Source of the DNA: a virus
Taxonomy: Duplodnaviria; Heunggongvirae; Uroviricota; Caudoviricetes
Length of the DNA stretch: 34,489 bases
IMG/VR virus record: IMGVR_UViG_2541047695_000003
Reading direction: 5' to 3' (one strand)
Part shown: piece after piece, positions 1 through 34,489 of the stretch
Layout: each line of letters opens with the position of its first letter
How positions within the stretch are numbered: the stretch's first letter is position 1
Translations under genes and position numbers: made by a program
Notes under the pieces: model-generated
What the model was told of the DNA's origin: nothing
Seen by the model: only the letters and a program-made list of their open reading frames with translations
The model's database searches: none

Positions 1-51
1 AAATTAGATACTAAATATATACGTGAAGGATGTTGAGCTGGTCAACGTCTA

Positions 52-81
52 CGGGGGAGAACATCCCCCGCTAACCTTTTT
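52..81 (+). terminator. Hairpin CGGGGG-agaacat-CCCCCG with a T-run a few nt downstream; possible terminator of a gene ending just inside the window
   Basis: Inverted repeat 52-57/65-70 read directly; T5 at 77-81; frame-1 stop codon at 34-36. Confidence 0.4.
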
Positions 82-100
82 CTTATTTGAGGATTTACCT

Positions 101-202
101 ATGGTTGAATTTTTGATTTATCTGGCTGTAGGATTAACTATCGTATATTCACTGGCACATATTGGCATTTCTACTTTGTGTAACGCTTTCAAGTATCATT
201 AA
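101..202 (+). CDS. Hydrophobic micro-protein, 33 aa, one predicted TM helix
   Basis: ATG 101 with GAGGA about 8 nt upstream; hand translation MVEFLIYLAVGLTIVYSLAHIGISTLCNAFKYH, TAA at 200-202; below the 60-aa cut-off of the ORF track. Confidence 0.45.
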   Translation: MVEFLIYLAVGLTIVYSLAHIGISTLCNAFKYH

Positions 203-255
203 TTAAATCGATGAATTGAACTATAGATGATGGTCGTTTTCAAAGAGGATTATCT

Positions 256-429
256 ATGGATCTTTTTGTCTACTTTGCTACTCTGCTGTTTTTGACTATC
301 GTCGCTGGCATTAAATTGATTTTTATATCGCTGGTGGTATTTTTCAAATTTCTAATCGGTACGCCTTACGGCTGGGTATGTTTAATCCTGTTTATTCTTT
401 TTAGTTGCTGTAAATCAGACACTAAATAA
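256..429 (+). CDS. Small membrane protein, 57 aa, two hydrophobic segments
   Basis: ATG 256 with AGAGGA upstream; hand translation MDLFVYFATLLFLTIVAGIKLIFISLVVFFKFLIGTPYGWVCLILFILFSCCKSDTK, TAA 427-429. Confidence 0.5.
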   Translation: MDLFVYFATLLFLTIVAGIKLIFISLVVFFKFLIGTPYGWVCLILFILFSCCKSDTK

Positions 430-590
430 TATTGTAATCTGCCTTTTCTCCTTATGTGGTTTTAACAGGGAATTTTCGAAAGAGAGTTCCCGATTAAAAG
501 CCATTAAAACACACTCCAGTACAGTGTTTTCATAGTCAGTGATCTATACAACACAAAAACATAACAAGTATAGATTGAGTATTAATCCTC

Positions 591-616
591 CCGCCCCGAA
601 GGGGGCGGTTATTTTT
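591..616 (+). terminator. Rho-independent terminator
   Basis: CCGCCCC-GAAG-GGGGCGG followed by TTATTTTT. Confidence 0.75.
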
Positions 617-693
617 CTGGCTTTAAAGAATAATGTAGCATTATGTTCATTATAACCTCATCTTTGTTGTGCAAACCTAACCTAAACTTACTA

Positions 694-717
694 GGGACTC
701 TTCGGAGTCCCTTTTTT
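694..717. terminator. Terminator hairpin shared by converging transcription
   Basis: GGGACTC-TTCG-GAGTCCC followed by T6 on the + strand; abuts the stop codon (716-718) of the minus-strand gene. Confidence 0.7.
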
Positions 718-1660
718 ATTGGCAGTAAGAAAAGTTAGTACCGTACATTTCATCATGAAGCATTGCAACATTGCGTTTCTGTTCTTCTTCCTCGTCTACC
801 GCATCACTAGAAAAATGAGATTTGCCCTTAAAAGAACGAAGCAATTGCAGTGCAGCCATCGGATCACGCATCACATCGATTTTCACTTCTACTTCATCAT
901 TTGCGGCCTCATCAGCCGCATTTTCAACTACTGCCACCGGAGCAACTTCTTTAGCTTTCAGTTCTTCAATCTCAGCTTTCTGTGCTTCGATGATCTGGTC
1001 TTTTTCTTTCAGTGCAGCTTTCAGTTCTGCGATCTGTGCTTCCAGTGCAGAGAAACGATCTTCAACAGCAACCGGAGAAACAGCATTAACCTGTGCTTCC
1101 AGTTCTACGAAAGCGTCGCAAGATTCAATACGTGCTTTTTCTTCACCTTCATATGCAACCAGTTCTACTACTTCTTTCTCAGTAGCGTGGCTGTTAAAGA
1201 ATACAGCAAAGTAAGGATTGCCGGATTTGGTGAAGTTCAGTTTAGCTTTTCCGGTAACTTCTTTACGACGACCAAAGGTAATGTTGCAATCAGCGGTATC
1301 CTGAAAATCCATGTTAGGAGCGGAAACGATAGCAGTATCACCAGCAATCACTAGGTGGAACAGTTCAGAAGAGTTCTTAACGGTGAAAGTAACGATGTGG
1401 TCTACTGCAACGTCTTTAGCAGGTTTAACGCGGTCGATTGCTTTACGAATGCCGTTAGGCAGTTTACCGTCAACACCAAAGCCAGCCGCGATCAGTGCTT
1501 CACGATGTGCTTTAAAGCCAGCGAAAGCGGATTTCTGCTGCGCAAAGGAAACATGAGCAACAACTTTCGGCTGAATCTTCTTGTTTGCTTCGGTGCCAAA
1601 TTTGATAACTGCTTTAGCGTTGGTTACTTCGTTAGTGAAAAAGTTAGCGGAAAATAACAT
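716..1660 (-). CDS. Abundant early protein: beta-rich N-domain, central coiled coil, acidic C-terminal region; function unknown (ssDNA-binding or annealing role is a guess)
   Basis: 314-aa ORF, GGAG SD 8 nt upstream, strongly optimised codons (cgt, ggt, ctg, gaa), heptad-like AQIAELKAALKEKDQIIEAQKAEIEELKAKE, acidic DAVDEEEEQ. Confidence 0.9.
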   Translation of the reverse strand: MLFSANFFTNEVTNAKAVIKFGTEANKKIQPKVVAHVSFAQQKSAFAGFKAHREALIAAGFGVDGKLPNGIRKAIDRVKPAKDVAVDHIVTFTVKNSSELFHLVIAGDTAIVSAPNMDFQDTADCNITFGRRKEVTGKAKLNFTKSGNPYFAVFFNSHATEKEVVELVAYEGEEKARIESCDAFVELEAQVNAVSPVAVEDRFSALEAQIAELKAALKEKDQIIEAQKAEIEELKAKEVAPVAVVENAADEAANDEVEVKIDVMRDPMAALQLLRSFKGKSHFSSDAVDEEEEQKRNVAMLHDEMYGTNFSYCQ

Positions 1661-1703
1661 TATAAATACTCCTGTGGAAAGTTAGTTTTAATTGTTCATT
1701 TCA

Positions 1704-1740
1704 AGCCTCCTTTGCTGCAACAAGGGAGGCTTTTTCTTTT
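1704..1740 (+). terminator. + strand intrinsic terminator lying between two minus-strand genes
   Basis: AGCCTCC...GGAGGCT stem followed by TTTTTCTTTT on the + strand only. Confidence 0.55.
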
Positions 1741-1774
1741 TTAAAGCCATCATATAATTCTCAGTGAAAGTGGA

Positions 1775-1954
1775 TTAACAAACTTGAACGTTAATCTTTA
1801 CCTGAATTTCGTATTTCTTCATTAGCTTGTAGAATCCGCTTCTATCAATTCCTTCCTTCTTAAAGAAGTTTTCCCCGCCTCGCTCAGTGTCGCTGTAAAA
1901 GCGTTTAGCAATATCAACAATCATTTCACGAGTGAACTTAACAGGTCTAGCCAT
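1775..1954 (-). CDS. Small HTH DNA-binding protein, paralog A (Hin/excisionase-like)
   Basis: ATG at 1954 (MARPVKF...) with GAGGA SD; the 1969 start in the ORF track is a TTG; shares RPxKF...IA..Y...GI...FYK.MKK..I with 5372-5605 and both halves of 5634-6239. Confidence 0.8.
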   Translation of the reverse strand: MARPVKFTREMIVDIAKRFYSDTERGGENFFKKEGIDRSGFYKLMKKYEIQVKINVQVC

Positions 1955-2049
1955 AAGTAGATTCCTCAAATGTGGATTAATAAGGACAATAAAAAGAGCT
2001 TTTCGCCCTCGATACTTCTATTTATAAAAGTCATTTCAGAAAACCCTGC

Positions 2050-2075
2050 AAAACCACTGTGTATCTGATCAGTGG
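2050..2075 (-). promoter_or_regulatory. Dyad site O1: CCACTG-N10-CAGTGG followed by TTTT on the minus strand (operator or weak terminator)
   Basis: Arms 2054-2059/2070-2075; spacer 7/10 identical to the second site. Confidence 0.45.
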
Positions 2076-2133
2076 GAGCACGAATTGCTAAAGAGAAGAT
2101 TAATTATTAATCAATTCGTACAATATTCAACCG

Positions 2134-2160
2134 AAAAAGCACTGTATATCTAACCAGTGC
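2134..2160 (-). promoter_or_regulatory. Dyad site O2: GCACTG-N10-CAGTGC followed by TTTTT on the minus strand
   Basis: Arms 2139-2144/2155-2160; same architecture and spacer as O1, 85 bp away. Confidence 0.45.
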
Positions 2161-2296
2161 TGTATGAATTAGCAGTGAATCAGGAGATTTTCAGAAGTGA
2201 ACAATCATTTCACACATGTATTTATAACGTGGAAATTCTTGCTTATCATCTATATGGGGACTGTTTAGAAAATTTCAACCCCCACCAGTGAGAAAA

Positions 2297-2325
2297 AGTA
2301 TAAAATAATCCTTGACAGTTGTCAA
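2297..2325 (-). promoter_or_regulatory. Strong sigma70-type leftward promoter
   Basis: Minus strand TTGACA (2325-2320), 17 nt spacer, TATACT (2302-2297); the -35 is half of the dyad TTGACAgtTGTCAA at 2312-2325. Confidence 0.6.
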
Positions 2326-2443
2326 TGCACTTGACCTAAGCGAGAAATGACTATCAAAATTTTTGTTTGAAAATGGTAGATCAGGATTATCAACCTTTAT
2401 AACCTATTATAGCGCGGAGACCTTTTGACAATTCTTTTTAAAT

Positions 2444-2768
2444 CATTAACTTACGCCACTTTTTGGTGATTTTTTGATTAAATAATATACAAGAATTTTC
2501 TATCAAAATATTTGATGGGAATTGCCCCTGAAATTCTGAATTTTTGCCCCCGAATAAAATCCCCAAGATTCTACTATCCCATTTTTGCCCCTGAAACCTA
2601 CTATTTTTGCCCCTGAAATTCTGGGAAACAGTGATTTTGCCCCTCATTTTTGCCCCTGAAATGCCAATAATTGCCCCTGAAAATCTAATTTTTGCCCCTC
2701 ATTTTTGCCCCTGAAAAGGATTGGTGAGAAAAACCCTTTATAAAACATTAACTTAGCGAGGGGCAAAA
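2444..2768. repeat. Iteron array: 9 direct copies plus 1 inverted copy of TTTTGCCCCT(G/C)A
   Basis: GCCCC cores start at 2524, 2546, 2587, 2609, 2639, 2652, 2673, 2694, 2707; inverted copy AGGGGCAAAA at 2759-2768; perfect 27-mer TTTTGCCCCTCATTTTTGCCCCTGAAA at 2635-2661 and 2690-2716; bracketed by CATTAACTTA at 2444-2453 and 2746-2755. Confidence 0.9.
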
Positions 2769-2786
2769 GCGGGGGATCGGGCGTGC
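2756..2786. other. GC-rich island next to the last iteron; candidate cohesive-end (cosN-like) site
   Basis: GCGAGGGGCAAAAGCGGGGGATCGGGCGTGC inside otherwise AT-rich non-coding DNA; the terminase is GpA (cos) type. Confidence 0.25.
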
Positions 2787-2858
2787 ATAGATATTATATA
2801 ACACATTCGCTACGCTCATGTGTAAAACTAAAAACAACAAATAACCAAAAAGATAATT

Positions 2859-2878
2859 AGGAGGGCGTAGCCCGACTG
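2859..2878 (+). repeat. Left copy of a 20-nt direct repeat AGGAGGGC-nnn-GCCCGACTG
   Basis: AGGAGGGCGTAGCCCGACTG; differs from the right copy only in the 3 central nt of the GGGC/GCCC dyad. Confidence 0.7.
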
Positions 2879-2920
2879 CGCGAAGCGCTAACCAATTACT
2901 TCTAGTAACAACTAATTTAA

Positions 2921-2939
2921 ACTAGATGATACTAGATGG
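2921..2939 (+). repeat. CTAG-rich repeat ACTAGATGATACTAGATGG
   Basis: Near-identical to 3123-3140; further CTAG motifs at about 2901, 2956, 3057 and 3074. Confidence 0.6.
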
Positions 2940-3122
2940 TCTTAGAAGGAATTAACTAGTTTGCTCGCTCGCTTCGCTCACTCTCAAACGTCTGCGACGC
3001 CACTGCGTGGCATCGAGAATCACTTCTGAAAGGATTTTCTCGAAAGGGATTTAATACTAGTTACTAACTGATTCTAGAAAGATAGTAATAATCACTTTGA
3101 AGATAATAGTAGTTAACTGGTT

Positions 3123-3140
3123 ACTAGATGATTCTAGATC
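3123..3140 (+). repeat. CTAG-rich repeat ACTAGATGATTCTAGATC
   Basis: Second copy of the 2921-2939 motif; followed by ATCACTT, which also occurs at about 3020 and 3091. Confidence 0.6.
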
Positions 3141-3167
3141 ACTTTAATGATCATGAAAGGTATTGGT

Positions 3168-3197
3168 ATCCCTTCGGGATTGCAACCTTCGGTTGCT
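3168..3197 (+). other. Two abutting UUCG-capped stem-loops (candidate structured RNA or processing site)
   Basis: ATCCC-TTCG-GGGAT (3168-3181) immediately followed by GCAACC-TTCG-GGTTGC (3182-3197); no U-tract after either. Confidence 0.5.
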
Positions 3198-3289
3198 AAA
3201 TTGCTTCCTGATTATTATTTCTCCAAAAGAAAGATTATTATATTCTAAAGATACTTCTTCGTTTTGATCATAATTTAATCAAATCATGA

Positions 3290-3309
3290 AGGAGGGCTTT
3301 GCCCGACTG
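3290..3309 (+). repeat. Right copy of the 20-nt direct repeat
   Basis: AGGAGGGCTTTGCCCGACTG, 431 bp downstream of the left copy. Confidence 0.7.
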
Positions 3310-3346
3310 AATACAATCACCTTTCATAATAACAAGAATTTTCTCT

Positions 3347-3378
3347 TTATAAATAATAGTGAACTTACTTGATTCACT
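3347..3378 (+). promoter_or_regulatory. TTATAAATA box plus AGTGAA...TTCACT leader hairpin upstream of the first rightward gene
   Basis: TTATAAATA 3347-3355, AGTGAA 3358-3363, TTCACT 3373-3378; near-identical arrangement at 30229-30268. Confidence 0.5.
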
Positions 3379-3398
3379 TTCTTTTAGAGGATACCACT

Positions 3399-3848
3399 AT
3401 GATCAATACTAAAACTCCTTTCGTACTTCTGGGTCTGGACTCTGAAAACTATGGTAACTTCCATATGCTAGAAGTTTTCGCTCATCGTGGTTATAACATC
3501 ATTCGTCATTCCGAAGACTCCAACTACTCAACTGCTTTCTACGCTTTAAAACGAAATGGTCGTCCTACTGTGATCATCGACTGTTTTACTGATGAGGGTC
3601 GTCTTCAATACAACGATATTCCAGCAATTATTGTTCGTGATGATCTGCCGTTTCAAGTCCGTTCCGGTGACATTGACCTGGGTAGCTTCTTGACTCTTCG
3701 TGAACTGGATGAAGCAATGTTTAATTACGGTAAAGAAACCGCTCAGGAAGCCCCAGAACAAGATGAGGAAGACGAAGACTACGCACCAATCGCTTTCTCT
3801 TCTCACGGTGGCTTCTACGGTTACGACGAAGGCTTAGATATGCTGTAA
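3399..3848 (+). CDS. Acidic early protein, 149 aa, unknown function
   Basis: ATG 3399 with AGAGGA SD (the 3369 start in the track is TTG); optimised codons; 28 D+E against 11 K+R; tail EAPEQDEEDEDYAPIAFSSHGGFYGYDEGLDML. Confidence 0.85.
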   Translation: MINTKTPFVLLGLDSENYGNFHMLEVFAHRGYNIIRHSEDSNYSTAFYALKRNGRPTVIIDCFTDEGRLQYNDIPAIIVRDDLPFQVRSGDIDLGSFLTLRELDEAMFNYGKETAQEAPEQDEEDEDYAPIAFSSHGGFYGYDEGLDML

Positions 3849-3883
3849 GTTAGGTCAACCCTTTGGCATCTTGTCAAGGGGTA

Positions 3884-3912
3884 TTGACAAAAATTTCTGA
3901 CTTTTTTATGAT
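3884..3912 (+). promoter_or_regulatory. Sigma70-type promoter
   Basis: TTGACA (3884-3889), 17 nt spacer, TATGAT (3907-3912); a second TTGACA at 3921-3926 lacks a good -10. Confidence 0.6.
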
Positions 3913-3968
3913 TATCGAACTTGACAACTTTGAACCTATTTGACCTAGATTTGTAAAGAGGATGTAAC

Positions 3969-4301
3969 ATGAAAGAATTTACCATCACTAAATCCCTGTA
4001 TGACTGGACTGTTAAAATCTCCGGCAAAACCGTTTCTGTAACCCCTAGCCATGTAGAAAATGATTGGGGCGTATCCCGTGAAACTATCTCCCGTAGTATG
4101 CATGTTCCGTTTGATCTGATGACCTTAACTGGTATTCATGCAATGCTGGAAGTTCGCGAGCAATTCGAAGCTGGTAATCACAATGCAACTCCAGTTAGCA
4201 ATCACCTTCTTACTAATGAAGAACGTGAAATCATCGAAAACTGGCGTTATGAATATGCGATTCCTTATTATGAAGAAGACCAAGTAGAAATCGATTGGTG
4301 A
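3969..4301 (+). CDS. Hypothetical early protein, 110 aa
   Basis: ORF with AAGAGGA SD; no motif recognised. Confidence 0.8.
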   Translation: MKEFTITKSLYDWTVKISGKTVSVTPSHVENDWGVSRETISRSMHVPFDLMTLTGIHAMLEVREQFEAGNHNATPVSNHLLTNEEREIIENWRYEYAIPYYEEDQVEIDW

Positions 4302-4311
4302 TAAATTTCTA

Positions 4312-4347
4312 TTATAAATAAAATTGTTCCGGTTGAGATGCCGGAAC
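4312..4347 (+). promoter_or_regulatory. TTATAAATA box followed by GTTCCGG...CCGGAAC hairpin
   Basis: TTATAAATA 4312-4320; stem 4326-4332/4341-4347; an orphan AGGAGG follows with no start codon at the right spacing. Confidence 0.45.
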
Positions 4348-4389
4348 TAGGAGGATCAATCACTAAACCGTTTAAGGGGAATTAATACT

Positions 4390-5196
4390 ATGAATACTGT
4401 TACCGTTATGAATACTGCTAAAACTGCTTCCGTGTCTCTGGTTGTTGATAACACCAAACCGCTGACCATGTCTTCCCGTCAGATCGCTGAATTTACCGGA
4501 AAGAAACACTTTCACGTAAAACGCGACATTCGCGAAATGCTGATTACCTTAGAATTAGATGAATCCAAATTTGGATGCATCTTTTTTGACCAATATGGAC
4601 GCGAGCAAACAGAATATCACTTGAATGAAGAACTGACTCTGACTCTTGTCACTGGTTACAATATCCAGATGCGAAACGCGGTTATTCAGGAATGGAAGCG
4701 ACTGAAAGAAGAAAATGAAAAACTTCGCTCTACTCCGGTTAACCCGTATGCAGACTTTGAAGAAACAGACTGGATCGAACTGGCATTAAAGAAAACTCGC
4801 GAAAATAAAAAGCTGATTGAACTTCATGTTCGCAAATCCGTAGATAGCCATTCAATGACGCGTCTGTTAGGCGCTAAAAAGGGCGCTACGAAGGTTAAAG
4901 AAGCACTGACGGCCTTACGTACTGCTGGATACATCGAGCGCGTCTATGATGAAAATAACAAGCCGTGTGGGTATGTTGCTAATGATTCTTCTCTCTCTTT
5001 CTGCCGCATGAATGCTCACTACCAACTTGAGTTTACTGTTGATGTGCTTCCGGTGCTGGTTGAATTGGGTGTTTTGGAAGAAGAACAAAAAGCAACTCTG
5101 AATCTTCCTAAGCCGAACAACACTATTCTGATTCAAAATAAAGCGGCTGAACGTCTCCGTCAGAATGTTGGATCACTGGAAGTCTTCGGACTGTAA
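4390..5196 (+). CDS. rha: Rha-family phage regulatory protein with a C-terminal extension
   Basis: N-terminal LTMSSRQIAEFTGKKHFHVKRDIREML matches the Rha-domain pattern as I recall it; AAGGGGA SD. Confidence 0.7.
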   Translation: MNTVTVMNTAKTASVSLVVDNTKPLTMSSRQIAEFTGKKHFHVKRDIREMLITLELDESKFGCIFFDQYGREQTEYHLNEELTLTLVTGYNIQMRNAVIQEWKRLKEENEKLRSTPVNPYADFEETDWIELALKKTRENKKLIELHVRKSVDSHSMTRLLGAKKGATKVKEALTALRTAGYIERVYDENNKPCGYVANDSSLSFCRMNAHYQLEFTVDVLPVLVELGVLEEEQKATLNLPKPNNTILIQNKAAERLRQNVGSLEVFGL

Positions 5197-5202
5197 TTAA
5201 TC

Positions 5203-5236
5203 GCCCGGCGCATAATTGCGCTGGGCTTTTTGTTTT
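5203..5236 (+). terminator. Rho-independent terminator of the rightward early unit
   Basis: GCCCGGCGC-ATAATT-GCGCTGGGC followed by TTTTTGTTTTT. Confidence 0.8.
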
Positions 5237-5332
5237 TATAGATAACAGCATTTTTGCTGGCATCTATAGATCAGTCCAGATTTGGACTCAACTTAGAAAT
5301 GAGCGCAGTTTTGCGCCGATTGTTTTACATAC

Positions 5333-5356
5333 AAAAAAGCCACTCCGAAGAGTGGC
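5333..5356 (-). terminator. Rho-independent terminator of the minus-strand HTH operon
   Basis: GCCACTC-CGAA-GAGTGGC preceded by A6 on the + strand, which is T6 after the stem on the minus strand. Confidence 0.75.
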
Positions 5357-5371
5357 AAAGAGAATCAAAAC

Positions 5372-5605
5372 TCAAAAACCTGTTGCTTCTACGATCTGAC
5401 CATCACCGATCTGAACATAGAATTTAATGTCTAACTTCTTCATATTCTTATAGAATTGGGCAATTGAAATCCCATGTTCACTAAGAATCTGTTCTTTCGC
5501 TTCCTTACCACGATCCGCTGTATAATAAGCGTAGGCAATATCAGCCATTTGTTCAGCGTTAAAACGGGCAGGACGACCGCGAGTAGCTTTAGTAGTCATA
5601 GTCAT
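5372..5605 (-). CDS. Small HTH DNA-binding protein, paralog B
   Basis: TRGRPARFNAEQMADIA...GISIAQFYKNMKKLDIKFYVQIGDGQIV; GGAGA SD fits the third-codon ATG (5599) better than 5605. Confidence 0.8.
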   Translation of the reverse strand: MTMTTKATRGRPARFNAEQMADIAYAYYTADRGKEAKEQILSEHGISIAQFYKNMKKLDIKFYVQIGDGQIVEATGF

Positions 5606-5616
5606 TTCTCCAAATT

Positions 5617-5634
5617 AAAGTGAATGTTCACTTT
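5617..5634. promoter_or_regulatory. 18-bp palindrome AAAGTGAAtgTTCACTTT between the two HTH genes
   Basis: Perfect 8-bp arms with a 2-nt centre, so too tight for a full-length RNA hairpin; same GTGAA/TTCAC arms as the leader hairpins. Confidence 0.5.
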
Positions 5635-6239
5635 TATTTAGAGGACTTACATTTTATCGGAAAAAGTTCTCCATCGTCAATACTCATAAAGAACTCTGCC
5701 TTAATCCCGTACTTCTTCAACCGTGAATAGTATGTACCCCGACTTATATCAACCTTGCGCAGCACTTCAAAGAACCCTTTAGGATCGTTGTAATAGTGGC
5801 TGTATCGCACGTTAGCGAGTTCTACAAACAATTCCCTTGTATCACCATAGCCTTTCTTGAAAGCCTCGTTACGATAGCGTGTAATAGCGTGATTCAATCT
5901 CTTCTGTTTCAACACTTCTCGGATCGGCTTCCACTGCAACCTATAGATAGGACCGTCATCAATGCGATAATAACGCTTGATATCAAAATCAAACCAATCT
6001 CGGACTCGCTGAAACTCTGTCTGTGAGGTGCGATACTTCTTAAAGAAGTTATGAATATCGGTATACCCATGATCACGATACAACTCGATTAAAATCTGTT
6101 TAGCTTCCTCACGACTAAAGCCAGATGTTGTGTAATCAGTCTTCTTGTGATGGTGCTTAACTGGCAAACGATATTCATGATCGGTACAACAAGAAAAGGC
6201 TAATTCTACTTCATCTCTTTGTTGCTGATTAATTAGCAT
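5634..6239 (-). CDS. Tandem double-HTH DNA-binding protein, paralog C (two modules)
   Basis: 201 aa; each half repeats the paralog pattern ([12 protein letters not shown]...[10 protein letters not shown] and [26 protein letters not shown]); AAGGGGG SD; divergent from the large terminase. Confidence 0.85.
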
Positions 6240-6326
6240 ACAACCCCCTTAAATATTAATACCCGTATTTATCAAAATATCAACAATTTAATAAATACCT
6301 TCATATTTCGTAATGAGGGTAATTAC

Positions 6327-8234
6327 ATGAAACTAATTTCTAATAAGGCCAAATTAAAAAAGATTCTCAGAAATGCAGCCAAATATATTACGCCACCGCC
6401 TAAACTCCTTCCATCGGAATGGTGCGAAGCTAATATGGTGCTGGTAGATGGTCCTCAAGCTGGGGATAAAGTTAAATTGCTGTCATTCCAGAAAGGTATG
6501 ATTGATGCTCCTTTCCTTGAGAACAAGAAAAAGTATGTTCTGATGACCAGTGCGCAGATCGGAAAGACTACCATCCTGAACGGCATCCTGTTTAACCAGA
6601 TGGCTAACGATCCATGCAATATGATTATCGGACAATCAACCGCTAAAGAAATGTCTCAATATCTCGCTGGTAAGATCCGACCGTCTATCGAAGCATGTGA
6701 TGCATTAAAAGACGTGGTTACAGACAAGAATGATCGCAATGCGGTTAACAACAATAACCAACTCCAGCTAAAAACGAATCACTTCCTGTACATGGTATCG
6801 CTTACCAGTCCATCAACCCTGCGCGGTAAGACTGCAAAGGTCGGACTACTAGACGAAATCGATGCTGCTACAGCCTCAGAAGAAGGTGATCCGGTGGCAC
6901 TGGCTGCTAACCGTTTAACTACCTTTGGCGATGAAGGCCGATTAGTCGTATCCAGTACCCCGACCAGTAAGCTCGGAAGCATTAACCAGCAATGGTTATC
7001 AAGCGATATGCGTATGTTTTTTGTTCCGTGTCCTCATTGCGGGGAACACCAGGTGATCGAGTGGGAAAACGTTCAATTTGAATGGCGTAACATCGATGGT
7101 AAGAACTTACCCGATCCTGATACCGCTCGTTATATTTGCCCCCACTGTAAGAACGCATGGACAGAAGGGGAACGAATCAGGGCAGTAGCGCAAGGCGAGT
7201 GGAGAGCAACCCGTGAAAGTGAAGTAGCAGGATTCTGGATTAGCCGTCTGTATTCACCTTTCAGCACGATCCGCGCTTGTGTGGTTGATTTTAGTCATGC
7301 GTGGCAATCCTTTGATTTACAATCATTTTATAACACCGTGTTAGGCAAGGTATACGATGATCAGGACACGGCAGTAGAAGCAAATGAACTGGAACAACTC
7401 AAAACAGATGTTTCTATCGAGAATATCCCTGATGACGTGATTTTCTTGTGCTCAGGAATTGACCAGCAATTGGATCGCGCAGAATCTACCATCTTAGGTG
7501 TAGCGAAAGATAAGGTTTACATTCTGGATCACCGTAGCTTTTACGATCATAACTGTGAACGATACGAATCACCTGTATGGGATCGTCTGGTTAACTTCAA
7601 GAAAACCAAATTCTATAACGTTAATGGTGAACGTGTGCCAATGCTCGCCAGCTTCCTCGATACATCAAACGGTCGATTCACTCAAGCCGGATACCGTATT
7701 TGTGGTAAGTGGAAGAACCTACACGCTATTAAAGGTAGTTCATCTGGTAATGCTCCAGTGATTCCGGTTAAACCTACCCGCACAGGTGGTCATGAATTGC
7801 TTATGCTGGGCGTTAACGTTGGTAAATCCGCTGTTCGTGAAATGCTGGTTAGAAACCTGAAAGATAATCCTCATATTGGCTTAGAAATATCAGAAACCGT
7901 TCCTGATGATTATCTCGATCAGCTTTTGAGTGAATCCATCAAGCGTACTACTACTGGTGTTCGTTGGGTGAAAAATCCAGGTAGTACCCGAAACGAGGCT
8001 CTCGACTGTCTGGTTTATAGCTATGCTGCTTCTCGCTACGTCCTTTCAAAAATGTCATGGGATAAACTCATTGCAATGAAAGACAGCTTAAACAGCGTTA
8101 AAGAAGAACCCGTAAAAGCTCCTGAATCGCAATCTGACGAGCAAATCGAAGAAACTAAGCCAATCACACGACCGCAACGTCAAAACATCGCCAGACGCCC
8201 AAATAGAGGCCGTAGCTGGGTAACATCGTTCTAA
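6327..8234 (+). CDS. terL: Terminase large subunit, GpA (lambda A) family
   Basis: 635 aa; Walker A-like [10 protein letters not shown]; zinc-ribbon CPHCGEHQ...CPHCKNAW; position ahead of the portal. Confidence 0.95.
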
Positions 8235-8306
8235 TAACTCGCCGTCCTTCGGGGCGGCTTACTCCTAAATATTGTTAATCCAATAACAATTAAATAAGGG
8301 GTAATT

Positions 8307-8804
8307 ATGAGTTTAGAACTAATTCCCTTAGTAATTCGTAAAGGCGAAAAAATCACGCTGGCGAATGAAGAGGGTGTAACAATTCAGGTAGGAAATAATA
8401 ATAAAGGTATCATTTATCAGGTTGATGATACTCCGGCTAATCACGAGATTAAAACCTTAGATTTTGCCGAAGGTAAATATACCATCGTAATAACTTTGGA
8501 AGAAGAACTGATATCAATGCAGGAATTAACTGTTTTACCAGTATTCGCCAAACAATCCAAAAAAGAATATCTGCGGGAAACTATCGCCTTAATCGAGCAA
8601 GTTATTTTCGCCCGTTTATCTGGGGACGAAGCCGCATTATCAGCAATGACAGTGAAAGGGAATACTTTCGCCTATGAGTCATTGGCTGTTCTCCAGACTC
8701 TAAAAGTCGATTATGAACGTCAACTGTCTAAATTAATTCAAGCCGAACGACGTAAACAGGGAATTAGCCCGATTAAAAATATCAAATTACGTCTTACGCG
8801 ATAA
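8307..8804 (+). CDS. Head-completion protein with gpW-like C-terminal half and an 80-aa N-terminal extension
   Basis: Sits between terminase and portal like lambda W; C-terminal helix-hairpin-helix pattern recognised by eye only. Confidence 0.75.
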   Translation: MSLELIPLVIRKGEKITLANEEGVTIQVGNNNKGIIYQVDDTPANHEIKTLDFAEGKYTIVITLEEELISMQELTVLPVFAKQSKKEYLRETIALIEQVIFARLSGDEAALSAMTVKGNTFAYESLAVLQTLKVDYERQLSKLIQAERRKQGISPIKNIKLRLTR

Positions 8805-8814
8805 GGGGTAAATC

Positions 8815-10326
8815 ATGTTTAATCTTTTTCGACGCAAAAAGGCGGTAGAAACTCCAGTTAAAACTAATCACCGCCAGCAACAACCAAAAATTTTCATCGA
8901 TAAGCAAGTAGAAAAATTCCAGAAATCTCTGGCGACTCGTAGTTTAGGACTGGTTGGTGATCGTATTGATGGATCACTTCAACAAGACACCATTACAGGA
9001 ACCTTCAATAAGGCTCTCAAATCGAATGGTAAGCGCCTTTATGATCAGGGTCGTACTCTGGCCTTAAACACTTCCGTAGGCAGTCGCTACACGCAATACA
9101 TCACCGATATGGTGGTAGGTACTGGCCTAGATCCGAAGCCGTCAGTTGTTAAACCAAATGGAAAACTTGATAGCGCACTGAATAAGCAGATCGAGAATGC
9201 TTTCTGGAAGTGGGCGCAGAATGCTAAACGCTTCTCTCGCAATGGTCGTTTTAACTTCCGTGAATTGCTGGTAATGGCTGAACGTGAGCGCGTTATGGGT
9301 GGTGAGTGTTTCATCGTTTTAACTAAAGAAAACAATGAGTTAAATGTTTCTATCCTGTCTGCTGATAAATGCGACTGGTCGCTAAACCGTGAAATAAGCA
9401 AAGAGCGTGCGATATATCAAGGTGTGGAGTATGACGTAGAGACGATGAAGCCCGTAGCATACTGGTTTCGTAAAATCAACCTACTGACTCAGACCTACAC
9501 TGGTGATAACTATCGCGTCGATGCTTCGCAAGTATGCCATTATTATCAACCACTTGCGGCTGAATCCCTGCGTGGTGTGACTGACTTCCTGCCAGTGATT
9601 AAGGATATCGCACATCAAGACGCATTCCGCGAAACTGCGATCGTCCAGAAACGTATTGCGGCTAGTTCTATGGGCTTTATCGAACGTCCGAAAGATTCTG
9701 GTGACGATTTTGATACTGGTGAAGAGGATGAACAATATCAAGCGCCGGAAGTAGTACAGGATTTTGCACCTGGTACTATTCAGGAATTACCGGAAGGGGC
9801 AACGATCAAGAGCATCCAGGCGACGCAAAGCGGTGATGATTTCAAATCCTTTAACGATGCGATGTATGGTAGCGTCGCGATGGGCTTAGGCGTGTTTAAA
9901 CAGGGCTTGACTGGTGACACTAGCCAAATAAATTACAGCGCCAGTAGATTCGGTGATTTAATGCAACGACACCGCGTTAAAGCACTGCAAAACAAATTGA
10001 TTGAAACAGTGGTATTGCCAATTTTCGAAGCATATCTACGCCATTATTCCGCGCGTGGTATTGTTCCGATTCGTATTACTGCAATTCCGCATATTATCGA
10101 TAACACTACTATTATTCGTCCTCGTTTTGAATCCGTCGATCCATTTAAAGACGTAAGCGCCGAGATTGCTTTAATTGATAACGGACTTAAATCACGTACT
10201 GCCGTTATTCTTGAACGTGGTGATGATCCTGAAAAAGTATTCTCAGAGATTCAAGCCGAAAAGAGCGCACTAAATATTATCGTTAATGGCGAGGGTGAAG
10301 AAAAAAATTCCCCAGCCGATCCCTAA
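8815..10326 (+). CDS. Portal protein (lambda gpB-like)
   Basis: 503 aa, synteny TerL-W-portal-protease, AAGGGGTAA SD. Confidence 0.85.
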   Translation: MFNLFRRKKAVETPVKTNHRQQQPKIFIDKQVEKFQKSLATRSLGLVGDRIDGSLQQDTITGTFNKALKSNGKRLYDQGRTLALNTSVGSRYTQYITDMVVGTGLDPKPSVVKPNGKLDSALNKQIENAFWKWAQNAKRFSRNGRFNFRELLVMAERERVMGGECFIVLTKENNELNVSILSADKCDWSLNREISKERAIYQGVEYDVETMKPVAYWFRKINLLTQTYTGDNYRVDASQVCHYYQPLAAESLRGVTDFLPVIKDIAHQDAFRETAIVQKRIAASSMGFIERPKDSGDDFDTGEEDEQYQAPEVVQDFAPGTIQELPEGATIKSIQATQSGDDFKSFNDAMYGSVAMGLGVFKQGLTGDTSQINYSASRFGDLMQRHRVKALQNKLIETVVLPIFEAYLRHYSARGIVPIRITAIPHIIDNTTIIRPRFESVDPFKDVSAEIALIDNGLKSRTAVILERGDDPEKVFSEIQAEKSALNIIVNGEGEEKNSPADP

Positions 10327-10371
10327 TAACCAACGGGGGCGCAATGTCCCCAATTAATTAAAGGTGATTAA

Positions 10372-12372
10372 ATGCTTAAATTTCGCCGCGATCTTAACGG
10401 TTACGGTGGAGTTATTAACGAAGGGCATAACGATCAATACGAATTTGAAATTGCTTTCTCCAGTGAACAGCCGTATCAGCGCCAATTCTGGGATGAGCAA
10501 AATCAAGAGATGGTGGTACTAGATGAAATTCTGGTACATACACCGGAAGCGGTTGATCTGTCTCGTCTGAATAATAACGCTCCGTTGCTGTTCAATCATA
10601 ATTTCGATAATCATTTAGGTGTAGTCTGCGACGCTCGAATCGATGCGGATAACGTAGGTCGTGCTCTGGTTAAATTCTCTAAGCATGGCACTTTGGCTAA
10701 TGATATTCGCAATAAAGTCATTGAAGGTACGATGGAAAAAATTTCTGTCGGCTATGACATTAAAGAATATCACATCGATTACGCCAAAGGGCAATTGATT
10801 GTTACTAAGTGGGCGCCCTATGAACTCTCATTTGTCACCGTTCCTGCTGACGATACGGTCGGTTTAAATCGCTCTCTAAATACTATCACAGTTAATTTGG
10901 AGGCTAAACGCGATATGACTAAAGAACAAATTGAAGAAATCAAAGAAGAACAAGAATCCGCTCAGGTTGAAGAAACTCCGGTAGAAGAAATTAAAGAATC
11001 GGAAGTTGAAGAAACTCAAGAGCGCCAAGTTGAAGAGAATAAAGAAGATGAAAATCTCGAAGACGGAAAAGACGCTGAACATCCTGAAAGTGTTGATGAT
11101 GATAGTTCAACTGTTCGGGAAGAAGAAATAAAAGAAGAACGTGAAGCTGCTCCGGTTGAAGAAGAAAAAATCGAAGAAGTGGCTGAACGTTCCGAAGAAG
11201 ACGAATTAGAAATTCGCGAAATTGCACGCGAACTAAATATTGATGACGAAGAATTGAAACGCGCATTGGCAATTAAAGACATGACGCCGGAAGCATTCCG
11301 CACTAAGGCACTAAATAATCTCGTCAATGCTCAACGTAATAACGAACAAATTAAGGACTCTAAAATGGAAAAAACTTTTGACCTGAACAACGTAATTCGC
11401 TCTCTGGTAGATGGTGCTGCTCTGGGTGCTAACGAAGCTGAATATTCCTCTATGGCTGCTGGTGCTGCGATGCAGCGTGGTCGTGCTGCTCGTGGTGGCT
11501 CTGTATTCGTTCCGGCTGCTGCTCTGCGTGCTGCTGCTGATGGTAACACCAAAACTACTCTGACCGCTGTAACTGACGAAAAACTGATGACTGAATCCTA
11601 CATCGAAATGCTGATGCCGGAATCTGTTCTGGGTCGTCTGGGTGTGACTGTTTACAGTGGCTTGAACTCCCCGACCGCTATTCCAAAAATGACCGCTTCC
11701 AGCGTTGACGCTTTCGGCTTCGTTGATGAAAACGGTGCTGCACCGGAAAGCAAAGCTGAATTTGCGAACGTGAAACTGTCTCCGAAAACTTTTGCTGGTG
11801 GCAACCCGATCAGCCGTCAGTCGCTGAAAACCGTTCCGGGCATCGCTACCCTGATCACTGATCACATTAACAAAGCTGTTCGTATCAAACTGGAACAACT
11901 GATTCTGTCTGATAAAGAAAATGCTCGTGGTCCGGCTGGTCTGGTTAAGCAACTGGTAGACGCTAGCCGCGTTACCAAGAAAGCTGCTTTCTCTTATAAA
12001 GACTTCCTGAAAGAAATTGCAGCACTGACCGACGCTGGCGTTCCTGCTCAGGCGATCAAGTTTGCAATGAGCGGTGCAACTGCTGCTGAACTGGAATCTA
12101 CCCTGAAAGATAACGGCGTTTCCGGTTATATCATCGAAAACGGCAAACTGGCTGGTTACGAAGTAGTTACTTCTGGCGTTATCCCGGCAGACCACATCGT
12201 TCTGGGTGACTTCTCCGGTATTACTATCGGTGAGTGGGGAGGTCTGGAACTCGACATGGATCTAACTACATATAGGGATCGTGGTGCGGTAGTGCCTCGT
12301 ATCTTTGTAGATTTGGACTACGTTGTAGCACAGCCGGAAGCCCTGAAAGTTCTTCACATCTCCGCTGAATGA
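10372..12372 (+). CDS. Prohead protease - acidic scaffold linker - HK97-fold major capsid protein fusion
   Basis: 666 aa; N-domain resembles caudoviral prohead serine proteases; residues about 185-330 are E/K-rich; C-terminal 336 aa resemble the HK97-type capsid family. Confidence 0.9.
   Translation: MLKFRRDLNGYGGVINEGHNDQYEFEIAFSSEQPYQRQFWDEQNQEMVVLDEILVHTPEAVDLSRLNNNAPLLFNHNFDNHLGVVCDARIDADNVGRALVKFSKHGTLANDIRNKVIEGTMEKISVGYDIKEYHIDYAKGQLIVTKWAPYELSFVTVPADDTVGLNRSLNTITVNLEAKRDMTKEQIEEIKEEQESAQVEETPVEEIKESEVEETQERQVEENKEDENLEDGKDAEHPESVDDDSSTVREEEIKEEREAAPVEEEKIEEVAERSEEDELEIREIARELNIDDEELKRALAIKDMTPEAFRTKALNNLVNAQRNNEQIKDSKMEKTFDLNNVIRSLVDGAALGANEAEYSSMAAGAAMQRGRAARGGSVFVPAAALRAAADGNTKTTLTAVTDEKLMTESYIEMLMPESVLGRLGVTVYSGLNSPTAIPKMTASSVDAFGFVDENGAAPESKAEFANVKLSPKTFAGGNPISRQSLKTVPGIATLITDHINKAVRIKLEQLILSDKENARGPAGLVKQLVDASRVTKKAAFSYKDFLKEIAALTDAGVPAQAIKFAMSGATAAELESTLKDNGVSGYIIENGKLAGYEVVTSGVIPADHIVLGDFSGITIGEWGGLELDMDLTTYRDRGAVVPRIFVDLDYVVAQPEALKVLHISAE
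11365..12372 (+). CDS. Nested in-frame major capsid protein from an internal start
   Basis: AAGGA (11353-11357) 7 nt before the in-frame ATG at 11365; codon usage switches to gct/ggt/cgt/ctg from this point. Confidence 0.5.
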   Translation: MEKTFDLNNVIRSLVDGAALGANEAEYSSMAAGAAMQRGRAARGGSVFVPAAALRAAADGNTKTTLTAVTDEKLMTESYIEMLMPESVLGRLGVTVYSGLNSPTAIPKMTASSVDAFGFVDENGAAPESKAEFANVKLSPKTFAGGNPISRQSLKTVPGIATLITDHINKAVRIKLEQLILSDKENARGPAGLVKQLVDASRVTKKAAFSYKDFLKEIAALTDAGVPAQAIKFAMSGATAAELESTLKDNGVSGYIIENGKLAGYEVVTSGVIPADHIVLGDFSGITIGEWGGLELDMDLTTYRDRGAVVPRIFVDLDYVVAQPEALKVLHISAE

Positions 12373-12504
12373 ACTCCTGTAGAACCTTCTGAACCTTCCC
12401 CCGATTTGGGGGAAGAAAATCTGATTCCATCTCAGGAAGAAGAAGTTCAAGAGGTTACGGCGAAAGCCACAGTTAAAAAAGAACGTAAGACTAAAGCAAA
12501 ATAA
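12373..12504 (+). other. 43 in-frame sense codons after the capsid UGA, closed by TAATAA: candidate read-through extension
   Basis: Hand translation TPVEPSEPSPDLGEENLIPSQEEEVQEVTAKATVKKERKTKAK; no internal start with an SD; the terminator follows the extension, not the UGA. Confidence 0.35.
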
Positions 12505-12509
12505 TAATT

Positions 12510-12537
12510 AGCCCTGCCTTAATGGTGGGGCTTTTTT
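12510..12537 (+). terminator. Rho-independent terminator or attenuator after the capsid region
   Basis: 9-bp stem 12510-12518/12524-12532 (two G-U pairs) followed by T6. Confidence 0.7.
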
Positions 12538-12567
12538 GTATGTAAATACTCCATAAAGGGGGTAACT

Positions 12568-12858
12568 ATGTTCAAATTATCAGAATCACAATTATCAAGA
12601 ATGTTTCGAAGTGCTCCTGTATTTTCGGTGGAAGGTGGTAAATCAATTCGTGCTTATCATGAAATTACCACTACCGACGAACAAGGGGTAATTACAGAAT
12701 CAGAATTTCTATTTTGTCGTGAGGGAGACTTAAATCAGGGTGATGTTGTCATTGTAGACGGTGAACGCTTCAAAGTTCAATACGTTAAGCGCAATGGTGA
12801 TAATACTTCTGATTGCTTTATTGCTCGTGCAGGGGGTACACATGCTCGCTACCGTTAA
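12568..12858 (+). CDS. Head-tail adaptor or head-closure protein
   Basis: 96 aa directly after the capsid gene; GDVVIVDGERFKVQYV motif typical of head-tail joining proteins; AAGGGGGTAA SD. Confidence 0.7.
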   Translation: MFKLSESQLSRMFRSAPVFSVEGGKSIRAYHEITTTDEQGVITESEFLFCREGDLNQGDVVIVDGERFKVQYVKRNGDNTSDCFIARAGGTHARYR

Positions 12859-13264
12859 TAATATGCCTAGACTGAAAATTAAACGCGCCTTGCAGGATAT
12901 TATCGAACAAGATTTAGGTCTGGCTTTAAACGTAGAACAAACTCAGCAAGGCTTTAGTGATGATGTGGTTTGTTGGATTACCGGAATGAATGAGACTTAC
13001 AATAGGGTCCGTGGTGGTAATGCAATGCAAGCTGAATGCGTTATCGAAATGCAGTTGTATTCTCAGAATCATGAAACCAAAATTCATGAGGGTATTTGCC
13101 AGATAATCCAGATTCAGCCTGATAATCCACGTTTTAAAGATTTGGGCTTCTCTATTTCAGATATCACTCCAGTAGCTTCTAATACCGATTATGACGATGA
13201 TTCTAGTGATGGGGGTATCGTTGGGACACTTAGCCTTAAATTTTCTTATCTAGCGCGTTTTTAA
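12842..13264 (+). CDS. Neck or tail-completion protein
   Basis: Start chosen at ATG 12842 (AGGGGG SD, 17-nt overlap with the upstream gene) rather than 12761; ATG 12863 is an alternative. Confidence 0.65.
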   Translation: MLATVNNMPRLKIKRALQDIIEQDLGLALNVEQTQQGFSDDVVCWITGMNETYNRVRGGNAMQAECVIEMQLYSQNHETKIHEGICQIIQIQPDNPRFKDLGFSISDITPVASNTDYDDDSSDGGIVGTLSLKFSYLARF

Positions 13265-13273
13265 GGGGTAATA

Positions 13274-14107
13274 ATGAATATTACACAAGATAACTTAGAC
13301 ATTTTCACGGGGTCACATGTTGAAGTCTCCGTGTCTACTATGGTGGATAACCAGCCGGACTTTTTCGATCCTGCATTTAGTCCTATCGAGAACATCGCAG
13401 CATTCCCGACGATAACCGAATCCACAGAGATCCAGACGTTAGAAGAGTATGATCAGGACGCTACGGGGAAACTTGCTGGTTATCGTAAACTTGAATCAAC
13501 TACGTTAGTAGTAAACCGTGTTCTGGATGACGAACATCAAGACATGTTGATGAAAGCGGTGAATGATAAAACTCCTTTACGCTTTCGTATGTTCTATGTT
13601 GTGAACTCTGGCTATAGTGCTGCTAACACAGGTTACTACGTCATTTTTGACGCTTATGTCTCGTCACATAAAACAAAATCCGGTGATAACAAAGTTACTA
13701 CAATCGAGTTTAAATTAGAACCTGATGGCGGGATTCTAGATCGCGGTATTGCTACCGAAGGCCGGATCTTACGTCAAGGTGATTTTGGTTTGGGCGCTGG
13801 TGTACATCCATTCACAGGTCCGATTGATAGCGAAGCATTAGCCGGAAACCGTTTCGTAACTTATCAGGGATCGAGCGTATCTAATCCATTTAGTGCTGAT
13901 ACTTCACTAATTCACGTTCAACCTAATGAAGATGGTGGATGGCAATTAACTTGCACCGCTTCCGGCGCACCACGTTTACGAGTTCGCACAGTCCAGAAAG
14001 ACGGTAATTCTGGATGGGTGAAAGTGTATTCCACAGAAGAAAAACCGACACCAGCCGAGATTGAAGCCGTTTCTATCCATGACCGGATCGACTTCGGGGA
14101 ATACTGA
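13274..14107 (+). CDS. Tail-tube (major tail protein) paralog with a C-terminal fibre-like domain
   Basis: Residues 1-155 align by eye with the 156-aa tube protein (DIFTG/DIFSG, AAFP, LMKAVND/LIKATED, ...DG); C-terminus shares the KPTPAEI block and preceding segment with the fibre. Confidence 0.8.
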   Translation: MNITQDNLDIFTGSHVEVSVSTMVDNQPDFFDPAFSPIENIAAFPTITESTEIQTLEEYDQDATGKLAGYRKLESTTLVVNRVLDDEHQDMLMKAVNDKTPLRFRMFYVVNSGYSAANTGYYVIFDAYVSSHKTKSGDNKVTTIEFKLEPDGGILDRGIATEGRILRQGDFGLGAGVHPFTGPIDSEALAGNRFVTYQGSSVSNPFSADTSLIHVQPNEDGGWQLTCTASGAPRLRVRTVQKDGNSGWVKVYSTEEKPTPAEIEAVSIHDRIDFGEY

Positions 14108-14180
14108 TTGCTTCTCTAAATAAAACATGACGCGGGAGGTTAACGCCTCCCTTATTCCTGTTTTATAGTGAGGTGATTCG

Positions 14181-17100
14181 ATGCAGTCGATCCAATTTAA
14201 ACGAACAAATGTTTCTGGCAAAAAACCAACGCCGGAACAATTACAGGTCGGTGAGGTAGCAATCAACCTTAAAGACCATGTTATTTTTACCAAAGACCGA
14301 GATCATGAAGTAGTTCAAATCTCTGTTTCTCCTGAAACTCACGCGGCACTAGAATCTAAAGTTGATGCTAATAAAAAAGAACTGGATAGCACAATTGCAG
14401 TAAATGACCGCAATATTCACGCTAAAGTAGATGAAATTAAACAAACTACTGATGCAACCATCGCAGCAAATCACGCAGAAATTAACAATAAAGTTGATGT
14501 AATTAAACGCGAAACCGACGCGACAATCGAGGCCAATAAAAATAAAGCTGCTTCCGATCTTGCTGGTGTTAAAGCTGAATTGTCGGATACCATCAACGCT
14601 AATAAAAATGCGGCTGCTGTAGCAACTCAGGAACTGGACACCCGCATCAATAAAAAAGTTGATGATATTAAATCCCGTACCGATGCAACCATCGCAAGCA
14701 ATGACAAAGCAATCAATGACAAAGTTGATTTGATTAAGGCAGAAACTGACCGCACTATCGCAGCAAATCACGCCTATGCGGAAAATCAGTTAACTGACAC
14801 CTACAATAACCTTACTGGTGTGATTGCAGCCAATAAGCAAGAGGCAGCGGATAACGTCGCAGCATTAACCCGTGATGTTGAAGCCAAAAATACAGCAATT
14901 CATAGCAAAGTTGACAATAACAAGTCTTACACTGATTCTGAATTGGCACGTTTAGAAAGCCGTATTGATGCAGCCGATGGATCTGCTGATGGCAAGTACA
15001 TCAAAAAACACGTAAACACTTATACTGATGGTTATTTGCTGTCTAAGACCGCAAACTATTTTGATGATCCAAATGCGCGTAATCTTGATTACTTTGGTGC
15101 ATTCCGCATGAATGACCTGGCGGGTCATATTGCAATGATCTTGCATGTTCCGCATCCATCTGGTGTTAATCATGCTCGTGGCTTCGAGTTCACTTATGGG
15201 TCTAATCCACATGCTACTGTAAGAACATACGGCTATGATGAATTGGGACATTTGGCATATTCTCACCGCATGTATCATGAAGGTGATAAACCTACTCCGG
15301 CTGAAATTGGCGCATATTCGAAAGCAGAAATTGACCGACTGTTCCAGAAGACGCTTAATTTTGGTATCGAGGGTGGTTGGTTTAAACTAGGCACTTTGAC
15401 AATGCCACAACAACACGGTCGCACGGCTAAGATCCGTTTGGTTGGTGGTAACGGTTATAACGTAGGACATAATGGACAAGCCAATATTATCGAATTGGTG
15501 ATTCGATGCGGCAACAATAGCCCGAAAGGTGTTGTATTCAATGCGTATTATACTATTTGGCATCATGAACAACATTTTTGCGCTATTCCAACCGATGGCG
15601 ACAATTACGATCTTTACGCTTACTACGGTGCACATACAGGATTTGTTTTAGCAGAATATCAAGTTTCTTCCGGTGGTGTTTCTTTAAACCTGTTGGATAC
15701 TCCTGAATATCTGGGTGGTGAAAAACCTGTTGCAGATGAAATTTTTGATGCTCTTAACATTTCATCGTTCAATAACTTTAGCAACCGTGGGACGTTAAAT
15801 TTTGCTGGCAATCATCAAGGCCAATATGATATTGAGCATTTAAACGAACAACCGACAAATGCTAAAAAGATGTTGCGTCGCTTCCGTAGTTGTGCACCAG
15901 CTACAATCTGGCATGAGACAGTTGATGATAACGCATATCGTCTTGCTACTGGATACGAAGATACAAATCAGGAATTATTGCTGTCAGCAACATCCGGGTT
16001 ACATGTCAAGAAATTAACATTGGATGGCGGTGTTACTGGAAATTCTGGTATTGATATTCGTCGAGGACCAAACGAATCAAGCCATTTTAATTTCATGGAT
16101 TATCGCACTGGACAAGATGTTCGTAATGGCTGGTTTGGCTTCGGTGATGGTCAGACCAAAGATTTTATTTGGTGGAACGATAACGGTCAAAACTCTATAA
16201 ACCTGATTGAAGATGGTGAATTGCATATTACTGGCGGTAAAGGCCAGAAAATTGTAATGAATAGCGAAGTTGCATTATCTGAAAATGCTCGTTTGGCTGT
16301 CAAAGGTGGTAACTATGGTTTAATCCTTCGTAATGATGGTTCTAGCTTCCATATTCTTACTACCGATTTAAAAGATTCCTTTGGGACGTGGAACACTCGT
16401 AGACCATTTAGTTATGATTTCGCCGAAGGTGGATTAGATCTAGGTGGCACAGCTACCGCACGCTGTTTACATCTGGGAATTGATGGTAGCACCCGCATCG
16501 AAGATAATATGGTGTTTAGATCAGGGTCTCGTCAGTCAATGGACTATATTGAATTAATCCATTGGGGTAACAGTAATACCGCTCGTAACAACGTTTTGAG
16601 TATGAAAGACTCGAAAGGATTCCTTGCTGAATTTGAACGCGTGGGGGGTACTAACGGCGTTAAAACCAGATTCTTTGGCGAAACATTCACTGACGGTACA
16701 TTATACCTAAATCAGATGAATAATAGCTCTGAACGATTCTCTATCAATAACTGGGGAAATTCAGAAGTTGGTCGCGCGGCAGTGATGGAAGTCGGTGATT
16801 CCAAAGGTTATCACTTCTATACTGAACGTAGGACAGATAACAGTTTGATGTTTGATGTTGCTGGCGCTTTTACTGTGCATGGACCTTCCGGGATTACTAT
16901 CAAAAACTCTGCTGGTGCTCGCCACGTCTGGTTTAGAGATGATAGCGATACGGAAAAGGCTGTTATCTGGGCTACAGATGAGGGTATTTTACATATTCGC
17001 AATAACCACGGTGGACAATTTACACATCACTTCCAGGGCGCGATGATTAAACTGGAAGGGCGTGTTCCTTATGCCGCAGATCAAGGACTTATCCGTGGTG

Positions 17101-17705
17101 AGGTTTCTGGTGGTGCATATGTTGCATGGAGAGACCGACCTGCTGGTTTGTTGGTTGACTGTCAACAAAGCGTTGATAGTGCTCATGCTATTTGGAAAGC
17201 GGTTGATTGGGGGCGTAACTACATCGCTGCTATGGACGTTCATTGTCCCGGTGATAGTAATAATACTGCGGCAGCGGTTCTTCATGTTCAGGGTGCTGAT
17301 TATCAATTCCATGCAAGTGGAGAATTTCATGCCACTGGTAACGGAAACTTTAACGATGTTTATATTCGTTCCGATCGTCGTCTGAAAATTAATGTTGAAG
17401 ATTACGAAGAAAATGCGGTGGATAAGGTAAATAAACTCAAAGTTAAAACCTACGATAAAGTTAAATCTCTTAATGACCGAGAAGTTATAGGTCATGAGAT
17501 TGGTATTATCGCACAGGATTTACAAGAGGTATTACCGGAAGCTGTTAAAACCGCAAAAATTGGTGGTTTTGATAACCCAGAAGAAATTTTAACAATTTCA
17601 AACTCCGCAGTGAACGCGCTTTTAATTAAAGCGGTCCAAGAAATGAGCGAAGAAAATAAACTTCTTCGTGAACGTCTTGCTGCAATTGAAGCTAAATTAG
17701 GGTAA
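14181..17705 (+). CDS. Tail fibre with N-terminal anchor, coiled-coil repeats and a C-terminal self-cleaving chaperone domain
   Basis: 1174 aa; MQSIQFKRTNVSGKKPTPEQLQVGEVAINL fibre N-terminus; about 6 repeats of KVDxIKxxTDATIAxN; C-terminal SDRRLK motif. Confidence 0.9.
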   Translation: MQSIQFKRTNVSGKKPTPEQLQVGEVAINLKDHVIFTKDRDHEVVQISVSPETHAALESKVDANKKELDSTIAVNDRNIHAKVDEIKQTTDATIAANHAEINNKVDVIKRETDATIEANKNKAASDLAGVKAELSDTINANKNAAAVATQELDTRINKKVDDIKSRTDATIASNDKAINDKVDLIKAETDRTIAANHAYAENQLTDTYNNLTGVIAANKQEAADNVAALTRDVEAKNTAIHSKVDNNKSYTDSELARLESRIDAADGSADGKYIKKHVNTYTDGYLLSKTANYFDDPNARNLDYFGAFRMNDLAGHIAMILHVPHPSGVNHARGFEFTYGSNPHATVRTYGYDELGHLAYSHRMYHEGDKPTPAEIGAYSKAEIDRLFQKTLNFGIEGGWFKLGTLTMPQQHGRTAKIRLVGGNGYNVGHNGQANIIELVIRCGNNSPKGVVFNAYYTIWHHEQHFCAIPTDGDNYDLYAYYGAHTGFVLAEYQVSSGGVSLNLLDTPEYLGGEKPVADEIFDALNISSFNNFSNRGTLNFAGNHQGQYDIEHLNEQPTNAKKMLRRFRSCAPATIWHETVDDNAYRLATGYEDTNQELLLSATSGLHVKKLTLDGGVTGNSGIDIRRGPNESSHFNFMDYRTGQDVRNGWFGFGDGQTKDFIWWNDNGQNSINLIEDGELHITGGKGQKIVMNSEVALSENARLAVKGGNYGLILRNDGSSFHILTTDLKDSFGTWNTRRPFSYDFAEGGLDLGGTATARCLHLGIDGSTRIEDNMVFRSGSRQSMDYIELIHWGNSNTARNNVLSMKDSKGFLAEFERVGGTNGVKTRFFGETFTDGTLYLNQMNNSSERFSINNWGNSEVGRAAVMEVGDSKGYHFYTERRTDNSLMFDVAGAFTVHGPSGITIKNSAGARHVWFRDDSDTEKAVIWATDEGILHIRNNHGGQFTHHFQGAMIKLEGRVPYAADQGLIRGEVSGGAYVAWRDRPAGLLVDCQQSVDSAHAIWKAVDWGRNYIAAMDVHCPGDSNNTAAAVLHVQGADYQFHASGEFHATGNGNFNDVYIRSDRRLKINVEDYEENAVDKVNKLKVKTYDKVKSLNDREVIGHEIGIIAQDLQEVLPEAVKTAKIGGFDNPEEILTISNSAVNALLIKAVQEMSEENKLLRERLAAIEAKLG
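17370..17702 (+). other. Peptidase S74-type intramolecular chaperone auto-processing domain of the fibre
   Basis: SDRRLKINV...IGIIAQDLQEVLPEAV...LLRERLAAIEAKLG matches the endosialidase / T5 L-shaped-fibre C-terminal chaperone pattern. Confidence 0.75.
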
Positions 17706-17743
17706 TTGGAAAGCGGGGAGAAATCTCCGCTAAGGATTCTTAT

Positions 17744-18040
17744 ATGGGATATTGGGTAAGTAGTGAAATTAATACTAAAATCGATGCTTTAAAATGGCAT
17801 GTATTTGATATTCCTAACGGCTATGGTACTGCTCGTGCTGGTGTCGCTGTAATGCGTCATAATGCTGGTGGTGGGTGGTCTGATGCACATATTAACGTAG
17901 ATGGTTTGACCGTTGCTCGTCGTCGTGGTGGGACCAATTGGGGATCTACTATAAATTCGTTTGTTCCTGCTGGCTGCACCGTCTCCTTTGGTTTAGGGGG
18001 TGAAGGTGGTGTTGAATATTTTAAATTCATGGAGTTTTAA
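17744..18040 (+). CDS. Small Gly-rich protein, FDIPNG paralog 1 of 3
   Basis: 98 aa; conserved xW, FDIPNG(W/Y), GL, WG, V(S/T)F, YFKF blocks shared with the next two genes. Confidence 0.85.
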   Translation: MGYWVSSEINTKIDALKWHVFDIPNGYGTARAGVAVMRHNAGGGWSDAHINVDGLTVARRRGGTNWGSTINSFVPAGCTVSFGLGGEGGVEYFKFMEF

Positions 18041-18042
18041 TT

Positions 18043-18348
18043 ATGGCTGGATGGATAAATCAAAGAATGTCAAACGCTATTAGTATTTGGGCTAATGGTG
18101 GATATTTTGATATCCCCAACGGCTGGGTTACTGATTCATGCGGAATTGTTTTTGCTCATATGGAAGCCATTAACGGTGCTGGTGATCTTGATTCTGAATT
18201 GGCTGTAAATGGATTGATTGAATCAGGTCATCATGCTGGTGATGCTGGGAGTTGGGGCGCTAGTTCTTTAGTTGGCGCTGGTGCTACCGTTAGCTTTACA
18301 TTGGGTAAAGGTAGTTTGCATTATTTTAAATTCAGGAGAATGCACTAA
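18043..18348 (+). CDS. Small Gly-rich protein, FDIPNG paralog 2 of 3
   Basis: 101 aa; starts 2 nt after the paralog 1 stop. Confidence 0.85.
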   Translation: MAGWINQRMSNAISIWANGGYFDIPNGWVTDSCGIVFAHMEAINGAGDLDSELAVNGLIESGHHAGDAGSWGASSLVGAGATVSFTLGKGSLHYFKFRRMH

Positions 18349-18650
18349 TGGCATTTTGGGTAGATGGCGCTTTGGGGAATAGGGCGGGTAAAGCAAATCA
18401 AGGATGGTTTGATATTCCTAACGGTTGGACAGCCGACGCTTTCGGGACTATTTCATTCTGTGCTCATTCTTCCGGTGGTGGCGGTGGTGACTCTGAATTG
18501 CTTATTCATGGTTTGTGTGTTTCTGGAAGCCATAAGGGTCATGATTGGGGACAGATTCATTCTTGTATTGCACCGCAAGGGGCGGTAATTACCGTTAGCA
18601 CAAATAGGGGGATCGCTCATCTTCGTTATAGACGTTTGAGCAACCGCTAA
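18348..18650 (+). CDS. Small Gly-rich protein, FDIPNG paralog 3 of 3
   Basis: 100 aa; TAATG overlap with paralog 2. Confidence 0.85.
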   Translation: MAFWVDGALGNRAGKANQGWFDIPNGWTADAFGTISFCAHSSGGGGGDSELLIHGLCVSGSHKGHDWGQIHSCIAPQGAVITVSTNRGIAHLRYRRLSNR

Positions 18651-18704
18651 ATAAATAGAATTACGGGTATGTGCCCTATTGTTTAAAATAGAAGGAAAAG
18701 AATA

Positions 18705-19175
18705 ATGACTACTAAATTTGATATTTTTTCTGGTGGCCTCGTTGGTCTGTTTCTGCATGAAGAAGTAACTAACACCGATCTTGACAGTGAAAGCTATCTG
18801 GAAATTCCAGAATGTGCGGCTTTCCCGGAAACTGGTGTAGAACGTTCTACTATCGATGTTCCTAACTTCGGTGGTCCGTATAACCGTAAGCTGGTTGGTC
18901 GTATGTCTGTACCGGATATCGAACTTTCGATCAACTACATGCCGGGTAACGAAGTACACGAAAAACTGATTAAAGCAACCGAAGACGGTAAGCGCGTACA
19001 GCTTAAAATTGCTTACTACATCGACGCTACGAAAAAATCTGGTGTACATATCGCTTATAACGGCTTCCTGTCTAAAACTACCATGACTGGTGGTGAGGAT
19101 GCTGTAGTAGGCCGTACCTTCACCTTTGTAGTAGATGGTGCTCCGGTTAAACAAGCTGTTTTCCAGAAACTCTAA
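18705..19175 (+). CDS. Major tail (tube) protein
   Basis: 156 aa, highly optimised codons, directly upstream of the G/T chaperones, followed by an attenuating terminator. Confidence 0.85.
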   Translation: MTTKFDIFSGGLVGLFLHEEVTNTDLDSESYLEIPECAAFPETGVERSTIDVPNFGGPYNRKLVGRMSVPDIELSINYMPGNEVHEKLIKATEDGKRVQLKIAYYIDATKKSGVHIAYNGFLSKTTMTGGEDAVVGRTFTFVVDGAPVKQAVFQKL

Positions 19176-19183
19176 TATTATCT

Positions 19184-19208
19184 AGCCATCCTTCGGGGTG
19201 GCTTTTTT
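19184..19208 (+). terminator. Rho-independent terminator or attenuator after the tube gene
   Basis: AGCCATCC-TTCG-GGGTGGCT followed by T6. Confidence 0.8.
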
Positions 19209-19257
19209 GTTTCCAATTCTAAATAAACATATCTAATTAACTTAAGAGGAAACAATA

Positions 19258-19566
19258 ATGAATATTAATGAAATGTTAGCCGCACTTTCTCCGAAACGCG
19301 AATCTCTGACCATCGGTGGATTTACTTTCTATGCTCGCCCTATGTCAGTAAAAGAATTTAACGAACATGTTTTCAATACCGATAAAGAAGACCGTGATGA
19401 ACGTTCTATTCTTCGTTGTATTGAAGATGAAGACGGTAAGCCAGTATTTGAATCTATTGAACAAGTTAAGGCACTGTATACTAACGTCCGCAGTGAATTA
19501 ATCGGTTTGGTTGCTCAAGCGTCATTGATGCAAGATCCGGCGGTAATTGAAAACGAGGTAAAGTAA
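19258..19566 (+). CDS. Tail assembly chaperone (gpG-like)
   Basis: 102 aa between the tube protein and the tape measure. Confidence 0.8.
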   Translation: MNINEMLAALSPKRESLTIGGFTFYARPMSVKEFNEHVFNTDKEDRDERSILRCIEDEDGKPVFESIEQVKALYTNVRSELIGLVAQASLMQDPAVIENEVK

Positions 19567-19937
19567 ACCCGCTTCTGAATTTCTATTTCCGGCAAATGAT
19601 GAGATCGGGGCTTAGTAAAGATGAAATGGATAATATGCCAATCACTCTATTTTGGAAATTATACATTTTCGACACCTACTTAGAACCACAAAGCCCCGCG
19701 TTTCATGATATGCAGAATGCGATGTTGCAATATTCCATGTATATGACGTCGCAAGGAATGACACGCGAAACTGCAAAGAAACTCAAGCCTAGCCAATTCC
19801 AATTAATTAGAGAAGAAAAACTCTTTAAAACTAAAGAAGAACTGGAAGAAATTGCACGCAAGAAAGAAGAAGAACGTAAAGCGGCAATGCTGAACATGTT
19901 TGATCCATCTTTGCTTGAGAAACTCAGAAGCGGTTAA
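19258..19937 (+). CDS. Tail assembly chaperone G-T fusion by a predicted -1 frameshift near 19558-19564
   Basis: The -1 frame is open from 19551 to 19937; the overlap window is only 19551-19563 (AAACGAGGTAAAG) just before the G stop TAA. Confidence 0.55.
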
Positions 19938-19948
19938 AGGGGTAATTT

Positions 19949-22378
19949 ATGACAAAACATATAGTAACAATAGAAGGGGATAATAAAGGGCTAAAGAGAA
20001 GTACCAATGAAGCCGCCGACCTTCTCGATAGTTTGTCTGAAAAGGCAAGTAATATTGATTTTGGTGGTGGCTTATCTGGTCTGACTGGATCTCTTCGTGG
20101 GATCGCTGGCTCTGCTGGTTTAGCTGCTGGTGGTATCGGCTTAGTTGCGACCGCAGTGGTTGCAGCCGCTAAAGCTGGCGCGGAATACGTTAAACAATAT
20201 TCAGAAGTATCTAAGGCGACCGGACTCTCGATTGAATCCCTTCAAAGACTGGAAAAGGAATTTTCTGGTACTGGCCTAACAGTTGAAAAATTCGGTGATA
20301 TCAACAAAGACACCTTAGATAAGATGGGTGATGCATGGGCTAACGGTGGTGGTATTGCTGATGACTTAGAATCGGTTGGCCTTAAGTTAGAAAACTATGC
20401 TCACTTCATGACTGATCCGCAAGGTGGTATGAAAGCGGCGATCCAAGTGTTCTATGACATGAAGAAAGCCGGAAAATCAATGGCTGAAATCAAGTTCATG
20501 ATGGAATCTTTAGCCAGTGATTCAAGCCATATGACCAGCCAGCTTGAGAAATATAATACTGCTCAAGAGGCGATGATCGCTATTCAGAATCAATCTGTTA
20601 ACGTCACCGAAGAAAACGCTAAAAAATATGATAAATTTTCTCAAAATATCAATAAGCTGGAAAATAACCTGAAAGGTGTCGGTATGACCATTTCTGGTCC
20701 GCTGGTTGATAGTTTAAACTGGTTATTTGACTGGTTTAATATTGATTGGGAAAAGAGTTCTCTATTCAGGGCATTAGATCGACTGAATAAAGAAGGCAAG
20801 ACCGCAACTGGCGGTATTCTTAACGCCAACCATAAAGACGCTCAAAAAATTATTGACAAGTACAATAAAGAAAAGCGTTGGAATAATCTGGCAGATTGGG
20901 AAAAGGCCGCGATCCGTGGTGCTGGTGTCGATCCTCGTACTGCTGGCTTTGATGTTGAAGGATTTAAGAAACGTTTTGGTGATTCTTATAAGAAAAATGG
21001 CTCTCTGATTGTTGTCGATAACGGGGAACATCTAACCCGCAAGGCAGATCCTAACCGTGATTTGACTATACCAAATAAACCAGTAAGACCAGAATCATTG
21101 GGTAAGTCTGGTAATGAGAAGAAAGCCGAAGAAGAAGCACGCAAGAAAGCGGAAGAGGCAGCTAAAAAGGCTAAGGAAGCCGCAGAAAAAGCACAGAAAG
21201 CACGCGAGGATGCAATCAAGCGACTGAATGCACTTGATGTTAAATTGCAAGGGCAAGTTGCAGCGTCTATCACTTCTCAAAATAGCCAGTTGCAAAACAG
21301 CTTAAAAGATGTGAACGACGCGTTAGCTCTGGGCTTAATCTCTCAGGAAGACGCAGCCGCGAAACGCCAGGCGCTAATCGATCAGAATACTGAAAACGTT
21401 TATAAAATGATGTTGGGTGCTGATCCGATTGATGCTCTGAATGCTTTAACACAATTGCAACAAATCAGGGACAACGAGCTAGAAAGCCATAAACGGTTAC
21501 TTGATGGTAAAGCTATCTCCTACGAAGAATATATGCGTCGTGTGAACGATACCGAGCAAAACTATTCTCAGATTGAAAATTCTTTACAGGGAATGGATGG
21601 TTATAAAACCAATCAATTAACTAGTAGTTATGATTATCAAGACTCAAATAATCCGTTTGCTAAATTTAATGCAATCGATAAAGAGAAATCGGATGCTGAA
21701 CAAGATTATAAGACCGATAAACTCAAGATTGATGGGATCACCGATCCGGCTAAACGGATGGAAGCATTAGAAAAACTCAATGAAAACCATCAAAAACGAA
21801 TGGCTGCAATTGAGAAGAAATATGCTGATGCTCGCCAGTCAATAGCCGATGATATGTACGGCGGTTTTGCTGCTGCAATGACTCTCTTCGGGCAGGAAAA
21901 CACTAAAGCTATGCAGATGGCTTTCAATGCTCATAAAGCATTCTCTATCGGACAAGCGACGGTGAACATGTGGACGGCTGCTACCGATGCATGGAACGAT
22001 CCGACCAACGTCACCACAGGTCAAAAAATCGCGGCTGCTGCATTGGCTGTTTCTCAGAACATGGGGAACATCGCAAACATCAAGTCTACTAACGTTAGCG
22101 GTATGGCTCATGATGGTATTGATAACATCCCTCGTGAGGGTACATGGTTGCTTGATAAGGGTGAACGAGTAGTTGATCAGCGTACTAACGGTGATTTGAA
22201 AGACTTCCTTGCTGCTCAAAAATCAGGTGGTGGTAACTCTCAGCCGATTGAAGTTAATGCGCCTTTGAACATTAACGGCAACGTTAATAGCTCAGACAAG
22301 ATGGTCATGGATGCTATCAAACGTCACGCTAAGTTTGTTGCTCAGGCGATAGAAGACGTTCAGCGTCGTAAGATGTAA
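19949..22378 (+). CDS. Tape measure protein
   Basis: 809 aa, Gly/Ala hydrophobic segments, long coiled-coil and low-complexity KKAEEEARKKAEEAAKKAKEAAEKAQKA, position after G/T. Confidence 0.9.
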   Translation: MTKHIVTIEGDNKGLKRSTNEAADLLDSLSEKASNIDFGGGLSGLTGSLRGIAGSAGLAAGGIGLVATAVVAAAKAGAEYVKQYSEVSKATGLSIESLQRLEKEFSGTGLTVEKFGDINKDTLDKMGDAWANGGGIADDLESVGLKLENYAHFMTDPQGGMKAAIQVFYDMKKAGKSMAEIKFMMESLASDSSHMTSQLEKYNTAQEAMIAIQNQSVNVTEENAKKYDKFSQNINKLENNLKGVGMTISGPLVDSLNWLFDWFNIDWEKSSLFRALDRLNKEGKTATGGILNANHKDAQKIIDKYNKEKRWNNLADWEKAAIRGAGVDPRTAGFDVEGFKKRFGDSYKKNGSLIVVDNGEHLTRKADPNRDLTIPNKPVRPESLGKSGNEKKAEEEARKKAEEAAKKAKEAAEKAQKAREDAIKRLNALDVKLQGQVAASITSQNSQLQNSLKDVNDALALGLISQEDAAAKRQALIDQNTENVYKMMLGADPIDALNALTQLQQIRDNELESHKRLLDGKAISYEEYMRRVNDTEQNYSQIENSLQGMDGYKTNQLTSSYDYQDSNNPFAKFNAIDKEKSDAEQDYKTDKLKIDGITDPAKRMEALEKLNENHQKRMAAIEKKYADARQSIADDMYGGFAAAMTLFGQENTKAMQMAFNAHKAFSIGQATVNMWTAATDAWNDPTNVTTGQKIAAAALAVSQNMGNIANIKSTNVSGMAHDGIDNIPREGTWLLDKGERVVDQRTNGDLKDFLAAQKSGGGNSQPIEVNAPLNINGNVNSSDKMVMDAIKRHAKFVAQAIEDVQRRKM

Positions 22379-22384
22379 TTAAAA

Positions 22385-22426
22385 GCCCCCATAGTGATAA
22401 ATAATCATAAAACTATGGGGGCTTTT
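22385..22426. terminator. 10-bp hairpin with A-run and T-run flanks; also sequesters the SD of the next gene
   Basis: GCCCCCATAG (22385-22394) / CTATGGGGGC (22413-22422), 18-nt loop, TTTT, then ATG at 22429. Confidence 0.65.
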
Positions 22427-22428
22427 CT

Positions 22429-22989
22429 ATGTTCAAATCCAAGAATATTAAAATCACAGATTTTACTCTTAAATCAAAACAGCCTTTCTTCAAGGCGCAA
22501 TCTATCTCCGGTAAGTTCCAGCGTCGCTTTACTGGCATCCATTTTTACGAAGCAGAATTTACCGCGAATTACATGGCTCAGGATATTAACGAAGTAAAAG
22601 AATTTGTAGCACGTCACCTTTTTGGTCGTCCTTTTAGTGTGCCACTGTCTTACTTTTCAAAATATACAGGCGATGTACGCCAGATGGTTACGGCTGCTGC
22701 TGGTACTGCTCGCGGTGGGCGTAAGGTAAGACTCTCCAACTTCACCGGAACACTGAAAGCGGGAACTGTCATCCAGTTTGAGAACCACAAGAAAATCTAC
22801 ACGATCACCGAAGACGTGAAATCAGGTGGTGAAATGAAACTCTTCCCTAACTTGCGTCAAAACGTCCTGGCTGGTGAGGTGATCAAGTATCAGAACGTAG
22901 AAGGTGAATTTGTTCTCAAAACTGAAAACATCGATTGGAAGATCGCCCAGATTGGCAAGATGAAATTCGAATTAGTGGAGAATGTATAA
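22429..22989 (+). CDS. Distal tail protein (T1- or GTA-gp12-like, tentative)
   Basis: 186 aa, first gene after the tape measure; pattern SGKFQRR...FVARHLFGRPFSVPL recalls the DUF2460-type family. Confidence 0.7.
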   Translation: MFKSKNIKITDFTLKSKQPFFKAQSISGKFQRRFTGIHFYEAEFTANYMAQDINEVKEFVARHLFGRPFSVPLSYFSKYTGDVRQMVTAAAGTARGGRKVRLSNFTGTLKAGTVIQFENHKKIYTITEDVKSGGEMKLFPNLRQNVLAGEVIKYQNVEGEFVLKTENIDWKIAQIGKMKFELVENV

Positions 22990-23642
22990 TGGCAACTATT
23001 CAGGAATCATTCAGCAAACTATGCACTAATCTGGACTTCATCGAGGTCTACAACGACCAGACAGGTCAGAACGTGTCTAGATTGACGCTACCGCAGCTTT
23101 TTTCCACTGGATCGATGTTTCACATTATCGAAGTGATTACCGCGTCAGGGGACGTTCTACGGCTTACAGATGGGTACTTCGATTTGGACTATAACGGATT
23201 TACATATCTCGCAACGGGTGATTTTCTTCAAATCTCATCAAATACCGAAGAGAAGGAGATCAACAACAACGGGATTAACGTAACCGTTTCTAACGTTCGC
23301 GAGGAATACATTACCCTGATTCGAAACAAGCAATTCGATAAATCAGATGTGAAAATCGAAATGGTGTTCCTGAACCCTAACACGGGCAAGGTTGAAACCA
23401 CTTACCCTGTTTTCCGTGGGGTAGTCGATTCCATCGGGATTAACATCGAACATGAAGATGATGAGTGTAAAAACGAATCAGAATTTCAGCTTAATAGTAT
23501 CTGGGAAGTTCTAGATAAAAACGCTCGTAGTCATGCCTCCGATGGTATCCACCGATCCTATGCCGGAAACGAGAATGATCTATTCTTCTCAAGGACCGGG
23601 CGCTGGCAATCGGAAAGCAAGTGGCATTCATCGAAGAAATAA
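22989..23642 (+). CDS. Tail tip or hub protein (gpL / DUF2163-like, tentative)
   Basis: ATG 22989 overlaps the upstream TAA (TAATG); 217 aa; synteny. Confidence 0.7.
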   Translation: MATIQESFSKLCTNLDFIEVYNDQTGQNVSRLTLPQLFSTGSMFHIIEVITASGDVLRLTDGYFDLDYNGFTYLATGDFLQISSNTEEKEINNNGINVTVSNVREEYITLIRNKQFDKSDVKIEMVFLNPNTGKVETTYPVFRGVVDSIGINIEHEDDECKNESEFQLNSIWEVLDKNARSHASDGIHRSYAGNENDLFFSRTGRWQSESKWHSSKK

Positions 23643-23688
23643 TCCCTTCTCCCTAAGCCTAGTAAATAACAGCATGGAGGTATTCAAC

Positions 23689-24108
23689 ATGCTAAAAACT
23701 AGGCTTATCACCGATTACATCAATTCTTTAATAGGTCAGGAGTTCGTTCAAGGCGAGAATGATTGCAATATAATTGCATGTAAGATCATCGATATTCTCG
23801 CTGGTACTGACCTATATAATTCTCTTTATAAAAAATATTCAACTAAAGAAGAAGGCTTGAAAATCTGCAAAGAATTAAGCGGATACACAAATATCCTTCA
23901 ACCAATTAAGAAACATTTCAAATTAGTCACTGATGATTTACAGGACGGCGACTTACTGGTCACAGCCCACAAATTAGGAAACCGCAAATATTATTCCGTA
24001 GTTCCTCATTATTCCGGTTATGGCCTCGTTGAAGAAGATGGTATCTGGATGACCATTCCTGTTTCAGACATTGACTATGAACAAGTTTATAGATTCGGGG
24101 GTGAATAA
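23689..24108 (+). CDS. Tail tip protein with NlpC/P60-like Cys motif (gpK-like, tentative)
   Basis: ATG 23689 with GGAGG SD; QGENDCNIIACKI; synteny between the L-like and J-like genes. Confidence 0.6.
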   Translation: MLKTRLITDYINSLIGQEFVQGENDCNIIACKIIDILAGTDLYNSLYKKYSTKEEGLKICKELSGYTNILQPIKKHFKLVTDDLQDGDLLVTAHKLGNRKYYSVVPHYSGYGLVEEDGIWMTIPVSDIDYEQVYRFGGE

Positions 24109-27100
24109 TGGGATTTGAAATATTAGTAGGCGCGGTGATCGCTGGTGCTTCGGCGGGGATGGCGGCAGCCGCAACATTTTCTGTTATGACCGCAGTCGCT
24201 ATCGGTATGGCTGCTGGTGCAATGACCTTGATCGCTTCCACTGTAGGCGCACCAAAAACACCGAAAGTACAAAGCCCAGATAATGCGGTGACACTAGGAA
24301 CATCAAACGATCCGAAAACAGTATTACCCGTTCTTTTTGGTACTACCCGCACGGGTGCAATCTGCGTTTACAAGGCAATTTCACAGCGTGAAAATAACAA
24401 GCTGGTACAAATTTTTGCTATTGCCGAAGGTGAGATCGATCACTTTAAAGCACTGCACATCGATAATAAAAACGTTCTCATTAGCCAGAATATGACAATT
24501 CGTGATGGCATTCTCGATAAAGGAAACATTAAAGACGAATACCGCAAAGTTTTAGAAGTCGAGTTTCGCACGGGTAAAAATCCTAACACTGCATTGGATT
24601 TAGCTAAACATCATTTGGGCGCTGATTGGGATGATCGGTATCAGGGTAACGGCATTGCGACCATGTGTATTGTTTTACGTCGTGATGACAAATCTTTGGC
24701 TGCTGGTGTTGATATTCTCCAGCCTAATAGCCAGGTAGCGGTCGATGTTATGGGCTTAAAGATTCGTAACCTTGAAACCAATGCTATTGAGGCTAGCACT
24801 AACGGCGTGGACCAGATTTTCCATTATCTGACAAATACAAAGTATGGTCTTAGTGTACCGATTGAAAATATTAACGTTGATTCATTCCTGAAAGTGCGTA
24901 AACAAGTACGCCAGATGGATTTACATTCCAACGGTGCATGTGATCCGAACGCCAGCTTTAAAGAGAACTTAACTAGCCTTATGCAGACTTTCGGCGGGGT
25001 GATGTTCGAATCCTTTGGACGTATTACGCTGAAACTGGATGCTCCTGATATTGTTAAGCATACCTTCAATGAAGACAATATCATGATGGGAAAAGTATCA
25101 CTGAAAACAGGTGGCACTAACGGTTATTTCAATACCATTAACGCGATGTATCAAGAACCATCAATCGACTATTCAGAGCAAATGCTACGTTATCCGGCTG
25201 ATGCTGAAAACGATGCTACTATTCGTCAAGATGGTCGAATTATCGCTAAAGATATTGAATATCGTTTTGTTAAGTCTAAAGCCCAGATTGATAAACTTGC
25301 GAGTGTAGAACGAAATAAATCTCGTATCACTCAGGTTATCAGCTTTATGACTACTGACGCATTCACCGCCGAAGTATGGGACGTTATCAGCGTAACCTAT
25401 GATGAATTGAAACTGAATAATTCACTTTGGCGCATTACTGCAATTGATCGTTCTATTGATTCTGGTATTGCTGGGATGATGACTATCACCGCCACAGAAT
25501 ATAATTCTCAGGTTTATACTGACCTGAACTATGCGGCAACTCCAGACAATAGACCTACTGGTTTACCGGATTCAATGACAGTACAGAAACCGACTAATTT
25601 CAGAATTAAGGCAACTGGTGAGACAATCCACGGTAAAAACGTTACTTTGACATGGGATGCACCGGAAGATTTTAACCGCTACGGTTTCCAGATTGATTAC
25701 CGTGTAAGTGGATCGCCTAACTGGATTAAGCTGGGGCAGACTTCACAGCAAATTTTCAATATCAATGCACTGGCAAAAGATCGCTCCTACGATTACCGCG
25801 TTTGTGCTTTCGGTATTATTGCTCGTTCCGAATGGGTGGAACTGGTTAACCAGAATCCTACTGTTACCTATGAATTGCCGACTCCGGTTATTCGAATCAA
25901 AAATCAGGGTAGCACGCCTGGTACTTTCGAAGGCAATGATCTGATTATCGAATGGGAAAATCAGCAACAATTAGATGTGATGATCAACGGTGAAGCTAAC
26001 AAGTTTAGTGACCTGTTTGAAGCATACATTATCAAGGTAACTAACAAGGCTGGTAAGTCTATTCAGTACCGTACCCGCGATCCTGAATCATGGACTTATA
26101 CGCTTGATATGAACCAGTTTAACGGCCTTTCCCGTGAATTGACGGTAGAAGTATCAGTCAAGGGCTATAACAACTCAGAGAGCGCCCCAGCGCGTTTAGT
26201 GGCTATCAACCCACAACATAAGCCGATGAAAGGTTTTAGTGCGCGTGGTGGCTTTAATACTGCGTTTGTTAGCTGGGCGGATGACGTAGAACATGACTAT
26301 GCAGGGTCAATCATCCAGTATGCAACCGATAATACTTTCTCCGATGCAAGGGCAGTGACTACCAATAGCGTTAGTCATACTTCCTTTGATTTGGCTGACG
26401 GTGATTATTATATCCGTGGTGCTCACTATGATATTTTCGGTATGGATGATGCTGTTTGGTCTGAACCGTATTTCATGCAAATGAAATCTACCATTAGCTG
26501 GGACGATCAGGACAAAGAAGCACTGGAAGACCTGATTGGTTTACAAGATCGCTTAGATGAAACCATCGCGGATGCTATTGCTCAAGCTGGCGCTAATGCC
26601 GATGCTAAGATTGATGCAATGCATAAACAGATTACTACCGAGACAGGGCAGACGGTCCAAGCCTCAGCCGATACTCTCAAGAGTCTGATTGCTACCAGTG
26701 AGCAAGCCAGCGCAACTAAGATTGATCAGGTTAAAGCTGAACTGAAAGGCGATATCACCAAAGAAGTTAGCGCATCCGCTACTACCCTGAAACAAGCAAT
26801 TGCTACCAGTGAGGCAGCAAGCGCAAGTAAGATTGATCAAGTTCGGGTAGAAATGGATGGCAAGATTGCTGGTGTGAATCAGGAAGCAGATGTAAAAATC
26901 GATGCTTTGAAGGGAACCATTAACAGCAAATATAATCTGGCAGTTAATGCAGATGGTCGCGTGGCTGGTATTCATATGAGCGCAACCAATGATCCGGCAG
27001 AACCGACAAGAATCATCTTTACGGCTGATAAAATCGCGGTAGCTCCACAAGACGGATCAGAAGTTTGTCCGTTTGGCATCGAAGATAACAAAGTTTATCT

Positions 27101-27854
27101 TGATAATGCGATGATTCGTAATGCTGCAATTGGCACAGCCCAGATTAGTGATGCTAGTATCACCACGGCTAAGATCGGCACAGCCCAGATTAACGGCGCT
27201 CACATCCAACACGCACAGATCGGAACAGGTCATATCATTGATGGCTCTATCGATAATGCTAAAATTGGTAACTATATCCAGTCTTATAACTGGAATGGTA
27301 ACGATGGATGGTATATCGGCAAAGATGGCACTTGTCATTTTAGACACGCTAATATTCGTGGTCATTTGGTGGCTGATTCCGGCGAAATGAACAACGTAAC
27401 GATTAATTCAAGTTGCCGCATTTTGGGTATGCTTGATGCTAATCAGGTGCGTGGTGACTTCGTGAAAGTGGTTGGTAGGAGTTTCCCGCATCGCCAACCA
27501 AACTGGCCTGATGGTGCAATCACTGTAAGGGTCGAAGATGATCATCCATTCGATCGCCAAATAGTGATTCCAGCGATTCATCATAACGGGTCTGTTCGTA
27601 GTGGCGAAAGTAGCGATCATTGGGATACTTGCCGACTAATCGTTAAGAAAAATGGTGGTGTTCTATATGATCGCACTGCAACTTCTGGCTGTATGTACAG
27701 TGGAGTTATTGACATGCCAGCCGGACACGGGGCAGTAACAATGACTTTTGAAGTTTACTGTAAGGGCGTTAACAACTATAACCCAAGTGCATATATCAGC
27801 GATCTAACGGTAATGGTAACTAAGAAAGCCGCTACTGGTATTTCTGTTTCTTAA
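24108..27854 (+). CDS. Central tail fibre / host specificity protein (lambda J-like)
   Basis: 1248 aa; hydrophobic Gly/Ala N-terminus; FN3-like middle; repeats ATSEQASATKIDQV / ATSEAASASKIDQV and xAxIGTAQI; distinct C-terminal about 150-aa domain. Confidence 0.85.
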   Translation: MGFEILVGAVIAGASAGMAAAATFSVMTAVAIGMAAGAMTLIASTVGAPKTPKVQSPDNAVTLGTSNDPKTVLPVLFGTTRTGAICVYKAISQRENNKLVQIFAIAEGEIDHFKALHIDNKNVLISQNMTIRDGILDKGNIKDEYRKVLEVEFRTGKNPNTALDLAKHHLGADWDDRYQGNGIATMCIVLRRDDKSLAAGVDILQPNSQVAVDVMGLKIRNLETNAIEASTNGVDQIFHYLTNTKYGLSVPIENINVDSFLKVRKQVRQMDLHSNGACDPNASFKENLTSLMQTFGGVMFESFGRITLKLDAPDIVKHTFNEDNIMMGKVSLKTGGTNGYFNTINAMYQEPSIDYSEQMLRYPADAENDATIRQDGRIIAKDIEYRFVKSKAQIDKLASVERNKSRITQVISFMTTDAFTAEVWDVISVTYDELKLNNSLWRITAIDRSIDSGIAGMMTITATEYNSQVYTDLNYAATPDNRPTGLPDSMTVQKPTNFRIKATGETIHGKNVTLTWDAPEDFNRYGFQIDYRVSGSPNWIKLGQTSQQIFNINALAKDRSYDYRVCAFGIIARSEWVELVNQNPTVTYELPTPVIRIKNQGSTPGTFEGNDLIIEWENQQQLDVMINGEANKFSDLFEAYIIKVTNKAGKSIQYRTRDPESWTYTLDMNQFNGLSRELTVEVSVKGYNNSESAPARLVAINPQHKPMKGFSARGGFNTAFVSWADDVEHDYAGSIIQYATDNTFSDARAVTTNSVSHTSFDLADGDYYIRGAHYDIFGMDDAVWSEPYFMQMKSTISWDDQDKEALEDLIGLQDRLDETIADAIAQAGANADAKIDAMHKQITTETGQTVQASADTLKSLIATSEQASATKIDQVKAELKGDITKEVSASATTLKQAIATSEAASASKIDQVRVEMDGKIAGVNQEADVKIDALKGTINSKYNLAVNADGRVAGIHMSATNDPAEPTRIIFTADKIAVAPQDGSEVCPFGIEDNKVYLDNAMIRNAAIGTAQISDASITTAKIGTAQINGAHIQHAQIGTGHIIDGSIDNAKIGNYIQSYNWNGNDGWYIGKDGTCHFRHANIRGHLVADSGEMNNVTINSSCRILGMLDANQVRGDFVKVVGRSFPHRQPNWPDGAITVRVEDDHPFDRQIVIPAIHHNGSVRSGESSDHWDTCRLIVKKNGGVLYDRTATSGCMYSGVIDMPAGHGAVTMTFEVYCKGVNNYNPSAYISDLTVMVTKKAATGISVS

Positions 27855-27872
27855 AATTTAATTCTAATAATT

Positions 27873-27912
27873 AATCCCGCTTAATTCTTTTGAGTTAGGC
27901 GGGATTATTTTT
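27873..27912 (+). terminator. Rho-independent terminator ending the late structural operon
   Basis: 12-bp stem AATCCCGCTTAA / TTAGGCGGGATT followed by ATTTTT. Confidence 0.8.
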
Positions 27913-27959
27913 ATCTAAATAATTCTGCCATTAAATTATATAAAAATATCGGGGGCGTA

Positions 27960-28238
27960 ATGACTGAAATTATATATGGCGGTATCGGTGTTATCGCCTT
28001 AATTTGTGGTGGGCTTTGGAGACTTCACCGAAATCAATTAGCCACAGAAAATAGATTGTCGAAATTGGAATCCAGCGACGCATTGTTAAACCAGAAGTTT
28101 GAGACGATGCAGAATAACCATACTCAGATTGCTGAACGTGTTTACCAAATGGAACAAACACTACACGGTATAGAGAAGAAAGTGGTTGCGATGGACGCCA
28201 AATTTGACCAAGTTCTCGACATACTCAAACAAAAATAA
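27960..28238 (+). CDS. N-terminal TM anchor plus coiled-coil protein (holin or i-spanin candidate)
   Basis: 92 aa; IIYGGIGVIALICGGLW then heptad-rich sequence; GGGGG SD. Confidence 0.75.
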   Translation: MTEIIYGGIGVIALICGGLWRLHRNQLATENRLSKLESSDALLNQKFETMQNNHTQIAERVYQMEQTLHGIEKKVVAMDAKFDQVLDILKQK

Positions 28239-28256
28239 TAATAAAGGGGTGAATAT

Positions 28257-28427
28257 ATGAAGAATAAACTTAAGAAATATTTTGGTTATCTCTTGATTGT
28301 CGCCCTCACTTATAACGTAGCTATTAGACCTCTGCTAACGTCCTTTGGGCTTGAACTCCCGGCTATGACCGTGGATGAACAATTGCTAAGGACACTGGCG
28401 GGGGTCTTTTCGTTATTAGGGGGCTAA
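28257..28427 (+). CDS. Small membrane protein, 56 aa (holin candidate)
   Basis: Hand-found ORF below the track cut-off: MKNKLKKYFGYLLIVALTYNVAIRPLLTSFGLELPAMTVDEQLLRTLAGVFSLLGG; AAAGGGGTGAA SD; stop 1 nt before the next ATG. Confidence 0.6.
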   Translation: MKNKLKKYFGYLLIVALTYNVAIRPLLTSFGLELPAMTVDEQLLRTLAGVFSLLGG

Positions 28428-28428
28428 C

Positions 28429-29112
28429 ATGGCAACCAGTACCAATAAACGAAACGCTCTAAGGACAAAGAAAGCGTTACGCCAATGGACTGATAAAGCA
28501 ACCGATACATTCGAAAGGGCGATAGGGGAAGGGGCGATCTTTGCTGCTCGTGCACTCCAGAAGAAGATTAACAAGAATGTTGATAGACCTACTCGATGGA
28601 CTCAGCAAGCTGTAGGTAATACCAACTACAAGAACCGATCAGGGACGAGACACCAAATCTTCATCAAGGGCGCAAGGGATAAGGACAAGAAGATCGGCAG
28701 TCAGGATGACTATCTGAAACACTATTTCGATGGTGGCAAAATCAATAAGCTAGTTCCAATCGCTAACGGCAAGGTCTTAGACGCCCACGGGAACATTAAG
28801 GCCATCAAAGGCGGTAAGATGATGCGTAACCTCGAAAACGGCAACTTCATCAAGGTAGAGAACAAGGAAGGGACTTTTATCATGAAGAAGTACAAGCCTA
28901 AGAAATCCCGAACCAAACGCGCTAGGAATGGATCGGCGGTGGCAAAACGTCGCTTAGAGAAACGCATACAGAAACAGAGCAAGCGAATTGTTGCCGTTAA
29001 ATCGGATAAAATTTCTACTCGTTATTCGACGCTAGGATCGTGGGAAAGCAACGAAGCAATGATGCTTGAAAACATCAATAAGCACATTAAATCGCGCATG
29101 AAATACGTTTAA
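28429..29112 (+). CDS. Highly basic 227-aa protein, unknown function (virion or tail-completion role is only a guess)
   Basis: Lys/Arg-rich (KKYKPKKSRTKRARNGSAVAKRRLEKRIQKQSKR); tightly coupled to the preceding gene. Confidence 0.8.
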   Translation: MATSTNKRNALRTKKALRQWTDKATDTFERAIGEGAIFAARALQKKINKNVDRPTRWTQQAVGNTNYKNRSGTRHQIFIKGARDKDKKIGSQDDYLKHYFDGGKINKLVPIANGKVLDAHGNIKAIKGGKMMRNLENGNFIKVENKEGTFIMKKYKPKKSRTKRARNGSAVAKRRLEKRIQKQSKRIVAVKSDKISTRYSTLGSWESNEAMMLENINKHIKSRMKYV

Positions 29113-29122
29113 TCCATAAATA

Positions 29123-29144
29123 CCCTCATAGAAACTTATGGGGG
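29123..29144 (+). promoter_or_regulatory. SD-sequestering hairpin upstream of 29151
   Basis: CCCTCATA / TATGGGGG stem; the GGGGG SD lies in the 3-prime arm, 6 nt before the ATG; sequence-related to the 22385-22422 hairpin. Confidence 0.45.
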
Positions 29145-29150
29145 TATAAC

Positions 29151-29498
29151 ATGGCTAAAAATATTTTCACTGAATTTCCTACTTATCCGGTCGATCAGCT
29201 TTCCGGTATTTTTATTAATGGCATTAGCCCAGAATCTATGACACATGATTTTGAGGCGAAGAGAGTTAAACATAAACAATATAAAGAATGTATCCGCGAT
29301 CATGAAAAAGGGACCGTGTTTTGTGTCGCTACATTGGCTAAACGTCCTAAGTATCGTTTTCGTGTAGGACAAGAAGTTGATGTGGTTAATCCTTATAGCT
29401 TTAACTGTCTGGGCGATGCACGCGCGGTGTGTGTAGGCACTGCTCCTTATTATATCAAGGGTATGCGCTTTATTGGTTATATCTTCGAAATGATCTAA
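29151..29498 (+). CDS. Hypothetical protein, 115 aa
   Basis: ORF with SD; no motif recognised. Confidence 0.75.
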   Translation: MAKNIFTEFPTYPVDQLSGIFINGISPESMTHDFEAKRVKHKQYKECIRDHEKGTVFCVATLAKRPKYRFRVGQEVDVVNPYSFNCLGDARAVCVGTAPYYIKGMRFIGYIFEMI

Positions 29499-29507
29499 GG
29501 GGGTAAT

Positions 29508-29861
29508 ATGTTAAGTAAGCATTTTTCTCGCAAGGAATTTAAATGTAAATGCGGAAAATGTGATTATGATACAATCGACGCTGAATTACTGGTGATTCTT
29601 GAGGATGTACGAGAGCACTTCGGTAAACCAGTGATTATTAACAGTGGCAACCGTTGCCCGACTCATAACAAGAATGTAGGCGGGGCAGCCAATAGCTATC
29701 ACGTTCGAGGCCGCGCGGCTGACATTGTTATCAAGGGTGTCTCGCCTGATATTGTTCATGCTTATCTTGATGGGAAATATCCTACTCAATACGGCTTAGG
29801 AAAATATAAAACTTTTACGCATATTGATTCCAGATCAAAAAAATCACGGTGGAATGGATAA
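29508..29861 (+). CDS. Endolysin, zinc metallopeptidase of the M15 / LAS type
   Basis: SGNRCPTHNKNVGG, SYHVRGRAAD (H-x6-D) and FTHID second His; AAGGGGGTAA SD. Confidence 0.85.
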   Translation: MLSKHFSRKEFKCKCGKCDYDTIDAELLVILEDVREHFGKPVIINSGNRCPTHNKNVGGAANSYHVRGRAADIVIKGVSPDIVHAYLDGKYPTQYGLGKYKTFTHIDSRSKKSRWNG

Positions 29862-30225
29862 AACAAAAGCGCCTCTGGTGGGCGCTTTTTTGTTAGAATA
29901 TGCTGGCGATGTTAGCTATATTTCTGACCATTTTTTCATTATAGACAAATATACCGCAGATGATAAAGTTGTATTCGACGAAGTTGATCCGTCTCTGGTT
30001 GAAGCAATGAAAGAACCTGAGATCGTCATTGAAGAAACAAAAGAAGAATCTCCAGCAGTTGAACCAGTGGTCGAAGAAGTTAAGTCAGATGTTGAAGAAG
30101 CACCGGAAGTTAAAGTGGAATCTCCGGTAGCCAACATTTTCTCTGACGAAGCAGAACATCGTTCCCCAGCACATGACACTGATTCATTTTGCGATCTTAC
30201 TGGTTTCCAAAACTACAATAATTAA
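29854..30225 (+). CDS. Acidic protein with an uncertain start
   Basis: Open frame with coding-like composition; the only ATGs (29824, 29854) lie inside the end of the endolysin gene, and the frame runs through the terminator hairpin; next ATG at 30007. Confidence 0.4.
   Translation: MDKTKAPLVGAFLLEYAGDVSYISDHFFIIDKYTADDKVVFDEVDPSLVEAMKEPEIVIEETKEESPAVEPVVEEVKSDVEEAPEVKVESPVANIFSDEAEHRSPAHDTDSFCDLTGFQNYNN
29868..29891 (+). terminator. Rho-independent terminator after the endolysin
   Basis: AGCGCC-tctggtg-GGCGCT followed by T6, A-run upstream. Confidence 0.7.
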
Positions 30226-30228
30226 TTC

Positions 30229-30268
30229 TTATAAATAGTAGTGAATATTATTTTATTGAGGATTCACT
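30229..30268 (+). promoter_or_regulatory. TTATAAATA box plus TAGTGAAT...ATTCACTA leader hairpin with the SD in the loop
   Basis: TTATAAATA 30229-30237, AGTGAA 30240-30245, TTCACT 30263-30268, ATG 30272. Confidence 0.5.
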
Positions 30269-30271
30269 ACT

Positions 30272-31270
30272 ATGAATACTACTTTAGCAAAGGATATCGA
30301 ATTTACCGCAAAAAGCAAACGTGCGACCCCTCCGGTCGAATATGAAACCAGAATCATTAAAGTTTGTCAAGTGCATGGATGGTTATACAGTGGTTTTGTG
30401 CTTCCTGTAAAGAAACCATTCCAGAACACCAAAGTTTGCATAGAAGTTAACGGAAAGGTTAAAACGCCATGTATTAGTCATGTTCTAACTGGTCAGTTTA
30501 CTGGCAAAGATAGAGTATCACCGCCTAAGAAGAAGTTTAGATTTACCGAAGAAGAACACTTAGAAAACGCTCGCAAGTTCTACAAGCCGATAGGGTGGGA
30601 TGTGTTAGGTCTGGCTGAACCTTATCAGGGTGTTGACACTAAACTAATTCTTCGTTGTAAGTGCCACGGAAAGATTCACAAGAAAGGTGATTTACACAAT
30701 AACCGCAGACAAGGCGGGTTAACATGCCCTTTGGTTAGGGGTGTACTTAAATCAATTCAGAATGGTAGAAAACAGGTTATCAGAAACAAGTTTGCACAGC
30801 GCCCTATGCACTTTTATCTAATTCGTGTTGGCGAGAAGTTTTTCAAATATGGAATTACCACTCGCAAAGATCCGATGCAACGGGTAAGAGAACACCAGAA
30901 GCACACCAGCGAGAAAATCACCTTTGAATGCTCACATTTGTTTAACATTGGATGGAAAGCTGGTGATTTAGAAATGGGGATTAAAAAGAATATTCAGGGC
31001 AAGAAAATCCCACGTAAGGTAATGAATAGCGGATTCACAGAAACGCTACCGATTAGCAAGCTGAAAGATGTTAAATCATTCATCAATGAATACATCCACA
31101 CCAACCCATCTAAGCCAATGTATTTTGATGATACCAACGCAATCAATCTGAACAACTACATTAGTGATGAAGACATAGAACGAGATTTATCGCAGTGGAT
31201 GAATGCACCGTTAGCTGATTTAACACCGGAAGACTTAGAACTCGATTTAAGCCCTTTAGAGGCTCTTTAA
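30272..31270 (+). CDS. GIY-YIG / T5orf172-like nuclease-domain protein (homing endonuclease-like or accessory nuclease)
   Basis: HFYLIRVGEKFFKYGITTRKDPMQRVREH gives GIY-x11-YIG-like spacing plus Arg; downstream GFTETLPI; Cys/His-rich N-half; acidic tail. Confidence 0.8.
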   Translation: MNTTLAKDIEFTAKSKRATPPVEYETRIIKVCQVHGWLYSGFVLPVKKPFQNTKVCIEVNGKVKTPCISHVLTGQFTGKDRVSPPKKKFRFTEEEHLENARKFYKPIGWDVLGLAEPYQGVDTKLILRCKCHGKIHKKGDLHNNRRQGGLTCPLVRGVLKSIQNGRKQVIRNKFAQRPMHFYLIRVGEKFFKYGITTRKDPMQRVREHQKHTSEKITFECSHLFNIGWKAGDLEMGIKKNIQGKKIPRKVMNSGFTETLPISKLKDVKSFINEYIHTNPSKPMYFDDTNAINLNNYISDEDIERDLSQWMNAPLADLTPEDLELDLSPLEAL

Positions 31271-31282
31271 TACAATTAAATT

Positions 31283-31310
31283 AAAAAGGGGTACAGATGT
31301 ACCCCTTAAA
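31283..31310. terminator. Bidirectional terminator between convergent genes
   Basis: AAAAA-GGGGTAC-AGAT-GTACCCC-TTAAAG; the T5 lies on the minus-strand side. Confidence 0.7.
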
Positions 31311-31343
31311 GTGTTTAGCTCGTTATACGTCGATTTAGGCCGC

Positions 31344-33023
31344 TTAAATTCCAAATTCCTGTAATGGACCTGGTATTTCCTCTTCTGGTTTCCAGTTCTT
31401 ATCTGTCAGCATGTCTAAACATGGATGCAGAACAAGCCCGTTGCTCTCCAGAATCTGCCTATCATTGATAGTTTTCAAATCAATGAATATCCGGCCTTTC
31501 CTCGTTCCTCTTGAATTTTCTATTACAACTCTCTGGGTCTTTCCATCGATGTATTCCAGCACAAACAAGTTTTTATTTCTGTCAATCCTGCTACACCCGA
31601 TCCGCTTTAGAGCTTGCTTAATCTTAAACCGGACCTTTAGTCGTTCCTCGTTATAAACATCTTCTAAATCAAATTCTGCGAGCTTCTCCCAGCCTTGAGA
31701 GTCCACAGAATACATTTCCTCTTCTGCCATCTTGATCTGATTGTAGAGTGTTTCACGCTCGCTATTGAGGGTAGTAATCTGATCGGCTAGCTCCTTCGTT
31801 GCTCCTGTCATAGCAGAAAGGGCAATCAGGTTATCAATCTTGCGTGATATTTCATCAACCTGTACTTTCAACGCCGGAACCGGATTAGCCTTGTCCTCAG
31901 CAATCCATATTTTATCAGCCAGCAATTGCAATACAGCTTTCTCTAATTGATCACCTCGAAAACTCCAGTTTGGATGCTCGCAATCAAGTCTACGTGAACG
32001 GGTCGCATCACATGTATAACGATACTGGTCAGAACGTTTGTTCGTTCCCTTCACTTTAACCATAGCGCAACCGCAATGATCACATTTCAATAGGCCAATA
32101 CCACTAAGCAGGGGGATCGGTTTAACTTCTTCCTTGTCTCCAAAGTTCCATGCTCTAGCACCAATATTTTTCTTAAGGTGATAGAACGTAGCATCATCAA
32201 TAACACGAGGGTAATAATCCTTTAACTCATAGTTAACACCATCTACAGAGACTTCCTTGATACCAATCAAAGCGCGGGTATGGAACAACCTTTCAACCAT
32301 TGCCCGTGACCATTTTGAATGCTTCTTGTTGCTTACTGCTGGTGGCGGTGTATATGTCTCGTTAAGGTGATCCAGTATCTCGGCGGTTGAACGTCCATTC
32401 TTCCGTAATTCCACAATCTCCTGAACAACAGGGAAGTATGTAGGATGAGGCAACACATAACCGGAAGTGGTATCCGTCCACCACATATTCTTTCCAACTT
32501 CCTCGATTGCCACTGCCGGATTCTGGGGATTTTCTTGATGGGCTTTAATCTTAATCAGTGCGCTTGAGTTAGTACGATTGCGCTTAGTCTGGCTTTCCTC
32601 ATTACCACGGATGAATAAAAGGATGGAGAACATCAGGTCCATCGGGTTAGCGGTAACAGTATCCAGCGAGTAGATCTTGTTATCCATGCCAGTAACAATG
32701 GTTATTCCCCTACGGATGATTGAAAGGAATAACTCCTGCGCACTGACAATATCGGCACGGGATAAGCGGTCCAAGTTTTCAATGAATAGCCAGCTACCAA
32801 CAGGAACGGATCTACCAATTGCATCAAGGAAACGAGATAGCGCCCCTGTTTTAGAGTTAGCACCCTTAAACGCAGATACACCCAGATCCTGATAATCATT
32901 TACCAGTTCAAGGTCATACTTTGCCGCAACCTCTCTCGCCATCCTGATTTGTCGTTCATAACTCGAACCATCATTCTGACGCATAGACGAGAAGCGAATA
33001 TACGAATACAGTTTAGTTTTCAT
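31344..33023 (-). CDS. int: Large serine recombinase (integrase)
   Basis: KLYSYIRFSSMRQNDGSSYERQ catalytic Ser motif, recombinase domain, zinc ribbon CDHCGC...YTCD...CEHP, C-terminal coiled coil; ATG 33023 preferred over the TTG at 33038. Confidence 0.95.
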   Translation of the reverse strand: MKTKLYSYIRFSSMRQNDGSSYERQIRMAREVAAKYDLELVNDYQDLGVSAFKGANSKTGALSRFLDAIGRSVPVGSWLFIENLDRLSRADIVSAQELFLSIIRRGITIVTGMDNKIYSLDTVTANPMDLMFSILLFIRGNEESQTKRNRTNSSALIKIKAHQENPQNPAVAIEEVGKNMWWTDTTSGYVLPHPTYFPVVQEIVELRKNGRSTAEILDHLNETYTPPPAVSNKKHSKWSRAMVERLFHTRALIGIKEVSVDGVNYELKDYYPRVIDDATFYHLKKNIGARAWNFGDKEEVKPIPLLSGIGLLKCDHCGCAMVKVKGTNKRSDQYRYTCDATRSRRLDCEHPNWSFRGDQLEKAVLQLLADKIWIAEDKANPVPALKVQVDEISRKIDNLIALSAMTGATKELADQITTLNSERETLYNQIKMAEEEMYSVDSQGWEKLAEFDLEDVYNEERLKVRFKIKQALKRIGCSRIDRNKNLFVLEYIDGKTQRVVIENSRGTRKGRIFIDLKTINDRQILESNGLVLHPCLDMLTDKNWKPEEEIPGPLQEFGI

Positions 33024-33036
33024 ACCATTTCCAAAC

Positions 33037-33072
33037 AAAAACGCCCCTACCGCGTATTATAACGATAGGGGC
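33037..33072 (-). terminator. Terminator of the secreted-protein gene, with a TATAAT inside its loop
   Basis: Minus strand GCCCCTA-16 nt-TAGGGGC-G-TTTTT; the loop contains TATAAT (33061-33056). Confidence 0.6.
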
Positions 33073-33086
33073 TAGGTGATTAAAGA

Positions 33087-33506
33087 TTAAAGAATTTCAC
33101 GGCAGCTAATCAGGGAATAAGACGTATCACCTTTTTTAACATCAAATATAGGAGAACCATCAATAGAATGCAGATATTTGATGTAAGACTTACCATCTTC
33201 GGAACCATAATATTCTTCTTTCTCGTTCTTATCTTCTTTCAGTTTCGGGCTTTTGATTGTTTTATCAAATACCGGATCGTTGAAAGCAAATTGACTATTA
33301 TCATCATTCACTCGAACCTTTACACCGATAAAACCACGGTATTTGCCAGACGGCGCATGATAATAACGGTCGCCATCACTCAGGTAGCGTGTATCATCTC
33401 CTTTATGTTCGAAGTAGGAATTGCACACATAATAGGTATAGGTATTAGCATTCGCAGCACCAACCAAACCCAGAGCAAGAACAACACCCGCGATAATCTT
33501 TTTCAT
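33087..33506 (-). CDS. Secreted (Sec signal peptide) Tyr-rich protein, moron-like
   Basis: MKKIIAGVVLALGLVGAANA-NT signal sequence without a lipobox; two Cys; own terminator; adjacent to int. Confidence 0.85.
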   Translation of the reverse strand: MKKIIAGVVLALGLVGAANANTYTYYVCNSYFEHKGDDTRYLSDGDRYYHAPSGKYRGFIGVKVRVNDDNSQFAFNDPVFDKTIKSPKLKEDKNEKEEYYGSEDGKSYIKYLHSIDGSPIFDVKKGDTSYSLISCREIL

Positions 33507-33551
33507 AGTAGAATTTCCTCTTGTTATTTGAATTACGATATATTTATATCG

Positions 33552-33677
33552 TTAAAAGTTGATGCTGATTACCAAACCAAACACAACCGCACCAATCAAA
33601 TCAATCCAGTTAATACACAATCCGCTATATTCTTTCTTGAATGTCTTAGATGAAATGCCATCATGAAATTGTTTCAT
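33552..33677 (-). CDS. Micro-protein, 41 aa, C-terminal TM helix
   Basis: Hand-found: MKQFHDGISSKTFKKEYSGLCINWIDLIGAVVFGLVISINF; GGGGTGA SD. Confidence 0.5.
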   Translation of the reverse strand: MKQFHDGISSKTFKKEYSGLCINWIDLIGAVVFGLVISINF

Positions 33678-33680
33678 TGC

Positions 33681-33761
33681 TCACCCCATACTAACGACAA
33701 GATAAGAAAGACTAATAATAGTTGTGAGACTACCTCCCACGAATGAGATAAAAGCTAACAT
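33681..33761 (-). CDS. Hydrophobic micro-peptide, 26 aa
   Basis: Hand-found: MLAFISFVGGSLTTIISLSYLVVSMG; TGGAGAA SD; its end supplies the SD of the next micro-ORF. Confidence 0.4.
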   Translation of the reverse strand: MLAFISFVGGSLTTIISLSYLVVSMG

Positions 33762-33775
33762 GTTTGATTCTCCAT

Positions 33776-33803
33776 TTAAAAAGCGGTGGGAATTGCACCC
33801 ACC
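33776..33803 (-). terminator. Rho-independent terminator
   Basis: Minus strand GGTGGG-tgcaatt-CCCACC-GC-TTTTT. Confidence 0.7.
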
Positions 33804-33817
33804 AAATTAGAAATTAA

Positions 33818-34204
33818 TTAAGCGCGAACGATGGTCAGAGTATCCAGCAAACCTTTTTCGTATAATTCGAAACACGTTTTATATTGCTCAATCTGGAAAC
33901 CATAGCGGGTGATCTTATTCAGTAGGACAATCGCGCTATTCTCATCTAGGTATTGTCCTTGCTGTCCAATTACATAAGTCTCACGATTCAATCTCAGCTT
34001 ACGGAAACCTTTAACACCTAATTCCTTAGCCACCGCTTTAATCTCTTTAATCTCACCCTCAGCCGCAACATATTCAGCGTCGATAATCTCAGGTGATGAT
34101 CTCAGTGCTACCAGAACTAAGGCCATTGCTTCTTCTTCTGTACGCGCAACACCAGCTTTCTCGAAAGTCATCTCACCAAATTTACGAATCATGATATTGA
34201 ACAT
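33818..34204 (-). CDS. Hypothetical protein, 128 aa
   Basis: ORF followed by its own terminator; no motif recognised. Confidence 0.75.
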   Translation of the reverse strand: MFNIMIRKFGEMTFEKAGVARTEEEAMALVLVALRSSPEIIDAEYVAAEGEIKEIKAVAKELGVKGFRKLRLNRETYVIGQQGQYLDENSAIVLLNKITRYGFQIEQYKTCFELYEKGLLDTLTIVRA

Positions 34205-34216
34205 TGTTTTGCTGCC

Positions 34217-34489
34217 TTACTTCTTGCTGATAAACTCTTTAGCGATAAAGTTGATTACTTCTTTCAGCTTCTTGTCTGTATCGATGCACGCCGGTAATTC
34301 TTCTTTAATCTCCTGCGGCAGATACACATTCCCTTTAAAGTGGAGGAAACCATCATTACCAATCATGTAGGAGAACATCCATTCACAATCGTTATCCGCT
34401 TCCCAGAACGCTACGGTCTCATCGCCAATCAAGGTAATGTCCATGTTGCGACGTGCTGCGTAGTTGATGATTGCTTTGCCGATGTTCAT
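34217..34489 (-). CDS. Hypothetical protein, at least 90 aa, touching the window edge
   Basis: ORF begins with an ATG exactly at the last 3 nt of the window, so the true start may lie beyond it. Confidence 0.6.
   Translation of the reverse strand: MNIGKAIINYAARRNMDITLIGDETVAFWEADNDCEWMFSYMIGNDGFLHFKGNVYLPQEIKEELPACIDTDKKLKEVINFIAKEFISKK

Follow-up and report, generated by a model that had tools for sequence, protein, structure and literature searches.

The two near-identical dyads in the early leader of this prophage are, in our assessment, probably operators of the host repressor LexA, carried on an exchangeable cassette through which the early module would become SOS-inducible. The window, by which we mean the whole stretch of 34,489 nucleotides analysed here, is a 41% GC Escherichia coli prophage which lies in ycdX and encodes a serine integrase. 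The prophage is present in 58 of 5426 complete genomes (~1%), and the chromosomes carrying it are those of E. coli and Shigella, hosts whose LexA recognises the motif described below. The family is widespread in these hosts but undescribed. A near-identity DNA search of phage and plasmid collections with the region gave no match, a genome scan with one genome per species returned no relative, and no relevant literature turned up on a prophage at ycdX. Among the early-region proteins, only a Rha-family protein matches an annotated family.

Layout of the early leader

The leftward promoter P-left (2297-2325, minus strand) consists of TTGACA (2325-2320), a spacer of 17 nt and TATACT (2302-2297), which together match the consensus at 11 of 12 positions. 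Across 16 relatives its -35 element, which is also one half of a palindrome TTGACA-GT-TGTCAA (2312-2325), is invariant and its -10 element nearly so. From the inferred start at ~2290 to the ATG of a 59-aa gene at 1954 the leader measures ~336 nt, in agreement with the original prediction of a consensus promoter followed by about 340 nt of leader. The further proposal that P-left simply fires through this leader is incomplete: within the leader lie two more candidate promoters, one of sigma-32 type and one sigma-70-like, and a rightward repeat of the type found in T1-like phages. The internal promoter (2103-2130, minus strand; TTGAAT, 16 nt, AATAAT) matches the consensus at 9 of 12 positions, with an inferred start ~3 nt ahead of a conserved 17-mer; its -35 element is invariant in the relatives save L046 (TTAAAT), and its -10 element reads AATAAT or AATTAT. 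In the opposite direction, TACAAT (2118-2123, plus strand) is a candidate -10 element judged from its letters and lacks a -35 element; at this position the 16 relatives have TACAAT (7), TACATT (8) or TGCAGT (1).

The leftward operon opens with a gene (1775-1954, minus strand) for a 59-aa HTH-like protein, modelled as a three-helix bundle (pLDDT 64), for which a Foldseek search against the PDB gave nothing significant. The second gene (716-1660, minus strand) encodes a 314-aa orphan, p314, which is predicted to have an N-terminal domain rich in beta structure as well as a coiled coil and an acidic tail. Its family has 11 members in 1.84 billion representative proteins; the protein has no match in Pfam, PHROGs or PDB sequences, nor by tblastn against phage records, and its single-sequence AlphaFold model is poor (pLDDT 43).

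Two candidate features of the leader were rejected. A GTGAA/TTCAC hairpin had been proposed here, but the inverted repeat (2197-2213, minus strand) is probably no feature, given its weak fold (-3.1 kcal/mol, z -0.2) and the loss of its outer pair in 12 of 16 relatives. Likewise, a hydrophobic ORF of 22-23 codons on the plus strand (GTG at 2197, after AGGAG), considered as a TisB-like toxin under LexA control, was discarded on the ground that insertions of 1-2 nt break its frame in L001, L014, L038 and L039.

LexA-like boxes in the leader

Both dyads of the original prediction were found, each with its T-run. Dyad 2 (2139-2160) reads GCACTG-N10-CAGTGC and is followed on the minus strand by T5 (2138-2134); dyad 1 (2054-2075) reads CCACTG-N10-CAGTGG and is followed by T4 (2053-2050, TTTTGCAGGGTTTT). 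Their spacers are identical at 7 of 10 positions. The pattern CACTG-N10-CAGTG occurs exactly twice in the 34.5 kb, and three times if up to one mismatch is allowed (0.50 expected). A third element, missed by the original prediction, is box 3 (2158-2177, TGCTGTATGAATTAGCAGTG), which overlaps dyad 2 by 2 nt. All three contain CTG-N10-CAG within a 20-bp palindrome of the LexA type, the E. coli consensus being TACTG(TA)5CAGTA (PMC6590174).

The strength of the match was expressed as a heterology index (HI), using a matrix that we built from 18 published E. coli boxes (PMC3009722). These training boxes themselves have HI values of 0.3-9.3, or 0.6-12.8 with each left out in turn. The 20-mer at the heart of dyad 2 (2140-2159, CACTGTATATCTAACCAGTG) is a strong LexA-box match with an HI of 4.84, which lies among known boxes and within the range of recA, lexA and sulA, absolute values being only roughly comparable with published thresholds since the matrix is our own and not that of Lewis 1994. 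With the dinB box CACTGTATACTTTACCAGTG it shares 17 of 20 positions, leaving three differences. Box 3 is a weak to medium, borderline box (HI 10.9 here, 7.4-12.3 in relatives), and some lineages have CGG in place of its CAG. Dyad 1 is a weak LexA-like box, borderline to outside the range of known boxes (HI 13.4 here, 10.9-11.6 in relatives). That dyad 1 is a poor box, and that its symmetry is more perfect than LexA needs, are points against the LexA reading.

Such sites are rare. None of 500 Markov-random sequences of 34.5 kb reached an HI of 4.84, and 0.4% reached 7; the next best site of the window has an HI of 10.5. Leaders of the relatives fall into two types, type A with the dyads and type B with neither dyads nor a LexA box. 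The remainder of a type A prophage has no further site with HI <=11.5, and a complete type B prophage has a single one, at 11.44, within the p314 gene. A further 667 kb of phage DNA contains ten sites with HI <=9, seven of which occupy this same leader position. A literature search with the dyad as a string found nothing.

With respect to the promoters, the tandem boxes, i.e. dyad 2 and box 3, would lie at ~+11 to +48 from the inferred start of the candidate rightward TACAAT promoter, and boxes just downstream of the start are the usual SOS geometry. The boxes lie at ~+114 to +236 from P-left, and they flank the leftward TTGAAT-16-AATAAT promoter without covering it. No clearly strong promoter overlaps the boxes, a further point against the LexA reading.

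Conservation and exchange of the cassette

A first test of arm variability (0 of 24 dyad-arm positions variable against 68 of 263 elsewhere in the leader, p = 0.002) was biased, as relatives had partly been chosen by the dyad pattern or by an anchor containing CCCACTG, and we replaced it with an independent set of 18 leaders anchored on the adjacent 17-mer only. In all 18, the CTG and CAG of both dyads are unchanged and the spacer is always exactly 10 nt. The four arm substitutions affect the ends of the box (positions 1-2 or 19-20). Three of the four break hairpin pairing without compensation, and one of these pairing-breaking changes, from CAGTG to CAGTA, brings the box nearer to the LexA consensus (HI 6.66 to 5.56). 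The spacer of dyad 2 drifts by transitions from the TATAT that LexA prefers, with HI values of 6.7-9.6 in some lineages, which counts against the LexA reading. Every variant of the tandem pair has at least one box at HI <=8.4, a weak or destroyed box usually being paired with a stronger one; four variants with both boxes at 8.3-9.8 are the exception.

This pattern bears on the notion that the dyads are a functionless, duplicated relic held in place by general conservation of the leader, which we regard as very improbable. The leader is ~90% conserved among relatives, hence invariance alone is little informative, and the original set of relatives had been picked in part by the dyad pattern itself. 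On the other hand, chance is very unlikely to yield an HI of 4.84, neither CTG nor CAG changes in the independently anchored set while adjacent bases vary, and the box strengths of the tandem pair tend to compensate for each other.

A weaker rival to the LexA reading, though the least unlikely of its alternatives, is that the dyads act in the leftward RNA. Their hairpins and U-runs, together with a terminal hairpin, would be weak intrinsic terminators or attenuators that limit read-through from P-left and the sigma-32-type promoter and are relieved by an antitermination factor; such a function could coexist with LexA on the same DNA. The stems had been dismissed as weak for RNA, but they are less weak than assumed: dyad 2 folds at -10.1 kcal/mol (7 pairs, z -3.3) and dyad 1 at -9.6 kcal/mol (z -0.7). 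The terminal hairpin (1989-2010, minus strand; GAGGGC-GAAAA-GCTCTT, then T5), which directly precedes the ribosome-binding site, folds at -7.6 kcal/mol and is called as a terminator by our scan (2010-1994). A T-run follows each of the three hairpins, and the fold of the whole leader (347 nt) beats that of shuffled sequences (z -2.7). A seventh pair just outside the 22-bp dyad 2 covaries (A-U in 10, G-U in 1, G-C in 3), and its G-U intermediate pairs only in minus-strand RNA, as does one pair of the terminal hairpin (A-U in 8 relatives, G-U in 8). In the type B leader the terminal hairpin is swapped for another sequence of the same shape and position.

Set against this, the dyads have 10-nt loops and U-runs of 4-5 nt, whereas in the clear terminators of the phage the loops measure 4-6 nt and the GC stems are longer, and the terminator scan makes no call at either dyad. 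By the definition applied (a GC-rich stem, a loop of ~3-8 nt and a U-tract of at least 6), neither would count as an intrinsic terminator. The arm changes in unbiased relatives break pairing without compensation in three of four cases. The covariation is weakly controlled, with 5 of 500 shuffles reaching the observed score, and relatedness alone could suffice to produce it. Rfam has no family in positions 1-6400, and an RNA-only model gives no account of the LexA spacing or of the CTGTAT half-site kept in the loops. A boxA-like TTCTCTTTAGCAA ahead of dyad 1 would suit antitermination and agrees with rrn boxA in 11 of 13 letters; such matches occur at chance level (1 against 1.43 expected), and the T1-type repeat explains these bases better. 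A lambda-type nut site would combine boxA with a short boxB hairpin within ~10 nt and an N-like protein, and Pfam and PHROG scans gave no such protein. The T-runs after both dyads and the covarying outer pair of dyad 2, which fit an RNA hairpin, are points against the LexA reading.

If the dyads are operators, the question is who reads them. A dimeric repressor or activator of the phage itself, either one of the small HTH proteins or another conserved early protein, perhaps looping the 85 bp between the sites, is distinctly unlikely in our view. In its favour are the near-identity of the two 22-bp sites and their perfect symmetry at 6+6 positions, the distance of 84-86 bp (~8 helical turns) between the site centres in all variants, and several small uncharacterised DNA-binding-like proteins encoded nearby. 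The pairings of the cassette speak against it. The dyad leader is found next to four different alleles of HTH59, the gene of the 59-aa HTH protein, one of them identical to the allele of phages with the dyad-less type B leader, and with two unrelated downstream sets of p314 and iterons. Within 6 kb, no early gene tracks the leader type. The dyad has no further copies in the prophage, whereas phage repressors usually have several sets of operators, and the variation of the outer arm suits LexA better than a reader of the whole 6-bp arm.

Judged from these combinations of alleles, the dyad cassette appears to recombine freely with respect to the HTH gene alleles and the iteron and protein sets, and no regulator gene was found inside it. 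At least about two thirds of related phages have the alternative leader that lacks a LexA box. The invariance of CTG and CAG, the free recombination of the cassette and the existence of a dyad-less leader type make it probable that the binding factor belongs to the host and is not an HTH paralog of the phage. The original preference for operators, as against RNA structures, is supported; its choice of binder, a phage repressor or the HTH paralogs, is disfavoured by the association of the dyad leader with four HTH alleles, one shared with dyad-less phages.

Under the LexA reading, dyad 2 and the overlapping box 3 would form a tandem operator and dyad 1, 85 bp away, a weak auxiliary box, on a swappable cassette that lies between P-left, a strong promoter, and the 59-aa gene. 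We infer that LexA would occupy this cassette in an undamaged lysogen and hold down transcription across it. DNA damage would lead, through RecA-stimulated cleavage of LexA, to release of the cassette and expression of an SOS-inducible early module. Depending on the direction and promoter controlled, this module may comprise the 59-aa HTH and 314-aa proteins leftward, a rightward transcript to the iterons and the Rha-type gene, or both.

The arrangement resembles E. coli SOS boxes in its 20-bp palindrome, its CTG-N10-CAG and its A/T-rich spacer, and the overlap of box 3 with dyad 2 recalls colicin operators, which have overlapping double LexA boxes (PMC2994835). It differs from both in its setting, a prophage leader whose strongest promoter is far off, and in having a third weak box at a distance of 85 bp. 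Among temperate phages, GIL01 is controlled by LexA plus gp7 (PMC4551915). The likeness to LexA-controlled prophages is that of a temperate phage with LexA boxes in its early control region and without a recognisable cleavable CI, and with host LexA boxes in that region, induction would be read from the SOS state of the host. Prophage genes known to be under LexA control include antirepressors (tum of 186, those of Gifsy phages, antC of N15) and rstA of CTXphi. Here, by comparison, the regulated proteins would be orphans, Pfam and PHROG scans detected no gp7-like or Tum-like protein, and most relatives have a leader without a LexA box.

Further signals in the leader and their implications

A sigma-32 (RpoH)-type promoter is predicted at 2252-2279 on the minus strand, with GTTGAA (2279-2274), 14 nt and CCCCATAT (2259-2252), in keeping with the consensus CTTGAA-N13-17-CCCCATNT (as quoted in PMC4263515). 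A scan for TTGAAA-N12-15-CCCCAT gave one match against 0.03 expected, and the predicted promoter is present in 25 of 28 loci and in both leader types. While GTTGAA-N14-CCCCATAT thus resembles E. coli sigma-32 promoters, it is placed here in a phage early leader, 3' of the sigma-70 promoter in type A or just before the gene in type B.

The two TTATAAATA boxes reported earlier on the minus strand are indeed there: one at 2227-2219, which is TATAAATA in 14 of 16 relatives and ACTAAATA in two, and one at 2027-2019, invariant in 16 of 16. They are not specific to the leader, as the window holds six exact copies of TTATAAATA (0.71 expected). TATAAATA is a phage-wide intergenic motif: all seven of its copies fall between genes, where 0.88 would be expected for 3.9 kb of such DNA. 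A copy in the type B leader is merged with the sigma-32 -10 element (CCCCATATAAATA). The same octamer is the core of the T4 late promoter, which it also resembles in having no -35 element, in being intergenic and in mostly facing the next gene. Unlike T4 late promoters, the boxes stand ahead of early or accessory genes and not structural genes, and the octamer is not accompanied by a gp55-type sigma: no gp55-like protein was found, and the early-region proteins have no Pfam or PHROG match to a sigma or late-transcription factor.

Between the dyads lies an exact copy of AGCACGAATTGCTAAAG (2077-2093, plus strand), the core of a 21-nt intergenic repeat of T1-like phages and the 17-mer block kept in both leader types. 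T1-like coliphages (TLS, T1, Rtp, Rogue1, Sf12) carry this direct repeat with the consensus aaATAGCACnnnTTGnTAAAA, set after a gene end, with TATNNT 19-20 nt downstream and a start codon ~76 nt downstream (PMC11447400). The leader 17-mer agrees with that consensus and recurs unchanged in Sf12 and in many further T1-like genomes, the local sequence being ggGAGCACGAATTGCTAAAG, in which the 5' AAAT is not kept; it is an exact 'G-type' copy, and the type B leader has one G-type and one T-type copy. Its placement differs, in that the next -10-like hexamer (TACAAT) is 24 nt downstream and no conserved ORF follows, the only one (GTG at 2197) being frame-shifted in four relatives. Sf12 shares no detectable protein with this temperate phage. 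A literature search with the 17-mer as a string found nothing, and as far as we found the repeat had previously been seen in T1-like phages only. Its function is listed as an open question in the TLS genome paper.

It is conceivable, if a long shot, that the leader as a whole is a modular stress-sensing switch, assembled almost entirely from signals read by the host around the rightward 21-nt repeat. The signals in question are a sigma-70 consensus promoter and a sigma-32 promoter, to which one cassette type adds LexA boxes and the other TAACA direct repeats. If true, the reader of the 21-nt repeat would be a host factor or RNA polymerase itself, and the prophage would offer a simple genetic system for finding the role of the T1 repeat. 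Virulent T1-like phages place the repeat before many of their genes, and a more daring version would have the prophage sense superinfection by T1-like phages through it.

These side findings, namely the heat-shock-type promoter in both cassette types and the T1-like repeat, are perhaps weightier than the dyads. As for the dyads themselves, their sequence makes the LexA wiring of the early operon look like one of a familiar kind, here in an undescribed phage family. If LexA truly occupies the cassette, this prophage family would sense the SOS response through the repressor of its host and not through a cleavable repressor of its own. The putative SOS cassette is an exchangeable part, and sister phages have another cassette in its place, which amounts to a natural experiment on swaps of the induction signal.

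The prophage and its E. coli host

The window, at a GC content of about 41%, covers 34.5 kb and most of a temperate tailed phage, encoding a lambda-type gpA terminase (6327-8234), a large serine recombinase (31344-33038, minus strand), a portal, a protease-capsid fusion, a J-type tail tip protein and a Rha-family protein. Searches of cultured phage and plasmid records returned no close relative, and the top match of the terminase was only 43% identical. Assemblies of E. coli and Shigella encode the orphan 314-aa protein p314 (716-1660, minus), the second gene product of the leftward operon, and the region was matched in 58 of 5426 complete E. coli genomes, chromosomally every time; the copy in strain 23CRST001 measures about 37 kb and interrupts ycdX. 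One relative, L022 (GCA_000456305.1), has a leader identical to that of the window. Judged by these matches the host is E. coli, which fixes the candidate host regulators.

Across the whole window and two relatives (L023 and L028), no replication genes or CI-type repressor could be recognised, and the sole lysis-related annotation was a D-Ala-D-Ala carboxypeptidase-family metallohydrolase gene, found in relatives. The Rha-family protein alone matches an annotated family in the early region, and no small terminase gene was recognisable beside the gpA-type large subunit. Cargo near the integrase varies by copy: some carry genes for a GIY-YIG nuclease and a DEAD-box helicase, and the window has a lipoprotein gene among others. 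Three small paralogues (1775-1954, 5372-5605 and 5634-6239, all minus) have a common C-terminal motif, G(I/V)(D/S)xxxFYxxxKKxxI, and no Pfam match; their N-terminus (RGRPxxF or ARPVKF) resembles Hin/resolvase-type HTH domains.

LexA-like boxes in the leftward leader

The two dyads of the leftward leader, chiefly dyad 2 together with a third site, are probably operators for host LexA, and would thereby form an exchangeable SOS-sensing cassette in an undescribed E. coli prophage family. All elements of the original prediction were found in place: P-left (TTGACA-17-TATACT, 2325-2297, minus, 11/12 match), dyad 1 (CCACTG-N10-CAGTGG, 2054-2075), dyad 2 (GCACTG-N10-CAGTGC, 2139-2160), a T-run after each dyad on the minus strand, and two TTATAAATA boxes (2227-2219 and 2027-2019, minus). 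Allowing up to one mismatch, the dyad pattern has three matches against 0.5 expected. The E. coli SOS box is TACTG(TA)5CAGTA (PMC6590174), and three CTGT-N8-ACAG-like sites (one mismatch) are clustered at 2057-2175; the third of these, box 3 (2158-2177), shares two bases with dyad 2 and had been overlooked. An overlapping box pair is a hallmark of colicin operators (PMC2994835), and dyad 2 and box 3 overlap likewise.

Sites were scored by the Berg-von Hippel heterology index (HI, lower values being closer to the LexA box), computed from the 18 E. coli boxes in Table 4 of PMC3009722. Dyad 2 (CACTGTATATCTAACCAGTG) scores 4.84, comparable to the recA, lexA and sulA boxes, and is identical to the dinB box at 17 of 20 positions; of 500 random 34.5-kb sequences none reached 4.84 and 0.4% reached 7. 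After dyad 2 the best site in the window has an HI of 10.5, box 3 has 10.9 (7.4-12.3 in relatives) and dyad 1 has 13.4 (10.9-11.6 in relatives). There are no other sites with HI <=11.5 in the remainder of a prophage with this kind of leader (type A), and an entire prophage with the other kind (type B) has one, scoring 11.44 and lying within the p314 gene. Only 10 sites with HI <=9 occur in 667 kb of further phage DNA, 7 of them at the same leader position in additional relatives.

A first alignment of 16 type A leaders had invariant dyad arms, a result that is biased because the set was partly chosen with the dyad pattern. In a replacement set of 18 distinct leaders, anchored on the neighbouring 17-mer alone, CTG and CAG are constant in both dyads, the spacer is 10 nt throughout, and the four arm substitutions are confined to positions 1-2 and 19-20 of the box. 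Hairpin pairing is lost in three of them, none is compensated, and one of these three, CAGTG to CAGTA, nears the LexA consensus (HI 6.66 to 5.56). The tandem pair of dyad 2 and box 3 has at least one box with HI <=8.4 in every variant, although which member is stronger varies. A LexA operator, and not a hairpin, would be expected to vary in this way.

That the dyads function as RNA hairpins is a reading we consider less likely. The seventh pair of the dyad 2 stem, just beyond the 22-bp dyad, goes from A-U through G-U to G-C among relatives, the entire leader folds better than its shuffles (z -2.7), and the stems of dyad 2 and dyad 1, once judged weak for RNA, fold at -10.1 and -9.6 kcal/mol, respectively, but this one covarying pair stands against three uncompensated disruptions, and the dyads, with 10-nt loops and short U-runs, differ from the clear terminators of this phage. 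RNA evidence for the dyads themselves is thus thin, and since any good LexA box is also a hairpin, a dual DNA/RNA role is possible. The predicted GTGAA/TTCAC hairpin did not hold up (-3.1 kcal/mol, not above shuffles, disrupted in 12 of 16 relatives). The terminal hairpin ahead of the 59-aa HTH-like gene (2010-1994 plus T5) looks like a real RNA element, because variation keeps its pairing (one pair is A-U in 8 and G-U in 8 relatives) and type B leaders have in its place a hairpin of different sequence but like shape.

Leader exchange and neighbouring non-coding DNA

Relatives drawn from IMG/VR and E. coli genomes have leaders of two types. Type A, to which the window belongs, has the dyads; type B, the majority, has neither dyads nor a LexA-like site and carries tandem TTGACA promoters and runs of TAACA direct repeats in their place. 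In type B leaders (L002-L013, L027, L047) the tandem consensus promoters TTGACA-17-TATACT and TTGACA-18-TATAAT overlap, five (A/T)TAACA(C/T) direct repeats spaced by 8-11 nt lie beside a conserved 17-mer, and an inverted TGTTA(T/A) cluster is found about 200 nt upstream.

Four allele classes of the 59-aa gene occur with type A leaders, one of them identical to an allele of type B phages, and the relative L026 combines a type A leader with another iteron family and, in the place of p314, a 331-aa protein unrelated to it. Within 6 kb none of the early genes co-varies with leader type, and the dyad cassette contains no regulator gene. For these reasons the factor reading the dyads is unlikely to be the product of an adjacent gene; a host protein would fit. 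The preference of the original prediction for operators over RNA is supported, with host LexA rather than a phage repressor as their likely reader; that the dyads are sites of a phage repressor seems unlikely.

The iteron (T)TTTTGCCCCTGAAA occurs in nine direct copies at 2522-2716 (plus) and one inverted copy at 2766 (minus). Because L026 swaps iterons and protein together, having TAGTGTAGGTTT alongside its 331-aa protein in a layout like that of p314, p314 may be an iteron-binding (replication?) protein. A long non-coding stretch at 2860-3310, bracketed by the 19-nt direct repeat GGAGGGC(G/T)T(A/T)GCCCGACTG at 2860 and 3291, has eight CTAG within 2902-3134, a tetramer scarce in the window overall (50 against 127 expected); it may serve as a packaging site, an origin or a binding region for some other protein.

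The octamer TATAAATA is found seven times in the window, always between genes, whereas 0.88 copies would be expected in its 3.9 kb of intergenic DNA. Six copies point to what lies next, five of them to genes (the HTH, 149-aa, Rha, 332-aa and lipoprotein genes) and the sixth, box 1, to the leader itself; most have an inverted repeat within 2-8 nt downstream, and none of the seven has a -35 element. Among 16 relatives box 2 never varies and box 1 is retained in 14; in type B one box is merged with a sigma-32 -10 (CCCCATATAAATA). The octamer is identical to the T4 late promoter core, yet no gp55-like protein was detectable. We treat the TTATAAATA boxes as putative promoter-like elements. Besides boxes 1 and 2, copies upstream of genes lie at 3348, 4313 and 30230 (plus), a few bases before AGTGAA-N9-TTCACT, GTTCCGG-N8-CCGGAAC and AGTGAAT-N17-ATTCACT, respectively, and at 33548 (minus), inside its own palindrome. 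The plus-strand copy at 1661-1668 overlaps the p314 start codon, and a strong plus-strand terminator (1703-1732, 12-bp stem and T-run) follows about 35 nt downstream; together they could yield a roughly 70-nt antisense RNA facing the p314 ribosome-binding site.

Putative promoters and a T1-type repeat around the boxes

The boxes lie at +114 to +236 from P-left (inferred start ~2290), which is not the usual repression geometry. A leftward sigma-70-like promoter, TTGAAT-16-AATAAT (2130-2103, minus, 9/12), is situated between the dyads; relative to its start, one dyad would span about -63 to -44 and the other about +23 to +42. With a candidate rightward -10, TACAAT (2118-2123, plus), the tandem boxes would fall between about +11 and +48, where SOS boxes classically lie; TACAAT is without a -35 and reads TACATT or TGCAGT in some relatives. 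Rightward control by LexA is given some weight because a T1-type repeat faces right there.

This repeat, CTTTAGCAATTCGTGCT (2093-2077, minus, between the dyads), is the single block common to both leader types. Exact matches to it were found in 82 stretches of IMG/VR, many of them in contigs of 41-52 kb with several copies; one such contig is the T1-like virulent Shigella phage Sf12. In Sf12, where 0.15 copies would be expected at <=3 mismatches, there are 10, each right after a gene end and reading AGCACGAATTGCTAAAG in gene direction; downstream come 19-20 nt, TATNNT, 6 nt, ATCGAAAC, and then the ribosome-binding site and start codon (ATG). By its sequence it is the 21-nt intergenic direct repeat aaATAGCACnnnTTGnTAAAA of TLS, T1, Rtp and Rogue1, whose function was an open question for its authors (PMC11447400). 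In the window an exact, rightward-facing copy of the core (2077-2093, plus) is followed by 24 nt, TACAAT and attcaACCGAAAAAGCA, similar to the T1 arrangement, and then by the LexA boxes. T1-like phages are virulent; the present phage is temperate. Type B leaders have two repeats, one G-type and one T-type; read on the other strand, the latter has TATGAA exactly 19 nt downstream. Early prophage proteins have no detectable match in Sf12, so a shared phage DNA-binding protein does not explain the common element.

The P-left -35 is one arm of a perfect palindrome, TTGACA-GT-TGTCAA (2312-2325), with arms kept and a differing 2-nt centre in relatives, which may represent an operator or two -35 elements back to back; beyond it come TTGACC-18-CAAAAT, facing right (2331-2360), and a hairpin resembling a weak terminator (2454-2468). 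Just downstream of P-left, what looked like a GGGG...CCCC hairpin is instead read as a sigma-32-type promoter, GTTGAA-N14-CCCCATAT (2279-2252, minus), fitting the consensus CTTGAA-N13-17-CCCCATNT (PMC4263515). The window has a single match to its core pattern, with 0.03 expected, and the promoter is present in 25 of 28 loci of both leader types, at positions differing by type.

Among prophages, 186, Gifsy, N15 and CTXphi have LexA boxes in their control regions. LexA boxes in prophage control regions, as proposed here, are already known, for example from GIL01 (PMC4551915), and the sigma-32 promoter and the T1-type repeat are more unusual features of this stretch than its LexA boxes.

Follow-up and report, generated by a model that had tools for sequence, protein, structure and literature searches.

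The unifying feature of positions 2859-3309 is a cluster of d(C-GNA-G) 'mini-hairpin DNA' triloops, carried on both strands. The segment forms the right half of a ~1.2-kb gene-free control region between divergent early operons, lies next to an iteron array, and may, in the reading that we tentatively favour, be the unwinding and priming half of an iteron-type replication origin. As we discuss below, compensated hairpin stems and iterons that co-vary with a 314-aa protein bear on this reading, and transcriptional, packaging and recombinational roles have to be weighed against it.

The prophage and its control region

The window, by which we mean the whole stretch of 34,489 nucleotides analysed, is an uncharacterised E. 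coli prophage of ~36 kb in hicB, the two halves of which flank it. Matching sequence was present in 58 of 5426 complete E. coli genomes, and a genome scan of GTDB with the large terminase (TerL) returned a single distant relative, in Atlantibacter. IMG/VR records that reach hicB stop at the chromosomal flanks, and a literature search on hicB-integrated prophages gave nothing relevant. The family occurs in ~1% of complete E. coli genomes, pig and human isolates among them, and one member carries an ISApl1-mcr-1 insertion. The largest ORFs encode tail proteins, the large serine recombinase is the prophage integrase, and no tRNA or tmRNA genes were found.

In every relative, the gap kept its position between a leftward operon (encoding 60-aa and 314-aa proteins) and a rightward operon that encodes a Rha/antirepressor-like protein. 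Apart from this Rha-like protein and the serine integrase, the early proteins matched no Pfam family above cut-off, which leaves the phage dependent on host enzymes and sites acting in cis; neither a CI-type repressor nor replication genes were recognisable in the prophage. The description of the segment as ORF-free holds in practice, as only two ORFs of 33-34 aa overlap it, both are broken by indels in relatives, and in none of the 58 genomes does the matching stretch have an annotated feature. The features of the region are as follows.

716-1660, bottom strand: gene for the 314-aa protein, which has a coiled coil and is present with type A iterons
2510-2720, top strand: iteron array, nine copies of TTTTTGCCCCTGAAA at spacings of 13, 21-22, 30 and 41 bp, with an inverted copy at 2760
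2819-2827, bottom strand: sole match of the window to the DnaA box TTWTNCACA, located after the iterons and ahead of the first 20-mer
2859-2878, top strand: 20-mer copy 1, AGGAGG with hairpin GGGC-GTA-GCCC (2863-2873) and GA-CTG, in type A or B iteron lineages only
2878-2888, top strand: mini-hairpin GCGC-GAA-GCGC, which includes GCGAAGC; the loop is GAA or GTA in relatives
2900-2960: first CTAG cluster, with CTAG at 2902, 2922, 2932 and 2956
2911-2947: three tandem 10-bp ACTAGATGAT-like units within the first CTAG cluster
2962-3015, bottom strand: GC-rich block, in which GCTTCGC (2971-2977) is bottom-strand GCGAAGC
2989-2999 and 2999-3011, bottom strand: hairpins CGTC-TGC-GACG and GCCAC-TGC-GTGGC of the GC-rich block, with bottom-strand loops GCA of the GNA type
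3019-3053: start of the widely shared right half, a ATCACTTC-T-GAAAGGAT dyad and GAAAGGGAT
3056-3145: second CTAG cluster, with two 23-bp CTAG-ended repeats (3056-3078 and 3116-3138)
3091 and 3138: ATCACTTT half-sites in the second CTAG cluster
3168-3196, bottom strand: adjacent mini-hairpins ATCCC-TTC-GGGAT (3168) and GCAACC-TTC-GGTTGC (3182), bottom-strand C-GAA-G triloops
3200-3289: AT-rich stretch (78-80% A+T), a candidate unwinding element, containing the dyad TTTGAT-N9-ATCAAA
3290-3309, top strand: 20-mer copy 2, hairpin GGGC-TTT-GCCC (3294-3304) with conserved flanks GAAGGAGG and GACTGAAT
3348-3398, top strand: invariant TATAAATA (3348-3355) and conserved leader TTGATTCACTTTCTTTTAGAGGA, upstream of the 149-aa gene (ATG at 3399)

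The initial annotation had singled out CTAG, and its density was borne out: eight copies lie at 2902-3137 against 1.45 per kb window-wide (Poisson P ~1e-7), a number reached by no other 451-bp window. The further short repeats that it listed, ACTAGATGATACTAGAT (2921), ACTAGATGATTCTAGAT (3123), copies of ATCACTT, and GAAAGGATTT / GAAAGGGATTT, were all found. The first CTAG cluster is without counterpart in type C and D lineages, and the second undergoes block deletions and swaps among relatives. The dyad and GAAAGGGAT at the start of the right half belong to an AAAGKGAT / ATCMCTTT motif family.

Mini-hairpins on both strands

The GC-rich mini-hairpins noted at first inspection lie where they had been placed and exceed chance expectation by far. 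Seven GC-rich triloop hairpins occur in the segment, six of which were found by a strict detector that missed the one at 3182 (only two G/C among the last four stem bases). Shuffled versions of the segment (n = 2000) contained a mean of 0.13 such hairpins and at most 2, compared with the 6-7 observed in 451 bp. In eight representative regions, 36 of 45 hairpins were of the C-GNA-G type (14 top-strand, 22 bottom-strand), and none of 23 in the coding DNA of the window was. The sequence d(GCGAAGC) is canonical mini-hairpin DNA (PMC13037366). Loops drift inside the GNA class, between GAA and GTA or, for hairpins on the opposite strand, TTC and TGC, and stems are maintained by compensatory change or by replacement of the whole hairpin; the pair at 3168-3196, for example, is swapped in some relatives for TGC-TTC-GCA plus GACGCTC-(3-4 nt)-GAGCGTC. 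The 2999-3011 hairpin can be extended to 9 bp on the bottom strand. We rejected a reading of the 3168 and 3182 hairpins as UUCG-tetraloop RNAs, as their stems are in register solely with a 3-nt loop.

By DNA folding, the hairpins are predicted to form on both strands, with folding z-scores of -4.1 (top) and -5.0 (bottom); equally good folding of both strands is what DNA-level symmetry would lead one to expect. G:T versus A:C stem variants, used as a strand test, gave one event each way only.

These results bear on the suggestion of a structured RNA locus. A rightward transcript from the TATAAAAC motif at 2739 would carry the hairpins as RNA, in a regulatory leader or non-coding RNA in which they would serve as stabilisers, in processing or antitermination, or in immunity like that of P4 CI or P1 c4 RNA exerted over the Rha/Ant-like operon. 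We consider this reading rather unlikely. It is consistent with several observations: the promoter-like TATAAAAC and ATTAACTTA occupy the same post-iteron place in types A and C, an antirepressor-like gene lies downstream with no CI-type repressor recognisable, the top strand folds well and three helices covary, and the repeated 20-mer contains AGGAGG, which resembles a Shine-Dalgarno sequence. Against it, Rfam returned 0 matches at gathering score, and relaxing the limit to an E of 5 added chance-level matches only, of which the best within the segment had E = 1.9; GNA triloops fall on either strand, and their 14:22 distribution would be odd for an RNA read from a single strand; the bottom strand folds at least as well as the top; the loops are triloops, the apparent UUCG loops being out of stem register; and a U-run follows none of the hairpins. 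In addition, AGGAGG is changed by a compensated stem substitution in some relatives (AGGATGG...GCCA), no complement to the 20-mer flanks lies between the two copies, and the 149-aa gene is preceded by an invariant promoter-like motif of its own that lies downstream of the segment, the TATAAATA/TTGATTCACTTTCTTTTAGAGGA cassette, which also precedes other non-structural prophage genes. The likeness to P4 CI and P1 c4 RNA lies in untranslated DNA with short repeats, upstream of an antirepressor or replication operon, where no protein repressor is visible; unlike those systems, the segment has no complementary 'seqB-like' element and no Rfam match, and its hairpin loops do not follow one strand. 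A mini-ORF after AGGAGG (TTG-CCC-GAC-TGA) was discarded, being missing from copy 1 and preceded by an altered AGGAGG in some relatives.

Conservation and exchange of blocks

The non-coding right half of the segment had a median nucleotide identity of 94.3% to relatives, compared with 83-90% for neighbouring genes. This conservation, together with the compensated stems, points to direct selection. Copy 2 of the 20-mer was found in 69 of 70 relatives examined, the diverged copy of the remaining one (L039) lying just outside the search pattern, and a divergent record (DCP80) has TGAAGG-CCC-GAA-GGG-ACTGAAC as its equivalent. Among the ~70 relatives, its stem changes in a compensatory manner (GGGC/GCCC, TGGC/GCCA, GGC/GCC) and its loop varies freely (TTT, TTTA, TAT, TA or GAA), in agreement with the earlier proposal that the dyad matters and its centre does not. 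Three helices showed covariation.

The two 20-mers themselves, AGGAGGGC-GTA-GCCCGACTG (2859-2878) and AGGAGGGC-TTT-GCCCGACTG (3290-3309), are present as described, 431 bp apart; they are 18/20-identical direct repeats and the only matches in the window with up to three mismatches (0.01 expected). The idea that they bound a unit did not survive comparison. Copy 1 was confined to 28 loci of iteron lineages A and B; at its position, the 39 loci of lineages C and D have unrelated hairpins (ACGGC-GTA-GCCGT; GCGCCC-TGCG-GGGCGC). Because copy 1 is lineage-specific and copy 2 nearly universal, the repeat-bounded 431 bp do not form an evolutionary unit.

Two such repeats at this distance, and a large serine recombinase encoded in the window, might evoke an excisable or invertible cassette or a small mobile element on which that enzyme acts. 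We regard this as highly improbable, and nothing supports a recombinase cassette or mobile element. First, matching sequence occupied 61 places in the 58 genomes, all chromosomal and more than one per genome in only three, and the prophage context was the same in 17 of 17 loci inspected. Second, exact deletion or inversion between the repeats was seen in no relative, and the upstream repeat was missing in the 39 loci that retain the right half. Third, the serine recombinase is the prophage integrase, and the two parts of hicB on either side of the prophage place attP elsewhere. The partition site also suggested would make little sense for an integrated prophage.

The control region is a mosaic of blocks that swap independently, and lineage-specific blocks, such as the left half that closes with the GC-rich block at 2962-3015, terminate at GC hairpins. 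The building blocks of the segment recur in the Atlantibacter prophage (L062), the DCP80 record and an intergenic region of the T4-like phage RB49. A plasmid collection gave no match. In a phage collection, the sole match was 75 bp of Krischvirus intergenic DNA: an unannotated intergenic repeat of RB49/Krischvirus matches positions 3209-3283 at 84% identity. According to a pattern scan of IMG/VR, the 75-bp motif is not dispersed but forms a pair of neighbouring copies within a single Krischvirus intergenic region. Tail-fibre genes are also common to the prophage and T4-like phages.

This mosaicism would fit hairpins that are recombination joints without a dedicated function, intergenic cassettes resembling the PeSLs of RB49 and phi1 that promote modular shuffling among related phages, a reading that we consider improbable. 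The likeness includes GC stem-loops in AT-rich intergenic DNA, block shuffling and literal sequence in common with RB49, in whose group stem-loop cassettes reportedly mediate shuffling (Arbiol et al., 2010; PMC2839356). A PeSL by definition joins a consensus sigma-70 promoter to a terminator stem-loop (with a poly-G/poly-C stem), and such cassettes flank ORFans throughout hyperplastic regions (PMC2839356). Here, promoter-like sites are no more frequent than expected (8 found against 8.0), U-runs are missing from the stems, and the hairpins, clustered in one control region, are GNA triloops and not terminators, so the defining promoter and terminator are absent and we rejected the PeSL assignment. 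The conservation of the right half above that of neighbouring genes, with compensated stems, also speaks against joints that lack a function.

Packaging, also suggested at first inspection, is a rival reading. We judge it unlikely that the gap is a cos or cosB-like region in which a large terminase of the lambda gpA type would cut and load. In that case, a protein akin to a small terminase, or one that bends DNA, would bind the CTAG and ATCACTTT repeats, and nicking would take place in or close to the universal 20-mer. The TerL of the prophage belongs to the gpA type, and a non-coding region lies upstream of TerL in three lineages with TerL only 43-50% identical, the E. coli prophages, Atlantibacter and the DCP80 record. 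In Atlantibacter an EndoVII-like gene separates the gap from TerL, in the DCP80 record two small ORFs do so, and in the window the segment lies 3 kb upstream of TerL with five genes in between. It is the sole large non-coding stretch seen near packaging genes, and its repeats are phased at 10 bp. The 314-aa protein consists of an N-terminal domain that varies, a coiled coil and a tail at the C-terminus, an architecture resembling that of small terminases. Several results nevertheless argue against packaging. Two TerL types (I and II, 58% identical) assort independently of every block of the segment. Phages with TerL 97-99% identical have a 20-mer stem plus loop of 9, 11 or 12 nt, a variation difficult to square with a nuclease site that is precise and symmetric. 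A hairpin in a cohesive end would impede annealing, and two potential cos copies 431 bp apart, as in type A phages, would be unstable. Metagenome contig ends were scattered (about 2894, 3008, 3043 and elsewhere) with no single pile-up, and the 314-aa gene lies in a leftward operon with LexA-like boxes rather than in a late operon. Like lambda cos (cosQ-cosN-cosB, upstream of Nu1-A), the gap is non-coding, has repeated, putative protein-binding sites and precedes a gpA-type terminase gene; unlike lambda cos, which spans ~200 bp, it spans 1.2 kb, has no adjacent small-terminase gene and no co-variation with TerL type, and its candidate dyad changes length among phages with near-identical TerL. 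The 149-aa protein found no support as a small terminase: it shows no homology, has no counterpart in the Atlantibacter and DCP80 relatives, and its variation does not follow that of the conserved motifs.

A candidate replication origin

The reading of the segment as the unwinding and priming half of an iteron-type origin gains from its neighbour. At least four sequence types of iterons (A-D) occur in the family, of which the array in the window is one. The gene for the 314-aa protein was found at every locus with a type A array, as well as at one (L011) with an IS3 insertion in the gap, and was undetectable in 23 of 23 other loci, although the p64 gene and promoter block between this gene and the iterons assort independently. 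This perfect co-variation suggests that the 314-aa protein is a candidate binder of the iterons; it could equally be a transcription factor or a packaging DNA-recognition subunit. It has no detectable homology to any initiator, of the Rep, O or pi type, and matched nothing in Pfam, PHROG or PDB sequences; searches of PDB sequences with the 314-, 201- and 149-aa proteins gave zero matches, and a single-sequence AF2 model of the 314-aa protein (pLDDT 43) was unusable for fold search. LexA-like boxes lie in the promoter region of its operon.

We propose, from the arrangement of these elements, that SOS damage would relieve LexA repression at the leftward promoter and allow the 314-aa protein to be made. 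This protein would bind the lineage-specific iterons at 2510-2720, and the neighbouring AT-rich DNA would then melt. Single-stranded DNA on both strands could snap into very stable C-GNA-G triloop mini-hairpins, which, on the model of RSF1010 ssiA/ssiB and of the complementary-strand origin of phage G4, may bind SSB poorly and hold the bubble open and may mark entry points for the host primase or primosome. The 20-mer, as a hairpin followed by GA and CTG, would have the arrangement of a DnaG start located 3' to a hairpin, and the 10-bp-phased CTAG repeats and the AAAGKGAT and ATCACTTT dyads are putative sites for accessory or regulatory proteins.

Multiple observations are consistent with this scheme. 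The position of the gap is conserved, and the early genes are without known replication families. The nine iterons co-vary with the 314-aa protein across an independently assorting spacer. The GC triloop hairpins outnumber those in shuffles and their stems are compensated; most hairpins in the representative regions are C-GNA-G, on both strands, whereas none of the 23 in coding DNA is. The stretch at 3200-3289 ranks among the 80-bp stretches richest in A+T in the window (up to 80%) and is flanked by hairpins. The only DnaA-box match lies between the iterons and the segment, where, by our own estimate, one would occur by chance in 1.5 kb with a frequency of ~0.09. The right half is more conserved than neighbouring genes, and the same grammar recurs in Atlantibacter L062, the DCP80 record and RB49. 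Finally, mini-hairpin DNA is documented at the G4 primase origin and, beside iterons, at RSF1010 ssiA (PMC13037366). On the other side, no replication protein is recognisable and the 314-aa protein lacks detectable initiator homology; the hairpins fall well short of characterised ssi or G4-type signals in size and have no sequence in common with them; classical iteron origins need no special priming signals; the region always lies upstream of the terminase gene, which would also fit cos; and the promoter-like motif at 2739 could transcribe the entire segment. CTG follows the hairpins of both 20-mers, conserved as GACTGAA in E. coli relatives and as ACTGAA in the DCP80 record, but is absent after the other five of the seven hairpins.

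Comparison with characterised systems shows how far each analogy reaches. RSF1010 (IncQ) oriV combines RepC iterons, an AT-rich region and the ssiA and ssiB signals. It resembles the control region in its direct-repeat iterons for a dedicated protein (a binding that is conjectural here), its AT-rich DNA and its opposite-strand C-GAA-G hairpins. It differs in having two 40-nt signals, compared with at least seven small hairpins over 450 bp interleaved with CTAG and ATCACTTT sites here, and no homologues of RepA, RepB' or RepC and no similarity to ssiA or ssiB sequences were detectable in the prophage. The G4 complementary-strand origin is a defined unit of ~100 nt with three hairpins, and priming there starts at a CTG just 3' of a hairpin. 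Stable hairpins are common to G4 and the segment, and the 20-mers have the order hairpin-GA-CTG; G4 is an ssDNA phage, however, and the hairpins of this dsDNA prophage are shorter (4-6 bp), with CTG after two of seven. No homology between the G4 origin and the segment was found. The GCGAAAGC mini-hairpin motif of G4 lies where primase makes the primer, with poor SSB binding proposed in a review; RSF1010 ssiA contains a CCGAAGG mini-hairpin, and ssi hairpins act only in single-stranded DNA (PMC13037366). Early promoters of phage N4, with 5-7-bp stems and 3-nt purine-rich loops (GGA or GAA), are likewise recognised by the virion RNA polymerase in an extruded single-stranded form (PMC13037366), but the prophage encodes no giant virion RNA polymerase.

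More broadly, and as a speculation to which we give low credence, clusters of d(C-GNA-G) on both strands of AT-rich DNA beside lineage-specific iterons might represent an undescribed kind of dsDNA-phage origin that recruits host primase for phages without replication genes of their own, a module exchanged horizontally between enterobacterial temperate siphophage-like prophages and T4-like Krischvirus phages (RB49, 97.4-97.8 kb).

Because the early proteins are unmatched apart from the Rha-like protein and no repressor or replication genes are recognisable, the biology of this prophage must be read from the 1.2-kb control region. The mini-hairpin DNA motif has so far been known from G4, RSF1010 ssiA and the N4 promoters, and a priming or unwinding role for the cluster would make this prophage its first natural example among temperate dsDNA phages. 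Should the region turn out to be a cos site or an RNA leader, the comparative map still indicates which elements to mutate. If the cluster does act in priming or unwinding, C-GNA-G triloops on both strands of AT-rich non-coding DNA would provide a signature for finding the origins of orphan phages, one that would also bear on the unexplained intergenic region of RB49-like phages.

The gap and its prophage setting

The window corresponds to a chromosomal prophage carried by 58 of 5426 complete E. coli genomes, a distribution that contradicts the recombinase role initially suggested for the flagged segment (2859-3309) and makes a recombinase cassette or mobile element scarcely credible. In strain BS74R-D, the prophage occupies ~37 kb, including a 1.3-kb IS, with one half of a split hicB on either side. 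Among its products are a large terminase of the lambda-gpA type (TerL), a portal, a capsid-protease fusion, lysis genes, a large serine integrase, and T4-like tail-fibre segments. Among the non-structural proteins, only a Rha-like protein matched a Pfam family, and just one other was annotated by PHROG. At 15044-18666, portions of a 1174-aa tail-fibre gene, together with the three small genes after it, have 79-94% nucleotide identity to long-tail-fibre distal-subunit regions of the T4-like genera Krischvirus and Tequatrovirus, which indicates recent exchange between this temperate siphophage-like prophage and virulent myophages.

The flagged segment lies in a gap, usually of 1.2-1.46 kb and unannotated under the match in every case, between an operon read leftward, for proteins of 64 and 314 aa, and one read rightward, for 149-aa, 110-aa, and Rha-like products, an arrangement identical in 17 of 17 genomes inspected. 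In strain PE15 (NZ_CP041628.1; locus L001, 5263-9916), an ISApl1-mcr-1.1-PAP2-ISApl1 composite (colistin resistance) has inserted in the prophage immediately left of the 314-aa gene.

Features of the gap, from left to right (window positions)
2057-2072, 2142-2157, 2160-2175: three LexA-box-like sites, CTG-N10-CAG (e.g., CTGTATATCTAACCAG)
2325 to 2297: strong leftward promoter, TTGACA-17-TATACT
2510-2720: array of nine TTTTTGCCCCTGAAA iterons
2859-3309: flagged segment, with 20-mers at 2859-2878 and 3290-3309
51 bp 5' of the 149-aa gene: invariant TATAAATA

The LexA-box-like sites lie between the leftward promoter and the 64-aa and 314-aa genes, and in the lineages compared by eye the first two fall within conserved sequence. 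Because no CI-type repressor was recognised in the prophage, host LexA may hold lysogeny directly. TATAAATA, the T4 late-promoter consensus, occurs seven times in the window versus 2.3 expected (1661, 2019(-), 2219(-), 3348, 4313, 30230, and 33541(-)). Of these copies, five are found 35-77 nt 5' of non-structural genes; the sequence TATAAATA-RTAGTGAA is common to two of the five, and a GAGGA...ACTATG start context to three. We recognised no gp55-like sigma factor.

Repeats and mini-hairpins of the segment

All elements listed in the initial annotation were recovered in place, and its description of the segment as ORF-free was sound, as the overlapping ORFs are just two, of 33-34 aa and non-conserved. 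The 20-mers are the sole matches in the 34.5-kb window with up to three mismatches allowed (0.01 expected). CTAG occurs eight times within 2902-3137, versus 1.45 per kb window-wide (Poisson P ~1e-7), and the segment ranks first in CTAG density among 451-bp windows of the sequence. CTAG occurs within ACTAGATGAT-type units with 10-bp phasing and within 23-bp units with CTAG at both start and end; ATCACTTT and its inverse AAAGKGAT are repeated in both orientations, and one relative has them as a perfect 26-bp palindrome. These CTAG units and ATCACTTT/AAAGKGAT repeats look like candidate protein-binding sites.

The segment contains seven GC-rich triloop hairpins (six recovered by a strict detector), compared to a mean of 0.13 in mono-nucleotide shuffles. 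In six of the seven, the 3-nt loop is GNA on one strand with C:G closing, on the top strand twice (GTA, GAA) and on the bottom strand four times (GCA, GCA, GAA, GAA). This C-GNA-G type accounts for 36 of 45 GC triloop hairpins (14 top, 22 bottom) in eight representative regions, namely the window, four other E. coli lineages, an Atlantibacter prophage and the first 1286 bp of the DCP80 record (TerL identities of 50% and 43%, respectively), and an RB49 intergenic region, and for 0 of 23 triloop hairpins in 25 kb of the window's coding DNA. Loop variants remain in the class (GAA/GTA; TTC/TGC on the other strand). By sequence, these hairpins are 'mini-hairpin DNA', d(GCGNAGC), a motif placed by a recent review in the G4 primase origin, RSF1010 ssiA, and N4 virion-polymerase promoters and reported there to bind SSB poorly (PMC13037366).

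A promoter-like TATAAAAC 3' of the iterons, and a Rha-like operon further downstream, would fit a transcribed leader or regulatory RNA, a reading made doubtful by the strand pattern of the loops and by the lack of terminators. Multiple results favour a DNA-level over an RNA reading. First, the loops belong to the GNA class. Second, stems are out of register with the apparent UUCG, and a tetraloop was rejected. Third, the two strands fold equally well (z of -4.1 and -5.0). Finally, no Rfam family matched.

Mosaic conservation and iteron partners

Relatives fall into at least four iteron lineages (A-D), with the window in type A. Within the segment, the left half (2859 to ~3015) lies in a lineage-specific part; at this position, type C loci carry ACGGC-GTA-GCCGT, GCGC-G(A/T)A-GCGC, and ACGCC-TAC-GGCGT, and type D loci carry GCGCCC-TGCG-GGGCGC. 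One type D relative has GCGCCC-CGCA-GGGCGC instead (L079 versus L012), an exact reverse complement of the loop, as expected for a template switch inside a DNA hairpin. The upstream 20-mer is restricted to 27 type A loci and one type B locus, where the 20-mers are 382-485 bp apart; in the 39 loci of types C and D, the downstream copy stands alone, so the proposal of a unit bounded by the 20-mers is not supported.

The downstream 20-mer is present in 69 of 70 relatives, with a visible diverged copy in the remaining locus (L039). Conservation extends to its flanks, GAAGGAGG and GACTGAAT; the stem has compensatory changes (GGGC/GCCC, TGGC/GCCA, GGC/GCC) and the loop varies (TTT, TTTA, TAT, TA, GAA), bearing out the earlier view of a dyad kept without its centre. 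Covariation was also seen in relatives: cells of the three right-hand helices were 99% paired, four pairs had double-sided changes, and the covariation score was reached by 0 of 500 shuffles, with few independent events behind the counts. Hairpins at 3168 and 3182 are invariant or swapped whole for other hairpins at that position. Median nucleotide identity of the right half (3136-3330) was 94.3% in 31 relatives, higher than for the neighbouring 149-aa (83%), 201-aa (90%), and Rha (87%) genes. Together with the iterons, these patterns show a mosaic segment, not a 20-mer-delimited unit, and indicate that it is functional.

At least four mutually unrelated iteron types occur in loci L001-L039 (TTTTTGCCCCTGAAA, AAATCCCCAAGATTCCA, AAACCTACAC, and ATCCCCG), each with its own ~310-345-aa partner protein of shared architecture (variable N-terminal domain, coiled coil, acidic stretch); type A and C partners have a short C-terminal LHD..Y.TN motif. 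The 314-aa protein (716-1660, minus strand; at least 89% identity) is encoded in all loci with a type A array, in one locus with IS3 in the gap, and in 0 of the 23 remaining loci. The 64-aa gene and promoter block, though located between the 314-aa gene and the iterons, assort independently; Rha, TerL, and the 149-aa protein do likewise. This co-variation thus argues for a functional protein-site pair, beyond mere linkage. Array and partner are a swappable specificity module. A cos or packaging region, favoured by the location of the gap 5' of TerL in each of three divergent lineages, is a less likely reading than an origin: there is no co-variation with TerL type, dyad length varies though TerL is near-identical, and contig ends are scattered.

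Similarity extends to T4-like phages. Positions 3209-3283, in a stretch of 80% A+T, are 84% identical to a motif occurring twice in a single RB49-group intergenic region, where TCCGC-GTA-GCGGA is followed by ACTTCTAGTAA at a spacing equal to the window's. PeSL-like recombination joints, after the promoter/stem-loop cassettes of this group, are an improbable explanation. In RB49 (NC_005066.1 97435-97847; L018 2247-2659), an unannotated 413-bp stretch separating RB49p165 from a DprA-like gene contains hairpins with GNA triloops, ACTTCTAGTAA, and TTCGTTTTGATCATAATTTAATCA in two copies, and is conserved in 59 Krischvirus records. The 141-kb 'Escherichia phage DCP80' record (PQ671644.1; L063 and L080), filed as a T4-like Gaprivervirus, looks chimeric: a 1286-bp non-coding start with hairpin, CTAG, and TATAAATA elements as in the window; a gpA-type terminase (43% identity to the window's) with head-gene-sized ORFs downstream of it, and an endolysin, in the first ~29 kb; and then motA, ndd, and two inverted rIIA copies. 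In Atlantibacter subterraneus, the sole relative found in GTDB, a T4 endonuclease VII-like gene (L062 6351-6806; PF02945 and PF09124) lies directly between a hairpin-rich 1.6-kb gap and TerL.

A possible replication origin

We tentatively favour reading the gap as a replication origin of the iteron type, in which the flagged segment would be the half that serves unwinding and priming. In this scheme, the 314-aa protein, likely SOS-induced, would bind the iterons and cause adjacent AT-rich DNA to melt; the bubble would be stabilised by mini-hairpins on both strands, which would also give host priming enzymes SSB-poor points of entry. The conserved hairpin-GA-CTG of the 20-mers resembles a DnaG start site. 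The anatomy, the co-variation of protein and iterons, the conservation, and the class and strand distribution of the hairpins are observed, and binding, melting, priming, and SOS control are deduced from them. Iteron origins, single-strand initiation (ssi) signals, and mini-hairpin DNA are known one by one; we know of no prior description of their combination, the literature searched included. Here, that combination joins a dense, two-stranded C-GNA-G triloop cluster to CTAG-phased repeats in a temperate dsDNA phage without recognisable replication genes, with echoes in T4-like phages.

Follow-up and report, generated by a model that had tools for sequence, protein, structure and literature searches.

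Related systems

Late transcription in phage T4 combines a minimal 8-bp promoter, a sigma factor of which only region 2 is left and, as a mobile enhancer, a clamp that tracks along the DNA, and is, to our knowledge, regarded as private to T4-like phages. Satellites that use the transcription factors of a helper phage include P4 with P2 Ogr/Delta, PLE with ICP1, and the PICIs; PLE, which possesses a replication origin of iteron type, reacts to a virulent myovirus. In T4, the late promoter is formed by TATAAATA at positions -13 to -6, the -13 position being poorly conserved in T4-like phages: the late box of Aeh1 is CTAAATA, and RB49, KVP40 and S-PM2 are variable at -13 (PMC1524935). The common core of the T4-like late promoters is accordingly TAAATA (PMC1524935). 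In the T4 genes e, soc, 49, I-TevI, mobE and segB, the late promoter lies in the DNA encoding the 5' strand of a hairpin that sequesters the RBS (PMC3014915). Phage rV5 displays the late motif TggTAaAAtA and lacks gp55, gp33 and gp45 (PMC3606486), and the PeSL of RB49 and phi1 are promoter/stem-loop cassettes (PMC2839356, PMC4122927).

The window considered here, that is the whole stretch of 34,489 nucleotides that was analysed, is an E. coli prophage of about 35 kb integrated in ycdX, and the repeat TTATAAATA found in it is the sharpest part of a broader promoter-like signal, with TAAATA as its core, located ahead of about 19 gene groups. This signal shares with the gp55-dependent late promoters of T4-like phages the TAAATA core, the absence of a -35 and a position immediately 5' of virion and lysis genes, in many cases 3' of a terminator. 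It differs from them by belonging to a temperate, non-Straboviridae genome of about 35 kb without detectable gp55, gp33 and gp45, by including regulatory-looking genes, and by an added conserved -N-TAGTG start region, unseen in the T4-like DNA examined. With rV5, the likeness lies in a T4-late-like, AT-rich box ahead of late genes in the absence of the T4 late factors; rV5 is, however, a 138-kb virulent myovirus with a TAAAATA motif in a GG context and has no known relation to the element. The best reading of the boxes is that of T4-late-type promoters, whose reader would be either the factor that a superinfecting T4-like phage brings in or an unrecognised one encoded by the element; in it, we infer that the boxes act as promoters, where transcription starts and which trans-acting factor is involved.

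The element and its relatives

Relatives of the E. coli prophage are known from Salmonella and Providencia, along with Shigella copies, and the family is one of widespread enterobacterial prophages or phage-plasmids (E. coli/Shigella, Salmonella, Providencia), the portal identity across genera (window versus Salmonella and Providencia) being 62-65%. The set of genes for packaging, head, tail, fibre and lysis is complete in the element, which encodes TerS, TerL, a portal, a protease-capsid fusion, tail and lysis proteins and a serine recombinase, and carries about 10 iterons. Circularly permuted contigs of the size of the element were found, suggesting that it also occurs free. The element is a temperate, siphovirus-like prophage or phage-plasmid and not a Straboviridae phage; it also falls outside the satellites, if these are defined by the absence of most virion genes and the need of a helper for them, since its virion set is complete.

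Among 50,697 phage records searched, no isolated phage of this family was found, although the prophage is common. Of the phage records, only DCP80 has a related virion module; it is a chimeric T4-like assembly whose first 17.6 kb are element-like and contain TATAAATA ten times on the plus strand and never on the minus strand; in this distant relative, perfect TATAAATA copies stand ahead of virion genes. Megablast with the element-like part of DCP80 matched DCP80 itself only, and there was no match in an IMG/VR scan with the DCP80 portal, in a scan of genome contigs with the portal alignment or in plasmids. The literature searched on TATAAATA in prophages, on satellite late promoters, on ycdX prophages and on prophage uvsW does not describe the element. 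Finally, Rfam run on the whole window with E up to 1 returned three sub-threshold chance matches, none of them at the boxes.

The repeat and its TAAATA core

The sequence-only reading had listed six exact copies of TTATAAATA, all of which are present, at 1660-1668(+), 2019-2027(-), 2219-2227(-), 3347-3355(+), 4312-4320(+) and 30229-30237(+). It had estimated about one copy by chance; 0.71 are expected from 100 dinucleotide-preserving shuffles, whose maximum was three and none of which reached six. The 8-mer TATAAATA occurs seven times versus 2.31 expected, a count that takes in 33541-33548(-), where the near copy that had been pointed out does exist, with A in front of TATAAATA. Every copy of TTATAAATA is intergenic, as had been described, the one at 1660 overlapping by one base the start codon of the gene 716-1660(-). 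As for the start codons said to lie 40-70 nt away, this range, counted from the box end to the start codon, is roughly right for 2019(-) (64), 3347 (43) and 4312 (69) but too long for 30229 (34) and 33541(-) (34), and no ORF lies downstream of the 1660(+) and 2219(-) copies. The core had rightly been equated with the T4 late-promoter box, TATAAATA being that promoter at -13 to -6 (PMC1524935). More broadly, the proposal of -35-independent, factor-dependent elements of T4-late type fits the behaviour of the box, invariant in variable surroundings at 3347, 4312, 2219(-), 33541(-) and in the 30229 cassette, but needs correcting as to the unit, the genes concerned, the leader stem and the 1660(+) copy, which doubles as an RBS spacer of the other strand. 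The 9-mer does not hold as the unit, its first T being dispensable (relatives show G, C or A there); the first T of the 8-mer is variable as well, ATAAATA being invariant at the accessory sites and TAAATA at all sites. Nor is the signal restricted to early and accessory genes, TAAATA also preceding the terminase, head, tail, fibre and lysis groups.

Besides the 7 perfect TATAAATA copies, about 12 further sites ahead of genes have the TAAATA core. Sense-strand TAAATA is the top hexamer of the upstream regions in all three lineages, being found in 16 of 23 such regions in the window (shuffle mean 2.05, largest value 9 in 2000 shuffles), in 9 of 13 in Salmonella (shuffle mean 1.18) and in 11 of 18 in Providencia (shuffle mean 2.12), with antisense counts of 3, 2 and 1, respectively. 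Across the co-directional module at 6.3-30.3 kb, 13 sense and 0 antisense TAAATA were counted; within genes, 0 antisense copies were seen versus 11.0 +/- 3.2 expected from codon shuffles. Counted against the promoter reading are the shortness and AT-richness of the motif and the mild depletion or enrichment that some control hexamers show as well.

Boxes are found ahead of the same genes in Salmonella and Providencia despite diverged flanks, and in close relatives they appear as invariant islands where shuffled modules join, often directly after a terminator. The bases following the box vary (AT, CT, AA, GT, CC, CA, TT), as do the two bases before it, which are TA at the accessory/early cassettes, giving a perfect TATAAATA, whereas most of the virion and lysis genes have TC, AA, GA, CA or TG there. 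Candidate late-type boxes upstream of RB49 genes, namely GTATAAATA (after a terminator), AATAAATA and GCTAAATA, have the same variant spread, their range at two 5' positions matching that of the element. The sub-motif TAAATA-N-TAGTG is confined to the element loci and absent from the approximately 130 kb of T4-like DNA examined, a hint that the element may have a reader or a preferred start site of its own, and the boxes ahead of regulatory or early-looking genes (HTH proteins, Rha) make a poor fit to a purely late class.

The 9-mer copies had been reported to be devoid of a recognisable -35, and a sigma-70 scan bears this out, the best score there being 9/12. Two sigma-70 promoters scoring 11/12 are present in the element, TTGACA-17-TATGAT at 3884-3912(+), ahead of the 110-aa gene (3969), and TTGACA-17-TATACT at 2297-2325(-), which points leftwards and is conserved in relatives. 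At the boxes, the -35 is not conserved and the 30 nt upstream vary freely in relatives, with the box remaining constant; neither a TTGACA-like -35 located 16-18 nt upstream nor a -10 showing both the -11 A and the -7 T is found, TAAATA having A where the sigma-70 -10 has the -7 T, and the neighbouring bases being variable.

Boxes at accessory and regulatory genes

The TATAAATA box at 3348-3355(+) stands ahead of a 149-aa gene (3399-3848), with a +1 predicted at G3361 by the T4 rule. In 33 close relatives (20 distinct sequences) this 8-mer is invariant, amid variation in the -35 region, in a portion of the leader and even in the allele of the downstream gene. It is followed at 3358-3378(+) by the inverted repeat AGTGAAC-N7-ATTCACT and then TTTCTTTT, a simple hairpin of z 0.07 whose 5' arm is gone in at least five relatives. 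The SD AGAGGA (3386-3391) finds a complementary stretch upstream, TTCTCT (3341-3346), and the predicted dG is -9.2 for the read-through RNA versus -2.2 for the box-initiated one, the SD pairing test being marginal (0.10). In the cargo cassette, TATAAATA at 30230-30237(+) precedes a 332-aa homing-endonuclease-like gene (30272-31270), with a predicted +1 at G30243, and the hairpin GTAGTGAAT-N15-ATTCACTAC at 30238-30270(+) encloses the SD and adjoins the ATG (dG -11 kcal/mol, z -3.4; -15.2 for the read-through RNA versus -2.9 for the box-initiated RNA). The 332-aa protein matches the phrog_681 'endonuclease' over residues 87-292 (E 4e-20) and has no Pfam or NCBIfam domain; in tblastn it matches, at 24-35%, genes of T5, Krischvirus and other phages that bear a (homing) endonuclease annotation. 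In relatives, the cassette with (T/A/G)ATAAATAGTAGTGA sits ahead of different cargo genes, in a highly variable slot.

The TATAAATA box at 4313-4320(+), ahead of the Rha-family gene (4390-5196), has T or C at its first position and a constant ATAAATA in relatives, where three different upstream contexts are encountered; the leader hairpin that follows it, GTTCCGG...CCGGAAC (4326-4347), has variable loops in relatives or is replaced by another hairpin. On the other strand, TATAAATA at 2219-2226(-) belongs to a transcript region, conserved and non-coding, that the sigma-70 promoter 2325-2297(-) precedes, and the conserved non-coding sequence after the box contains terminator-like hairpins; of 15 variants, 14 have TATAAATA as the box and one has ACTAAATA, with a preceding G in most. 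TATAAATA at 2019-2026(-) precedes a 59-aa HTH gene (1954-1775). The copy at 1661-1668(+), which has no downstream ORF, is followed by a plus-strand terminator at 1703-1741 and, read on the minus strand, is also the RBS spacer (GGAGTATTTATAATG) belonging to the gene 716-1660(-). At 33541-33548(-), TATAAATA is part of the palindrome ACGATATAAATATATCGT, ahead of the gene of a 139-aa signal-peptide protein (33506-33087), and is retained in all relatives ahead of three kinds of downstream gene start. Besides these perfect copies, TCTAAATA at 5635-5642(-) precedes a 77-aa HTH gene (5605-5372) and is followed by AAGTGAAcaTTCACTT; at this site Salmonella has AGTGATtaATCACT, a compensatory change. Lastly, GATAAATA at 6266-6273(-) is located ahead of the 201-aa gene (6239-5634), Salmonella carrying TTATAAATA at the equivalent position.

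Boxes at virion and lysis genes

The large terminase gene (6327-8234) is preceded by AATAAATA at 6290-6297(+), a box kept at the equivalent position in Salmonella and Providencia and followed by the anti-SD CCTTCAT, complementary to ATGAGGG. Further boxes of the plus strand are CCTAAATA at 8264-8271, ahead of a 165-aa gene (8307-8804) and corresponding to CCCTAAATA at the equivalent position in Salmonella and Providencia, and TGTAAATA at 12541-12548, immediately 3' of a terminator and ahead of a 96-aa head-tail gene (12568), these two genera carrying TTGTAAATACT after the terminator. The tail-fibre gene (14181-17705) has TCTAAATA at 14115-14122(+), with CATAAATACCTCAT as its equivalent in Salmonella and Providencia, and the 156-aa (major tail) gene (18705) has AATAAATA at 18650-18657(+), with CAATAAATAATAAAAGTA as the equivalent in both. 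TCTAAATA recurs 3' of a terminator at 19218-19225(+), ahead of a 102-aa gene (19258), and again at 27914-27921(+), ahead of the lysis-region genes (27960). The terminator GCCCCCATAGT...ACTATGGGGGC has GATAAATA, at 22396-22403(+), in its loop and the SD of the gene 22429 on its 3' strand, and CATAAATA at 29115-29122(+) is followed by the anti-SD CCCTCATA, ahead of the gene 29151.

Predicted read-through gates

At 8 of 15 testable boxes, a T4-type start would fall within or beyond the 5' strand of a hairpin that would hide the RBS in the read-through RNA. At 8 of 15, predicted SD pairing in the read-through RNA exceeds that of the shuffled-extension controls, at most 0.03 of which attain the observed value, and it collapses in the box-initiated RNA. 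The pairing is 0.83 in the read-through RNA versus 0.50 at 2019(-) (control 0.00), 0.89 versus 0.48 at 5635(-) (control 0.02; dG -17.7 for the read-through RNA versus -1.2), 0.82 versus 0.34 at 6290 (control 0.02), 0.89 versus 0.54 at 14115 (control 0.00), 0.78 versus 0.29 at 19218 (control 0.03), 1.00 versus 0.51 at 22396 (control 0.00), 0.96 versus 0.40 at 29115 (control 0.00) and 0.78 versus 0.45 at 30229 (control 0.03). The difference in predicted dG between the two RNAs amounts to 7-16 kcal/mol. In this same test of SD pairing against shuffled extensions, SD sequestration was not found at 6 of the 15 boxes, the test being negative at 4312 and at 27914. The anti-SD gate geometry holds at the virion-gene boxes 6292, 14117, 19220, 22398 and 29117, and gating is also predicted at some homologous boxes in Salmonella and Providencia.

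These structures change the view of the GTGAA/TTCAC hairpin and of the conserved 5' leader stem that the sequence-only reading had associated with the repeat. The (A)GTGAA...TTCAC(T) repeats do exist after 3347, 30229 and 2219(-); the hairpin at 30229 outperforms shuffles, but those at 3347 (z 0.07) and 2219(-) (z 0.12) do not. Conservation of the stem is not sustained: its 5' arm is deleted in several relatives, three of four simple hairpins folded no better than shuffles, and a T4-type start would fall within the 5' arm, so that the stem would be limited to the read-through RNA. The GTGAA/TTCAC repeat is better read as the inner part of a predicted read-through gate, which is not universal. 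Two other interpretations of the repeat were rejected, namely that of a dimeric operator, the spacing of the arms varying (2, 7 and 15 nt), and that of a stable 5' leader stem, in view of the predicted start inside it and of the 5' arm deleted in relatives.

In the mechanism proposed here, the functional core would be TAAATA, equivalent to positions -11 to -6 of T4, with the two preceding bases free. About 19 transcription units of the approximately 35-kb element would have such a box, with transcription beginning some 6 nt past it. In about half of these units, this start would fall within or past the 5' strand of a structure formed by the RNA with the SD region, this strand being an anti-SD, for example CTCT or CCTC before the box and CCTCAT or CTCC after it. 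Box-initiated RNA alone would thereby be translatable, the read-through RNA being silent or terminated. As at T4 e, soc, 49, I-TevI, mobE and segB, the box is placed in or just before the 5' strand and the pairing with the SD/AUG is predicted in the read-through RNA only; in the same line, the 30229 box precedes a homing-endonuclease-like gene. Unlike in T4, gates are predicted at about half of all units, virion genes included, and several hairpins double as the terminator of the upstream gene (box 22398).

T4-like DNA in the element

Judged by its sequence, the element has demonstrably swapped DNA with T4-like (Krischvirus, RB49-like) phages. Just upstream of the 30229 box, positions 29953-30208(+) hold an internal, non-functional fragment of a Krischvirus inh gene, 97-98% identical to inh of Phi1, GEC-3S, KFS-EC and others and aligning with the middle of RB49 inh; relatives of the element carry larger inh pieces with an intact uvsW adjoining. 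The terminator at 19179-19212(+) is identical at 33 of 34 positions to the one after RB49 hoc, and the distal tail-fibre module at 15267-18666(+) shares 80-94% DNA identity with Krischvirus and Tequatrovirus phages, over gp37 and genes downstream of it, the Pfam families Gp34_trimer and Gp38 being carried by relatives. A patch at 3209-3283(+) is 84% identical to positions 97689-97763 of RB49, which has another copy 150 bp away; it matches part only of a repeated intergenic RB49-like element (81-84%), the -10 of which is missing in the window. Like the PeSL of RB49 and phi1, the cassettes of the element are short conserved regulatory units where shuffled ORFan genes meet; PeSL differ in carrying strong sigma-70 early promoters, with AT-rich sequence upstream and a GC-rich stem-loop terminator, where the element cassettes carry the late-type box, and identity of the patch 3209-3283 with PeSL is only possible, this patch matching the RB49-like intergenic repeat and being devoid of a -10. 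The locus records that genes and regulatory cassettes have recently moved between a prophage and virulent T4-like phages, which is relevant to the host-range evolution of therapeutic T4-like phages.

Which factor could read the boxes

Homologues of the T4 late factors were searched for throughout the family. RB49 gp55 gave, against the window and all relatives, a best tblastn E of 2.3 and a best phmmer E of 0.9, and gp33 and gp45, taken from the T4-like part of DCP80, had no tblastn match below E=1 in any element locus. Nothing sigma-like was retrieved among the element proteins with PHROGs (E up to 5), Pfam and NCBIfam. The early and accessory proteins, searched with Pfam, PHROGs, NCBIfam and PADLOC, gave no gp55-, gp33-, Rep- or defence-like match, their matches being limited to Rha, phrog_681 (endonuclease), phrog_14908 and phrog_6147, and almost all early-region proteins are orphans. 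A homologue search with the 314-aa protein gave near-identical copies from E. coli and Shigella only, and an exhaustive one 11 clusters, which makes it a near-orphan without a function to transfer, and the structure of the 201-aa protein predicted by AlphaFold2 without alignment was uninformative (pLDDT 40).

As gp55, gp33 and gp45 are not detectable in the element, the most likely reader would be host RNA polymerase associated with the late sigma of a superinfecting T4-like phage with unmodified cytosine DNA (Krischvirus, RB49-like). The boxes would then be -35-independent promoters of the T4 late (gp55) type coupled to read-through gates and read via the late sigma of the superinfecting phage, a tentative proposal to which we give somewhat less than an even chance. 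The complete virion module, the lysis genes, the integrase and the iteron origin were counted against the reliance on a helper, an own late factor being expected of such an autonomous-looking element. If the helper reading is right, the morphogenetic genes of a resident element would be activated by a superinfecting phage, as in P4, PLE and PICIs; the element differs from these in having a full virion module and lysis genes of its own, so that the transcription apparatus only would be borrowed. A further-reaching proposal, which we consider rather doubtful, is that the family is wired to the late transcription apparatus of a superinfecting Krischvirus, building its own virions and escaping the doomed cell. 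The phage would shut off sigma-70 transcription and make gp55, gp33 and gp45, upon which the approximately 19 TAAATA promoters would fire and the gates open; the virions, bearing T-even-type gp37/gp38 fibres, would be those of the element, with only the sigma of the invader borrowed, and the element would act as an exchange reservoir for uvsW, inh, homing endonucleases and fibre tips.

The same promoters might instead be read by a sigma-like or RNA-polymerase-binding factor of the element itself, without detectable similarity to gp55, an alternative that we deem unlikely without being negligible. Such a factor would come from the product of either sigma-70 promoter or from the orphans, the candidates being the 314-aa protein, the 59-, 77- and 201-aa HTH paralogues, the C-terminal domain of Rha, and the 110-aa and 149-aa proteins; the likeness to T4 would reflect convergence or an old shared ancestry of recognition, and the T4-like patches ordinary mosaicism. 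The autonomous look of the element (virion and lysis genes, recombinase, iterons, permuted contigs) argues for it, as do the element-specific TAAATA-N-TAGTG, the boxes at regulatory-looking as well as late genes, and an early region made mostly of orphans, which leaves room for an unrecognised factor; besides, rV5-like phages combine a TAAATA-like late motif with the lack of gp55, gp33 and gp45 (PMC3606486). However, no conserved, sigma-sized and sigma-70-driven candidate is present in all three genera: the first rightward gene varies with the lineage (110, 64 or 217 aa), Providencia is without the 201-aa gene, for which structure prediction is of no help given its pLDDT of 40, and the lack of any isolated phage in 50,697 records, for a prophage that is common, is also counted against it. 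Whichever reader is the right one, a T4-late promoter core and a predicted read-through gate would organise nearly the entire genome of a temperate element that is common, unrelated and devoid of the cognate factor, the two outcomes being either a complete phage activated by the sigma of another phage, which would be a new lifestyle, or an unrecognised family of late sigma-like factors.

Three other explanations depart from a general late-type promoter. It is improbable that only the perfect TATAAATA copies beside T4-derived DNA are meaningful, as T4-type regulatory cassettes imported together with mobile cargo (30229, and possibly 3347 and 33541), TAAATA at virion genes being then an unrelated feature of AT-rich spacers such as terminator tails or translation-initiation regions. 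The 30229 box does lie 21 nt past the Krischvirus inh fragment, with a homing-endonuclease-like gene and a textbook T4 hairpin, in a highly variable slot where the cassette moves with different genes, and some TAAATA copies overlap stop codons or sit 10 nt from an ATG; but import accounts poorly for TAAATA holding its place at each virion gene across the three genera although the flanks have diverged, for its extreme sense bias, for the gate geometry at 6292, 14117, 19220, 22398 and 29117, and for the perfect TATAAATA at virion genes of the DCP80 relative. Very unlikely is the interpretation of the boxes as weak, -10-only sigma-70 promoters (TATAAA or AATAAT), constitutive or served by a classical activator: TATAAA equals TATAAT at five of six positions, AATAAT can be read where AT follows the box and 3329-3357 is listed at 9/12, but the invariant letters are TAAATA and not a hexamer with T at -7, the flanking bases vary, the TGn extension and the -35 are both absent, and the sigma-70 sites of the element are clean TTGACA-17-TATNAT. 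Equally remote, or slightly more so, is a protein-binding or RNA-level signal that is not a promoter (a repressor or IHF-like site, an RNase site, part of an anti-SD), to which one could relate the several boxes lying within the SD-pairing strand, the 33541 box inside a DNA palindrome and the 1660 copy that is also the RBS spacer of the opposite strand. Against it, the SD complementarity resides in the neighbours of TAAATA and not in TAAATA itself, the distance from TAAATA to the SD and ATG ranges from 19 to 86 nt, TAAATA is asymmetric and present as one copy per site, and its location 3' of terminators and ahead of each gene group is promoter-like.

A TAAATA-centred motif along the whole prophage

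The sequence-only reading had reported six copies of the nonamer TTATAAATA, all intergenic, and these are found at 1660-1668(+), 2019-2027(-), 2219-2227(-), 3347-3355(+), 4312-4320(+) and 30229-30237(+), against 0.71 expected, a count of six being reached by none of 100 dinucleotide-preserving shuffles. The octamer TATAAATA occurs seven times for 2.31 expected, the additional copy lying at 33541-33548(-). Five copies precede start codons as claimed, although the measured distance is 34-69 nt rather than 40-70 nt. Two of the seven octamers have no ORF downstream: the box at 1660(+) leads into a plus-strand terminator at 1703-1741, and that at 2219(-) sits within a conserved non-coding stretch. 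In agreement with the reported lack of a -35 element, a sigma-70 scan reached at best 9/12 at the boxes; elsewhere, it returned two clean 11/12 promoters, at 3884-3912(+) and 2325-2297(-).

While boxes are present at the early and accessory genes where they had first been noticed, the motif is genome-wide and also precedes virion and lysis genes. A one-mismatch search retrieved TCTAAATA, TGTAAATA, CATAAATA, GATAAATA and AATAAATA in the spacers 5' of terminase, head-tail, fibre, tail and lysis genes, on the sense strand in every case. In an unbiased count, TAAATA is the top hexamer of upstream regions in each of three lineages, being found in sense orientation in 16 of 23 such regions of the window (shuffle mean 2.05, largest 9 in 2000; antisense 3), 9 of 13 in Salmonella (shuffle mean 1.18; antisense 2) and 11 of 18 in Providencia (shuffle mean 2.12; antisense 1). 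The sense to antisense ratio is 13:0 in the co-directional module at 6.3-30.3 kb. Within genes, no antisense TAAATA occurs where codon shuffles predict 11.0 +/- 3.2, a depletion that counts as supporting evidence only, since some control hexamers are skewed too. In the Salmonella and Providencia relatives, a box precedes the same genes despite a diverged spacer, often immediately 3' of the preceding gene's terminator.

The early region of 33 close IMG/VR relatives (portal 88-96% identical) is a mosaic, in which the octamer at 3347 is unchanged in 20 distinct sequences while the upstream 30 nt come in four or more versions, several relatives have lost the repeat's 5' arm and three different genes lie downstream. 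The octamer at 4312 begins with T or C, and its ATAAATA is invariant in three upstream contexts, the leader hairpin being retained with varied loops or having another hairpin in its place. The base preceding the octamer at 2219(-) is G in most relatives, and the box at 33541(-) is retained ahead of three kinds of gene start. A cargo slot, 529-3,829 nt long, separates endolysin from recombinase, and its plus-strand genes share one upstream cassette, aatt.tctc..[T/A/G]ATAAATAgtagtga.cttattattttagaggaaactactATG. As the base before the box varies, the first T of the nonamer is dispensable; the motif, real and enriched as it is, is centred on TAAATA, ATAAATA being kept at accessory sites and TAAATA across all sites.

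Apart from the boxes, ACT often stands before start codons (ACTATG; 3399, 4390, 5605-, 12568, 30272, 33506-), and at AGTG-type boxes the start-codon ACTA(T) is complementary to the (A)TAGT directly after the box.

Resemblance to late promoters of T4-like phages

The invariant letters are unlike those of a sigma-70 -10 element, given that there is no T at -7 and that both neighbours vary freely. Late promoters of T4-like phages read TATAAATA at -13 to -6, although position -13 shows poor conservation in several phages and Aeh1 has CTAAATA (PMC1524935); judged from their sequence, the TAAATA boxes do fit this type. The same spread of candidate boxes upstream of genes as in the window is seen in 10 kb of RB49: GTATAAATA directly 3' of a terminator and before gene 24, AATAAATA before inh and uvsW.1, TATAAATA before uvsW, and GCTAAATA before uvsY.-2. 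In our view, the boxes are probably promoters built on a TAAATA core.

Predicted read-through gates at the boxes

In T4, the read-through RNAs of e, soc, 49, I-TevI, mobE and segB (the last two being free-standing endonuclease genes) lock the ribosome-binding site in a hairpin, and the late promoter lies in the DNA encoding the 5' strand of that hairpin, so that late transcripts are translatable (PMC3014915). The T4 start rule, with +1 at the sixth nucleotide after the box, was applied here, and the folding of read-through and box-initiated RNAs was compared. The respective values are -15.2 and -2.9 kcal/mol at 30229, -9.2 and -2.2 at 3347, -17.7 and -1.2 at 5635(-), and -11.5 and -1.3 for the relatives' cargo cassette. 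With shuffled 5' extensions as control, pairing of the Shine-Dalgarno (SD) region is significant (control fraction <=0.03) at 8 of 15 testable boxes, namely 2024(-), 5640(-), 6292, 14117, 19220, 22398, 29117 and 30232 (the boxes at 2019(-), 5635(-), 6290, 14115, 19218, 22396, 29115 and 30229); it is marginal at 3350 (the box at 3347), and six of the 15 show no effect. Just before the box, the anti-SD reads CTCT or CCTC; where it lies just after the box and is cut by the predicted start, it reads CCTCAT, CCTTCAT or CTCC. At 22398, the box occupies the loop of the upstream terminator, whose 3' strand carries the next SD. Gate behaviour is also predicted at some homologous boxes of the Salmonella, Providencia and DCP80 relatives, and the inner stem at 5635(-) changes from AGTGAAcaTTCACT in the window to AGTGATtaATCACT in Salmonella. 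Such modelled geometry would be hard to explain without transcription starting just 3' of the boxes.

The GTGAA/TTCAC repeats reported after several boxes are present, but only the hairpin at 30229 beats shuffled sequence (dG -11, z -3.4), those after 3347, 2219(-) and the TCTAAATA box 5635(-) folding no better. Of the proposed factor-dependent promoters with a conserved leader stem, the -35-independent, factor-dependent promoter of T4 late type is retained, whereas the repeat would be, rather than a leader stem, the inside of a read-through gate found at some boxes only. In the sub-motif TAAATA-N-TAGTG, a G falls on the predicted +1; this sub-motif is confined to loci of the element, being absent from the ~130 kb of T4-like DNA examined.

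Nature of the element

Short patches excepted, no close match to the window was found among 50,697 phage records or 72,556 plasmids. Of 5,426 complete E. coli genomes, 63 carry a ~35-kb prophage that is 90-94% identical to it, inserted in ycdX in strain GN4741. The window encodes TerS, TerL, portal, a protease-capsid fusion, a long fibre, a siphovirus or GTA-like tail, lysis genes and a large serine recombinase, together with a small early region coding for orphan proteins. Iterons (TTTTTGCCCCTGAAA), about ten at ~21-nt spacing, adjoin a repeat-rich non-coding region, the whole (2510-2716 and 2900-3140) looking like a plasmid-type origin; the repeat-rich region comprises ACTAGATGAT(T/A)CTAGA units and two copies of GGAGGGCnTnGCCCGACTG (2859, 3290). 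Comparable ctag-rich and 'gggcgtagcccg' repeats are found in the first 1.26 kb, non-coding, of DCP80.

Portal homologues reach 62-65% identity in a Salmonella clade and 63% in a Providencia member. Two contigs of element size, L040 (37,148 nt; Salmonella isolate GCA_023783755.1) and L081 (37,118 nt; metagenome scaffold), start or end in origin-like repeats and so show a circular permutation of the integrated prophage, a sign that a free form, episomal or excised, may exist. The portal is also carried by many 37-38 kb Salmonella contigs.

DNA shared with T4-like phages and a putative factor reading the boxes

Just 5' of the box at 30229, positions 29953-30208 are 97-98% identical to an internal piece of Krischvirus inh. 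In relatives, the same slot (equivalent to 29862-31343) holds larger inh pieces, an intact 499-aa uvsW with 74-85% DNA identity to that of RB49 (L054, L055, L066 and L070, with uvsW.1 also in L066) and three kinds of homing-endonuclease-like genes, so that the window keeps the remnant of a captured uvsW-inh segment. Intact uvsW, a helicase gene of T4 type, is common to many family members, with up to three different homing-endonuclease-like genes flanking it. The 332-aa gene behind box 30229 has matches to phrog_681 and to T5 and Krischvirus genes annotated as endonucleases; a catalytic domain was not recognised in its product. Moreover, 33 of the 34 positions of 19179-19212 agree with the terminator of RB49 hoc, 3209-3283 resembles an intergenic element that is repeated in RB49-like phages, and 15267-18666 shares 80-94% DNA identity with gp37 and the genes following it in Krischvirus and Tequatrovirus phages. 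This last segment comprises the distal tail fibre and, downstream of it, three glycine-rich genes of ~100 aa; other family members have Gp34_trimer and Gp38 adhesin domains in its place.

No homologue of gp55, gp33 or gp45 was found in the window or any relative. A superinfecting T4-like phage could supply the factor reading the boxes, the DNA patches pointing to Krischvirus. In Krischvirus DNA the cytosine is unmodified, so that a template with ordinary cytosine, resident in the cell, need not be barred from late transcription. Among phage records, a related virion module (portal 36% identical) is found only in 'Escherichia phage DCP80' (PQ671644.1; L004, L005, L039), a 141-kb sequence labelled Gaprivervirus. 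The record is evidently the product of scrambled assembly: rIIA, exonuclease, spackle and rpbA-like genes are duplicated in inverted order, and it has a gp23 of its own. At its start stands an unrelated siphovirus-like module of ~25 kb with a distant relationship to the window, and in its element-like first 17.6 kb all ten copies of TATAAATA are on the plus strand. From this it would seem that a T4-like lysate contained such an element, with contamination by an induced prophage being just as possible.

Alternatively, the element may encode its own, unrecognised factor: the early proteins of the window are orphans, and rV5, which has a similar motif but lacks gp55 (PMC3606486), must likewise have a factor of its own. 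We consider this reading rather less likely than not, and the same holds for a strictly helper-dependent lifestyle. The full explanation with a trans-supplied factor is put forward tentatively, its chances being somewhat below even. No description of such an element was found in the literature searched. The observation itself is far from chance, and the element offers a plausible, testable route to something more unusual.

Early proteins and non-coding stretches

For the 314-aa early protein, 1.84 billion representatives yielded no more than 11 clusters, and a single-sequence structure model of the 201-aa protein was uninformative. Small HTH domains that are paralogous to one another make up the 59-aa protein, the 77-aa protein and the C-terminal end of the 201-aa protein, putatively a family of DNA-binding proteins; an HTH-like motif, GRPxxF...G(I)S...FYKxMKK, is seen in the products of 1775-1954(-), 5372-5605(-) and 5634-6239(-). 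The C-terminal tails of gp33 (...TLDFLL) and gp55 (...SLDQFYEIEN) bind the gp45 clamp, and the 149-aa orphan behind box 3347 (3399-3848) ends in an acidic stretch followed by ...YGYDEGLDML, a resemblance in sequence that is speculative.

At 1661-1741(+), a TATAAATA box is followed ~35 nt on by a good plus-strand terminator (1703-1741), with no ORF and with compensatory changes among relatives in the terminator stem; a transcript of ~65 nt, antisense to the 5' UTR of the 314-aa gene, might possibly arise there. On the minus strand, at 2325-2047, the conserved strong sigma-70 promoter (2325-2297) is followed by ~250 nt without ORF containing a pair of similar terminator-like hairpins, GCACTG..CAGTGC+TTTTT (2162-2131) and CCACTG..CAGTGG+TTTT (2076-2047). 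This stretch, for which Rfam gave no match, is a candidate for small regulatory RNAs or an immunity/origin transcript. Finally, two tiny hydrophobic ORFs of 33 and 57 aa at the left end (101-202 and 256-429) are preceded by a ACTAAATA box and a conserved hairpin (GGGGGAGAACATCCCCC), with a like layout in Providencia carrying TATAAATACTAGTGAA.

Follow-up and report, generated by a model that had tools for sequence, protein, structure and literature searches.

Four related helix-turn-helix modules in three genes of a temperate Escherichia coli prophage, and their possible part in its transcriptional control

Which proteins could govern the development of a temperate phage in which no repressor, Cro, late activator or recombination directionality factor (RDF) can be recognised? 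The question is raised by a prophage of about 35.6 kb, which is covered almost whole by the 34,489-nucleotide virus record analysed here (IMG/VR IMGVR_UViG_2541047695_000003, hereafter the window). An earlier note, made from the letters alone, had pointed to a family of four related helix-turn-helix (HTH) modules in three of its minus-strand genes, and in a phage without recognisable regulators such modules are obvious candidates for the developmental switch. The phage is temperate, is found in about 1% of complete E. coli genomes and is not among the phages sequenced as isolates: the region 5200-6400 was present in 54 of 5426 complete E. coli genomes and was chromosomal in all 54. In E. coli ETEC4085 the insertion locus is hicB, with a hicB fragment on each side of the prophage, and a literature search for hicB-integrated serine-recombinase prophages found nothing relevant. 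Neither tblastn nor megablast gave a match to the three HTH proteins or their DNA in 50,697 phage records or in PLSDB plasmids. Other window genes encode a lambda-like portal, a protease-capsid fusion, tail proteins and lysis proteins. A new small HTH family is ordinary in itself; its value is as a way into an unstudied regulatory circuit, since assigning it would explain how regulation works in so compact a phage (35.6 kb), which has LexA boxes, a terminase operon that is split and iteron/initiator modules that can be exchanged.

The three minus-strand open reading frames proved to be real, and the proposed relationship among their four modules was borne out by BLASTP and hhalign. They are as follows.

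1775-1954, minus strand: gp59, 59 aa, one HTH module with an MARPVKF arm, three helices and one beta-strand
5372-5605, minus strand: gp77, one HTH module with an N-terminal RGRP arm and a C-terminal beta-hairpin
5634-6239, minus strand: gp201, two tandem HTH-plus-hairpin modules, M1 (5928-6140) and M2 (5637-5864)

In BLASTP comparisons, gp77 matched gp59 at E=9e-10 and gp59 matched M2 at E=1e-5, while M1 gave E=0.02 with gp59 and E=0.002 with gp77. Profiles from the family alignments (19 gp77-like proteins, 39 gp201-like proteins and six gp59 types) were collinear over the whole module in all six hhalign pairings, with probabilities of 82-97% and E-values from 1e-5 to 2e-11 (M1/M2 1e-5, M1/gp77 7e-7, M1/gp59 8e-8, M2/gp77 4e-6, M2/gp59 1e-7, gp77/gp59 2e-11). 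A conserved N-terminal helix precedes the two modules of gp201, and a disordered linker joins them. As for gp77, its true start is most likely at 5599, giving 75 aa, because the Shine-Dalgarno spacing fits this start and the homologues are 74-75 aa long. Proteins of the family, 59-201 aa in length, are made of HTH modules alone and carry no serine-recombinase or transposase catalytic domain. The common pattern read earlier, running from a (G)RP arm to a beta-hairpin, stood in part: the module is common to all, but the full RGRP arm occurs in gp77 only, gp59 has ARP, the gp201 modules have no arm, and gp59 carries one beta-strand and no hairpin.

Structure prediction by AlphaFold agreed with the HTH-plus-hairpin architecture, which was modelled once in gp77 as helix-helix-helix-beta-hairpin (pLDDT 81) and twice in gp201 (pLDDT 72), at residues 43-100 and 135-193, the N-terminus and the linker being disordered. 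The note had likened the modules to Hin-type or excisionase-type DNA binders. The first likeness is upheld as a fair name for the fold class: the modules probably belong to the Hin/Tc3/homeodomain-like HTH class, with weak homeodomain-like fold matches, with tandem HTH_23/HTH_28/HTH_7/HTH_Tnp_1 repeat proteins as the only distant relatives in sequence and with an RGRP arm that is invariant in gp77. The second is not, as no HMM or fold match to Xis/MerR-type winged helices (HTH_17, Phage_AlpA, Xis) was obtained, even though the RDFs of that type (lambda Xis, TorI, HTH_17, Phage_AlpA) are likewise small, of phage origin and built of an HTH followed by a beta 'wing'. With the Hin/resolvase and Tc3/IS-transposase domains the family shares a predicted three-helix HTH of about 50 residues, and the N-terminal (R)GRP arm of gp77 resembles G139-R140-P141 of Hin, the type of arm that Hin puts into the AT-rich minor groove. 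Unlike those domains, the family stands alone without a catalytic domain, lies below every Pfam threshold, has an extra C-terminal beta-hairpin outside the fold matches and occurs as four paralogous modules in one phage.

Searches with the single proteins and with the module profile against Pfam, PHROGs, NCBIfam, PADLOC and PDB sequences gave nothing significant, and gp77, gp201 and gp59 were without match among the PADLOC anti-phage defence models. The best E-values with Pfam HTH_7, HTH_23, HTH_28 and HTH_Tnp_1 were 0.1-0.2, for single members among 22, and did not reach the gathering score; for the gp77 homologue of the distantly related locus L040, HTH_Tnp_1, HTH_7 and HTH_23 gave E-values of 0.02-0.05 at scores of about 15 bits, where the cut-offs are about 24. 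A HMMER search with the module profile against 1.84 billion representatives returned 28 proteins, namely family members, one distant 117-aa relative (P0068) and, for the rest, long proteins with 4-8 tandem HTH_23/HTH_28/HTH_7/HTH_Tnp_1 repeats, while a gp59 profile run against the genomes of species representatives gave one weak, unrelated match. Phage DCP80, which has the nearest relative of the large terminase (TerL), was also considered, and the two small ORFs upstream of its TerL turned out to be unrelated to the family. Judged from these comparisons, the family is a real, lineage-restricted set of predicted small HTH DNA binders that was previously unnamed in Pfam, PHROGs, NCBIfam and PADLOC.

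The pattern of conservation is informative as well. Residues R9-G10-R11-P12 of gp77 are invariant among 10 homologues, and its helix 3 (ISIAQFYK) does not vary at all between E. coli, Salmonella and Proteus, although the proteins as a whole go down to 68% identity; an arm and a helix 3 that stay fixed while the rest varies are the pattern of a DNA binder whose site is conserved. gp59, by comparison, occurs in at least four sequence types that differ in helix 3 (DRSGFY, DQSTFH, DKSTFH and DPSDFR), and such variation by type is as in specificity-determining regulators. Across 38 loci, gp77 exists in two versions (of about 100% and about 70% identity), which recombine freely with the versions of gp201 and TerL.

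Taken together, module homology, the HTH fold, the invariant arm and helix 3 of gp77, a non-random leader motif, a cassette terminator, a conserved gp201/TerL region and the variation of gp59 helix 3 suggest that the family may supply the phage's own transcription regulators, with TAAATA-NN-AGTGAA as candidate operators, a reading to which we give a probability of roughly 45%. In this reading, DNA binding itself, the choice of sites and whether regulation is positive or negative are inferred. Each module, a predicted three-helix homeodomain/Hin/Tc3-like HTH followed by a beta-hairpin, would act as a sequence-specific DNA binder. gp59 would head a LexA-box-controlled leftward operon that also encodes an iteron-specific protein, gp314, and gp201-gp77 would constitute a self-contained cassette with its own terminator. 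The targets of the cassette would be the TAAATA-NN-AGTGAA copies before gp77 itself (autoregulation), before the early rightward operon (gp159-gp110-Rha) and before a 332-aa ORF, and the conserved divergent region between gp201 and TerL would be a further candidate.

The leader motif was recognised through an 18-bp palindrome, AAAGTGAATGTTCACTTT, which the note had placed between gp201 and gp77 and which is indeed found there, abutting the gp201 stop codon. Its half-sites were also said to recur in leaders, and they do: TAAATANNAGTGAA occurs 3 times where 0.01 are expected, each time with a downstream TTCACT arm. The three sites are listed below.

5617-5634: palindrome AAAGTGAATGTTCACTTT, part of the repeated element TAAATAAAAGTGAA (5627-5640, minus strand)
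3350-3378, plus strand: TAAATA-NN-AGTGAA with TTCACT arm in the gp159 leader, about 38 nt before the gp159 ATG (3399)
30232-30271, plus strand: TAAATA-NN-AGTGAA in the leader of the 332-aa ORF, with 10-bp inverted arms enclosing the Shine-Dalgarno of this ORF (30272)

All three copies are on the coding strand, and the ATG of gp159, gp77 or the 332-aa ORF follows 30-40 nt later. In two of the three, TATAAATA provides a plausible -10 hexamer, and in that case the AGTGAA arm would fall at about the transcription start. E. coli variants and Proteus retain the TAAATA-NN-AGTG core, wherever helix 3 of gp77 is ISIAQFYK, and the core is absent from the equivalent leaders of the single locus L040, where helix 3 of the gp77 homologue differs. 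This GTGAA element is a real, repeated, promoter-proximal motif, and a candidate operator, RNA hairpin or both.

The gp201-gp77 unit adjoins the large terminase gene, and the following features delimit it.

5339-5356, minus strand: intrinsic terminator of the gp201-gp77 unit, conserved in the related loci L004 and L006
6240-6326: divergent control region between gp201 and TerL, with TAAATACC at 6292-6299, 28 nt before the TerL ATG
6327-8234: gpA-type large terminase (TerL)

The divergent region is nearly identical even where gp201 is 51% and TerL 59% identical. An order of TerL, divergent gp201 and gp77, a large non-coding block, then gp59 and gp314 is kept in divergent E. coli prophages and in Proteus. 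In the distant relative L040, one leftward operon directly after the iterons holds homologues of gp201, gp77, gp59 and the initiator, in this order, and Rha precedes TerL; here two ORFs of 141 and 117 aa take the place of an undivided gp201 homologue, and the gp77 homologue has 71 aa and the helix 3 GVSTATLYRW. The gp201-gp77 unit moves as a cassette with its own terminator, lying beside TerL in the window and beside the origin in L040, and the single-operon layout of the latter is consistent with the HTH genes having arisen by local duplication. The split in L040 (7554-8354) falls within helix 3 of module 1; it may stem from a frameshift or pseudogene or from a sequencing error, or the two genes may be genuine. 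The intergenic stretches 5606-5633 and 6240-6326 are almost identical across the 38 loci despite the exchange of gp77, gp201 and TerL versions, and may for this reason serve as recombination joints between modules.

gp59 lies in a different setting, as the first gene of a leftward operon that runs on into gp314, and the features around it are as follows.

2055-2074: CACTGTGTATCTGATCAGTG, LexA-box-like dyad upstream of gp59
2140-2159: CACTGTATATCTAACCAGTG, LexA-box-like dyad upstream of gp59
716-1660, minus strand: gp314, downstream of gp59, its type co-varying with the iteron type

These CACTG dyads had been offered as possible sites for the HTH proteins. A role as gp59-specific operators is contradicted by their distribution: they score as LexA boxes and are found with gp59 types A, B1 and C, which points to host-factor sites rather than gp59 operators. 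More generally, the gp59 type assorts independently of the type of upstream control region, so that gp59 operators are not evident. A coupling of the two was considered and rejected, since type B1 is found with LexA-box and TGTTA-repeat regions alike, and the LexA-box region accompanies each of types A, B1 and C. The TGTTA/TTAACA-repeat region replaces the LexA-box region in about one third of the relatives. Flanked by gp59 on one side and by a strong promoter-like site of the minus strand (2325-2297) on the other, the two dyads suggest that the replication operon is under direct SOS control. Every locus type also has a hairpin of terminator type (GAGGGCGAAAAGCTC with a T-run behind it; 1994-2010, minus strand) that separates the gp59 start from the control region; it may be a sign of attenuation or antitermination, or may mark where a short transcript from upstream ends.

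Several other readings of the leader elements and of the cassette deserve to be weighed against regulation through operators. The AGTGAA...TTCACT arms might instead be 5' leader RNA hairpins that act in mRNA stability or translational control and have nothing to do with the HTH proteins, whose targets would then lie elsewhere; we regard this as unlikely, though with some weight left to it. The arms are 9 nt apart before gp159, 2 nt before gp77 and 17 nt before the 332-aa ORF, which misfits one rigid dimeric operator and fits RNA hairpins (with loops of 4, 9-10 and 15 nt) or monomer sites better. The palindrome variant of most relatives, AAGGTGAACATTCACTTT, also speaks against an operator, as its A-to-G change keeps the RNA pairing (G.U) and breaks the DNA symmetry with a G.T mismatch, and in L004, where the palindrome reads TAGTGATAATTCACTA, a flanking A:T has become T:A. 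The predicted hairpins are modest: the one that encloses the Shine-Dalgarno of the 332-aa ORF has -11 kcal/mol (z -3.6), but that of the gp159 leader is no better than shuffled sequence (-5.5 kcal/mol, z -0.07) and that of gp77 is marginal (-6 kcal/mol, z -1.7); moreover, the hairpins are degenerate in L004 and L005 (gp149 leader), and in Proteus, where the palindrome is degenerate too. An Rfam scan of the window and of 1600-6400 found no family. It is quite improbable, in our estimate, that gp201 and gp77 make up a late-gene transcription factor, a minimal sigma-like or Mor/C-like activator reading the atypical TAAATACC before the small terminase gene (TerS), TerL and the lysis cassette, with gp59 acting one step earlier; were it so, a temporal cascade would be made wholly from one duplicated HTH module. 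The late leaders do share TAAATACC (window 6292 and 29117; L002 14179), which precedes TerS, TerL and the lysis ORF (29151) by 27-34 nt. Mor and C of phage Mu, which activate its middle and late promoters, are comparable in logic alone, being small paralogous HTH proteins of one phage that possibly serve successive promoter sets; they dimerise via an N-terminal domain, unlike the present family, which is without a Mor Pfam match and has a C-terminal hairpin as its extra element. The note had allowed for a small-terminase surrogate. Hardly any credence can be given to gp201 and gp77 in that role, or as a packaging factor that binds cos, in the service of the gpA-type TerL. Such a role would account for the position of gp201, divergent and directly upstream of TerL as the gene of a small DNA-binding protein like lambda Nu1 (a winged HTH), in a window that contains no TerS. 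However, a true 183-aa Nu1-like TerS is encoded directly left of window position 1 (phrog_57, E 4e-15, with weak Phage_Nu1 matches in homologues and phrog_57 values up to 1e-23 in other loci, as in L040), whereas gp77, gp201 and gp59 matched neither Phage_Nu1 nor the PHROG TerS profiles and, unlike Nu1, show no fold match and no oligomerisation domain. Nor do their variants track the TerL type, with gp201 and gp77 88-100% identical beside a TerL of either about 95% or about 58% identity, and in L040 TerL is preceded by Rha, with the HTH genes elsewhere.

The remaining alternatives concern replication and excision, and involve two further features.

2522-2716, plus strand: iteron array, 8-9 copies of TTGCCCCTGAA
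31344-33038, minus strand: 564-aa large serine integrase

A role for the HTH proteins as iteron-binding replication initiators or copy-control factors was suggested by the presence of several paralogous binders together with several repeated sites, and by the position of the HTH genes near the origin in L040. The iteron type, however, follows gp314: in a set of 38 loci, every case of iteron type A has window-type gp314 (15/15) and none of the loci with type B has it (0/14), which makes gp314 the iteron-specific protein and inferred replication initiator, and not the HTH proteins. L004 and L005 share an identical gp201 (P0056) and the same gp77 and differ in their iterons (TTGCCCCTGAA in the window and L004, CCTACAC in L005); Proteus has a third type, ATCCCTAGC, with helix 3 of gp77 unchanged; and gp59 types A and B are each found with both iteron types, so we consider this reading very improbable. 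The iterons of L040 are AATGCTAC-like, and in all the arrays fall into at least three or four unrelated sequence types among prophages that are otherwise nearly the same. gp314 itself (314-377 aa, without Pfam, PHROG or NCBIfam match) probably represents a new family of iteron-binding initiators that is swapped as a module with its origin, to judge from this sequence co-variation. A subtler role at the origin, in which the HTH proteins are architectural or accessory factors that bind AAGTGA(T) repeats in the conserved non-coding block next to the iterons (~2980-3160) and help gp314, is unlikely. It would fit the AAGTGA clusters at 3020, 3092, 3139 and 3374, which have equivalents in L004, L005 and Proteus L006, the co-transcription of gp59 with gp314, and the L040 operon, where the gp201 and gp77 homologues directly follow the iterons together with those of gp59 and the initiator; yet AAGTGA is a short 6-mer in an AT-rich region, its orientation is reversed in Proteus, a single copy is seen in L040, and no co-variation is found. 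Finally, gp59 or gp77 (7-8.6 kDa) could be the RDF of the large serine integrase and switch it to excision by binding to it; we think this unlikely too, while leaving it a small share of belief. An RDF is defined by integrase binding (coiled-coil/zinc domain) and by stimulation of attL x attR recombination. Several serine-integrase RDFs are of the same size (~7-9.3 kDa) and have no common fold (bioRxiv 10.1101/2024.08.21.608926). Behind LexA-like boxes, gp59 would be made on SOS induction, and no other candidate is annotated in the prophage. Against this, the integrase lies about 26 kb away with none of the three HTH genes near it, gp59 is 56% identical between the window and ETEC4085 where the integrases are 92% identical, and the types of gp77 and gp59 combine freely with integrases of all three classes (99, 92 and 87% identity), showing no co-variation among integrases that are all closely related. 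The conservation of arm and recognition helix in gp77 is, besides, that of a DNA binder.

A few additional observations were made around the origin and the ends of the prophage. The non-coding block at ~2860-3330 contains several GCGAAGC/GCTTCGC mini-hairpin motifs, two UUCG-type hairpins (~3166-3196), repeated ACTAGTTACTAACTGATTCTAGA units (3056 and 3116) and AAGTGAT repeats; it is kept in the E. coli variants, Proteus and L040, is without Rfam match, and might contain signals for single-strand initiation at the origin, or a new RNA. A cos site in the GC-rich stretch after the iterons was considered and rejected, as this stretch belongs to the swappable iteron module while TerL is shared. The TerS gene (L002 14221-14772, plus strand) lies about 6.3 kb from TerL, an unusual split with the whole early, replication and regulatory region in between. 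It is followed by two tiny ORFs for hydrophobic products (plus strand, 23-202 and 256-429 of the window), each flanked by TAAATA-type elements and both kept in ETEC4085. In L040 (GCA_002554415.1), a 543-aa reverse-transcriptase-TIR fusion (12543-14174) lies beside the small terminase gene at the prophage end and looks like a defence cargo gene.

Follow-up and report, generated by a model that had tools for sequence, protein, structure and literature searches.

Phages and prophages commonly carry genes that join a prohead protease and a major capsid protein in one reading frame, each such gene being annotated as a single protein; in actinophages, the annotation term is "major capsid and protease fusion". 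This annotation poses a puzzle: at a 1:1 ratio, a T = 7 procapsid would enclose ~415 copies of protease and linker, far more than the number of protease copies in HK97-type proheads. An ORF of this kind lies in the stretch of 34,489 nt analyzed here (the window), whose host context is an E. coli prophage. The frame remains open for 666 codons through protease, linker, and capsid protein, as the original prediction had stated (Table 1). Its product matches PHROG 617/4523, a family labeled "major head and protease protein" (E = 6e-41 for PHROG 4523), and has the composition of the fused protease-capsid genes in that family, with an N-terminal Peptidase_S78 domain (HK97 gp4-type) and a C-terminal HK97-fold domain in the same uninterrupted ORF. 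No near-identical phage records were found for the head gene, and a genome-contig scan using the 666-aa protein as query gave no match. The tail-fibre gene was the only gene matching isolated T4-like phages. From the sequence features described below, we consider it likely that 10372–12372 is a nested gene, from which a rare full-length fusion and an abundant capsid precursor, the latter starting at ATG 11365, would be translated.

Table 1. Coordinates of features in and around the protease-capsid ORF (aa, residues of the 666-aa protein)
Feature	Coordinates	Strand	Description or support
Shine-Dalgarno (SD) AAAGGTGAT of full-length ORF	10360..10368	+	Duplex with 16S 3' end, −10.8 kcal/mol
Full-length ORF	10372..12372	+	666 aa, 73.4 kDa; protease, acidic linker, pre-domain, HK97-fold capsid protein; proposed minor product
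Prohead serine protease domain, Peptidase_S78	10489..10857	+	aa 40–162; Pfam PF04586, E = 5.6e-10
Acidic Glu/Lys-rich linker/scaffold-like segment	10897..11364	+	aa 176–331, pI 4.2
GGAGG, candidate SD of second nested start	10899..10903	+	11 nt 5' of ATG 10915
In-frame ATG, M182	10915..10917	+	Just 3' of protease domain; candidate Nu3-like start, linker + capsid 52.7 kDa
AAGGA, SD of candidate nested capsid gene	11353..11357	+	Invariant in 34/34 family members
Nested capsid-precursor CDS	11365..12372	+	M332–E666, 335 aa, 35.2 kDa; proposed major product
Three-helix pre-domain	11365..11541	+	aa 332–390, F-D-L-x-x-V-I-R-S motif; AF2; conserved in fused and unfused homologues
HK97-fold major capsid domain	11590..12369	+	aa 407–666; Pfam PF05065 (Phage_capsid), E = 2.1e-26
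Low-CAI 3' patch	12232..12369	+	Codons 621–666, CAI 0.36; lineage-specific mosaic segment
TGA stop, in-frame 43-codon stop-free extension (12373–12501), then TAATAA	12370..12507	+	Candidate UGA readthrough tail
Intrinsic-terminator-like hairpin, then T run	12510..12532	+	3' of capsid gene

Candidate initiation signals and codon usage within the ORF

The AAGGA lies 7 nt (11358–11364) 5' of the ATG at 11365–11367, which is in frame with the 10372 ORF and forms its codon 332 (M332); this spacing, noted in the original prediction, is read directly in the sequence. The context of the ATG is A-rich and unstructured, as is typical at start sites, and the surrounding 61 nt (MFE −1.5) fall within the least structured 2.6% of ORF windows. 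The SD energy of this AAGGA (−5.8 kcal/mol) equals that of the tail-tube gene at 18705, the other high-CAI phage gene, which shares with 11365 the AAGGA and A-rich type of ribosome-binding site (RBS). Relative output is not readable from the RBSs, because the SD of the upstream start is the stronger one on paper (−10.8 vs −5.8 kcal/mol). Ranking by SD duplex energy with a 13-nt anti-SD gave fractions of 0.02–0.34, with no significance from rank alone, and was replaced by a literal-motif and synonymous-site test. A search for sigma-70 promoters within the ORF found none, against 3.4 expected by chance, so a separate internal transcript is not indicated.

Codon usage changes abruptly at the same place. 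The CAI is 0.36 for codons 1–331 and 0.69 for codons 332–666. The weights were nominal Sharp & Li values for E. coli, which neither Nc nor a self-trained log-likelihood ratio (LLR) requires. A single change point fits best at codon 329 (329 ± 4), with a gain of 72.2 compared to a permutation maximum of 31.6 (n = 1000), and Nc is 44.4 before M332 and 33.1 after it. Leucine is encoded by CTG in 5/23 codons 5' of M332 and in 23/24 codons 3' of it, and asparagine by AAC in 6/24 and 11/12, respectively. With Glu and Lys codons left out, the CAI is 0.28 for the protease, 0.26 for the linker, and 0.83 for aa 332–400. The protease part (aa 1–175) has an overall CAI of 0.32, and values of 0.2–0.4 are common to most genes of the prophage, including portal and terminase; the step thus leads from the general prophage level up to that reached in the tail-tube gene. 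Internal steps in the other long ORFs of the window are all smaller and not comparable to it. Such a difference between the halves argues against a single product: ribosomes would pass all of its codons at one frequency, leaving no room for unequal selection on translational efficiency.

The original prediction had the codons strongly biased from 11365 onward. CAI, change point, and Nc all confirm the step, but the bias is lost in codons 621–666. This low-CAI state is restricted to the window and four close relatives; the 3' tail of most remaining relatives is strongly biased (CAI about 0.65–0.88; 0.4–0.5 in a few), and in most of these its DNA is 68–79% identical to the tail of the window. 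Given its restriction to five sequences and its divergence in DNA from the others, the tail is a mosaic patch, and it shows that such patches are able to alter codon bias inside the capsid gene. The low-CAI tail was considered as an argument against internal initiation and was ruled out as a lineage-specific mosaic allele.

Conservation of the proposed internal start and competing explanations

The close family comprises the window and 33 relatives with 89–97% amino acid identity (34 members). The AAGGA, its 7-nt distance to the ATG, and the ATG itself are retained in all 33 relatives. Between SD and Met, aa 329–331 vary (DSK, EQI, EKN, ESI, or ESK), and every indel lies upstream of the AAGGA. 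A distant set of 13 sequences with 30–38% identity to the window protein, representing seven clusters at <60% amino acid identity, has a literal AAGGA located 7–13 nt 5' of an in-frame ATG at the equivalent alignment position. Conservation of the AAGGA is partly protein constraint, because the peptide K-D/E...M is itself conserved; the choice between AAG and AAA is the sole free site within the conserved peptide that the AAGGA encodes. The Lys codon of the SD is AAG in 13/13 distant sequences. Background AAG use is 0.24, and the other conserved Lys columns of the set have AAG in 1/13 to 5/11.

The codon step recurs as well. Nc is lower after the internal Met (32–43) than before it (41–56) in all 35 distinct relatives. 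Change points from per-sequence cumulative LLR were noisy in Glu/Lys-rich linkers, and pooled held-out segment means for amino acids with at least three-fold codon degeneracy were used instead. In lineages with only the capsid-proximal start, the held-out log-likelihood for capsid-like codons stays at ~0 across the linker and reaches +0.18 to +0.25 directly 3' of the Met; in lineages with both internal starts, it climbs in two steps. The position of the Met varies among relatives, from 2 to 16 codons before the conserved motif, each with its own SD. Among the closer relatives (30–49% identity), each lineage without a post-protease Met carries the AAGGA + ATG start, and each fused gene there therefore has at least one internal SD + ATG 3' of the protease. 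In the wider family at 25–30% identity, Leu often replaces the internal Met, so the capsid-proximal start is a subfamily trait. Free-standing homologues exist that begin 8–32 aa before the conserved motif; a product of the nested shape therefore occurs as an independent gene. The conservation of SD and ATG, the synonymous AAG, the unstructured RBS, and the recurring codon step thus support the original reading of two products from one frame, and the shorter, co-terminal product is probably in excess.

Other explanations of these data were weighed. If the polyprotein were the only product, the step would reflect mosaic ancestry, an adapted capsid module joined to an AT-rich protease and linker, and the AAGGA-ATG would be a leftover or conserved for its peptide. 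Mosaicism within the capsid gene is demonstrated by its 3' 46 codons, a foreign low-CAI allele in the window lineage, and fused genes of this kind are widespread, with a single protein annotated in every case. We nevertheless regard mosaic ancestry as unlikely, since no relative down to 30% identity lacks the codon step, which also spans different hosts, and a historical accident is not expected to persist at the same functional boundary. Moreover, the synonymous AAG is fixed in seven deep lineage clusters, and in DCP80 and Bas97, where the internal start lies elsewhere, the step shifts along with it. Less probable still is that the AAGGA acts not in initiation but in folding or processing of the polyprotein, as an SD-like pause site or as part of a cleavage/recognition peptide (K-D/E-x-x-M). 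The K-D/E residues and the Met are indeed conserved, with the likely maturation cleavage within ~65 aa, but a pause or peptide signal leaves unexplained the codon step that starts at the ATG, the variable residues, the variable position of Met with an SD at each, and the unstructured, A-rich, start-like context.

A different rival concerns which of two internal starts is the main one. The motif at 10899, upstream of M182, is GGAGG in 29 of the 34 family members and GGGGG in the other five, and a homologous Met with SD is found in DCP80 (M180), VP882 (M185), R4C (M189), and Bas97 (M217). If ATG 10915 were the main nested start, its product would be a scaffold-capsid protein resembling HK97 gp5 (delta + capsid), made in the manner of Nu3, and 11365 would be minor or unused. 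A post-protease Met with a strong SD is far more widely conserved (DCP80, VP882, R4C, Bas97, and L046–L053), codon bias is already up at the post-protease start in DCP80-like phages, and the GGAGG of the window has an energy of −9.3 kcal/mol and weak local structure. However, the linker of the window is without codon optimization, its CAI without Glu/Lys being at the protease level; linker CAI is 0.38–0.47 in all relatives; the codon step falls at 329, not 182; and the 11-nt spacer before ATG 10915 is long. A main start at ATG 10915 thus appears improbable, and the M182 product is probably made at a low level in the window phage. The M182 start, weaker there yet more widely conserved, may add a linker + capsid form.

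Domain boundaries and maturation

In the AF2 model, the pre-domain (pLDDT 77–94) consists of helices at aa 338–347, 353–368, and 382–390. Residues 391–406 are disordered and are followed by the HK97 fold (pLDDT 91), for which the best Foldseek matches are HK97-type mature capsids; the alignment to PDB 8gta begins at aa 407 (E = 3e-24). The original prediction had M332 coincide exactly with the beginning of the capsid domain. That placement was incorrect: M332 opens the pre-domain, and the HK97 fold extends from about aa 407. In roseophage R4C, a 629-codon precursor gene corresponds to a 268-residue virion chain, and the mature chain begins ~10 aa ahead of the position matching aa 407 (about aa 397). 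By analogy with R4C, M332 is likely ~65 aa upstream of the mature N-terminus. The pre-domain is probably removed at maturation, and the lengths of the R4C precursor and chain suggest removal by the prohead protease; the R4C structure paper contains no discussion of processing. A full-length product matured by proteolysis had been set against internal initiation as the refuting outcome. With M332 ~65 aa before the likely mature N-terminus, these are false alternatives, and the capsid protein is probably both initiated internally and matured by proteolysis.

The capsid precursor of HK97, gp5, has an N-terminal helical assembly domain (delta) that is removed by a protease of the S78 family. The AF2 model of the window protein likewise has a helical N-terminal domain upstream of the HK97 fold, with a fold match by Foldseek. 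The pre-domain is 59–65 aa in three helices compared to 102 aa in HK97 gp5, and the protease lies inside the same ORF rather than in an upstream gene.

In the nested arrangement that we favor, translation from 10372 would give the 73-kDa polyprotein of S78 protease, acidic linker, pre-domain, and HK97-fold capsid protein, and many more ribosomes would begin at ATG 11365 to give the 35-kDa capsid precursor of three-helix pre-domain and HK97 fold. The two products would co-assemble via their identical capsid parts, whereby a few shell subunits would bring protease and linker, covalently attached, into the procapsid, and protease-to-capsid stoichiometry would follow from how often each start is used relative to the other. 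The protease would then cut off itself, the linker, and the ~65-aa pre-domain, leaving a mature capsid protein of ~270 aa.

Relation to known nested and fused head genes

Examples of nested head genes include C/Nu3 of phage lambda and I/Z of phage Mu, in which an internal in-frame start with an RBS, in a gene for an N-terminal maturation protease, gives an abundant C-terminal product. In both phages, the start ratio sets the stoichiometry of protease and structural partner, and the shared C-terminal part targets the protease into the procapsid. HSV-1 UL26/UL26.5 and HFTV1 gp17/gp17.5 are nested in-frame head-assembly genes of the C/Nu3 plan (bioRxiv 10.64898/2026.09.13.751334). The window gene resembles all four in having one ORF, with the protease first and an internal in-frame start. 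In C/Nu3, Mu, HSV-1, and HFTV1, the nested product is a scaffold, whereas in the window it would be the precursor of the major capsid protein itself. The shared part would then be a shell subunit, and the protease would be tethered covalently to the shell, in contrast to the scaffold core elsewhere. The description "variation on lambda C/Nu3" therefore holds for the internal start with its own RBS inside the protease ORF but not for the nested product, which carries the HK97-fold domain and is capsid protein, not a scaffold accompanied by a separate capsid gene. The window gene would thus work like C/Nu3 without being a strict member of the type.

Homologous ORFs with S78 protease, linker, and HK97 fold occur among the PHROG 617/4523 fusions of Xp10-like phages, phiHAP-1/VP882, ECO1230-10, the Rhodobacter RcC cluster, and roseophage R4C. 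Annotation and discussion of these fused genes treat each as a single protein; the internal start lies just before the pre-domain in the window subfamily and just after the protease in others. The searchable full-text literature yielded nested systems of protease and scaffold as well as numerous "fusion" annotations, but no report that the capsid protein of a fused protease-capsid gene is initiated internally. Effantin et al. (2010, Virology 402:355) are said to have described a "tripartite capsid gene" in Salmonella phage Gifsy-2, with protease, central scaffold-like domain, and capsid protein in one coding region. This arrangement in a lambdoid enterobacterial prophage is like that of the window. 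The Gifsy-2 protease is annotated as ClpP-type, whereas that of the window is Peptidase_S78, and the capsid part is presumably of a different family. Codon adaptation is flat along the Gifsy-2 gene (0.2–0.4) and weak in the whole phage, so it is uninformative as a comparator.

A nested capsid gene would resolve the puzzle of protease copy number, offering a simple, tunable stoichiometry and encapsidation of the protease by a covalent tether to a few shell subunits. The consequence for annotation would be two or three CDSs per fused gene instead of one, and sequence alone would be shown to reveal nested genes, through an intragenic step in codon adaptation combined with an SD under synonymous constraint. 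It is conceivable, although we lean slightly against it, that "protease-capsid fusion" genes in general are multi-start nested genes, with at least one internal SD + ATG after the protease in each lineage. If so, each internal start would either follow the protease directly or immediately precede the capsid pre-domain; the covalent fusion would be a minor isoform that delivers the protease, and most capsid protein would come from separate translation. In the prophage group of the window, up to six isoforms of the locus would then be possible, from M1, M182, or M332, each with or without a basic C-terminal tail added by UGA readthrough. The TGA that ends the capsid gene, ahead of the in-frame extension, is conserved, which suggests readthrough.

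Layout of the fused gene

The main ORF is open throughout its 666 codons and places the protease and capsid domains in one frame, as originally predicted, with Pfam matches to Peptidase_S78 at aa 40–162 and Phage_capsid at aa 407–662. It is a member of the known PHROG "major head and protease" fusion families. The predicted AAGGA (11353–11357), 7-nt spacer, and in-frame ATG at 11365 (codon 332; M332) were read directly in the sequence. M332 had also been placed exactly at the start of the capsid domain; this was refuted, as the Pfam and PDB 8gta alignments both begin at aa 407. In an AF2 model of aa 332–666 (pLDDT 91), three helices (aa 338–390) and a disordered stretch (aa 391–406) lead into a canonical HK97 fold. 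The top structural hits for this fold are mature capsid proteins, 260–290 residues long. The homologous gene of roseophage R4C has 629 codons, compared to 268 residues in the virion chain, and that chain begins ~10 residues upstream of the equivalent of aa 407. Given the position of the HK97 fold and the R4C chain start, the product of M332 would still lose ~65 residues by trimming.

An exhaustive search of representatives with aa 332–666 returned mainly fused proteins but also free-standing capsid genes. The majority of the latter carry 80–118 aa more at the N terminus (delta-domain-like), and a few start 8–32 aa upstream of the conserved motif. These homologues show that the pre-domain has long belonged to the capsid precursor and that a product of the M332–E666 shape exists as a gene of its own.

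Codon usage and conservation at the proposed internal start

The strong codon bias predicted from M332 onward was borne out for most of the region: with Sharp & Li E. coli weights, the codon adaptation index (CAI) was 0.36 over codons 1–331 and 0.69 over codons 332–666, but it dropped again, to 0.36, across the final 46 codons (12232–12369), which include AGG, ATA, CTA, and TTG. The change point fitted best at codon 329, with a gain of 72, whereas 1000 permutations reached no more than 32. None of the window's other long ORFs contains a step as large. With Glu and Lys codons left out, since these dominate the linker, CAI was 0.28 for the protease, 0.26 for the linker, 0.83 for aa 332–400, and 0.72 for aa 401–620. 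CTG encoded 5/23 Leu residues upstream of M332 versus 23/24 downstream, and the weight-free measure Nc was 44.4 upstream and 33.1 downstream. Most prophage genes, portal and terminase included, have CAI values of 0.2–0.4, with a few short ORFs at 0.4–0.5; the high exceptions elsewhere are the tail-tube gene (0.625) and ORF 716–1660 on the minus strand (0.63). The latter (314 aa, left end of the window) lacks a Pfam match and is possibly a gene of the host or a moron.

Apart from the window, the low-CAI tail allele is confined to four close relatives. Tails of other relatives are mostly strongly biased (~0.65–0.88; a few 0.4–0.5), and in most of them the tail DNA is just 68–79% identical to that of the window. 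Because of this restriction and divergence, 12232–12369 is a lineage-specific mosaic patch with an intragenic joint and does not count against a nested start.

The 61 nt around 11365 have a minimum free energy of −1.5 kcal/mol and fall in the least structured 2.6% of ORF windows. The Shine-Dalgarno (SD) energy is the same here as at the tail-tube gene, whose ribosome-binding site (RBS) likewise consists of AAGGA and an A-rich spacer. A promoter scan of the main ORF found no sigma-70-like promoter within it.

AAGGA, the 7-nt spacer, and ATG were kept in 33/33 close IMG/VR relatives (89–97% aa identity), in which the three intervening residues vary (DSK, EQI, EKN, ESI, ESK) and indels are confined to the region upstream of AAGGA. 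All of them have the step, with CAI values of 0.29–0.35 (protease), 0.38–0.47 (linker), and 0.69–0.86 (aa 332–400). A profile-based scan extended the comparison to fused relatives at 26–49% identity. An in-frame ATG lies 2–16 codons before an F/Y-S/D-L-x-x-x-I/V-R motif in all 35 distinct sequences at 30–49% identity, and 13 sequences from 7 clusters below 60% identity have a literal AAGGA 7–13 nt upstream of the ATG. The Lys codon within this AAGGA is AAG in 13/13, although the AT-rich ORFs concerned use AAG for just 24% of their Lys residues and other conserved Lys columns have it in 1/13 to 5/11; the fixed codon thus reflects a nucleotide constraint rather than a peptide constraint. Nc was lower downstream of the Met in every distant relative tested. 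When codon preferences were trained on the protease and the distal capsid part and scoring was restricted to held-out segments, lineages with only the AAGGA and ATG start scored ~0 in the linker and +0.18 to +0.25 over the 90 codons after the Met.

Proposed translation products and alternative explanations

The ORF combines this anatomy with an RBS conserved at the nucleotide level and a codon-usage step tied to its start. With a single product, ribosomes would pass over every codon at the same frequency, and translational selection would be equal in both halves. Because selection differs between the halves in every lineage, we infer two, possibly three, co-terminal products, the abundant one being a 35-kDa capsid precursor, which would start at M332. 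The 73-kDa fusion would co-assemble via its own capsid part, bringing the protease inside, and the protease would afterwards cut off itself, the linker, and the pre-domain. Mosaic ancestry of a gene with a single product is possible in principle, since mosaic patches are present in the ORF, but two observations contradict it: the step persists at a functional boundary across deep lineages, and the synonymous AAG is fixed. Reading AAGGA as a pause site or peptide signal leaves the codon step unaccounted for.

Another candidate start lies directly after the protease domain, where GGAGG and an 11-nt spacer precede an in-frame ATG at 10915 (M182; 10899–10917). Its position resembles that of the lambda Nu3 start, and it is conserved in the family, with a homologous Met and SD in Escherichia phage DCP80 (M180), VP882 (M185), R4C (M189), and Bas97 (M217). 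In DCP80-like phages, codon bias rises already at the post-protease Met and again near the capsid pre-domain. In the window, the lack of codon optimization in the linker contradicts a role for M182 as main start and leaves it no more than a minor one. Related loci L054–L080, except L074, are without a Met and SD after the protease, most without any Met there, and all have the AAGGA and ATG start. Every fused gene among the closer relatives has thus retained one or more internal starts downstream of the protease.

Lambda (C/Nu3) and Mu (I/Z) provide well-known examples of nested protease/scaffold genes. Annotations of fused protease-capsid genes are widespread, and Effantin reportedly described a tripartite capsid gene in Gifsy-2 in 2010. 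HSV UL26/UL26.5 and HFTV1 gp17/17.5 are further nested protease/scaffold genes (bioRxiv 10.64898/2026.09.13.751334). No account of a fusion in which the nested product is the capsid protein was found in the literature covered, which included few subscription journals, and an earlier mention is possible. A nested capsid gene in a protease-capsid fusion is directly testable.

Downstream extension and prophage setting

A TGA stop with A as the next base terminates the capsid ORF in the window, in 33/33 close relatives despite varied C-terminal residues, and in related locus L052, whose fused protein is only ~38% identical to that of the window yet has the same arrangement. The TGA is always followed by an in-frame, stop-free extension of 28–45 codons (in the window 12370–12507, counting the TGA and the closing stops; also L002–L033 and L052), with length alleles differing by whole codons; that of the window has 43 codons (TPVEPSEPSPDLGEENLIPSQEEEVQEVTAKATVKKERKTKAK). 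It comprises an acidic/Pro-rich part and a basic tail, AT-hook-like (KKVGRPPKAK) in some alleles, and is closed by tandem stops, TAATAA (TGATAA in L052), just 5' of a strong terminator-like hairpin and T run (12510–12532) that precedes the head-tail genes. Comparison of the window and relatives revealed no conserved start codon for the extension itself. The arrangement suggests a candidate programmed UGA readthrough yielding a C-terminally extended minor capsid protein; the function of the extension is uncertain because amino-acid change is frequent there.

The E. coli prophage in the window is a lambda-like siphovirus.

Gene order of the prophage around the protease-capsid ORF
Feature	Coordinates	Remarks
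Large terminase, gpA-type	6327–8234	First in listed order
Portal, lambda-family	8815–10326	Directly precedes main ORF
Protease-capsid (main) ORF	10372–12372	Between portal and head-tail attachment gene
Head-tail attachment protein		Next after main ORF, before fibre gene
Fibre gene	14181–17705	1174 aa; Gp34_trimer and S74 intramolecular chaperone domain
Tail tube gene	18705–19175	After fibre gene
Probable tape-measure ORF	19949–22378	From position alone; no family match
gpJ		Last in listed order, after probable tape-measure ORF

The exact protein of the main ORF was found in E. coli assemblies, and DNA 80–96% identical occurs in 49/5426 complete E. coli genomes; no closely similar head gene was present in any isolated phage of the collection searched. 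Two related loci hold inactivated copies: L034 (3001–4996) has a frameshift at codon 393, and H42 (NZ_CP195866.1) has IS1 inside the matched gene, with protease and capsid annotated as separate parts. DCP80 (PQ671644.1) is classified as a 141-kb T-even-like phage (Straboviridae), yet its record opens with a lambda-like head module (1–13800) that comprises a large terminase gene, the fused protease-capsid gene, and probable head and portal genes labeled only as hypothetical; the record could be a chimeric assembly. The fibre module of the window (~15270–18670) shares 79–94% DNA identity with long tail fibre genes from T4-like phages and appears to have been horizontally exchanged.

Follow-up and report, generated by a model that had tools for sequence, protein, structure and literature searches.

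Possible UGA read-through at the end of a major capsid gene in an uncharacterised Escherichia coli and Shigella prophage lineage

What do ribosomes do at the end of a capsid gene that stops with UGA and is followed, in the same frame, by a long run of sense codons? The question is raised by a stretch of 34,489 nt, here called the window, that is part of an uncharacterised prophage of E. coli/Shigella. A sequence-only reading had described a UGA, 43 open codons, a tandem stop and a terminator that lies 3′ of the extension rather than of the UGA, and had proposed programmed read-through as the source of a minor capsid subunit with a C-terminal extension. It had suggested conservation of the open frame and dN/dS in relatives as checks. 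The layout, including the position of the terminator, was borne out, and the features of the locus are as follows.

10372–12369 (TGA stop to 12372), + strand: fusion ORF of 666 codons; prohead protease, acidic scaffold-like linker and HK97-type major capsid protein
11353–11367, + strand: AAGGA-N7-ATG, within the fusion ORF where the capsid domain begins; candidate internal start for free capsid protein
12370–12373, + strand: UGA-A, the stop (TGA at 12370–12372) and the next A; read-through-prone context
12373–12501, + strand: extension; 43 in-frame sense codons with an acidic, Pro-rich proximal part and a Lys-rich distal tail
12383–12456, + strand: stable RNA structure beginning 10 nt past the UGA; MFE −38.3 kcal/mol
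12395–12415, + strand: core hairpin of 8 bp, CUUCCCCC-GAUUU-GGGGGAAG
12502–12507, + strand: TAATAA tandem stop closing the extension; TAATAA, or TGATAA in a subgroup, across all haplotypes
12510–12538, + strand: intrinsic terminator found by terminator scan, beginning two bases after TAATAA; 9-bp stem (hairpin 12510–12532) with 6 G-C pairs, then TTTTTT
12568–12858, + strand: head-tail attachment-like gene (Pfam Phage_attach, E=2.2e-5, just under the family cut-off), which bounds the locus; labelled hypothetical protein in RefSeq relatives

From comparison of this locus with its relatives, we conclude that read-through of the UGA by tRNA-Trp has probably been selected, and that it would yield a minor, C-terminally extended capsid subunit.

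The capsid gene and its stop codon

The gene that had been called a major capsid gene does contain a capsid domain, but is a protease/linker/capsid fusion ORF (10372–12372). Pfam matches were to Peptidase_S78 (aa 40–162, E=5.6e-10) and Phage_capsid (PF05065; aa 407–662, E=2.1e-26), and as the latter profile is covered at positions 10–279 of 280, the product includes an HK97-fold major capsid protein. The fusion ORF is 100% identical to an entry named ‘phage major capsid protein [Escherichia coli]’ and has roughly 2,200 homologues. Its closest solved structure is the major capsid protein 8gta_A (E=1.2e-24), with an alignment that reaches to at most 7 residues from the C-terminus. The TPVE motif that the extension had been said to echo is present in the scaffold linker, as ETPVEE. 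Near-identical DNA was not found among deposited phages, so the lineage is absent from isolated phages; the best match there is a module in the Escherichia phage DCP80 record, with a capsid protein and a large terminase that are 39.6% and 42.9% identical, respectively. Two scans of genome contigs returned nothing in the first case and, in the second, one distant Mangrovibacter locus that has no tail.

As had been claimed for its late genes, TAA is the usual stop in the window, ending 30 of 34 plausible ORFs, with TGA ending the other 4. Among E. coli stops, UGA is the most leaky and is mostly read as Trp (PMC11126739); tRNA-Trp is prone to misread it when A follows, and highly expressed genes prefer UAA (PMC5289835). 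In the window, the sequence running into the capsid stop is ..CAC ATC TCC GCT GAA TGA. When approximately 60 related E. coli/Shigella prophage contigs were compared, giving 29 extension haplotypes, TGA followed by A was found in 100/100 anchored loci, in 29/29 haplotypes and with both capsid alleles. These protease-scaffold-capsid alleles are only about 40% identical (42% in a whole-protein alignment, 37–39% in the best tblastn segments). E. coli CE0007a (NZ_CP119011) and H2 (NZ_CP028733) are among the lysogens with the element. Hence every haplotype has a leaky stop in a read-through-prone context, as in the Qbeta A1 system. The codon before the TGA varies (GAA, GAG, GAC or GAT), yet always encodes Glu or Asp.

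No slippery heptamer of the form X_XXY_YYZ is present near the end of the capsid ORF in the window, and the extension lies in frame 0, so an extended product would need read-through and not frameshifting. A tRNA scan of the window found no tRNA gene, and so no phage-encoded suppressor. Stop-hopping from GAA to a downstream GAA was rejected, since several haplotypes have GAC, GAT or GAG as the take-off codon.

An open frame and an RNA structure beyond the UGA

A run of 43 open codons is not exceptional when taken from this sequence alone: we estimate its chance from base composition at approximately 6%, and past the stops of other genes in the window lie open runs of 31–72 codons. The feature exceeds chance only because it is conserved in relatives. 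Frame 0 of the extension is open in 29/29 haplotypes, for 28, 33 or 42–45 codons, and closes just ahead of the terminator, while frames +1 and +2 contain 1–7 stops. A downstream ORF in the same frame has therefore been kept open in relatives, as for Qbeta A1. The extension has undergone 5–6 independent length changes (48, 27, 3, 3 and 3 nt), all of them multiples of 3; by our estimate, the chance of all indels being in frame is approximately (1/3)^5 = 0.004. Since the TGA was acquired, the region has reached a pi of approximately 0.13 and taken up several indels; it now exists as two extension types with four tail endings, on two capsid alleles. The two extension types cannot be aligned, and both encode peptides that are acidic and then basic. 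The 60-nt stretch that begins at 12508 and runs up to the next gene hardly varies (pi 0.006).

In the window, the extension (12373–12501) would be translated as TPVEPSEPSPDLGEENLIPSQEEEVQEVTAKATVKKERKTKAK, ending in KKERKTKAK. This tail lacks the G-R-P core with basic flanks of an AT-hook, and the GRP core, as KKVGRPPKAK, was seen only in other haplotypes. No Pfam match was found within the extension. A word-index search of a large protein database for the capsid C-terminus joined by Trp to the extension returned no candidates; as the search also missed the query's own capsid residues, its sensitivity for so short a query is doubtful and it is weak negative evidence. RefSeq annotation includes no extended product in the three UGA-type relatives inspected (3/3). 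Two antisense ORFs, 12266–12430 and 12262–12450, were considered and rejected; the ATG of the former falls in a codon that reads CCT, not CCA-T, in many relatives.

The RNA structure at 12383–12456 is more stable than expected (z = −3.5; 0/200 shuffles fold equally well), and no long-type haplotype departs from the core stem, despite the diversity of the region around it. Short-type extensions have another hairpin, of 11 bp, equally far from the UGA, with one compensatory and two one-sided changes. Each of the two non-alignable types thus has a structure beginning 10 nt from the UGA (z −3.5 and −4.4), and the locus has an RNA structure close downstream of the proposed recoding site, as in T7 10A/10B.

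The pattern of substitution does not resemble that of a coding region. Diversity in the extension is flat over the three codon positions (0.108, 0.148 and 0.141; capsid gene 0.087, 0.063 and 0.229), and the dN/dS check gave no frame-specific signal of purifying selection, the pN/pS of 0.67 for frame 0 being no different from the values for the shifted frames (0.69 and 0.70). A random-substitution test of the open frame was not significant, with a chance of approximately 0.16–0.23 that the observed substitutions would leave it stop-free. A fall in the use of E. coli-preferred codons, from 0.88 in the capsid domain to 0.63 in the extension, also counts against the proposal. The substitution results speak for a rival reading in which the stretch is not translated and the capsid mRNA has here a structured 3′ UTR, serving in stability or processing or giving rise to a 3′UTR-derived small RNA that ends at the terminator, with the open frame as a by-product. 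Conservation of the hairpins also fits, as do some changes that preserve pairing but alter the residue, for example in L033 (Leu to Ser, Val to Ile). We nonetheless consider a 3′ UTR of this kind unlikely. It does not account for a TGA that is never TAA, though TAA is the norm for this phage, nor for length changes confined to multiples of 3 beside a terminator loop that carries 1–2 nt indels. Both extension types are open and acidic-then-basic, relatives have a tail in frame or behind A_AAA_AAG (see below), and Rfam, even at a permissive threshold, returned only sub-threshold chance matches.

Equivalent tails in sister lineages

Sister lineages that are 38–46% identical (best tblastn segment) carry a comparable Ala/Pro/Lys-rich tail that is reached by other routes. 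In some, the tail is fused in frame to the capsid protein, ending ..GTPAEAKAAKQ* or ..GEAEAGETRKAK*. In others (L095, L147), the classic E. coli slippery site A_AAA_AAG and a stem-loop precede the tail, which is encoded in the −1 frame; double compensatory changes are seen at 7/18 pairs of the stem-loop. The sequence ‘GRKPK’ is common to an in-frame tail (L099) and a −1 tail (L174). More distant relatives have no tail, which counts against the proposal.

In most lineages, whether UGA-type or −1 type, the extension ORF ends 2–7 nt ahead of the terminator stem. This raises the possibility that read-through does occur but the peptide is irrelevant: a ribosome at TAATAA, 2 nt from the terminator stem, would hinder formation of the hairpin, and transcription of the head-tail and tail genes downstream would thereby depend on how often ribosomes read through or shift frame. 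Such coupling would explain why the frame has been maintained while the amino acid sequence appears unconstrained. We consider it improbable, as the few ribosomes that read through should have a small effect on termination, the −1 ORF of DCP80 stops 27 nt before its terminator, and the Lys-rich composition recurs in unrelated sequences and in lineages with in-frame fusions.

The existence of relatives with in-frame tails, and the weak constraint on the extension sequence, could also be reconciled with the extension being what is left of an ancestral in-frame tail, cut off by a nonsense mutation and now decaying without function. Despite the diversity and the indels, 0/29 haplotypes have a broken frame and the TGA-A has not drifted, making this origin highly improbable.

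The earlier statement that the extension has no start codon or Shine-Dalgarno sequence of its own holds for the Shine-Dalgarno sequence and for any conserved start codon, and needs one correction, an in-frame TTG at 12406. It is barely credible that this TTG starts an independent small protein: no Shine-Dalgarno sequence precedes it, it falls within the hairpin, and some relatives have TCG (L099) or TTA in its place. No in-frame ATG is present, and the sole in-frame GTG in any haplotype is the Val codon of VGRPP tails near the 3′ end of the extension. Barely credible, too, is that the UGA encodes selenocysteine via the hairpin, which lies approximately 10 nt after it, near the spacing of the minimal E. 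coli insertion element: the loops differ between extension types (GAUUU and GAAA), neither has the G-U loop signature that SelB binds, and there is no Rfam match.

The proposal of UGA read-through therefore draws support from the UGA-A, the open frame, the in-frame indels, the RNA structure and the tails of sister lineages, and none from dN/dS. When the sister lineages are taken together with the window, a broader interpretation can be put forward, though only tentatively: a lineage of enterobacterial prophages might set the number of Lys-tailed capsid subunits by interchangeable signals, namely in-frame fusion, −1 frameshifting at A_AAA_AAG with a stem-loop and, in the window, hairpin-assisted UGA read-through.

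The predicted product and known recoding systems

According to the read-through proposal, most ribosomes would terminate at the UGA (12370–12372), and a minority would probably decode it with tRNA-Trp, which the leaky UGA-A context would favour. The stable stem-loop 10 nt downstream may add to read-through; to our knowledge, a stimulatory role of a downstream hairpin is not established for read-through in bacteria. Ribosomes that read through would continue for 43 codons to TAATAA, and the predicted peptide across the stop is VLHISAE-W-TPVEPSEPSPDLGEENLIPSQEEEVQEVTAK. Read-through would yield a minor capsid subunit whose flexible tail, approximately 44 residues long, is at first acidic and Pro-rich and later Lys-rich. 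If incorporated into virions, the tail would be expected on the capsid's outer face close to the capsomer centre.

The sequence-only reading was not aware of such an arrangement in tailed-phage capsids. Recoding that gives capsid subunits a C-terminal extension is in fact established there, in T3, T7, A2, A118, A500 and PSA, all by frameshifting (PMC5009743), and only the read-through route would be new. Literature searches found nothing relevant on read-through of a tailed-phage capsid gene. The window resembles T7/T3 10A/10B, Lactobacillus A2 and Listeria A118/A500/PSA in coming from a tailed phage, and in that a minority of subunits would be extended by recoding close to the 3′ end of the capsid gene. 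The −1 type sister lineages appear to match the frameshifting route exactly (A_AAA_AAG, stem-loop, −1 ORF), whereas the extension in the window lies in frame behind a UGA, has no slippery site and would add a short low-complexity tail, not an Ig-like domain.

In Qbeta, a single-stranded RNA phage (Leviviricetes), the coat gene ends in UGA followed by A, and suppression by normal tRNA-Trp yields the minor extended protein A1, the extension of which is a folded domain of approximately 200 residues that is needed for infectivity. The proposal for the window has in common with this system an E. coli host, a UGA-A coat stop, tRNA-Trp suppression and a minor extended subunit, and both stop misreading in coliphage and the effect of UGA plus A have been cited (PMC5289835). 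The window differs in being from a double-stranded DNA prophage, with an HK97-type capsid protein unrelated to the Qbeta coat fold and a tail of 28–45 residues.

Read-through modules of eukaryotic viruses combine a leaky stop with a stem-loop or pseudoknot approximately 8 nt on, as at alphavirus nsP3/nsP4 and the luteovirus coat read-through domain. Read-through with a pseudoknot is also known in MuLV gag-pol (PMC5009743). The window resembles these modules in its leaky stop and the stable RNA structure approximately 10 nt later, and the luteovirus case in that a coat protein would be extended through a Pro-rich segment. However, the eukaryotic modules operate in another translation system, with the eukaryotic release factor.

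If the proposal is correct, stop-codon read-through would join the recoding repertoire of tailed phages, in which capsid extensions are documented only by frameshifting (PMC5009743). On the broader, tentative interpretation with hairpin-assisted read-through, the window would offer the first described case of programmed stop-codon read-through in a structural gene of a tailed double-stranded DNA phage, and the first bacterial read-through stimulated by a downstream RNA structure outside selenocysteine insertion. With read-through confirmed, the prophages would form a natural E. coli series of one appendage, fused, frameshifted or read through, that could be used to probe why extended capsid subunits stay a minority and whether 3′ RNA structures stimulate read-through by bacterial ribosomes. 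On an HK97-type capsid, the site would also mark a C-terminal position at which display is tolerated.

The AAGGA-N7-ATG within the fusion ORF is kept in type A, type B and DCP80 relatives despite differences in the encoded residues. The fraction of E. coli-preferred codons rises from 0.53 in the protease to 0.88 in the capsid domain, with the jump at this motif, which could possibly be the working start of free capsid protein.

The capsid gene end and its prophage

The sequence-only reading had placed a UGA-ended major capsid gene, 43 in-frame sense codons, a TAATAA double stop and a terminator in that order, and our coordinates agree with this layout. The ORF is not a capsid gene alone, however: a Peptidase_S78 prohead protease and an acidic linker are fused to its HK97-type capsid protein (Phage_capsid). 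The features are:

10372–12372, + strand: protease-linker-capsid fusion ORF, ending with TGA at 12370–12372
12373–12501, + strand: extension of 43 codons in the frame of the capsid ORF
12502–12507, + strand: tandem stop TAATAA that closes the extension
12510–12538, + strand: terminator, a 9 bp G+C-rich hairpin followed by a T-run

The extension encodes TPVEPSEPSPDLGEENLIPSQEEEVQEVTAKATVKKERKTKAK. TAA closes 30 and TGA four of the window's 34 plausible ORFs, in keeping with the claim that nearly all late genes stop with TAA. The extension does lack a Shine-Dalgarno sequence, but not every start codon, as it includes a single in-frame TTG (12406). As this TTG lies inside a hairpin and has no Shine-Dalgarno sequence, an independent small ORF is not supported. 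By our own estimate from base composition, a 43-codon open run has a chance of about 6%, and other genes in the window are followed by 31–72 open codons past their own stops. Thus, the open run in the window sequence by itself is weak evidence.

Database proteins labelled 'phage major capsid protein [Escherichia coli]' match the capsid protein at 100% identity. Among 5,426 complete E. coli genomes, 54 carry the locus, in the chromosome every time. None of the deposited phages is close to the window, which (G+C approximately 41%) therefore belongs to an uncharacterised E. coli/Shigella prophage lineage. The deposited record that comes closest is that of Escherichia phage DCP80 (L036; PQ671644.1), through a module at 4285–10265 whose capsid protein and large terminase are 39.6% and 42.9% identical, respectively. 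The related module comprises a lambda-type terminase, portal and protease-capsid genes, while the 141 kb record is classified as Straboviridae (T4-like); either chimeric assembly or unusual mosaicism may account for this.

Conservation of the UGA and the extension

Scanning viral, metagenomic and E. coli sequence collections returned approximately 60 independent contigs that share the downstream terminator. In all of them the capsid gene ends with TGA followed by A, and the extension frame is open for 28, 33 or 42–45 codons, closing with TAATAA, or with TGATAA in one subgroup, a few bases upstream of the terminator. RefSeq leaves the stretch from the capsid gene to its downstream neighbour without annotation in the three UGA-type relatives inspected. 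The 29 distinct extension haplotypes, in all of which the frame is kept, fall into two mutually non-alignable types, long (T[PNS]VEPSEPSPDLGEENLIP...) and short (NNEELPEEIPVV....), with four endings (KKVGRPPKAK, KKQRKTKE, KKERKTKAK and KRGRKPKE). The pre-stop codon is variable, its residue always Glu or Asp. A second protease-scaffold-capsid allele (ending ..VVQKKVD), approximately 40% identical to that in the window (42% in whole-protein alignment, 37–39% in best tblastn segments), also has the same TGA and extension after it.

Read in frame +1 or +2, the extension has 1–7 stops. Every length difference within it (48 nt, 27 nt and three or four 3 nt steps) is divisible by three, and we estimate the joint chance of five in-frame events, at 1/3 each, as about 0.004; a few bases downstream, the terminator loop varies by 1 and 2 nt. 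In one relative (L033/L053/L086; IMGVR_UViG_2877285697_000006), the capsid gene is frame-broken, with a stop at codon 393 that may reflect sequencing error or a dead prophage, and yet TGA and an open short-type extension with the compensatory hairpin variant are retained.

The dN/dS comparison proposed in the sequence-only reading gave no support: with pN/pS at 0.67 in frame 0 against 0.69 and 0.70 when the frame is shifted, the encoded residues show no constraint specific to the frame. Nucleotide diversity by codon position is flat in the extension (0.108, 0.148 and 0.141), against the usual pattern in the capsid domain (0.087, 0.063 and 0.229). Under a random-substitution model with the 62 inferred substitutions, the frame stays open in 16–23%. 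Codons preferred in E. coli make up a fraction of 0.88 in the capsid domain but 0.63 in the extension. These substitution and codon data fit a low-complexity, disordered, rarely translated tail, and non-coding sequence equally well, so the case for translation must come from the maintained frame, the invariant UGA-A and comparison with sister lineages. The last 44 capsid codons (12238–12369) have a preferred-codon fraction of 0.65, compared with 0.88 in the remaining capsid domain, and may be part of a recombination patch that includes the extension module.

Both types are structured downstream of the UGA. In the long type, a stable structure at 12383–12456 begins 10 nt past the UGA (MFE −38.3 kcal/mol, z −3.5; 0 of 200 shuffles fold equally well) and includes:

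12395–12415, + strand: core hairpin of 8 bp

The core does not vary among long-type haplotypes, while the surrounding region does. The short type has a distinct 11 bp hairpin at the same 10 nt spacing (z −4.4), in which one double compensatory and two one-sided changes keep the pairing and alter the encoded residues. Read-through stimulators of eukaryotic viruses are similarly placed, and by analogy the hairpin in the window may be stimulatory. An Rfam search returned no match. The loop is GAUUU in the long type and GAAA in the short one, neither resembling the selenocysteine insertion element; selenocysteine insertion is not supported. Relatives with VGRPP tails (e.g. L002, 5075–5090) have a small second hairpin, GGTGG-GACGT-CCACC, in the segment encoding KKVGRPPKAK, with a compensatory variant (GGCGG...CCGCC) that changes Val to Ala. 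It is missing from the window.

Sister-lineage tails and the case for read-through

In sister lineages that are 38–46% identical (best tblastn segment), capsid genes end with TAA, and many have a short Ala/Pro/Lys-rich tail. Some tails are fused in frame, running to the stop as ..YEKGTPAEAKAAKQ, ..GTPAEAPAEAKAGK, ..GEAEAGETRKAK or ..QAKAPASK. In other lineages the tail is open in the −1 frame as far as the terminator (SLTDTGAQAAPVRKPRALKVTK, SLINTGEQASPAKVKKPRALKVK, SVIDSGLKKTRVNKLRSRKVTK, SLRKAKAKAKAKAETAE and LIDTGVQKTPIKKARAQKSVK, each followed by a stop). Several of these have A_AAA_AAG, the slippery site of E. coli dnaX, or A_AAA_AAA four codons upstream of the TAA stop:

L095 4360–4450 (also L147, L110, L089, L183 and L036): candidate −1 frameshift cassette of A_AAA_AAG or A_AAA_AAA, stem-loop and −1 ORF

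The extended stem-loop 3' of the slippery site has compensatory changes on both sides at 7 of 18 pairs (in four sequences only), indels are again multiples of three, and the Lys-rich −1 ORF of approximately 20–25 codons, which RefSeq leaves unannotated, reaches the terminator. Programmed −1 frameshifting at the capsid gene end is probable in these prophages. One clade (80–85% identical) includes both fused and −1 versions, and the motif GRKPK is common to an in-frame (L099) and a −1 tail (L174). Tails are absent from more distant relatives (<35% identity), in which the following gene begins immediately. The indifference to route has a parallel in a review by Atkins et al., where Ig-like extensions on phage structural proteins, the T3 and A2 capsid proteins among them, are reached by +1, −1 or in-frame routes; random placement and later selection for expression are given as the cause, and the T7 counterpart is noted not to be Ig-like (PMC5009743).

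In the window, a small share of ribosomes would decode UGA-A with tRNA-Trp and continue to TAATAA, yielding a capsid subunit with a tail of approximately 44 residues. This is plausible because UGA is the leakiest E. coli stop, with Trp the main residue inserted (PMC11126739), and a following A makes such decoding especially likely, while highly expressed genes favour UAA (PMC5289835). That a real minor capsid species results, as the sequence-only reading proposed, we consider fairly probable: the fixed UGA-A, frame maintenance and sister-lineage tails speak for it, and the absence of frame-specific signal in the substitutions against it. The rival reading of an untranslated, structured 3' UTR agrees with the substitution pattern, but leaves the fixed TGA, the in-frame indels and the sister lineages unexplained. 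Translation could instead matter only through the ribosome reaching the terminator stem, which fits a frame that is kept while residues are free, but the effect expected is small and the composition of the tail recurs. That the extension is a decaying remnant is unlikely, as diversity has built up without a single frame break.

Capsid extensions produced by recoding are already known, through frameshifting, and the read-through route would be the new part; we found no paper on read-through of a tailed-phage capsid gene. The C-terminus of 10B is used in T7 display vectors. The HK97-fold capsid protein of phi29 has a C-terminal Ig domain that projects outside, close to the capsomer centre (PMC6542822). 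By analogy with both, the tail is probably external, and its charge allows a guess at adhesion to anionic surfaces or nucleic acid.

Other features of the window

Within the fusion ORF (10372–12369) is a further conserved element:

11353–11367, + strand: AAGGA-N7-ATG, exactly at the start of the capsid domain

Here the preferred-codon fraction steps up from 0.53 (protease) to 0.88 (capsid), and it also does so in the type B group of relatives (0.51 to 0.81) and in L095 (0.48 to 0.73). Together, the conserved element and this step suggest that an internal start additionally yields capsid protein in free form and in bulk.

Small ORFs at 19258–19566 and 19596–19937, directly 5' of the putative tape-measure gene (19949–22378, 809 residues), occupy the usual place of the tail-assembly chaperone pair expressed by −1 frameshift. 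The GTG ORF listed at 12761–13264 overlaps the preceding gene (12568–12858) by approximately 100 nt. As the equivalent gene in relatives starts only 17 nt inside the previous gene in RefSeq, the true start is probably near 12842.

Follow-up and report, generated by a model that had tools for sequence, protein, structure and literature searches.

We suggest that the gene at 13274-14107 (plus strand) of the window, the whole 34,489-nucleotide stretch of viral DNA analysed here, encodes an anchor for the side fibres of a siphovirus. Its product is read as a tail-tube-fold domain, an adaptor/fibre-shaft module and a gp36-type connector joined in one chain, which would form a ring carrying side fibres; we give this reading a probability of roughly 65%. 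The evidence comes from the fold and family of the N-terminal domain, from the T4-type joint that the C-terminus appears to make with the next gene's fibre, and from relatives in which the same tube-fold domain heads a long protein.

The window is a siphovirus-type prophage of E. coli with a mean G+C content of ~42%, encoding a large serine integrase, an Ant-like regulator and an endolysin. Matches to the 12-kb stretch around the gene were detected in 56 of 5,426 complete E. coli genomes, all of them chromosomal, and the identity was 90-96% in most of those 56; E. coli PK8568 (NZ_CP080126), as an example, shares 95.6% identity across positions 10000-22000. The open reading frame of 277 aa starts with ATG and has AAGGGG 5-9 nt 5' of the start. 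Homologues of nearly constant length (275-281 aa) occur in E. coli, Shigella, Salmonella, Providencia, Edwardsiella and Proteus, and dN/dS is 0.12-0.27, alike in both halves of the gene. The protein had no match in Pfam at E<=0.1, and likewise none in NCBIfam, and its profile returned only noise from PDB sequences. PDB 9occ_B, which bears the name "putative neck whiskers protein gp24", was considered as a lead and dropped, gp24 being the Sf11 tail tube protein according to its paper. The tblastn search for cultured phages carrying the gene, with this protein and a distant member as queries, returned PQ671644 alone. In that GenBank record, the first 22 kb seem foreign to the remainder.

The N-terminal domain (aa 1-158; 13274..13747, plus strand) has the tail-tube fold and is paralogous to the phage's own tube protein, the canonical 156-aa product of 18705..19175 (plus strand). 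BLASTP aligned the N-terminal half with the tube protein at 20% identity over 138 aa (E=3e-4), and an N-domain profile of 15 homologues found the tube ORF at E=3.8e-18 as its sole significant non-self match among the 186 window ORFs; both searches bear out the alignment of about 155 N-terminal residues with the tube protein that had been proposed in the first-pass annotation. The phrog_158 profile "major tail protein" was matched by both proteins, at 2e-10 for aa 11-154 of the 277-aa protein and at 3.4e-20 for the tube protein, which additionally matched Pfam Phage_TTP_12 (6e-5). By sequence, the 277-aa protein belongs to the tube-protein family through phrog_158, with the Pfam and NCBIfam tube models unmatched. 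In its AF2 monomer model, confident for aa 14-160, the domain is a tail-tube beta-sandwich, and the earlier concern that the fold might prove unrelated to tube proteins was not realised. Residues 1-158 are the presumed ring-forming part. The description of the gene as separate, and not a frameshift extension of the SPP1 kind, also agrees with our results: it has its own ORF with an ATG and encodes a tube-fold paralogue.

Several roles known for proteins of this fold or this neighbourhood were considered and rejected. By gene context the protein is not the major polymerising tube subunit; the canonical tube gene is separate, and nearly all the relatives for which a gene order was printed have one. 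It is not Dit, which is encoded after the tape measure gene. It is not the terminator either, taken as a protein of terminator fold, one per phage, encoded between stopper and tube: its own fold is tube-type, whereas the 133-aa protein encoded upstream has the terminator fold. The trait of the T5 p140 type that was found is a separate tube-fold paralogue beside the major tube gene; the tandem double tube domain of that type is absent, the protein having a single 158-aa tube domain plus an extension.

The neighbouring genes form an ordered structural module. TerL (6327), a 165-aa head-tail joining protein (8307), the portal (8815) and a protease-MCP fusion (10372-12372) are followed by a hairpin at 12510, which lies between the MCP fusion and a 96-aa head-closure/stopper protein, gpFII/Hc1-like (12568..12858, plus strand; Pfam Phage_attach 2.2e-5; phrog_161 "head closure Hc1" 1.8e-3). 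The stopper gene is the first of a hairpin-delimited unit that also holds the terminator gene and the gene studied here, and its position is conserved in relatives. The product of 12863..13264 (plus strand, 133 aa) gave no identification in sequence-based searches and was assigned as the tail terminator by its fold. Homologues of the stopper and the terminator in solved phage necks are six-subunit rings. The terminator gene is separated from our gene by 9 nt, and a GC-rich hairpin (GGGAGGttaaCGCCTCCC and then T-rich sequence; 14134..14151, plus strand) lies in the gap between our gene and the fibre gene. By eye, a hairpin of differing sequence is present in nine of the nine such gap sequences printed (eight lineages and the window). 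The 9-nt gap and the unit shared with stopper and terminator, between the hairpins at 12510 and 14134, suggest that the protein is made in low copy. Hairpins acting as simple stepwise attenuators proved an untenable idea, since two of these terminator-like hairpins stand upstream of the high-copy tube gene.

These features bear on a different reading, in which the protein is a minor co-polymerising tube subunit, placed at random in many rings over the length of the tail, in the manner of SPP1 gp17.1* or of the lambda gpV and T5 pb6 decoration domains, and its stubs or fibres decorate the tail shaft. A tube-fold ring should be compatible with the tube on either face, and the sequence has no feature that restricts its position; a hairpin follows this gene, as one follows the high-copy MCP and tube genes; and decoration of tube proteins is common (PMC12617516, PMC10038345). 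We consider this reading unlikely. The gene stands directly after the terminator gene in one hairpin-delimited unit, the ~20% identity to the tube protein is that of an old divergent paralogue, unlike frameshift or read-through variants, and a fibre of 400-1,000 aa, as borne by the same domain in most relatives, is hard to accommodate sterically on every ring.

Downstream of the gap, a tail fibre of 1174 aa (14181..17705, plus strand) was delineated by Pfam, PHROG and blast comparisons. It consists of a gp37-type N-terminus, a coiled-coil-like insert, a Gp34_trimer region (aa 644-745) and a gp37-like distal part, with a Peptidase_S74 intramolecular chaperone at aa 1064-1123. From ~nt 15045 the fibre gene is ~84% identical at the nucleotide level to Krischvirus and T-even fibres, and the three ORFs of ~100 aa each that come after it (17744-18650) also fall within the ~84% block shared with Krischvirus G37-3; by these comparisons, the receptor-binding part of the fibre was exchanged with T-even-like phages. 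Next come the tube gene with a hairpin after it (19184-19203), two chaperones between this hairpin and the tape measure gene, the 809-aa TMP (19949-22378), Dit (22429-22989) and then tip proteins. Among the window genes scanned, there were no p132-like or Ig-like matches.

The middle of the 277-aa protein (aa 159-249; 13748..14020, plus strand), defined by homologue alignment, profile search and domain tally, is a Gly-rich segment followed by a fibre-shaft module. Invariant positions of the Gly-rich segment in the alignment are G163, D170, G172, G174, G176, G182, D185 and G191-N-R193, and in the AF2 model of the full protein pLDDT is below 50 for aa 163-240. The shaft module follows the tube domain in 91 of the 113 family representatives that start with one. 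Within the window, aa 193-267 resemble aa 300-380 of the fibre (15078..15320, plus strand) at 30% identity (E=0.003), and a profile of the C-terminal half found the fibre at E=4e-4, its sole significant non-self match among the 186 window ORFs. The likeness of the C-terminus to the fibre reported in the first-pass annotation is therefore real, but it covers ~75-80 aa and not the ~120 aa given there. The short identity that had been pointed out, KPTPAEI at 14042-14062 and 15288-15308, is present with five of the seven codons differing. The explanation of the resemblance as an old local duplication did not stand, because the block in common with Krischvirus and the T-even phages includes the fibre segment, and the module is widespread, occurring in up to seven copies in long fibre proteins elsewhere. 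On these comparisons, gp34/36/37-type fibres have the shared module as a general unit.

The extreme C-terminus (aa 250-277 and the stop codon, 14021..14107, plus strand; KVYSTEEKPTPAEIEAVSIHDRIDFGEY) appears to be a gp36-type connector. These final 28 residues, ending in KPTPAEIEAVSIHDRIDFGEY, match the C-terminus of T4-type gp36. With the gp36-position protein of Krischvirus G37-3, which ends in ELYHEGHKPTPAEVGAVPLNAVIDFGTF and whose gene precedes a gp37 homologue, they align end to end at 46% identity (E=3e-5). The last residues before the stop are DRIDFGEY in our protein, AVIDFGTF in Krischvirus and VQDFGYY in T4 gp36, so the D-F/L-G-x-Y/F tail typical of gp36 is present at the very end, and the fibre encoded by the next gene has the gp37-type N-terminus. 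The protein, its 28-aa tail included, gave no significant BLASTP match to T4 gp36 itself; the link to gp36 is accordingly made through the terminal motif, the co-occurrence described below and the match to the gp36-position protein of Krischvirus. Pfam PF03903 (Phage_T4_gp36) was not matched by the 277-aa protein, and the 1209-aa relative P0088 matched it at 28.8 bits (cut-off 26). We regard the protein as the bearer of the terminal gp36 piece only and do not count it among the gp36 family. The 28 residues, the key functional element, were absent from the first-pass annotation.

The other side of the putative joint is the gp37-type N-terminal domain of the fibre (aa 1-50; 14181..14330, plus strand), beginning with MQSIQFKRTNVSGKKPTPEQLQVGEVAINLKDHVIFTKD. 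By tblastn this start was matched at the N-terminus of genes for the "long tail fiber distal subunit" (gp37) in 1071 T-even-type records, and the N-terminus of T4 gp37 was read directly for the comparison. The domain is conserved in the fibres of all relatives with anchor and fibre in split form, and the anchors of these relatives end in D-x-(I/V/L)-D-(F/L/A)-G-x-(Y/F), after Y-x-x-x-x-K-P-T-x-x-x-x-x-A. Co-occurrence was scored over 95 related loci by the tail pattern D[FLA]G.[YFE]$ together with a gp37-type N-terminus in the next gene: both motifs were present in 31 of 31 complete loci and both were absent in the 62 of 62 others, the two further contigs being incomplete. The distal half-fibre of T4 is formed when trimeric gp36 attaches to gp37 at the latter's N-terminal region (PMC3004832). 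The gp36-like tail, the gp37-like start of the fibre and their strict co-occurrence provide strong comparative evidence that the C-terminus of the 277-aa protein would serve as the docking site for the adjacent fibre. A docking ring had been put forward in the first-pass annotation, and the idea is largely borne out, with strong comparative backing from this co-occurrence and from the fused relatives.

Those relatives were found by a profile search of 1.84 billion representatives, which returned 271 cluster representatives (50% identity), and the best 150 of the 271 were tallied. In this set of 150, 107 were proteins of 400-1,563 aa beginning with the tube-fold domain (the adaptor module follows it in 85), 13 were plain tube-sized proteins, and 24 were long fibres with the C-terminal module only, in up to seven copies. 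An S74-like motif stands near the C-terminus of 31 of the long tube-domain proteins among the best 150, and for one long relative, P0101, it was confirmed with Pfam Peptidase_S74. This domain marks trimeric fibres. In the 62 loci without the joint motifs, the tube-fold domain heads a long protein, mostly of 700-1,200 aa, in the same position, with the tube gene directly after it in the loci sampled.

The position of the long protein was constant in the 16 distant viral contigs printed (~30 kb) and in a Klebsiella pneumoniae prophage. The order of the fused form starts with portal, MCP fusion, a ~100-aa ORF, a terminator-sized ORF of ~132 aa and the tube-domain protein; usually it continues directly with the tube gene (~152 aa) and then the chaperones G and T, TMP and Dit. 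The window belongs to a lineage whose tube-domain proteins are of short (277 aa) or intermediate length (342-1209 aa), each with a separate fibre gene after it. A profile scan of genome contigs with an alignment of distant members found nothing. The family is carried by prophages of E. coli, Salmonella, Klebsiella and relatives; host names of the fused forms were taken from homologues of the 133-aa protein and from one Klebsiella locus. From the domain tally and the constant gene order, the tube-fold N-terminus usually stands at the head of a long protein, and many of these proteins are recognisable as fibres.

With the fused form in the majority, and the distal two-thirds of the window's fibre recently acquired, the gene could be imagined as a non-functional 5' remnant of a fused tube-fibre gene broken by the arrival of a T-even-like fibre cassette. 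This is very improbable: the length is constant across six genera, dN/dS indicates constraint of both domains at the values given above, the last residues are conserved and go together, without exception, with the gp37-type N-terminus, and the intermediates of 342-1209 aa retain the same gp36-type tail.

Under the preferred reading of a ring carrying side fibres, the tube-fold domains would assemble into a hexamer stacked in line with the tail tube, in one or very few rings per tail. The C-terminal arms would exit the ring, associate three by three as gp36 does, and take hold of the trimeric gp37-type fibre (14181-17705) at its N-terminus in the way gp36 joins gp37 in T4; if all six arms were used, each hexamer would hold two trimers. 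The side fibres on the ring would probably make the first, reversible contact with the cell surface, and the split of anchor and fibre at a T4-type joint would make the receptor-binding part exchangeable. Three-fold fibres on a six-fold ring would call for some way of reconciling the two symmetries. Only tentatively do we propose, for this large family of prophages (of Enterobacteriaceae wherever a host is named), that a fibre or gp36-type stub is itself a subunit of a hexameric tube-fold ring, unlike any solved tail.

The symmetry mismatch is also a point for an arrangement in which the tube-fold domain is a peripheral attachment outside the Dit, the hub or the neck and need not be hexameric. 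A fibre folding first as a trimer would hold three tube-fold domains, which is awkward with a six-fold ring, and the characterised side-fibre anchors of Gram-negative siphophages are all external collars around a tube-like ring (PMC10038345, PMC12617516, PMC11830787). We nevertheless rate a peripheral attachment as improbable for this protein.

Where an in-line ring of this kind would sit is a separate part of the proposal. By analogy with T5 p140, we lean somewhat towards the distal end of the tube, next to Dit; this placement is favoured by the T5 and lambda precedents and by the estimated fibre length, a fibre of ~1,170 aa at the neck being, by a general-knowledge estimate, too short to reach the tip of a tail with an 809-aa TMP. 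A place under the terminator, as gene order suggests, is conceivable but rather doubtful, and dispersal through the tube is unlikely. With the ring under the terminator, the protein would be a head-proximal tube-end ring, working with the terminator or in a neck complex, and the fibres would be neck whiskers, akin to the lactococcal neck passage structure or the T4 collar; this is the same mechanism in another position and not another function.

The order stopper, terminator, anchor, fibre, tube is conserved at all checked loci and the terminator-anchor gap is only 9 nt, both of which speak for the neck, as does the T5 precedent, where the site of p140 in the virion is considered to be mirrored by where its gene lies with respect to the tube gene (PMC10038345). 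Tandem duplication accounts just as well for the adjacency to the tube gene, and the long receptor-binding fibres of characterised Gram-negative siphophages are distal (PMC10038345, PMC12617516).

Among known systems, T5 p140 is the closest functional analogue: both are diverged tube paralogues, dedicated to fibre anchoring in T5 and probably so here. The T5 protein has a duplicated tube domain and forms a bare, trimeric pseudo-hexamer, whereas ours has a single tube domain. The L-shaped pb1 fibres of T5 are held by a separate 12-mer Ig-like p132 collar; here the tube-fold chain runs on by itself into the fibre or into a gp36-type connector. The p140 gene lies downstream of the tube gene and ours upstream, and p140 with the p132 collar sits distally in T5 (PMC10038345).

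The proposed joint has its model in gp36-gp37 of T4, with the same upstream C-terminus (DFG.Y/F), the same downstream motifs (IQFKR, GE.AINL.D, FTKD) and the same gene order. The difference lies at the other end. In T4, gp36 is bound there to gp35 and gp34, and the fibre is suspended from the baseplate of a contractile tail. In our phage the tail is non-contractile, and what is left of the gp36 body, ~28 aa and a single shaft module, is joined to a tube-fold domain. The Stf of Ur-lambda is similar to our reading in that the fibre chain supplies its own anchoring domain, but this domain is no tube-fold subunit: small and made of beta-sheet, it belongs to a collar on the outside of the tube ring. 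Lambda Stf and T5 p132 both dock externally through their N-terminal collar domains. In Ur-lambda, trimeric fibres are mounted on the six-fold tube via flexible linkers, with 12 collar domains for 4 fibres, and the Stf collar is found at the gpV-gpM junction (PMC12617516).

The Dit proteins of monocin (FtbK), 80alpha and TP901-1 resemble the proposed ring as in-line tube-fold hexamers that serve as a fibre platform (PMC11830787). The Dit platforms of Gram-positive phages and monocin hold their fibres non-covalently (PMC11830787), unlike the covalent continuation proposed here. SPP1 gp17.1*, the C-terminal Ig domain of lambda gpV and the Ig domain of T5 pb6 share with our protein a tube fold with a surface-exposed C-terminal extension. 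These extensions are Ig/FN3 decorations on the major tube protein, made by frameshifting in SPP1, whereas ours is a separate old paralogue (20% identity) extended by a fibre module and connector. In the literature searched (subscription journals lying outside it), we found no account of a tube-fold domain that runs on covalently into a fibre or gp36-type connector. New in the present analysis are the T4-type joint, the motif co-occurrence together with the fusion across the family, and the assignment of 12863-13264 as the terminator.

The ways in which side fibres are fastened on non-contractile tails are known for few model phages, namely from the collars of T5 and lambda and the Dit platforms of Gram-positive phages, and the comparative genomics points to a different solution, in which the tube-fold subunit itself would be the fibre base. 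The T4 gp36-gp37 joint would then be used beyond the T-even long tail fibre, connecting a siphovirus anchor to an exchangeable fibre cassette. The exchange of this cassette with virulent myoviruses bears directly on host-range evolution and on the engineering of exchangeable fibres. The arrangement poses a concrete symmetry question of three-fold fibres on a six-fold ring: if it is true, two trimeric fibres would share one six-fold DNA-conduit ring, and fibre binding could have a direct effect on the tube lattice. Were the ring to lie under the terminator, the siphovirus would carry long receptor-binding fibres at its neck.

The distal three-quarters of the tail fibre (14181-17705, + strand; from about aa 288) and three downstream ORFs lie in a block of Krischvirus-like sequence (15045-18667). 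In vB_EcoM_G37-3 (Krischvirus), a virulent myovirus, the gp37-like fibre region shares about 84% nucleotide identity with this block; for parts of other T-even fibres the identity is 75-94%. It looks as if T-even-like phages and a temperate siphovirus have recently exchanged this fibre cassette.

Between the gp37-type N-terminal joint and the first globular module of the fibre lies an insert of about 230 aa (14340-15050, fibre aa ~55-290) that is rich in repeats, resembles a coiled coil and is missing from the Krischvirus gp37 homologue. It is built with repeated …VD.IK..TDATIAAN… units and gives a weak match to Pfam Apolipoprotein.

The three ORFs immediately 3' of the fibre (17744-18040, 18043-18348, and 18348-18650) are tandem paralogs of about 100 aa each, with common motifs such as FDIPNGW; identity between the second and the third is 36% (E=9e-15). 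No convincing match was detected for them in Pfam or PHROG. The same trio follows the fibre of Krischvirus G37-3, as it does in the window, and is absent from some E. coli relatives of the prophage, which have another fibre. We regard their products as candidate fibre-tip proteins with an accessory or adhesin role.

A structural module syntenic with the window was also found in GenBank PQ671644.1 (L001 among the related loci), "Escherichia phage DCP80", which was deposited as a 141-kb Gaprivervirus (Straboviridae). The module is of siphovirus type and takes up about 22 kb at the start of the record (1-22000), with 43% (major capsid protein, MCP) and 49% (tube) identity to the window. The deposited sequence probably stems from a chimeric assembly or from two phages that were joined.

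The MCP of the window is a 666-aa protease-linker-MCP fusion (10372-12372) with an acidic, Glu-rich linker. Among cultured phages, the closest to it, at about 30% identity, are roseophage R4C, the Rhodobacter RcCronus group, phiHAP-1/VP882, and Synechococcus S-CBS3. Such relationships are unexpected for an E. coli prophage.

Terminator-like hairpins were detected 3' of the MCP gene (12510-12532), the anchor gene (14134-14151), and the tube gene (19184-19203). The high-copy tube gene is downstream of two of the three, so, instead of being attenuators, they may stabilise the 3' end of the upstream message. The position of the hairpin following the anchor gene is conserved, but its sequence is not.

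In L012 and L025, two E. coli relatives, identity to the window is 42% for the fibre and about 60% for the tube gene (18705-19175), while the anchor protein (13274-14107), the chaperone gene G and TMP (19949-22378) retain about 80%, 92-98% and 96%, respectively. By this comparison, the fibre and the tube gene have been replaced jointly within the E. coli group while the anchor, G, and TMP stay similar. With the tube gene exchanged and the anchor kept, the presumed anchor ring must therefore work with rather different tube proteins.
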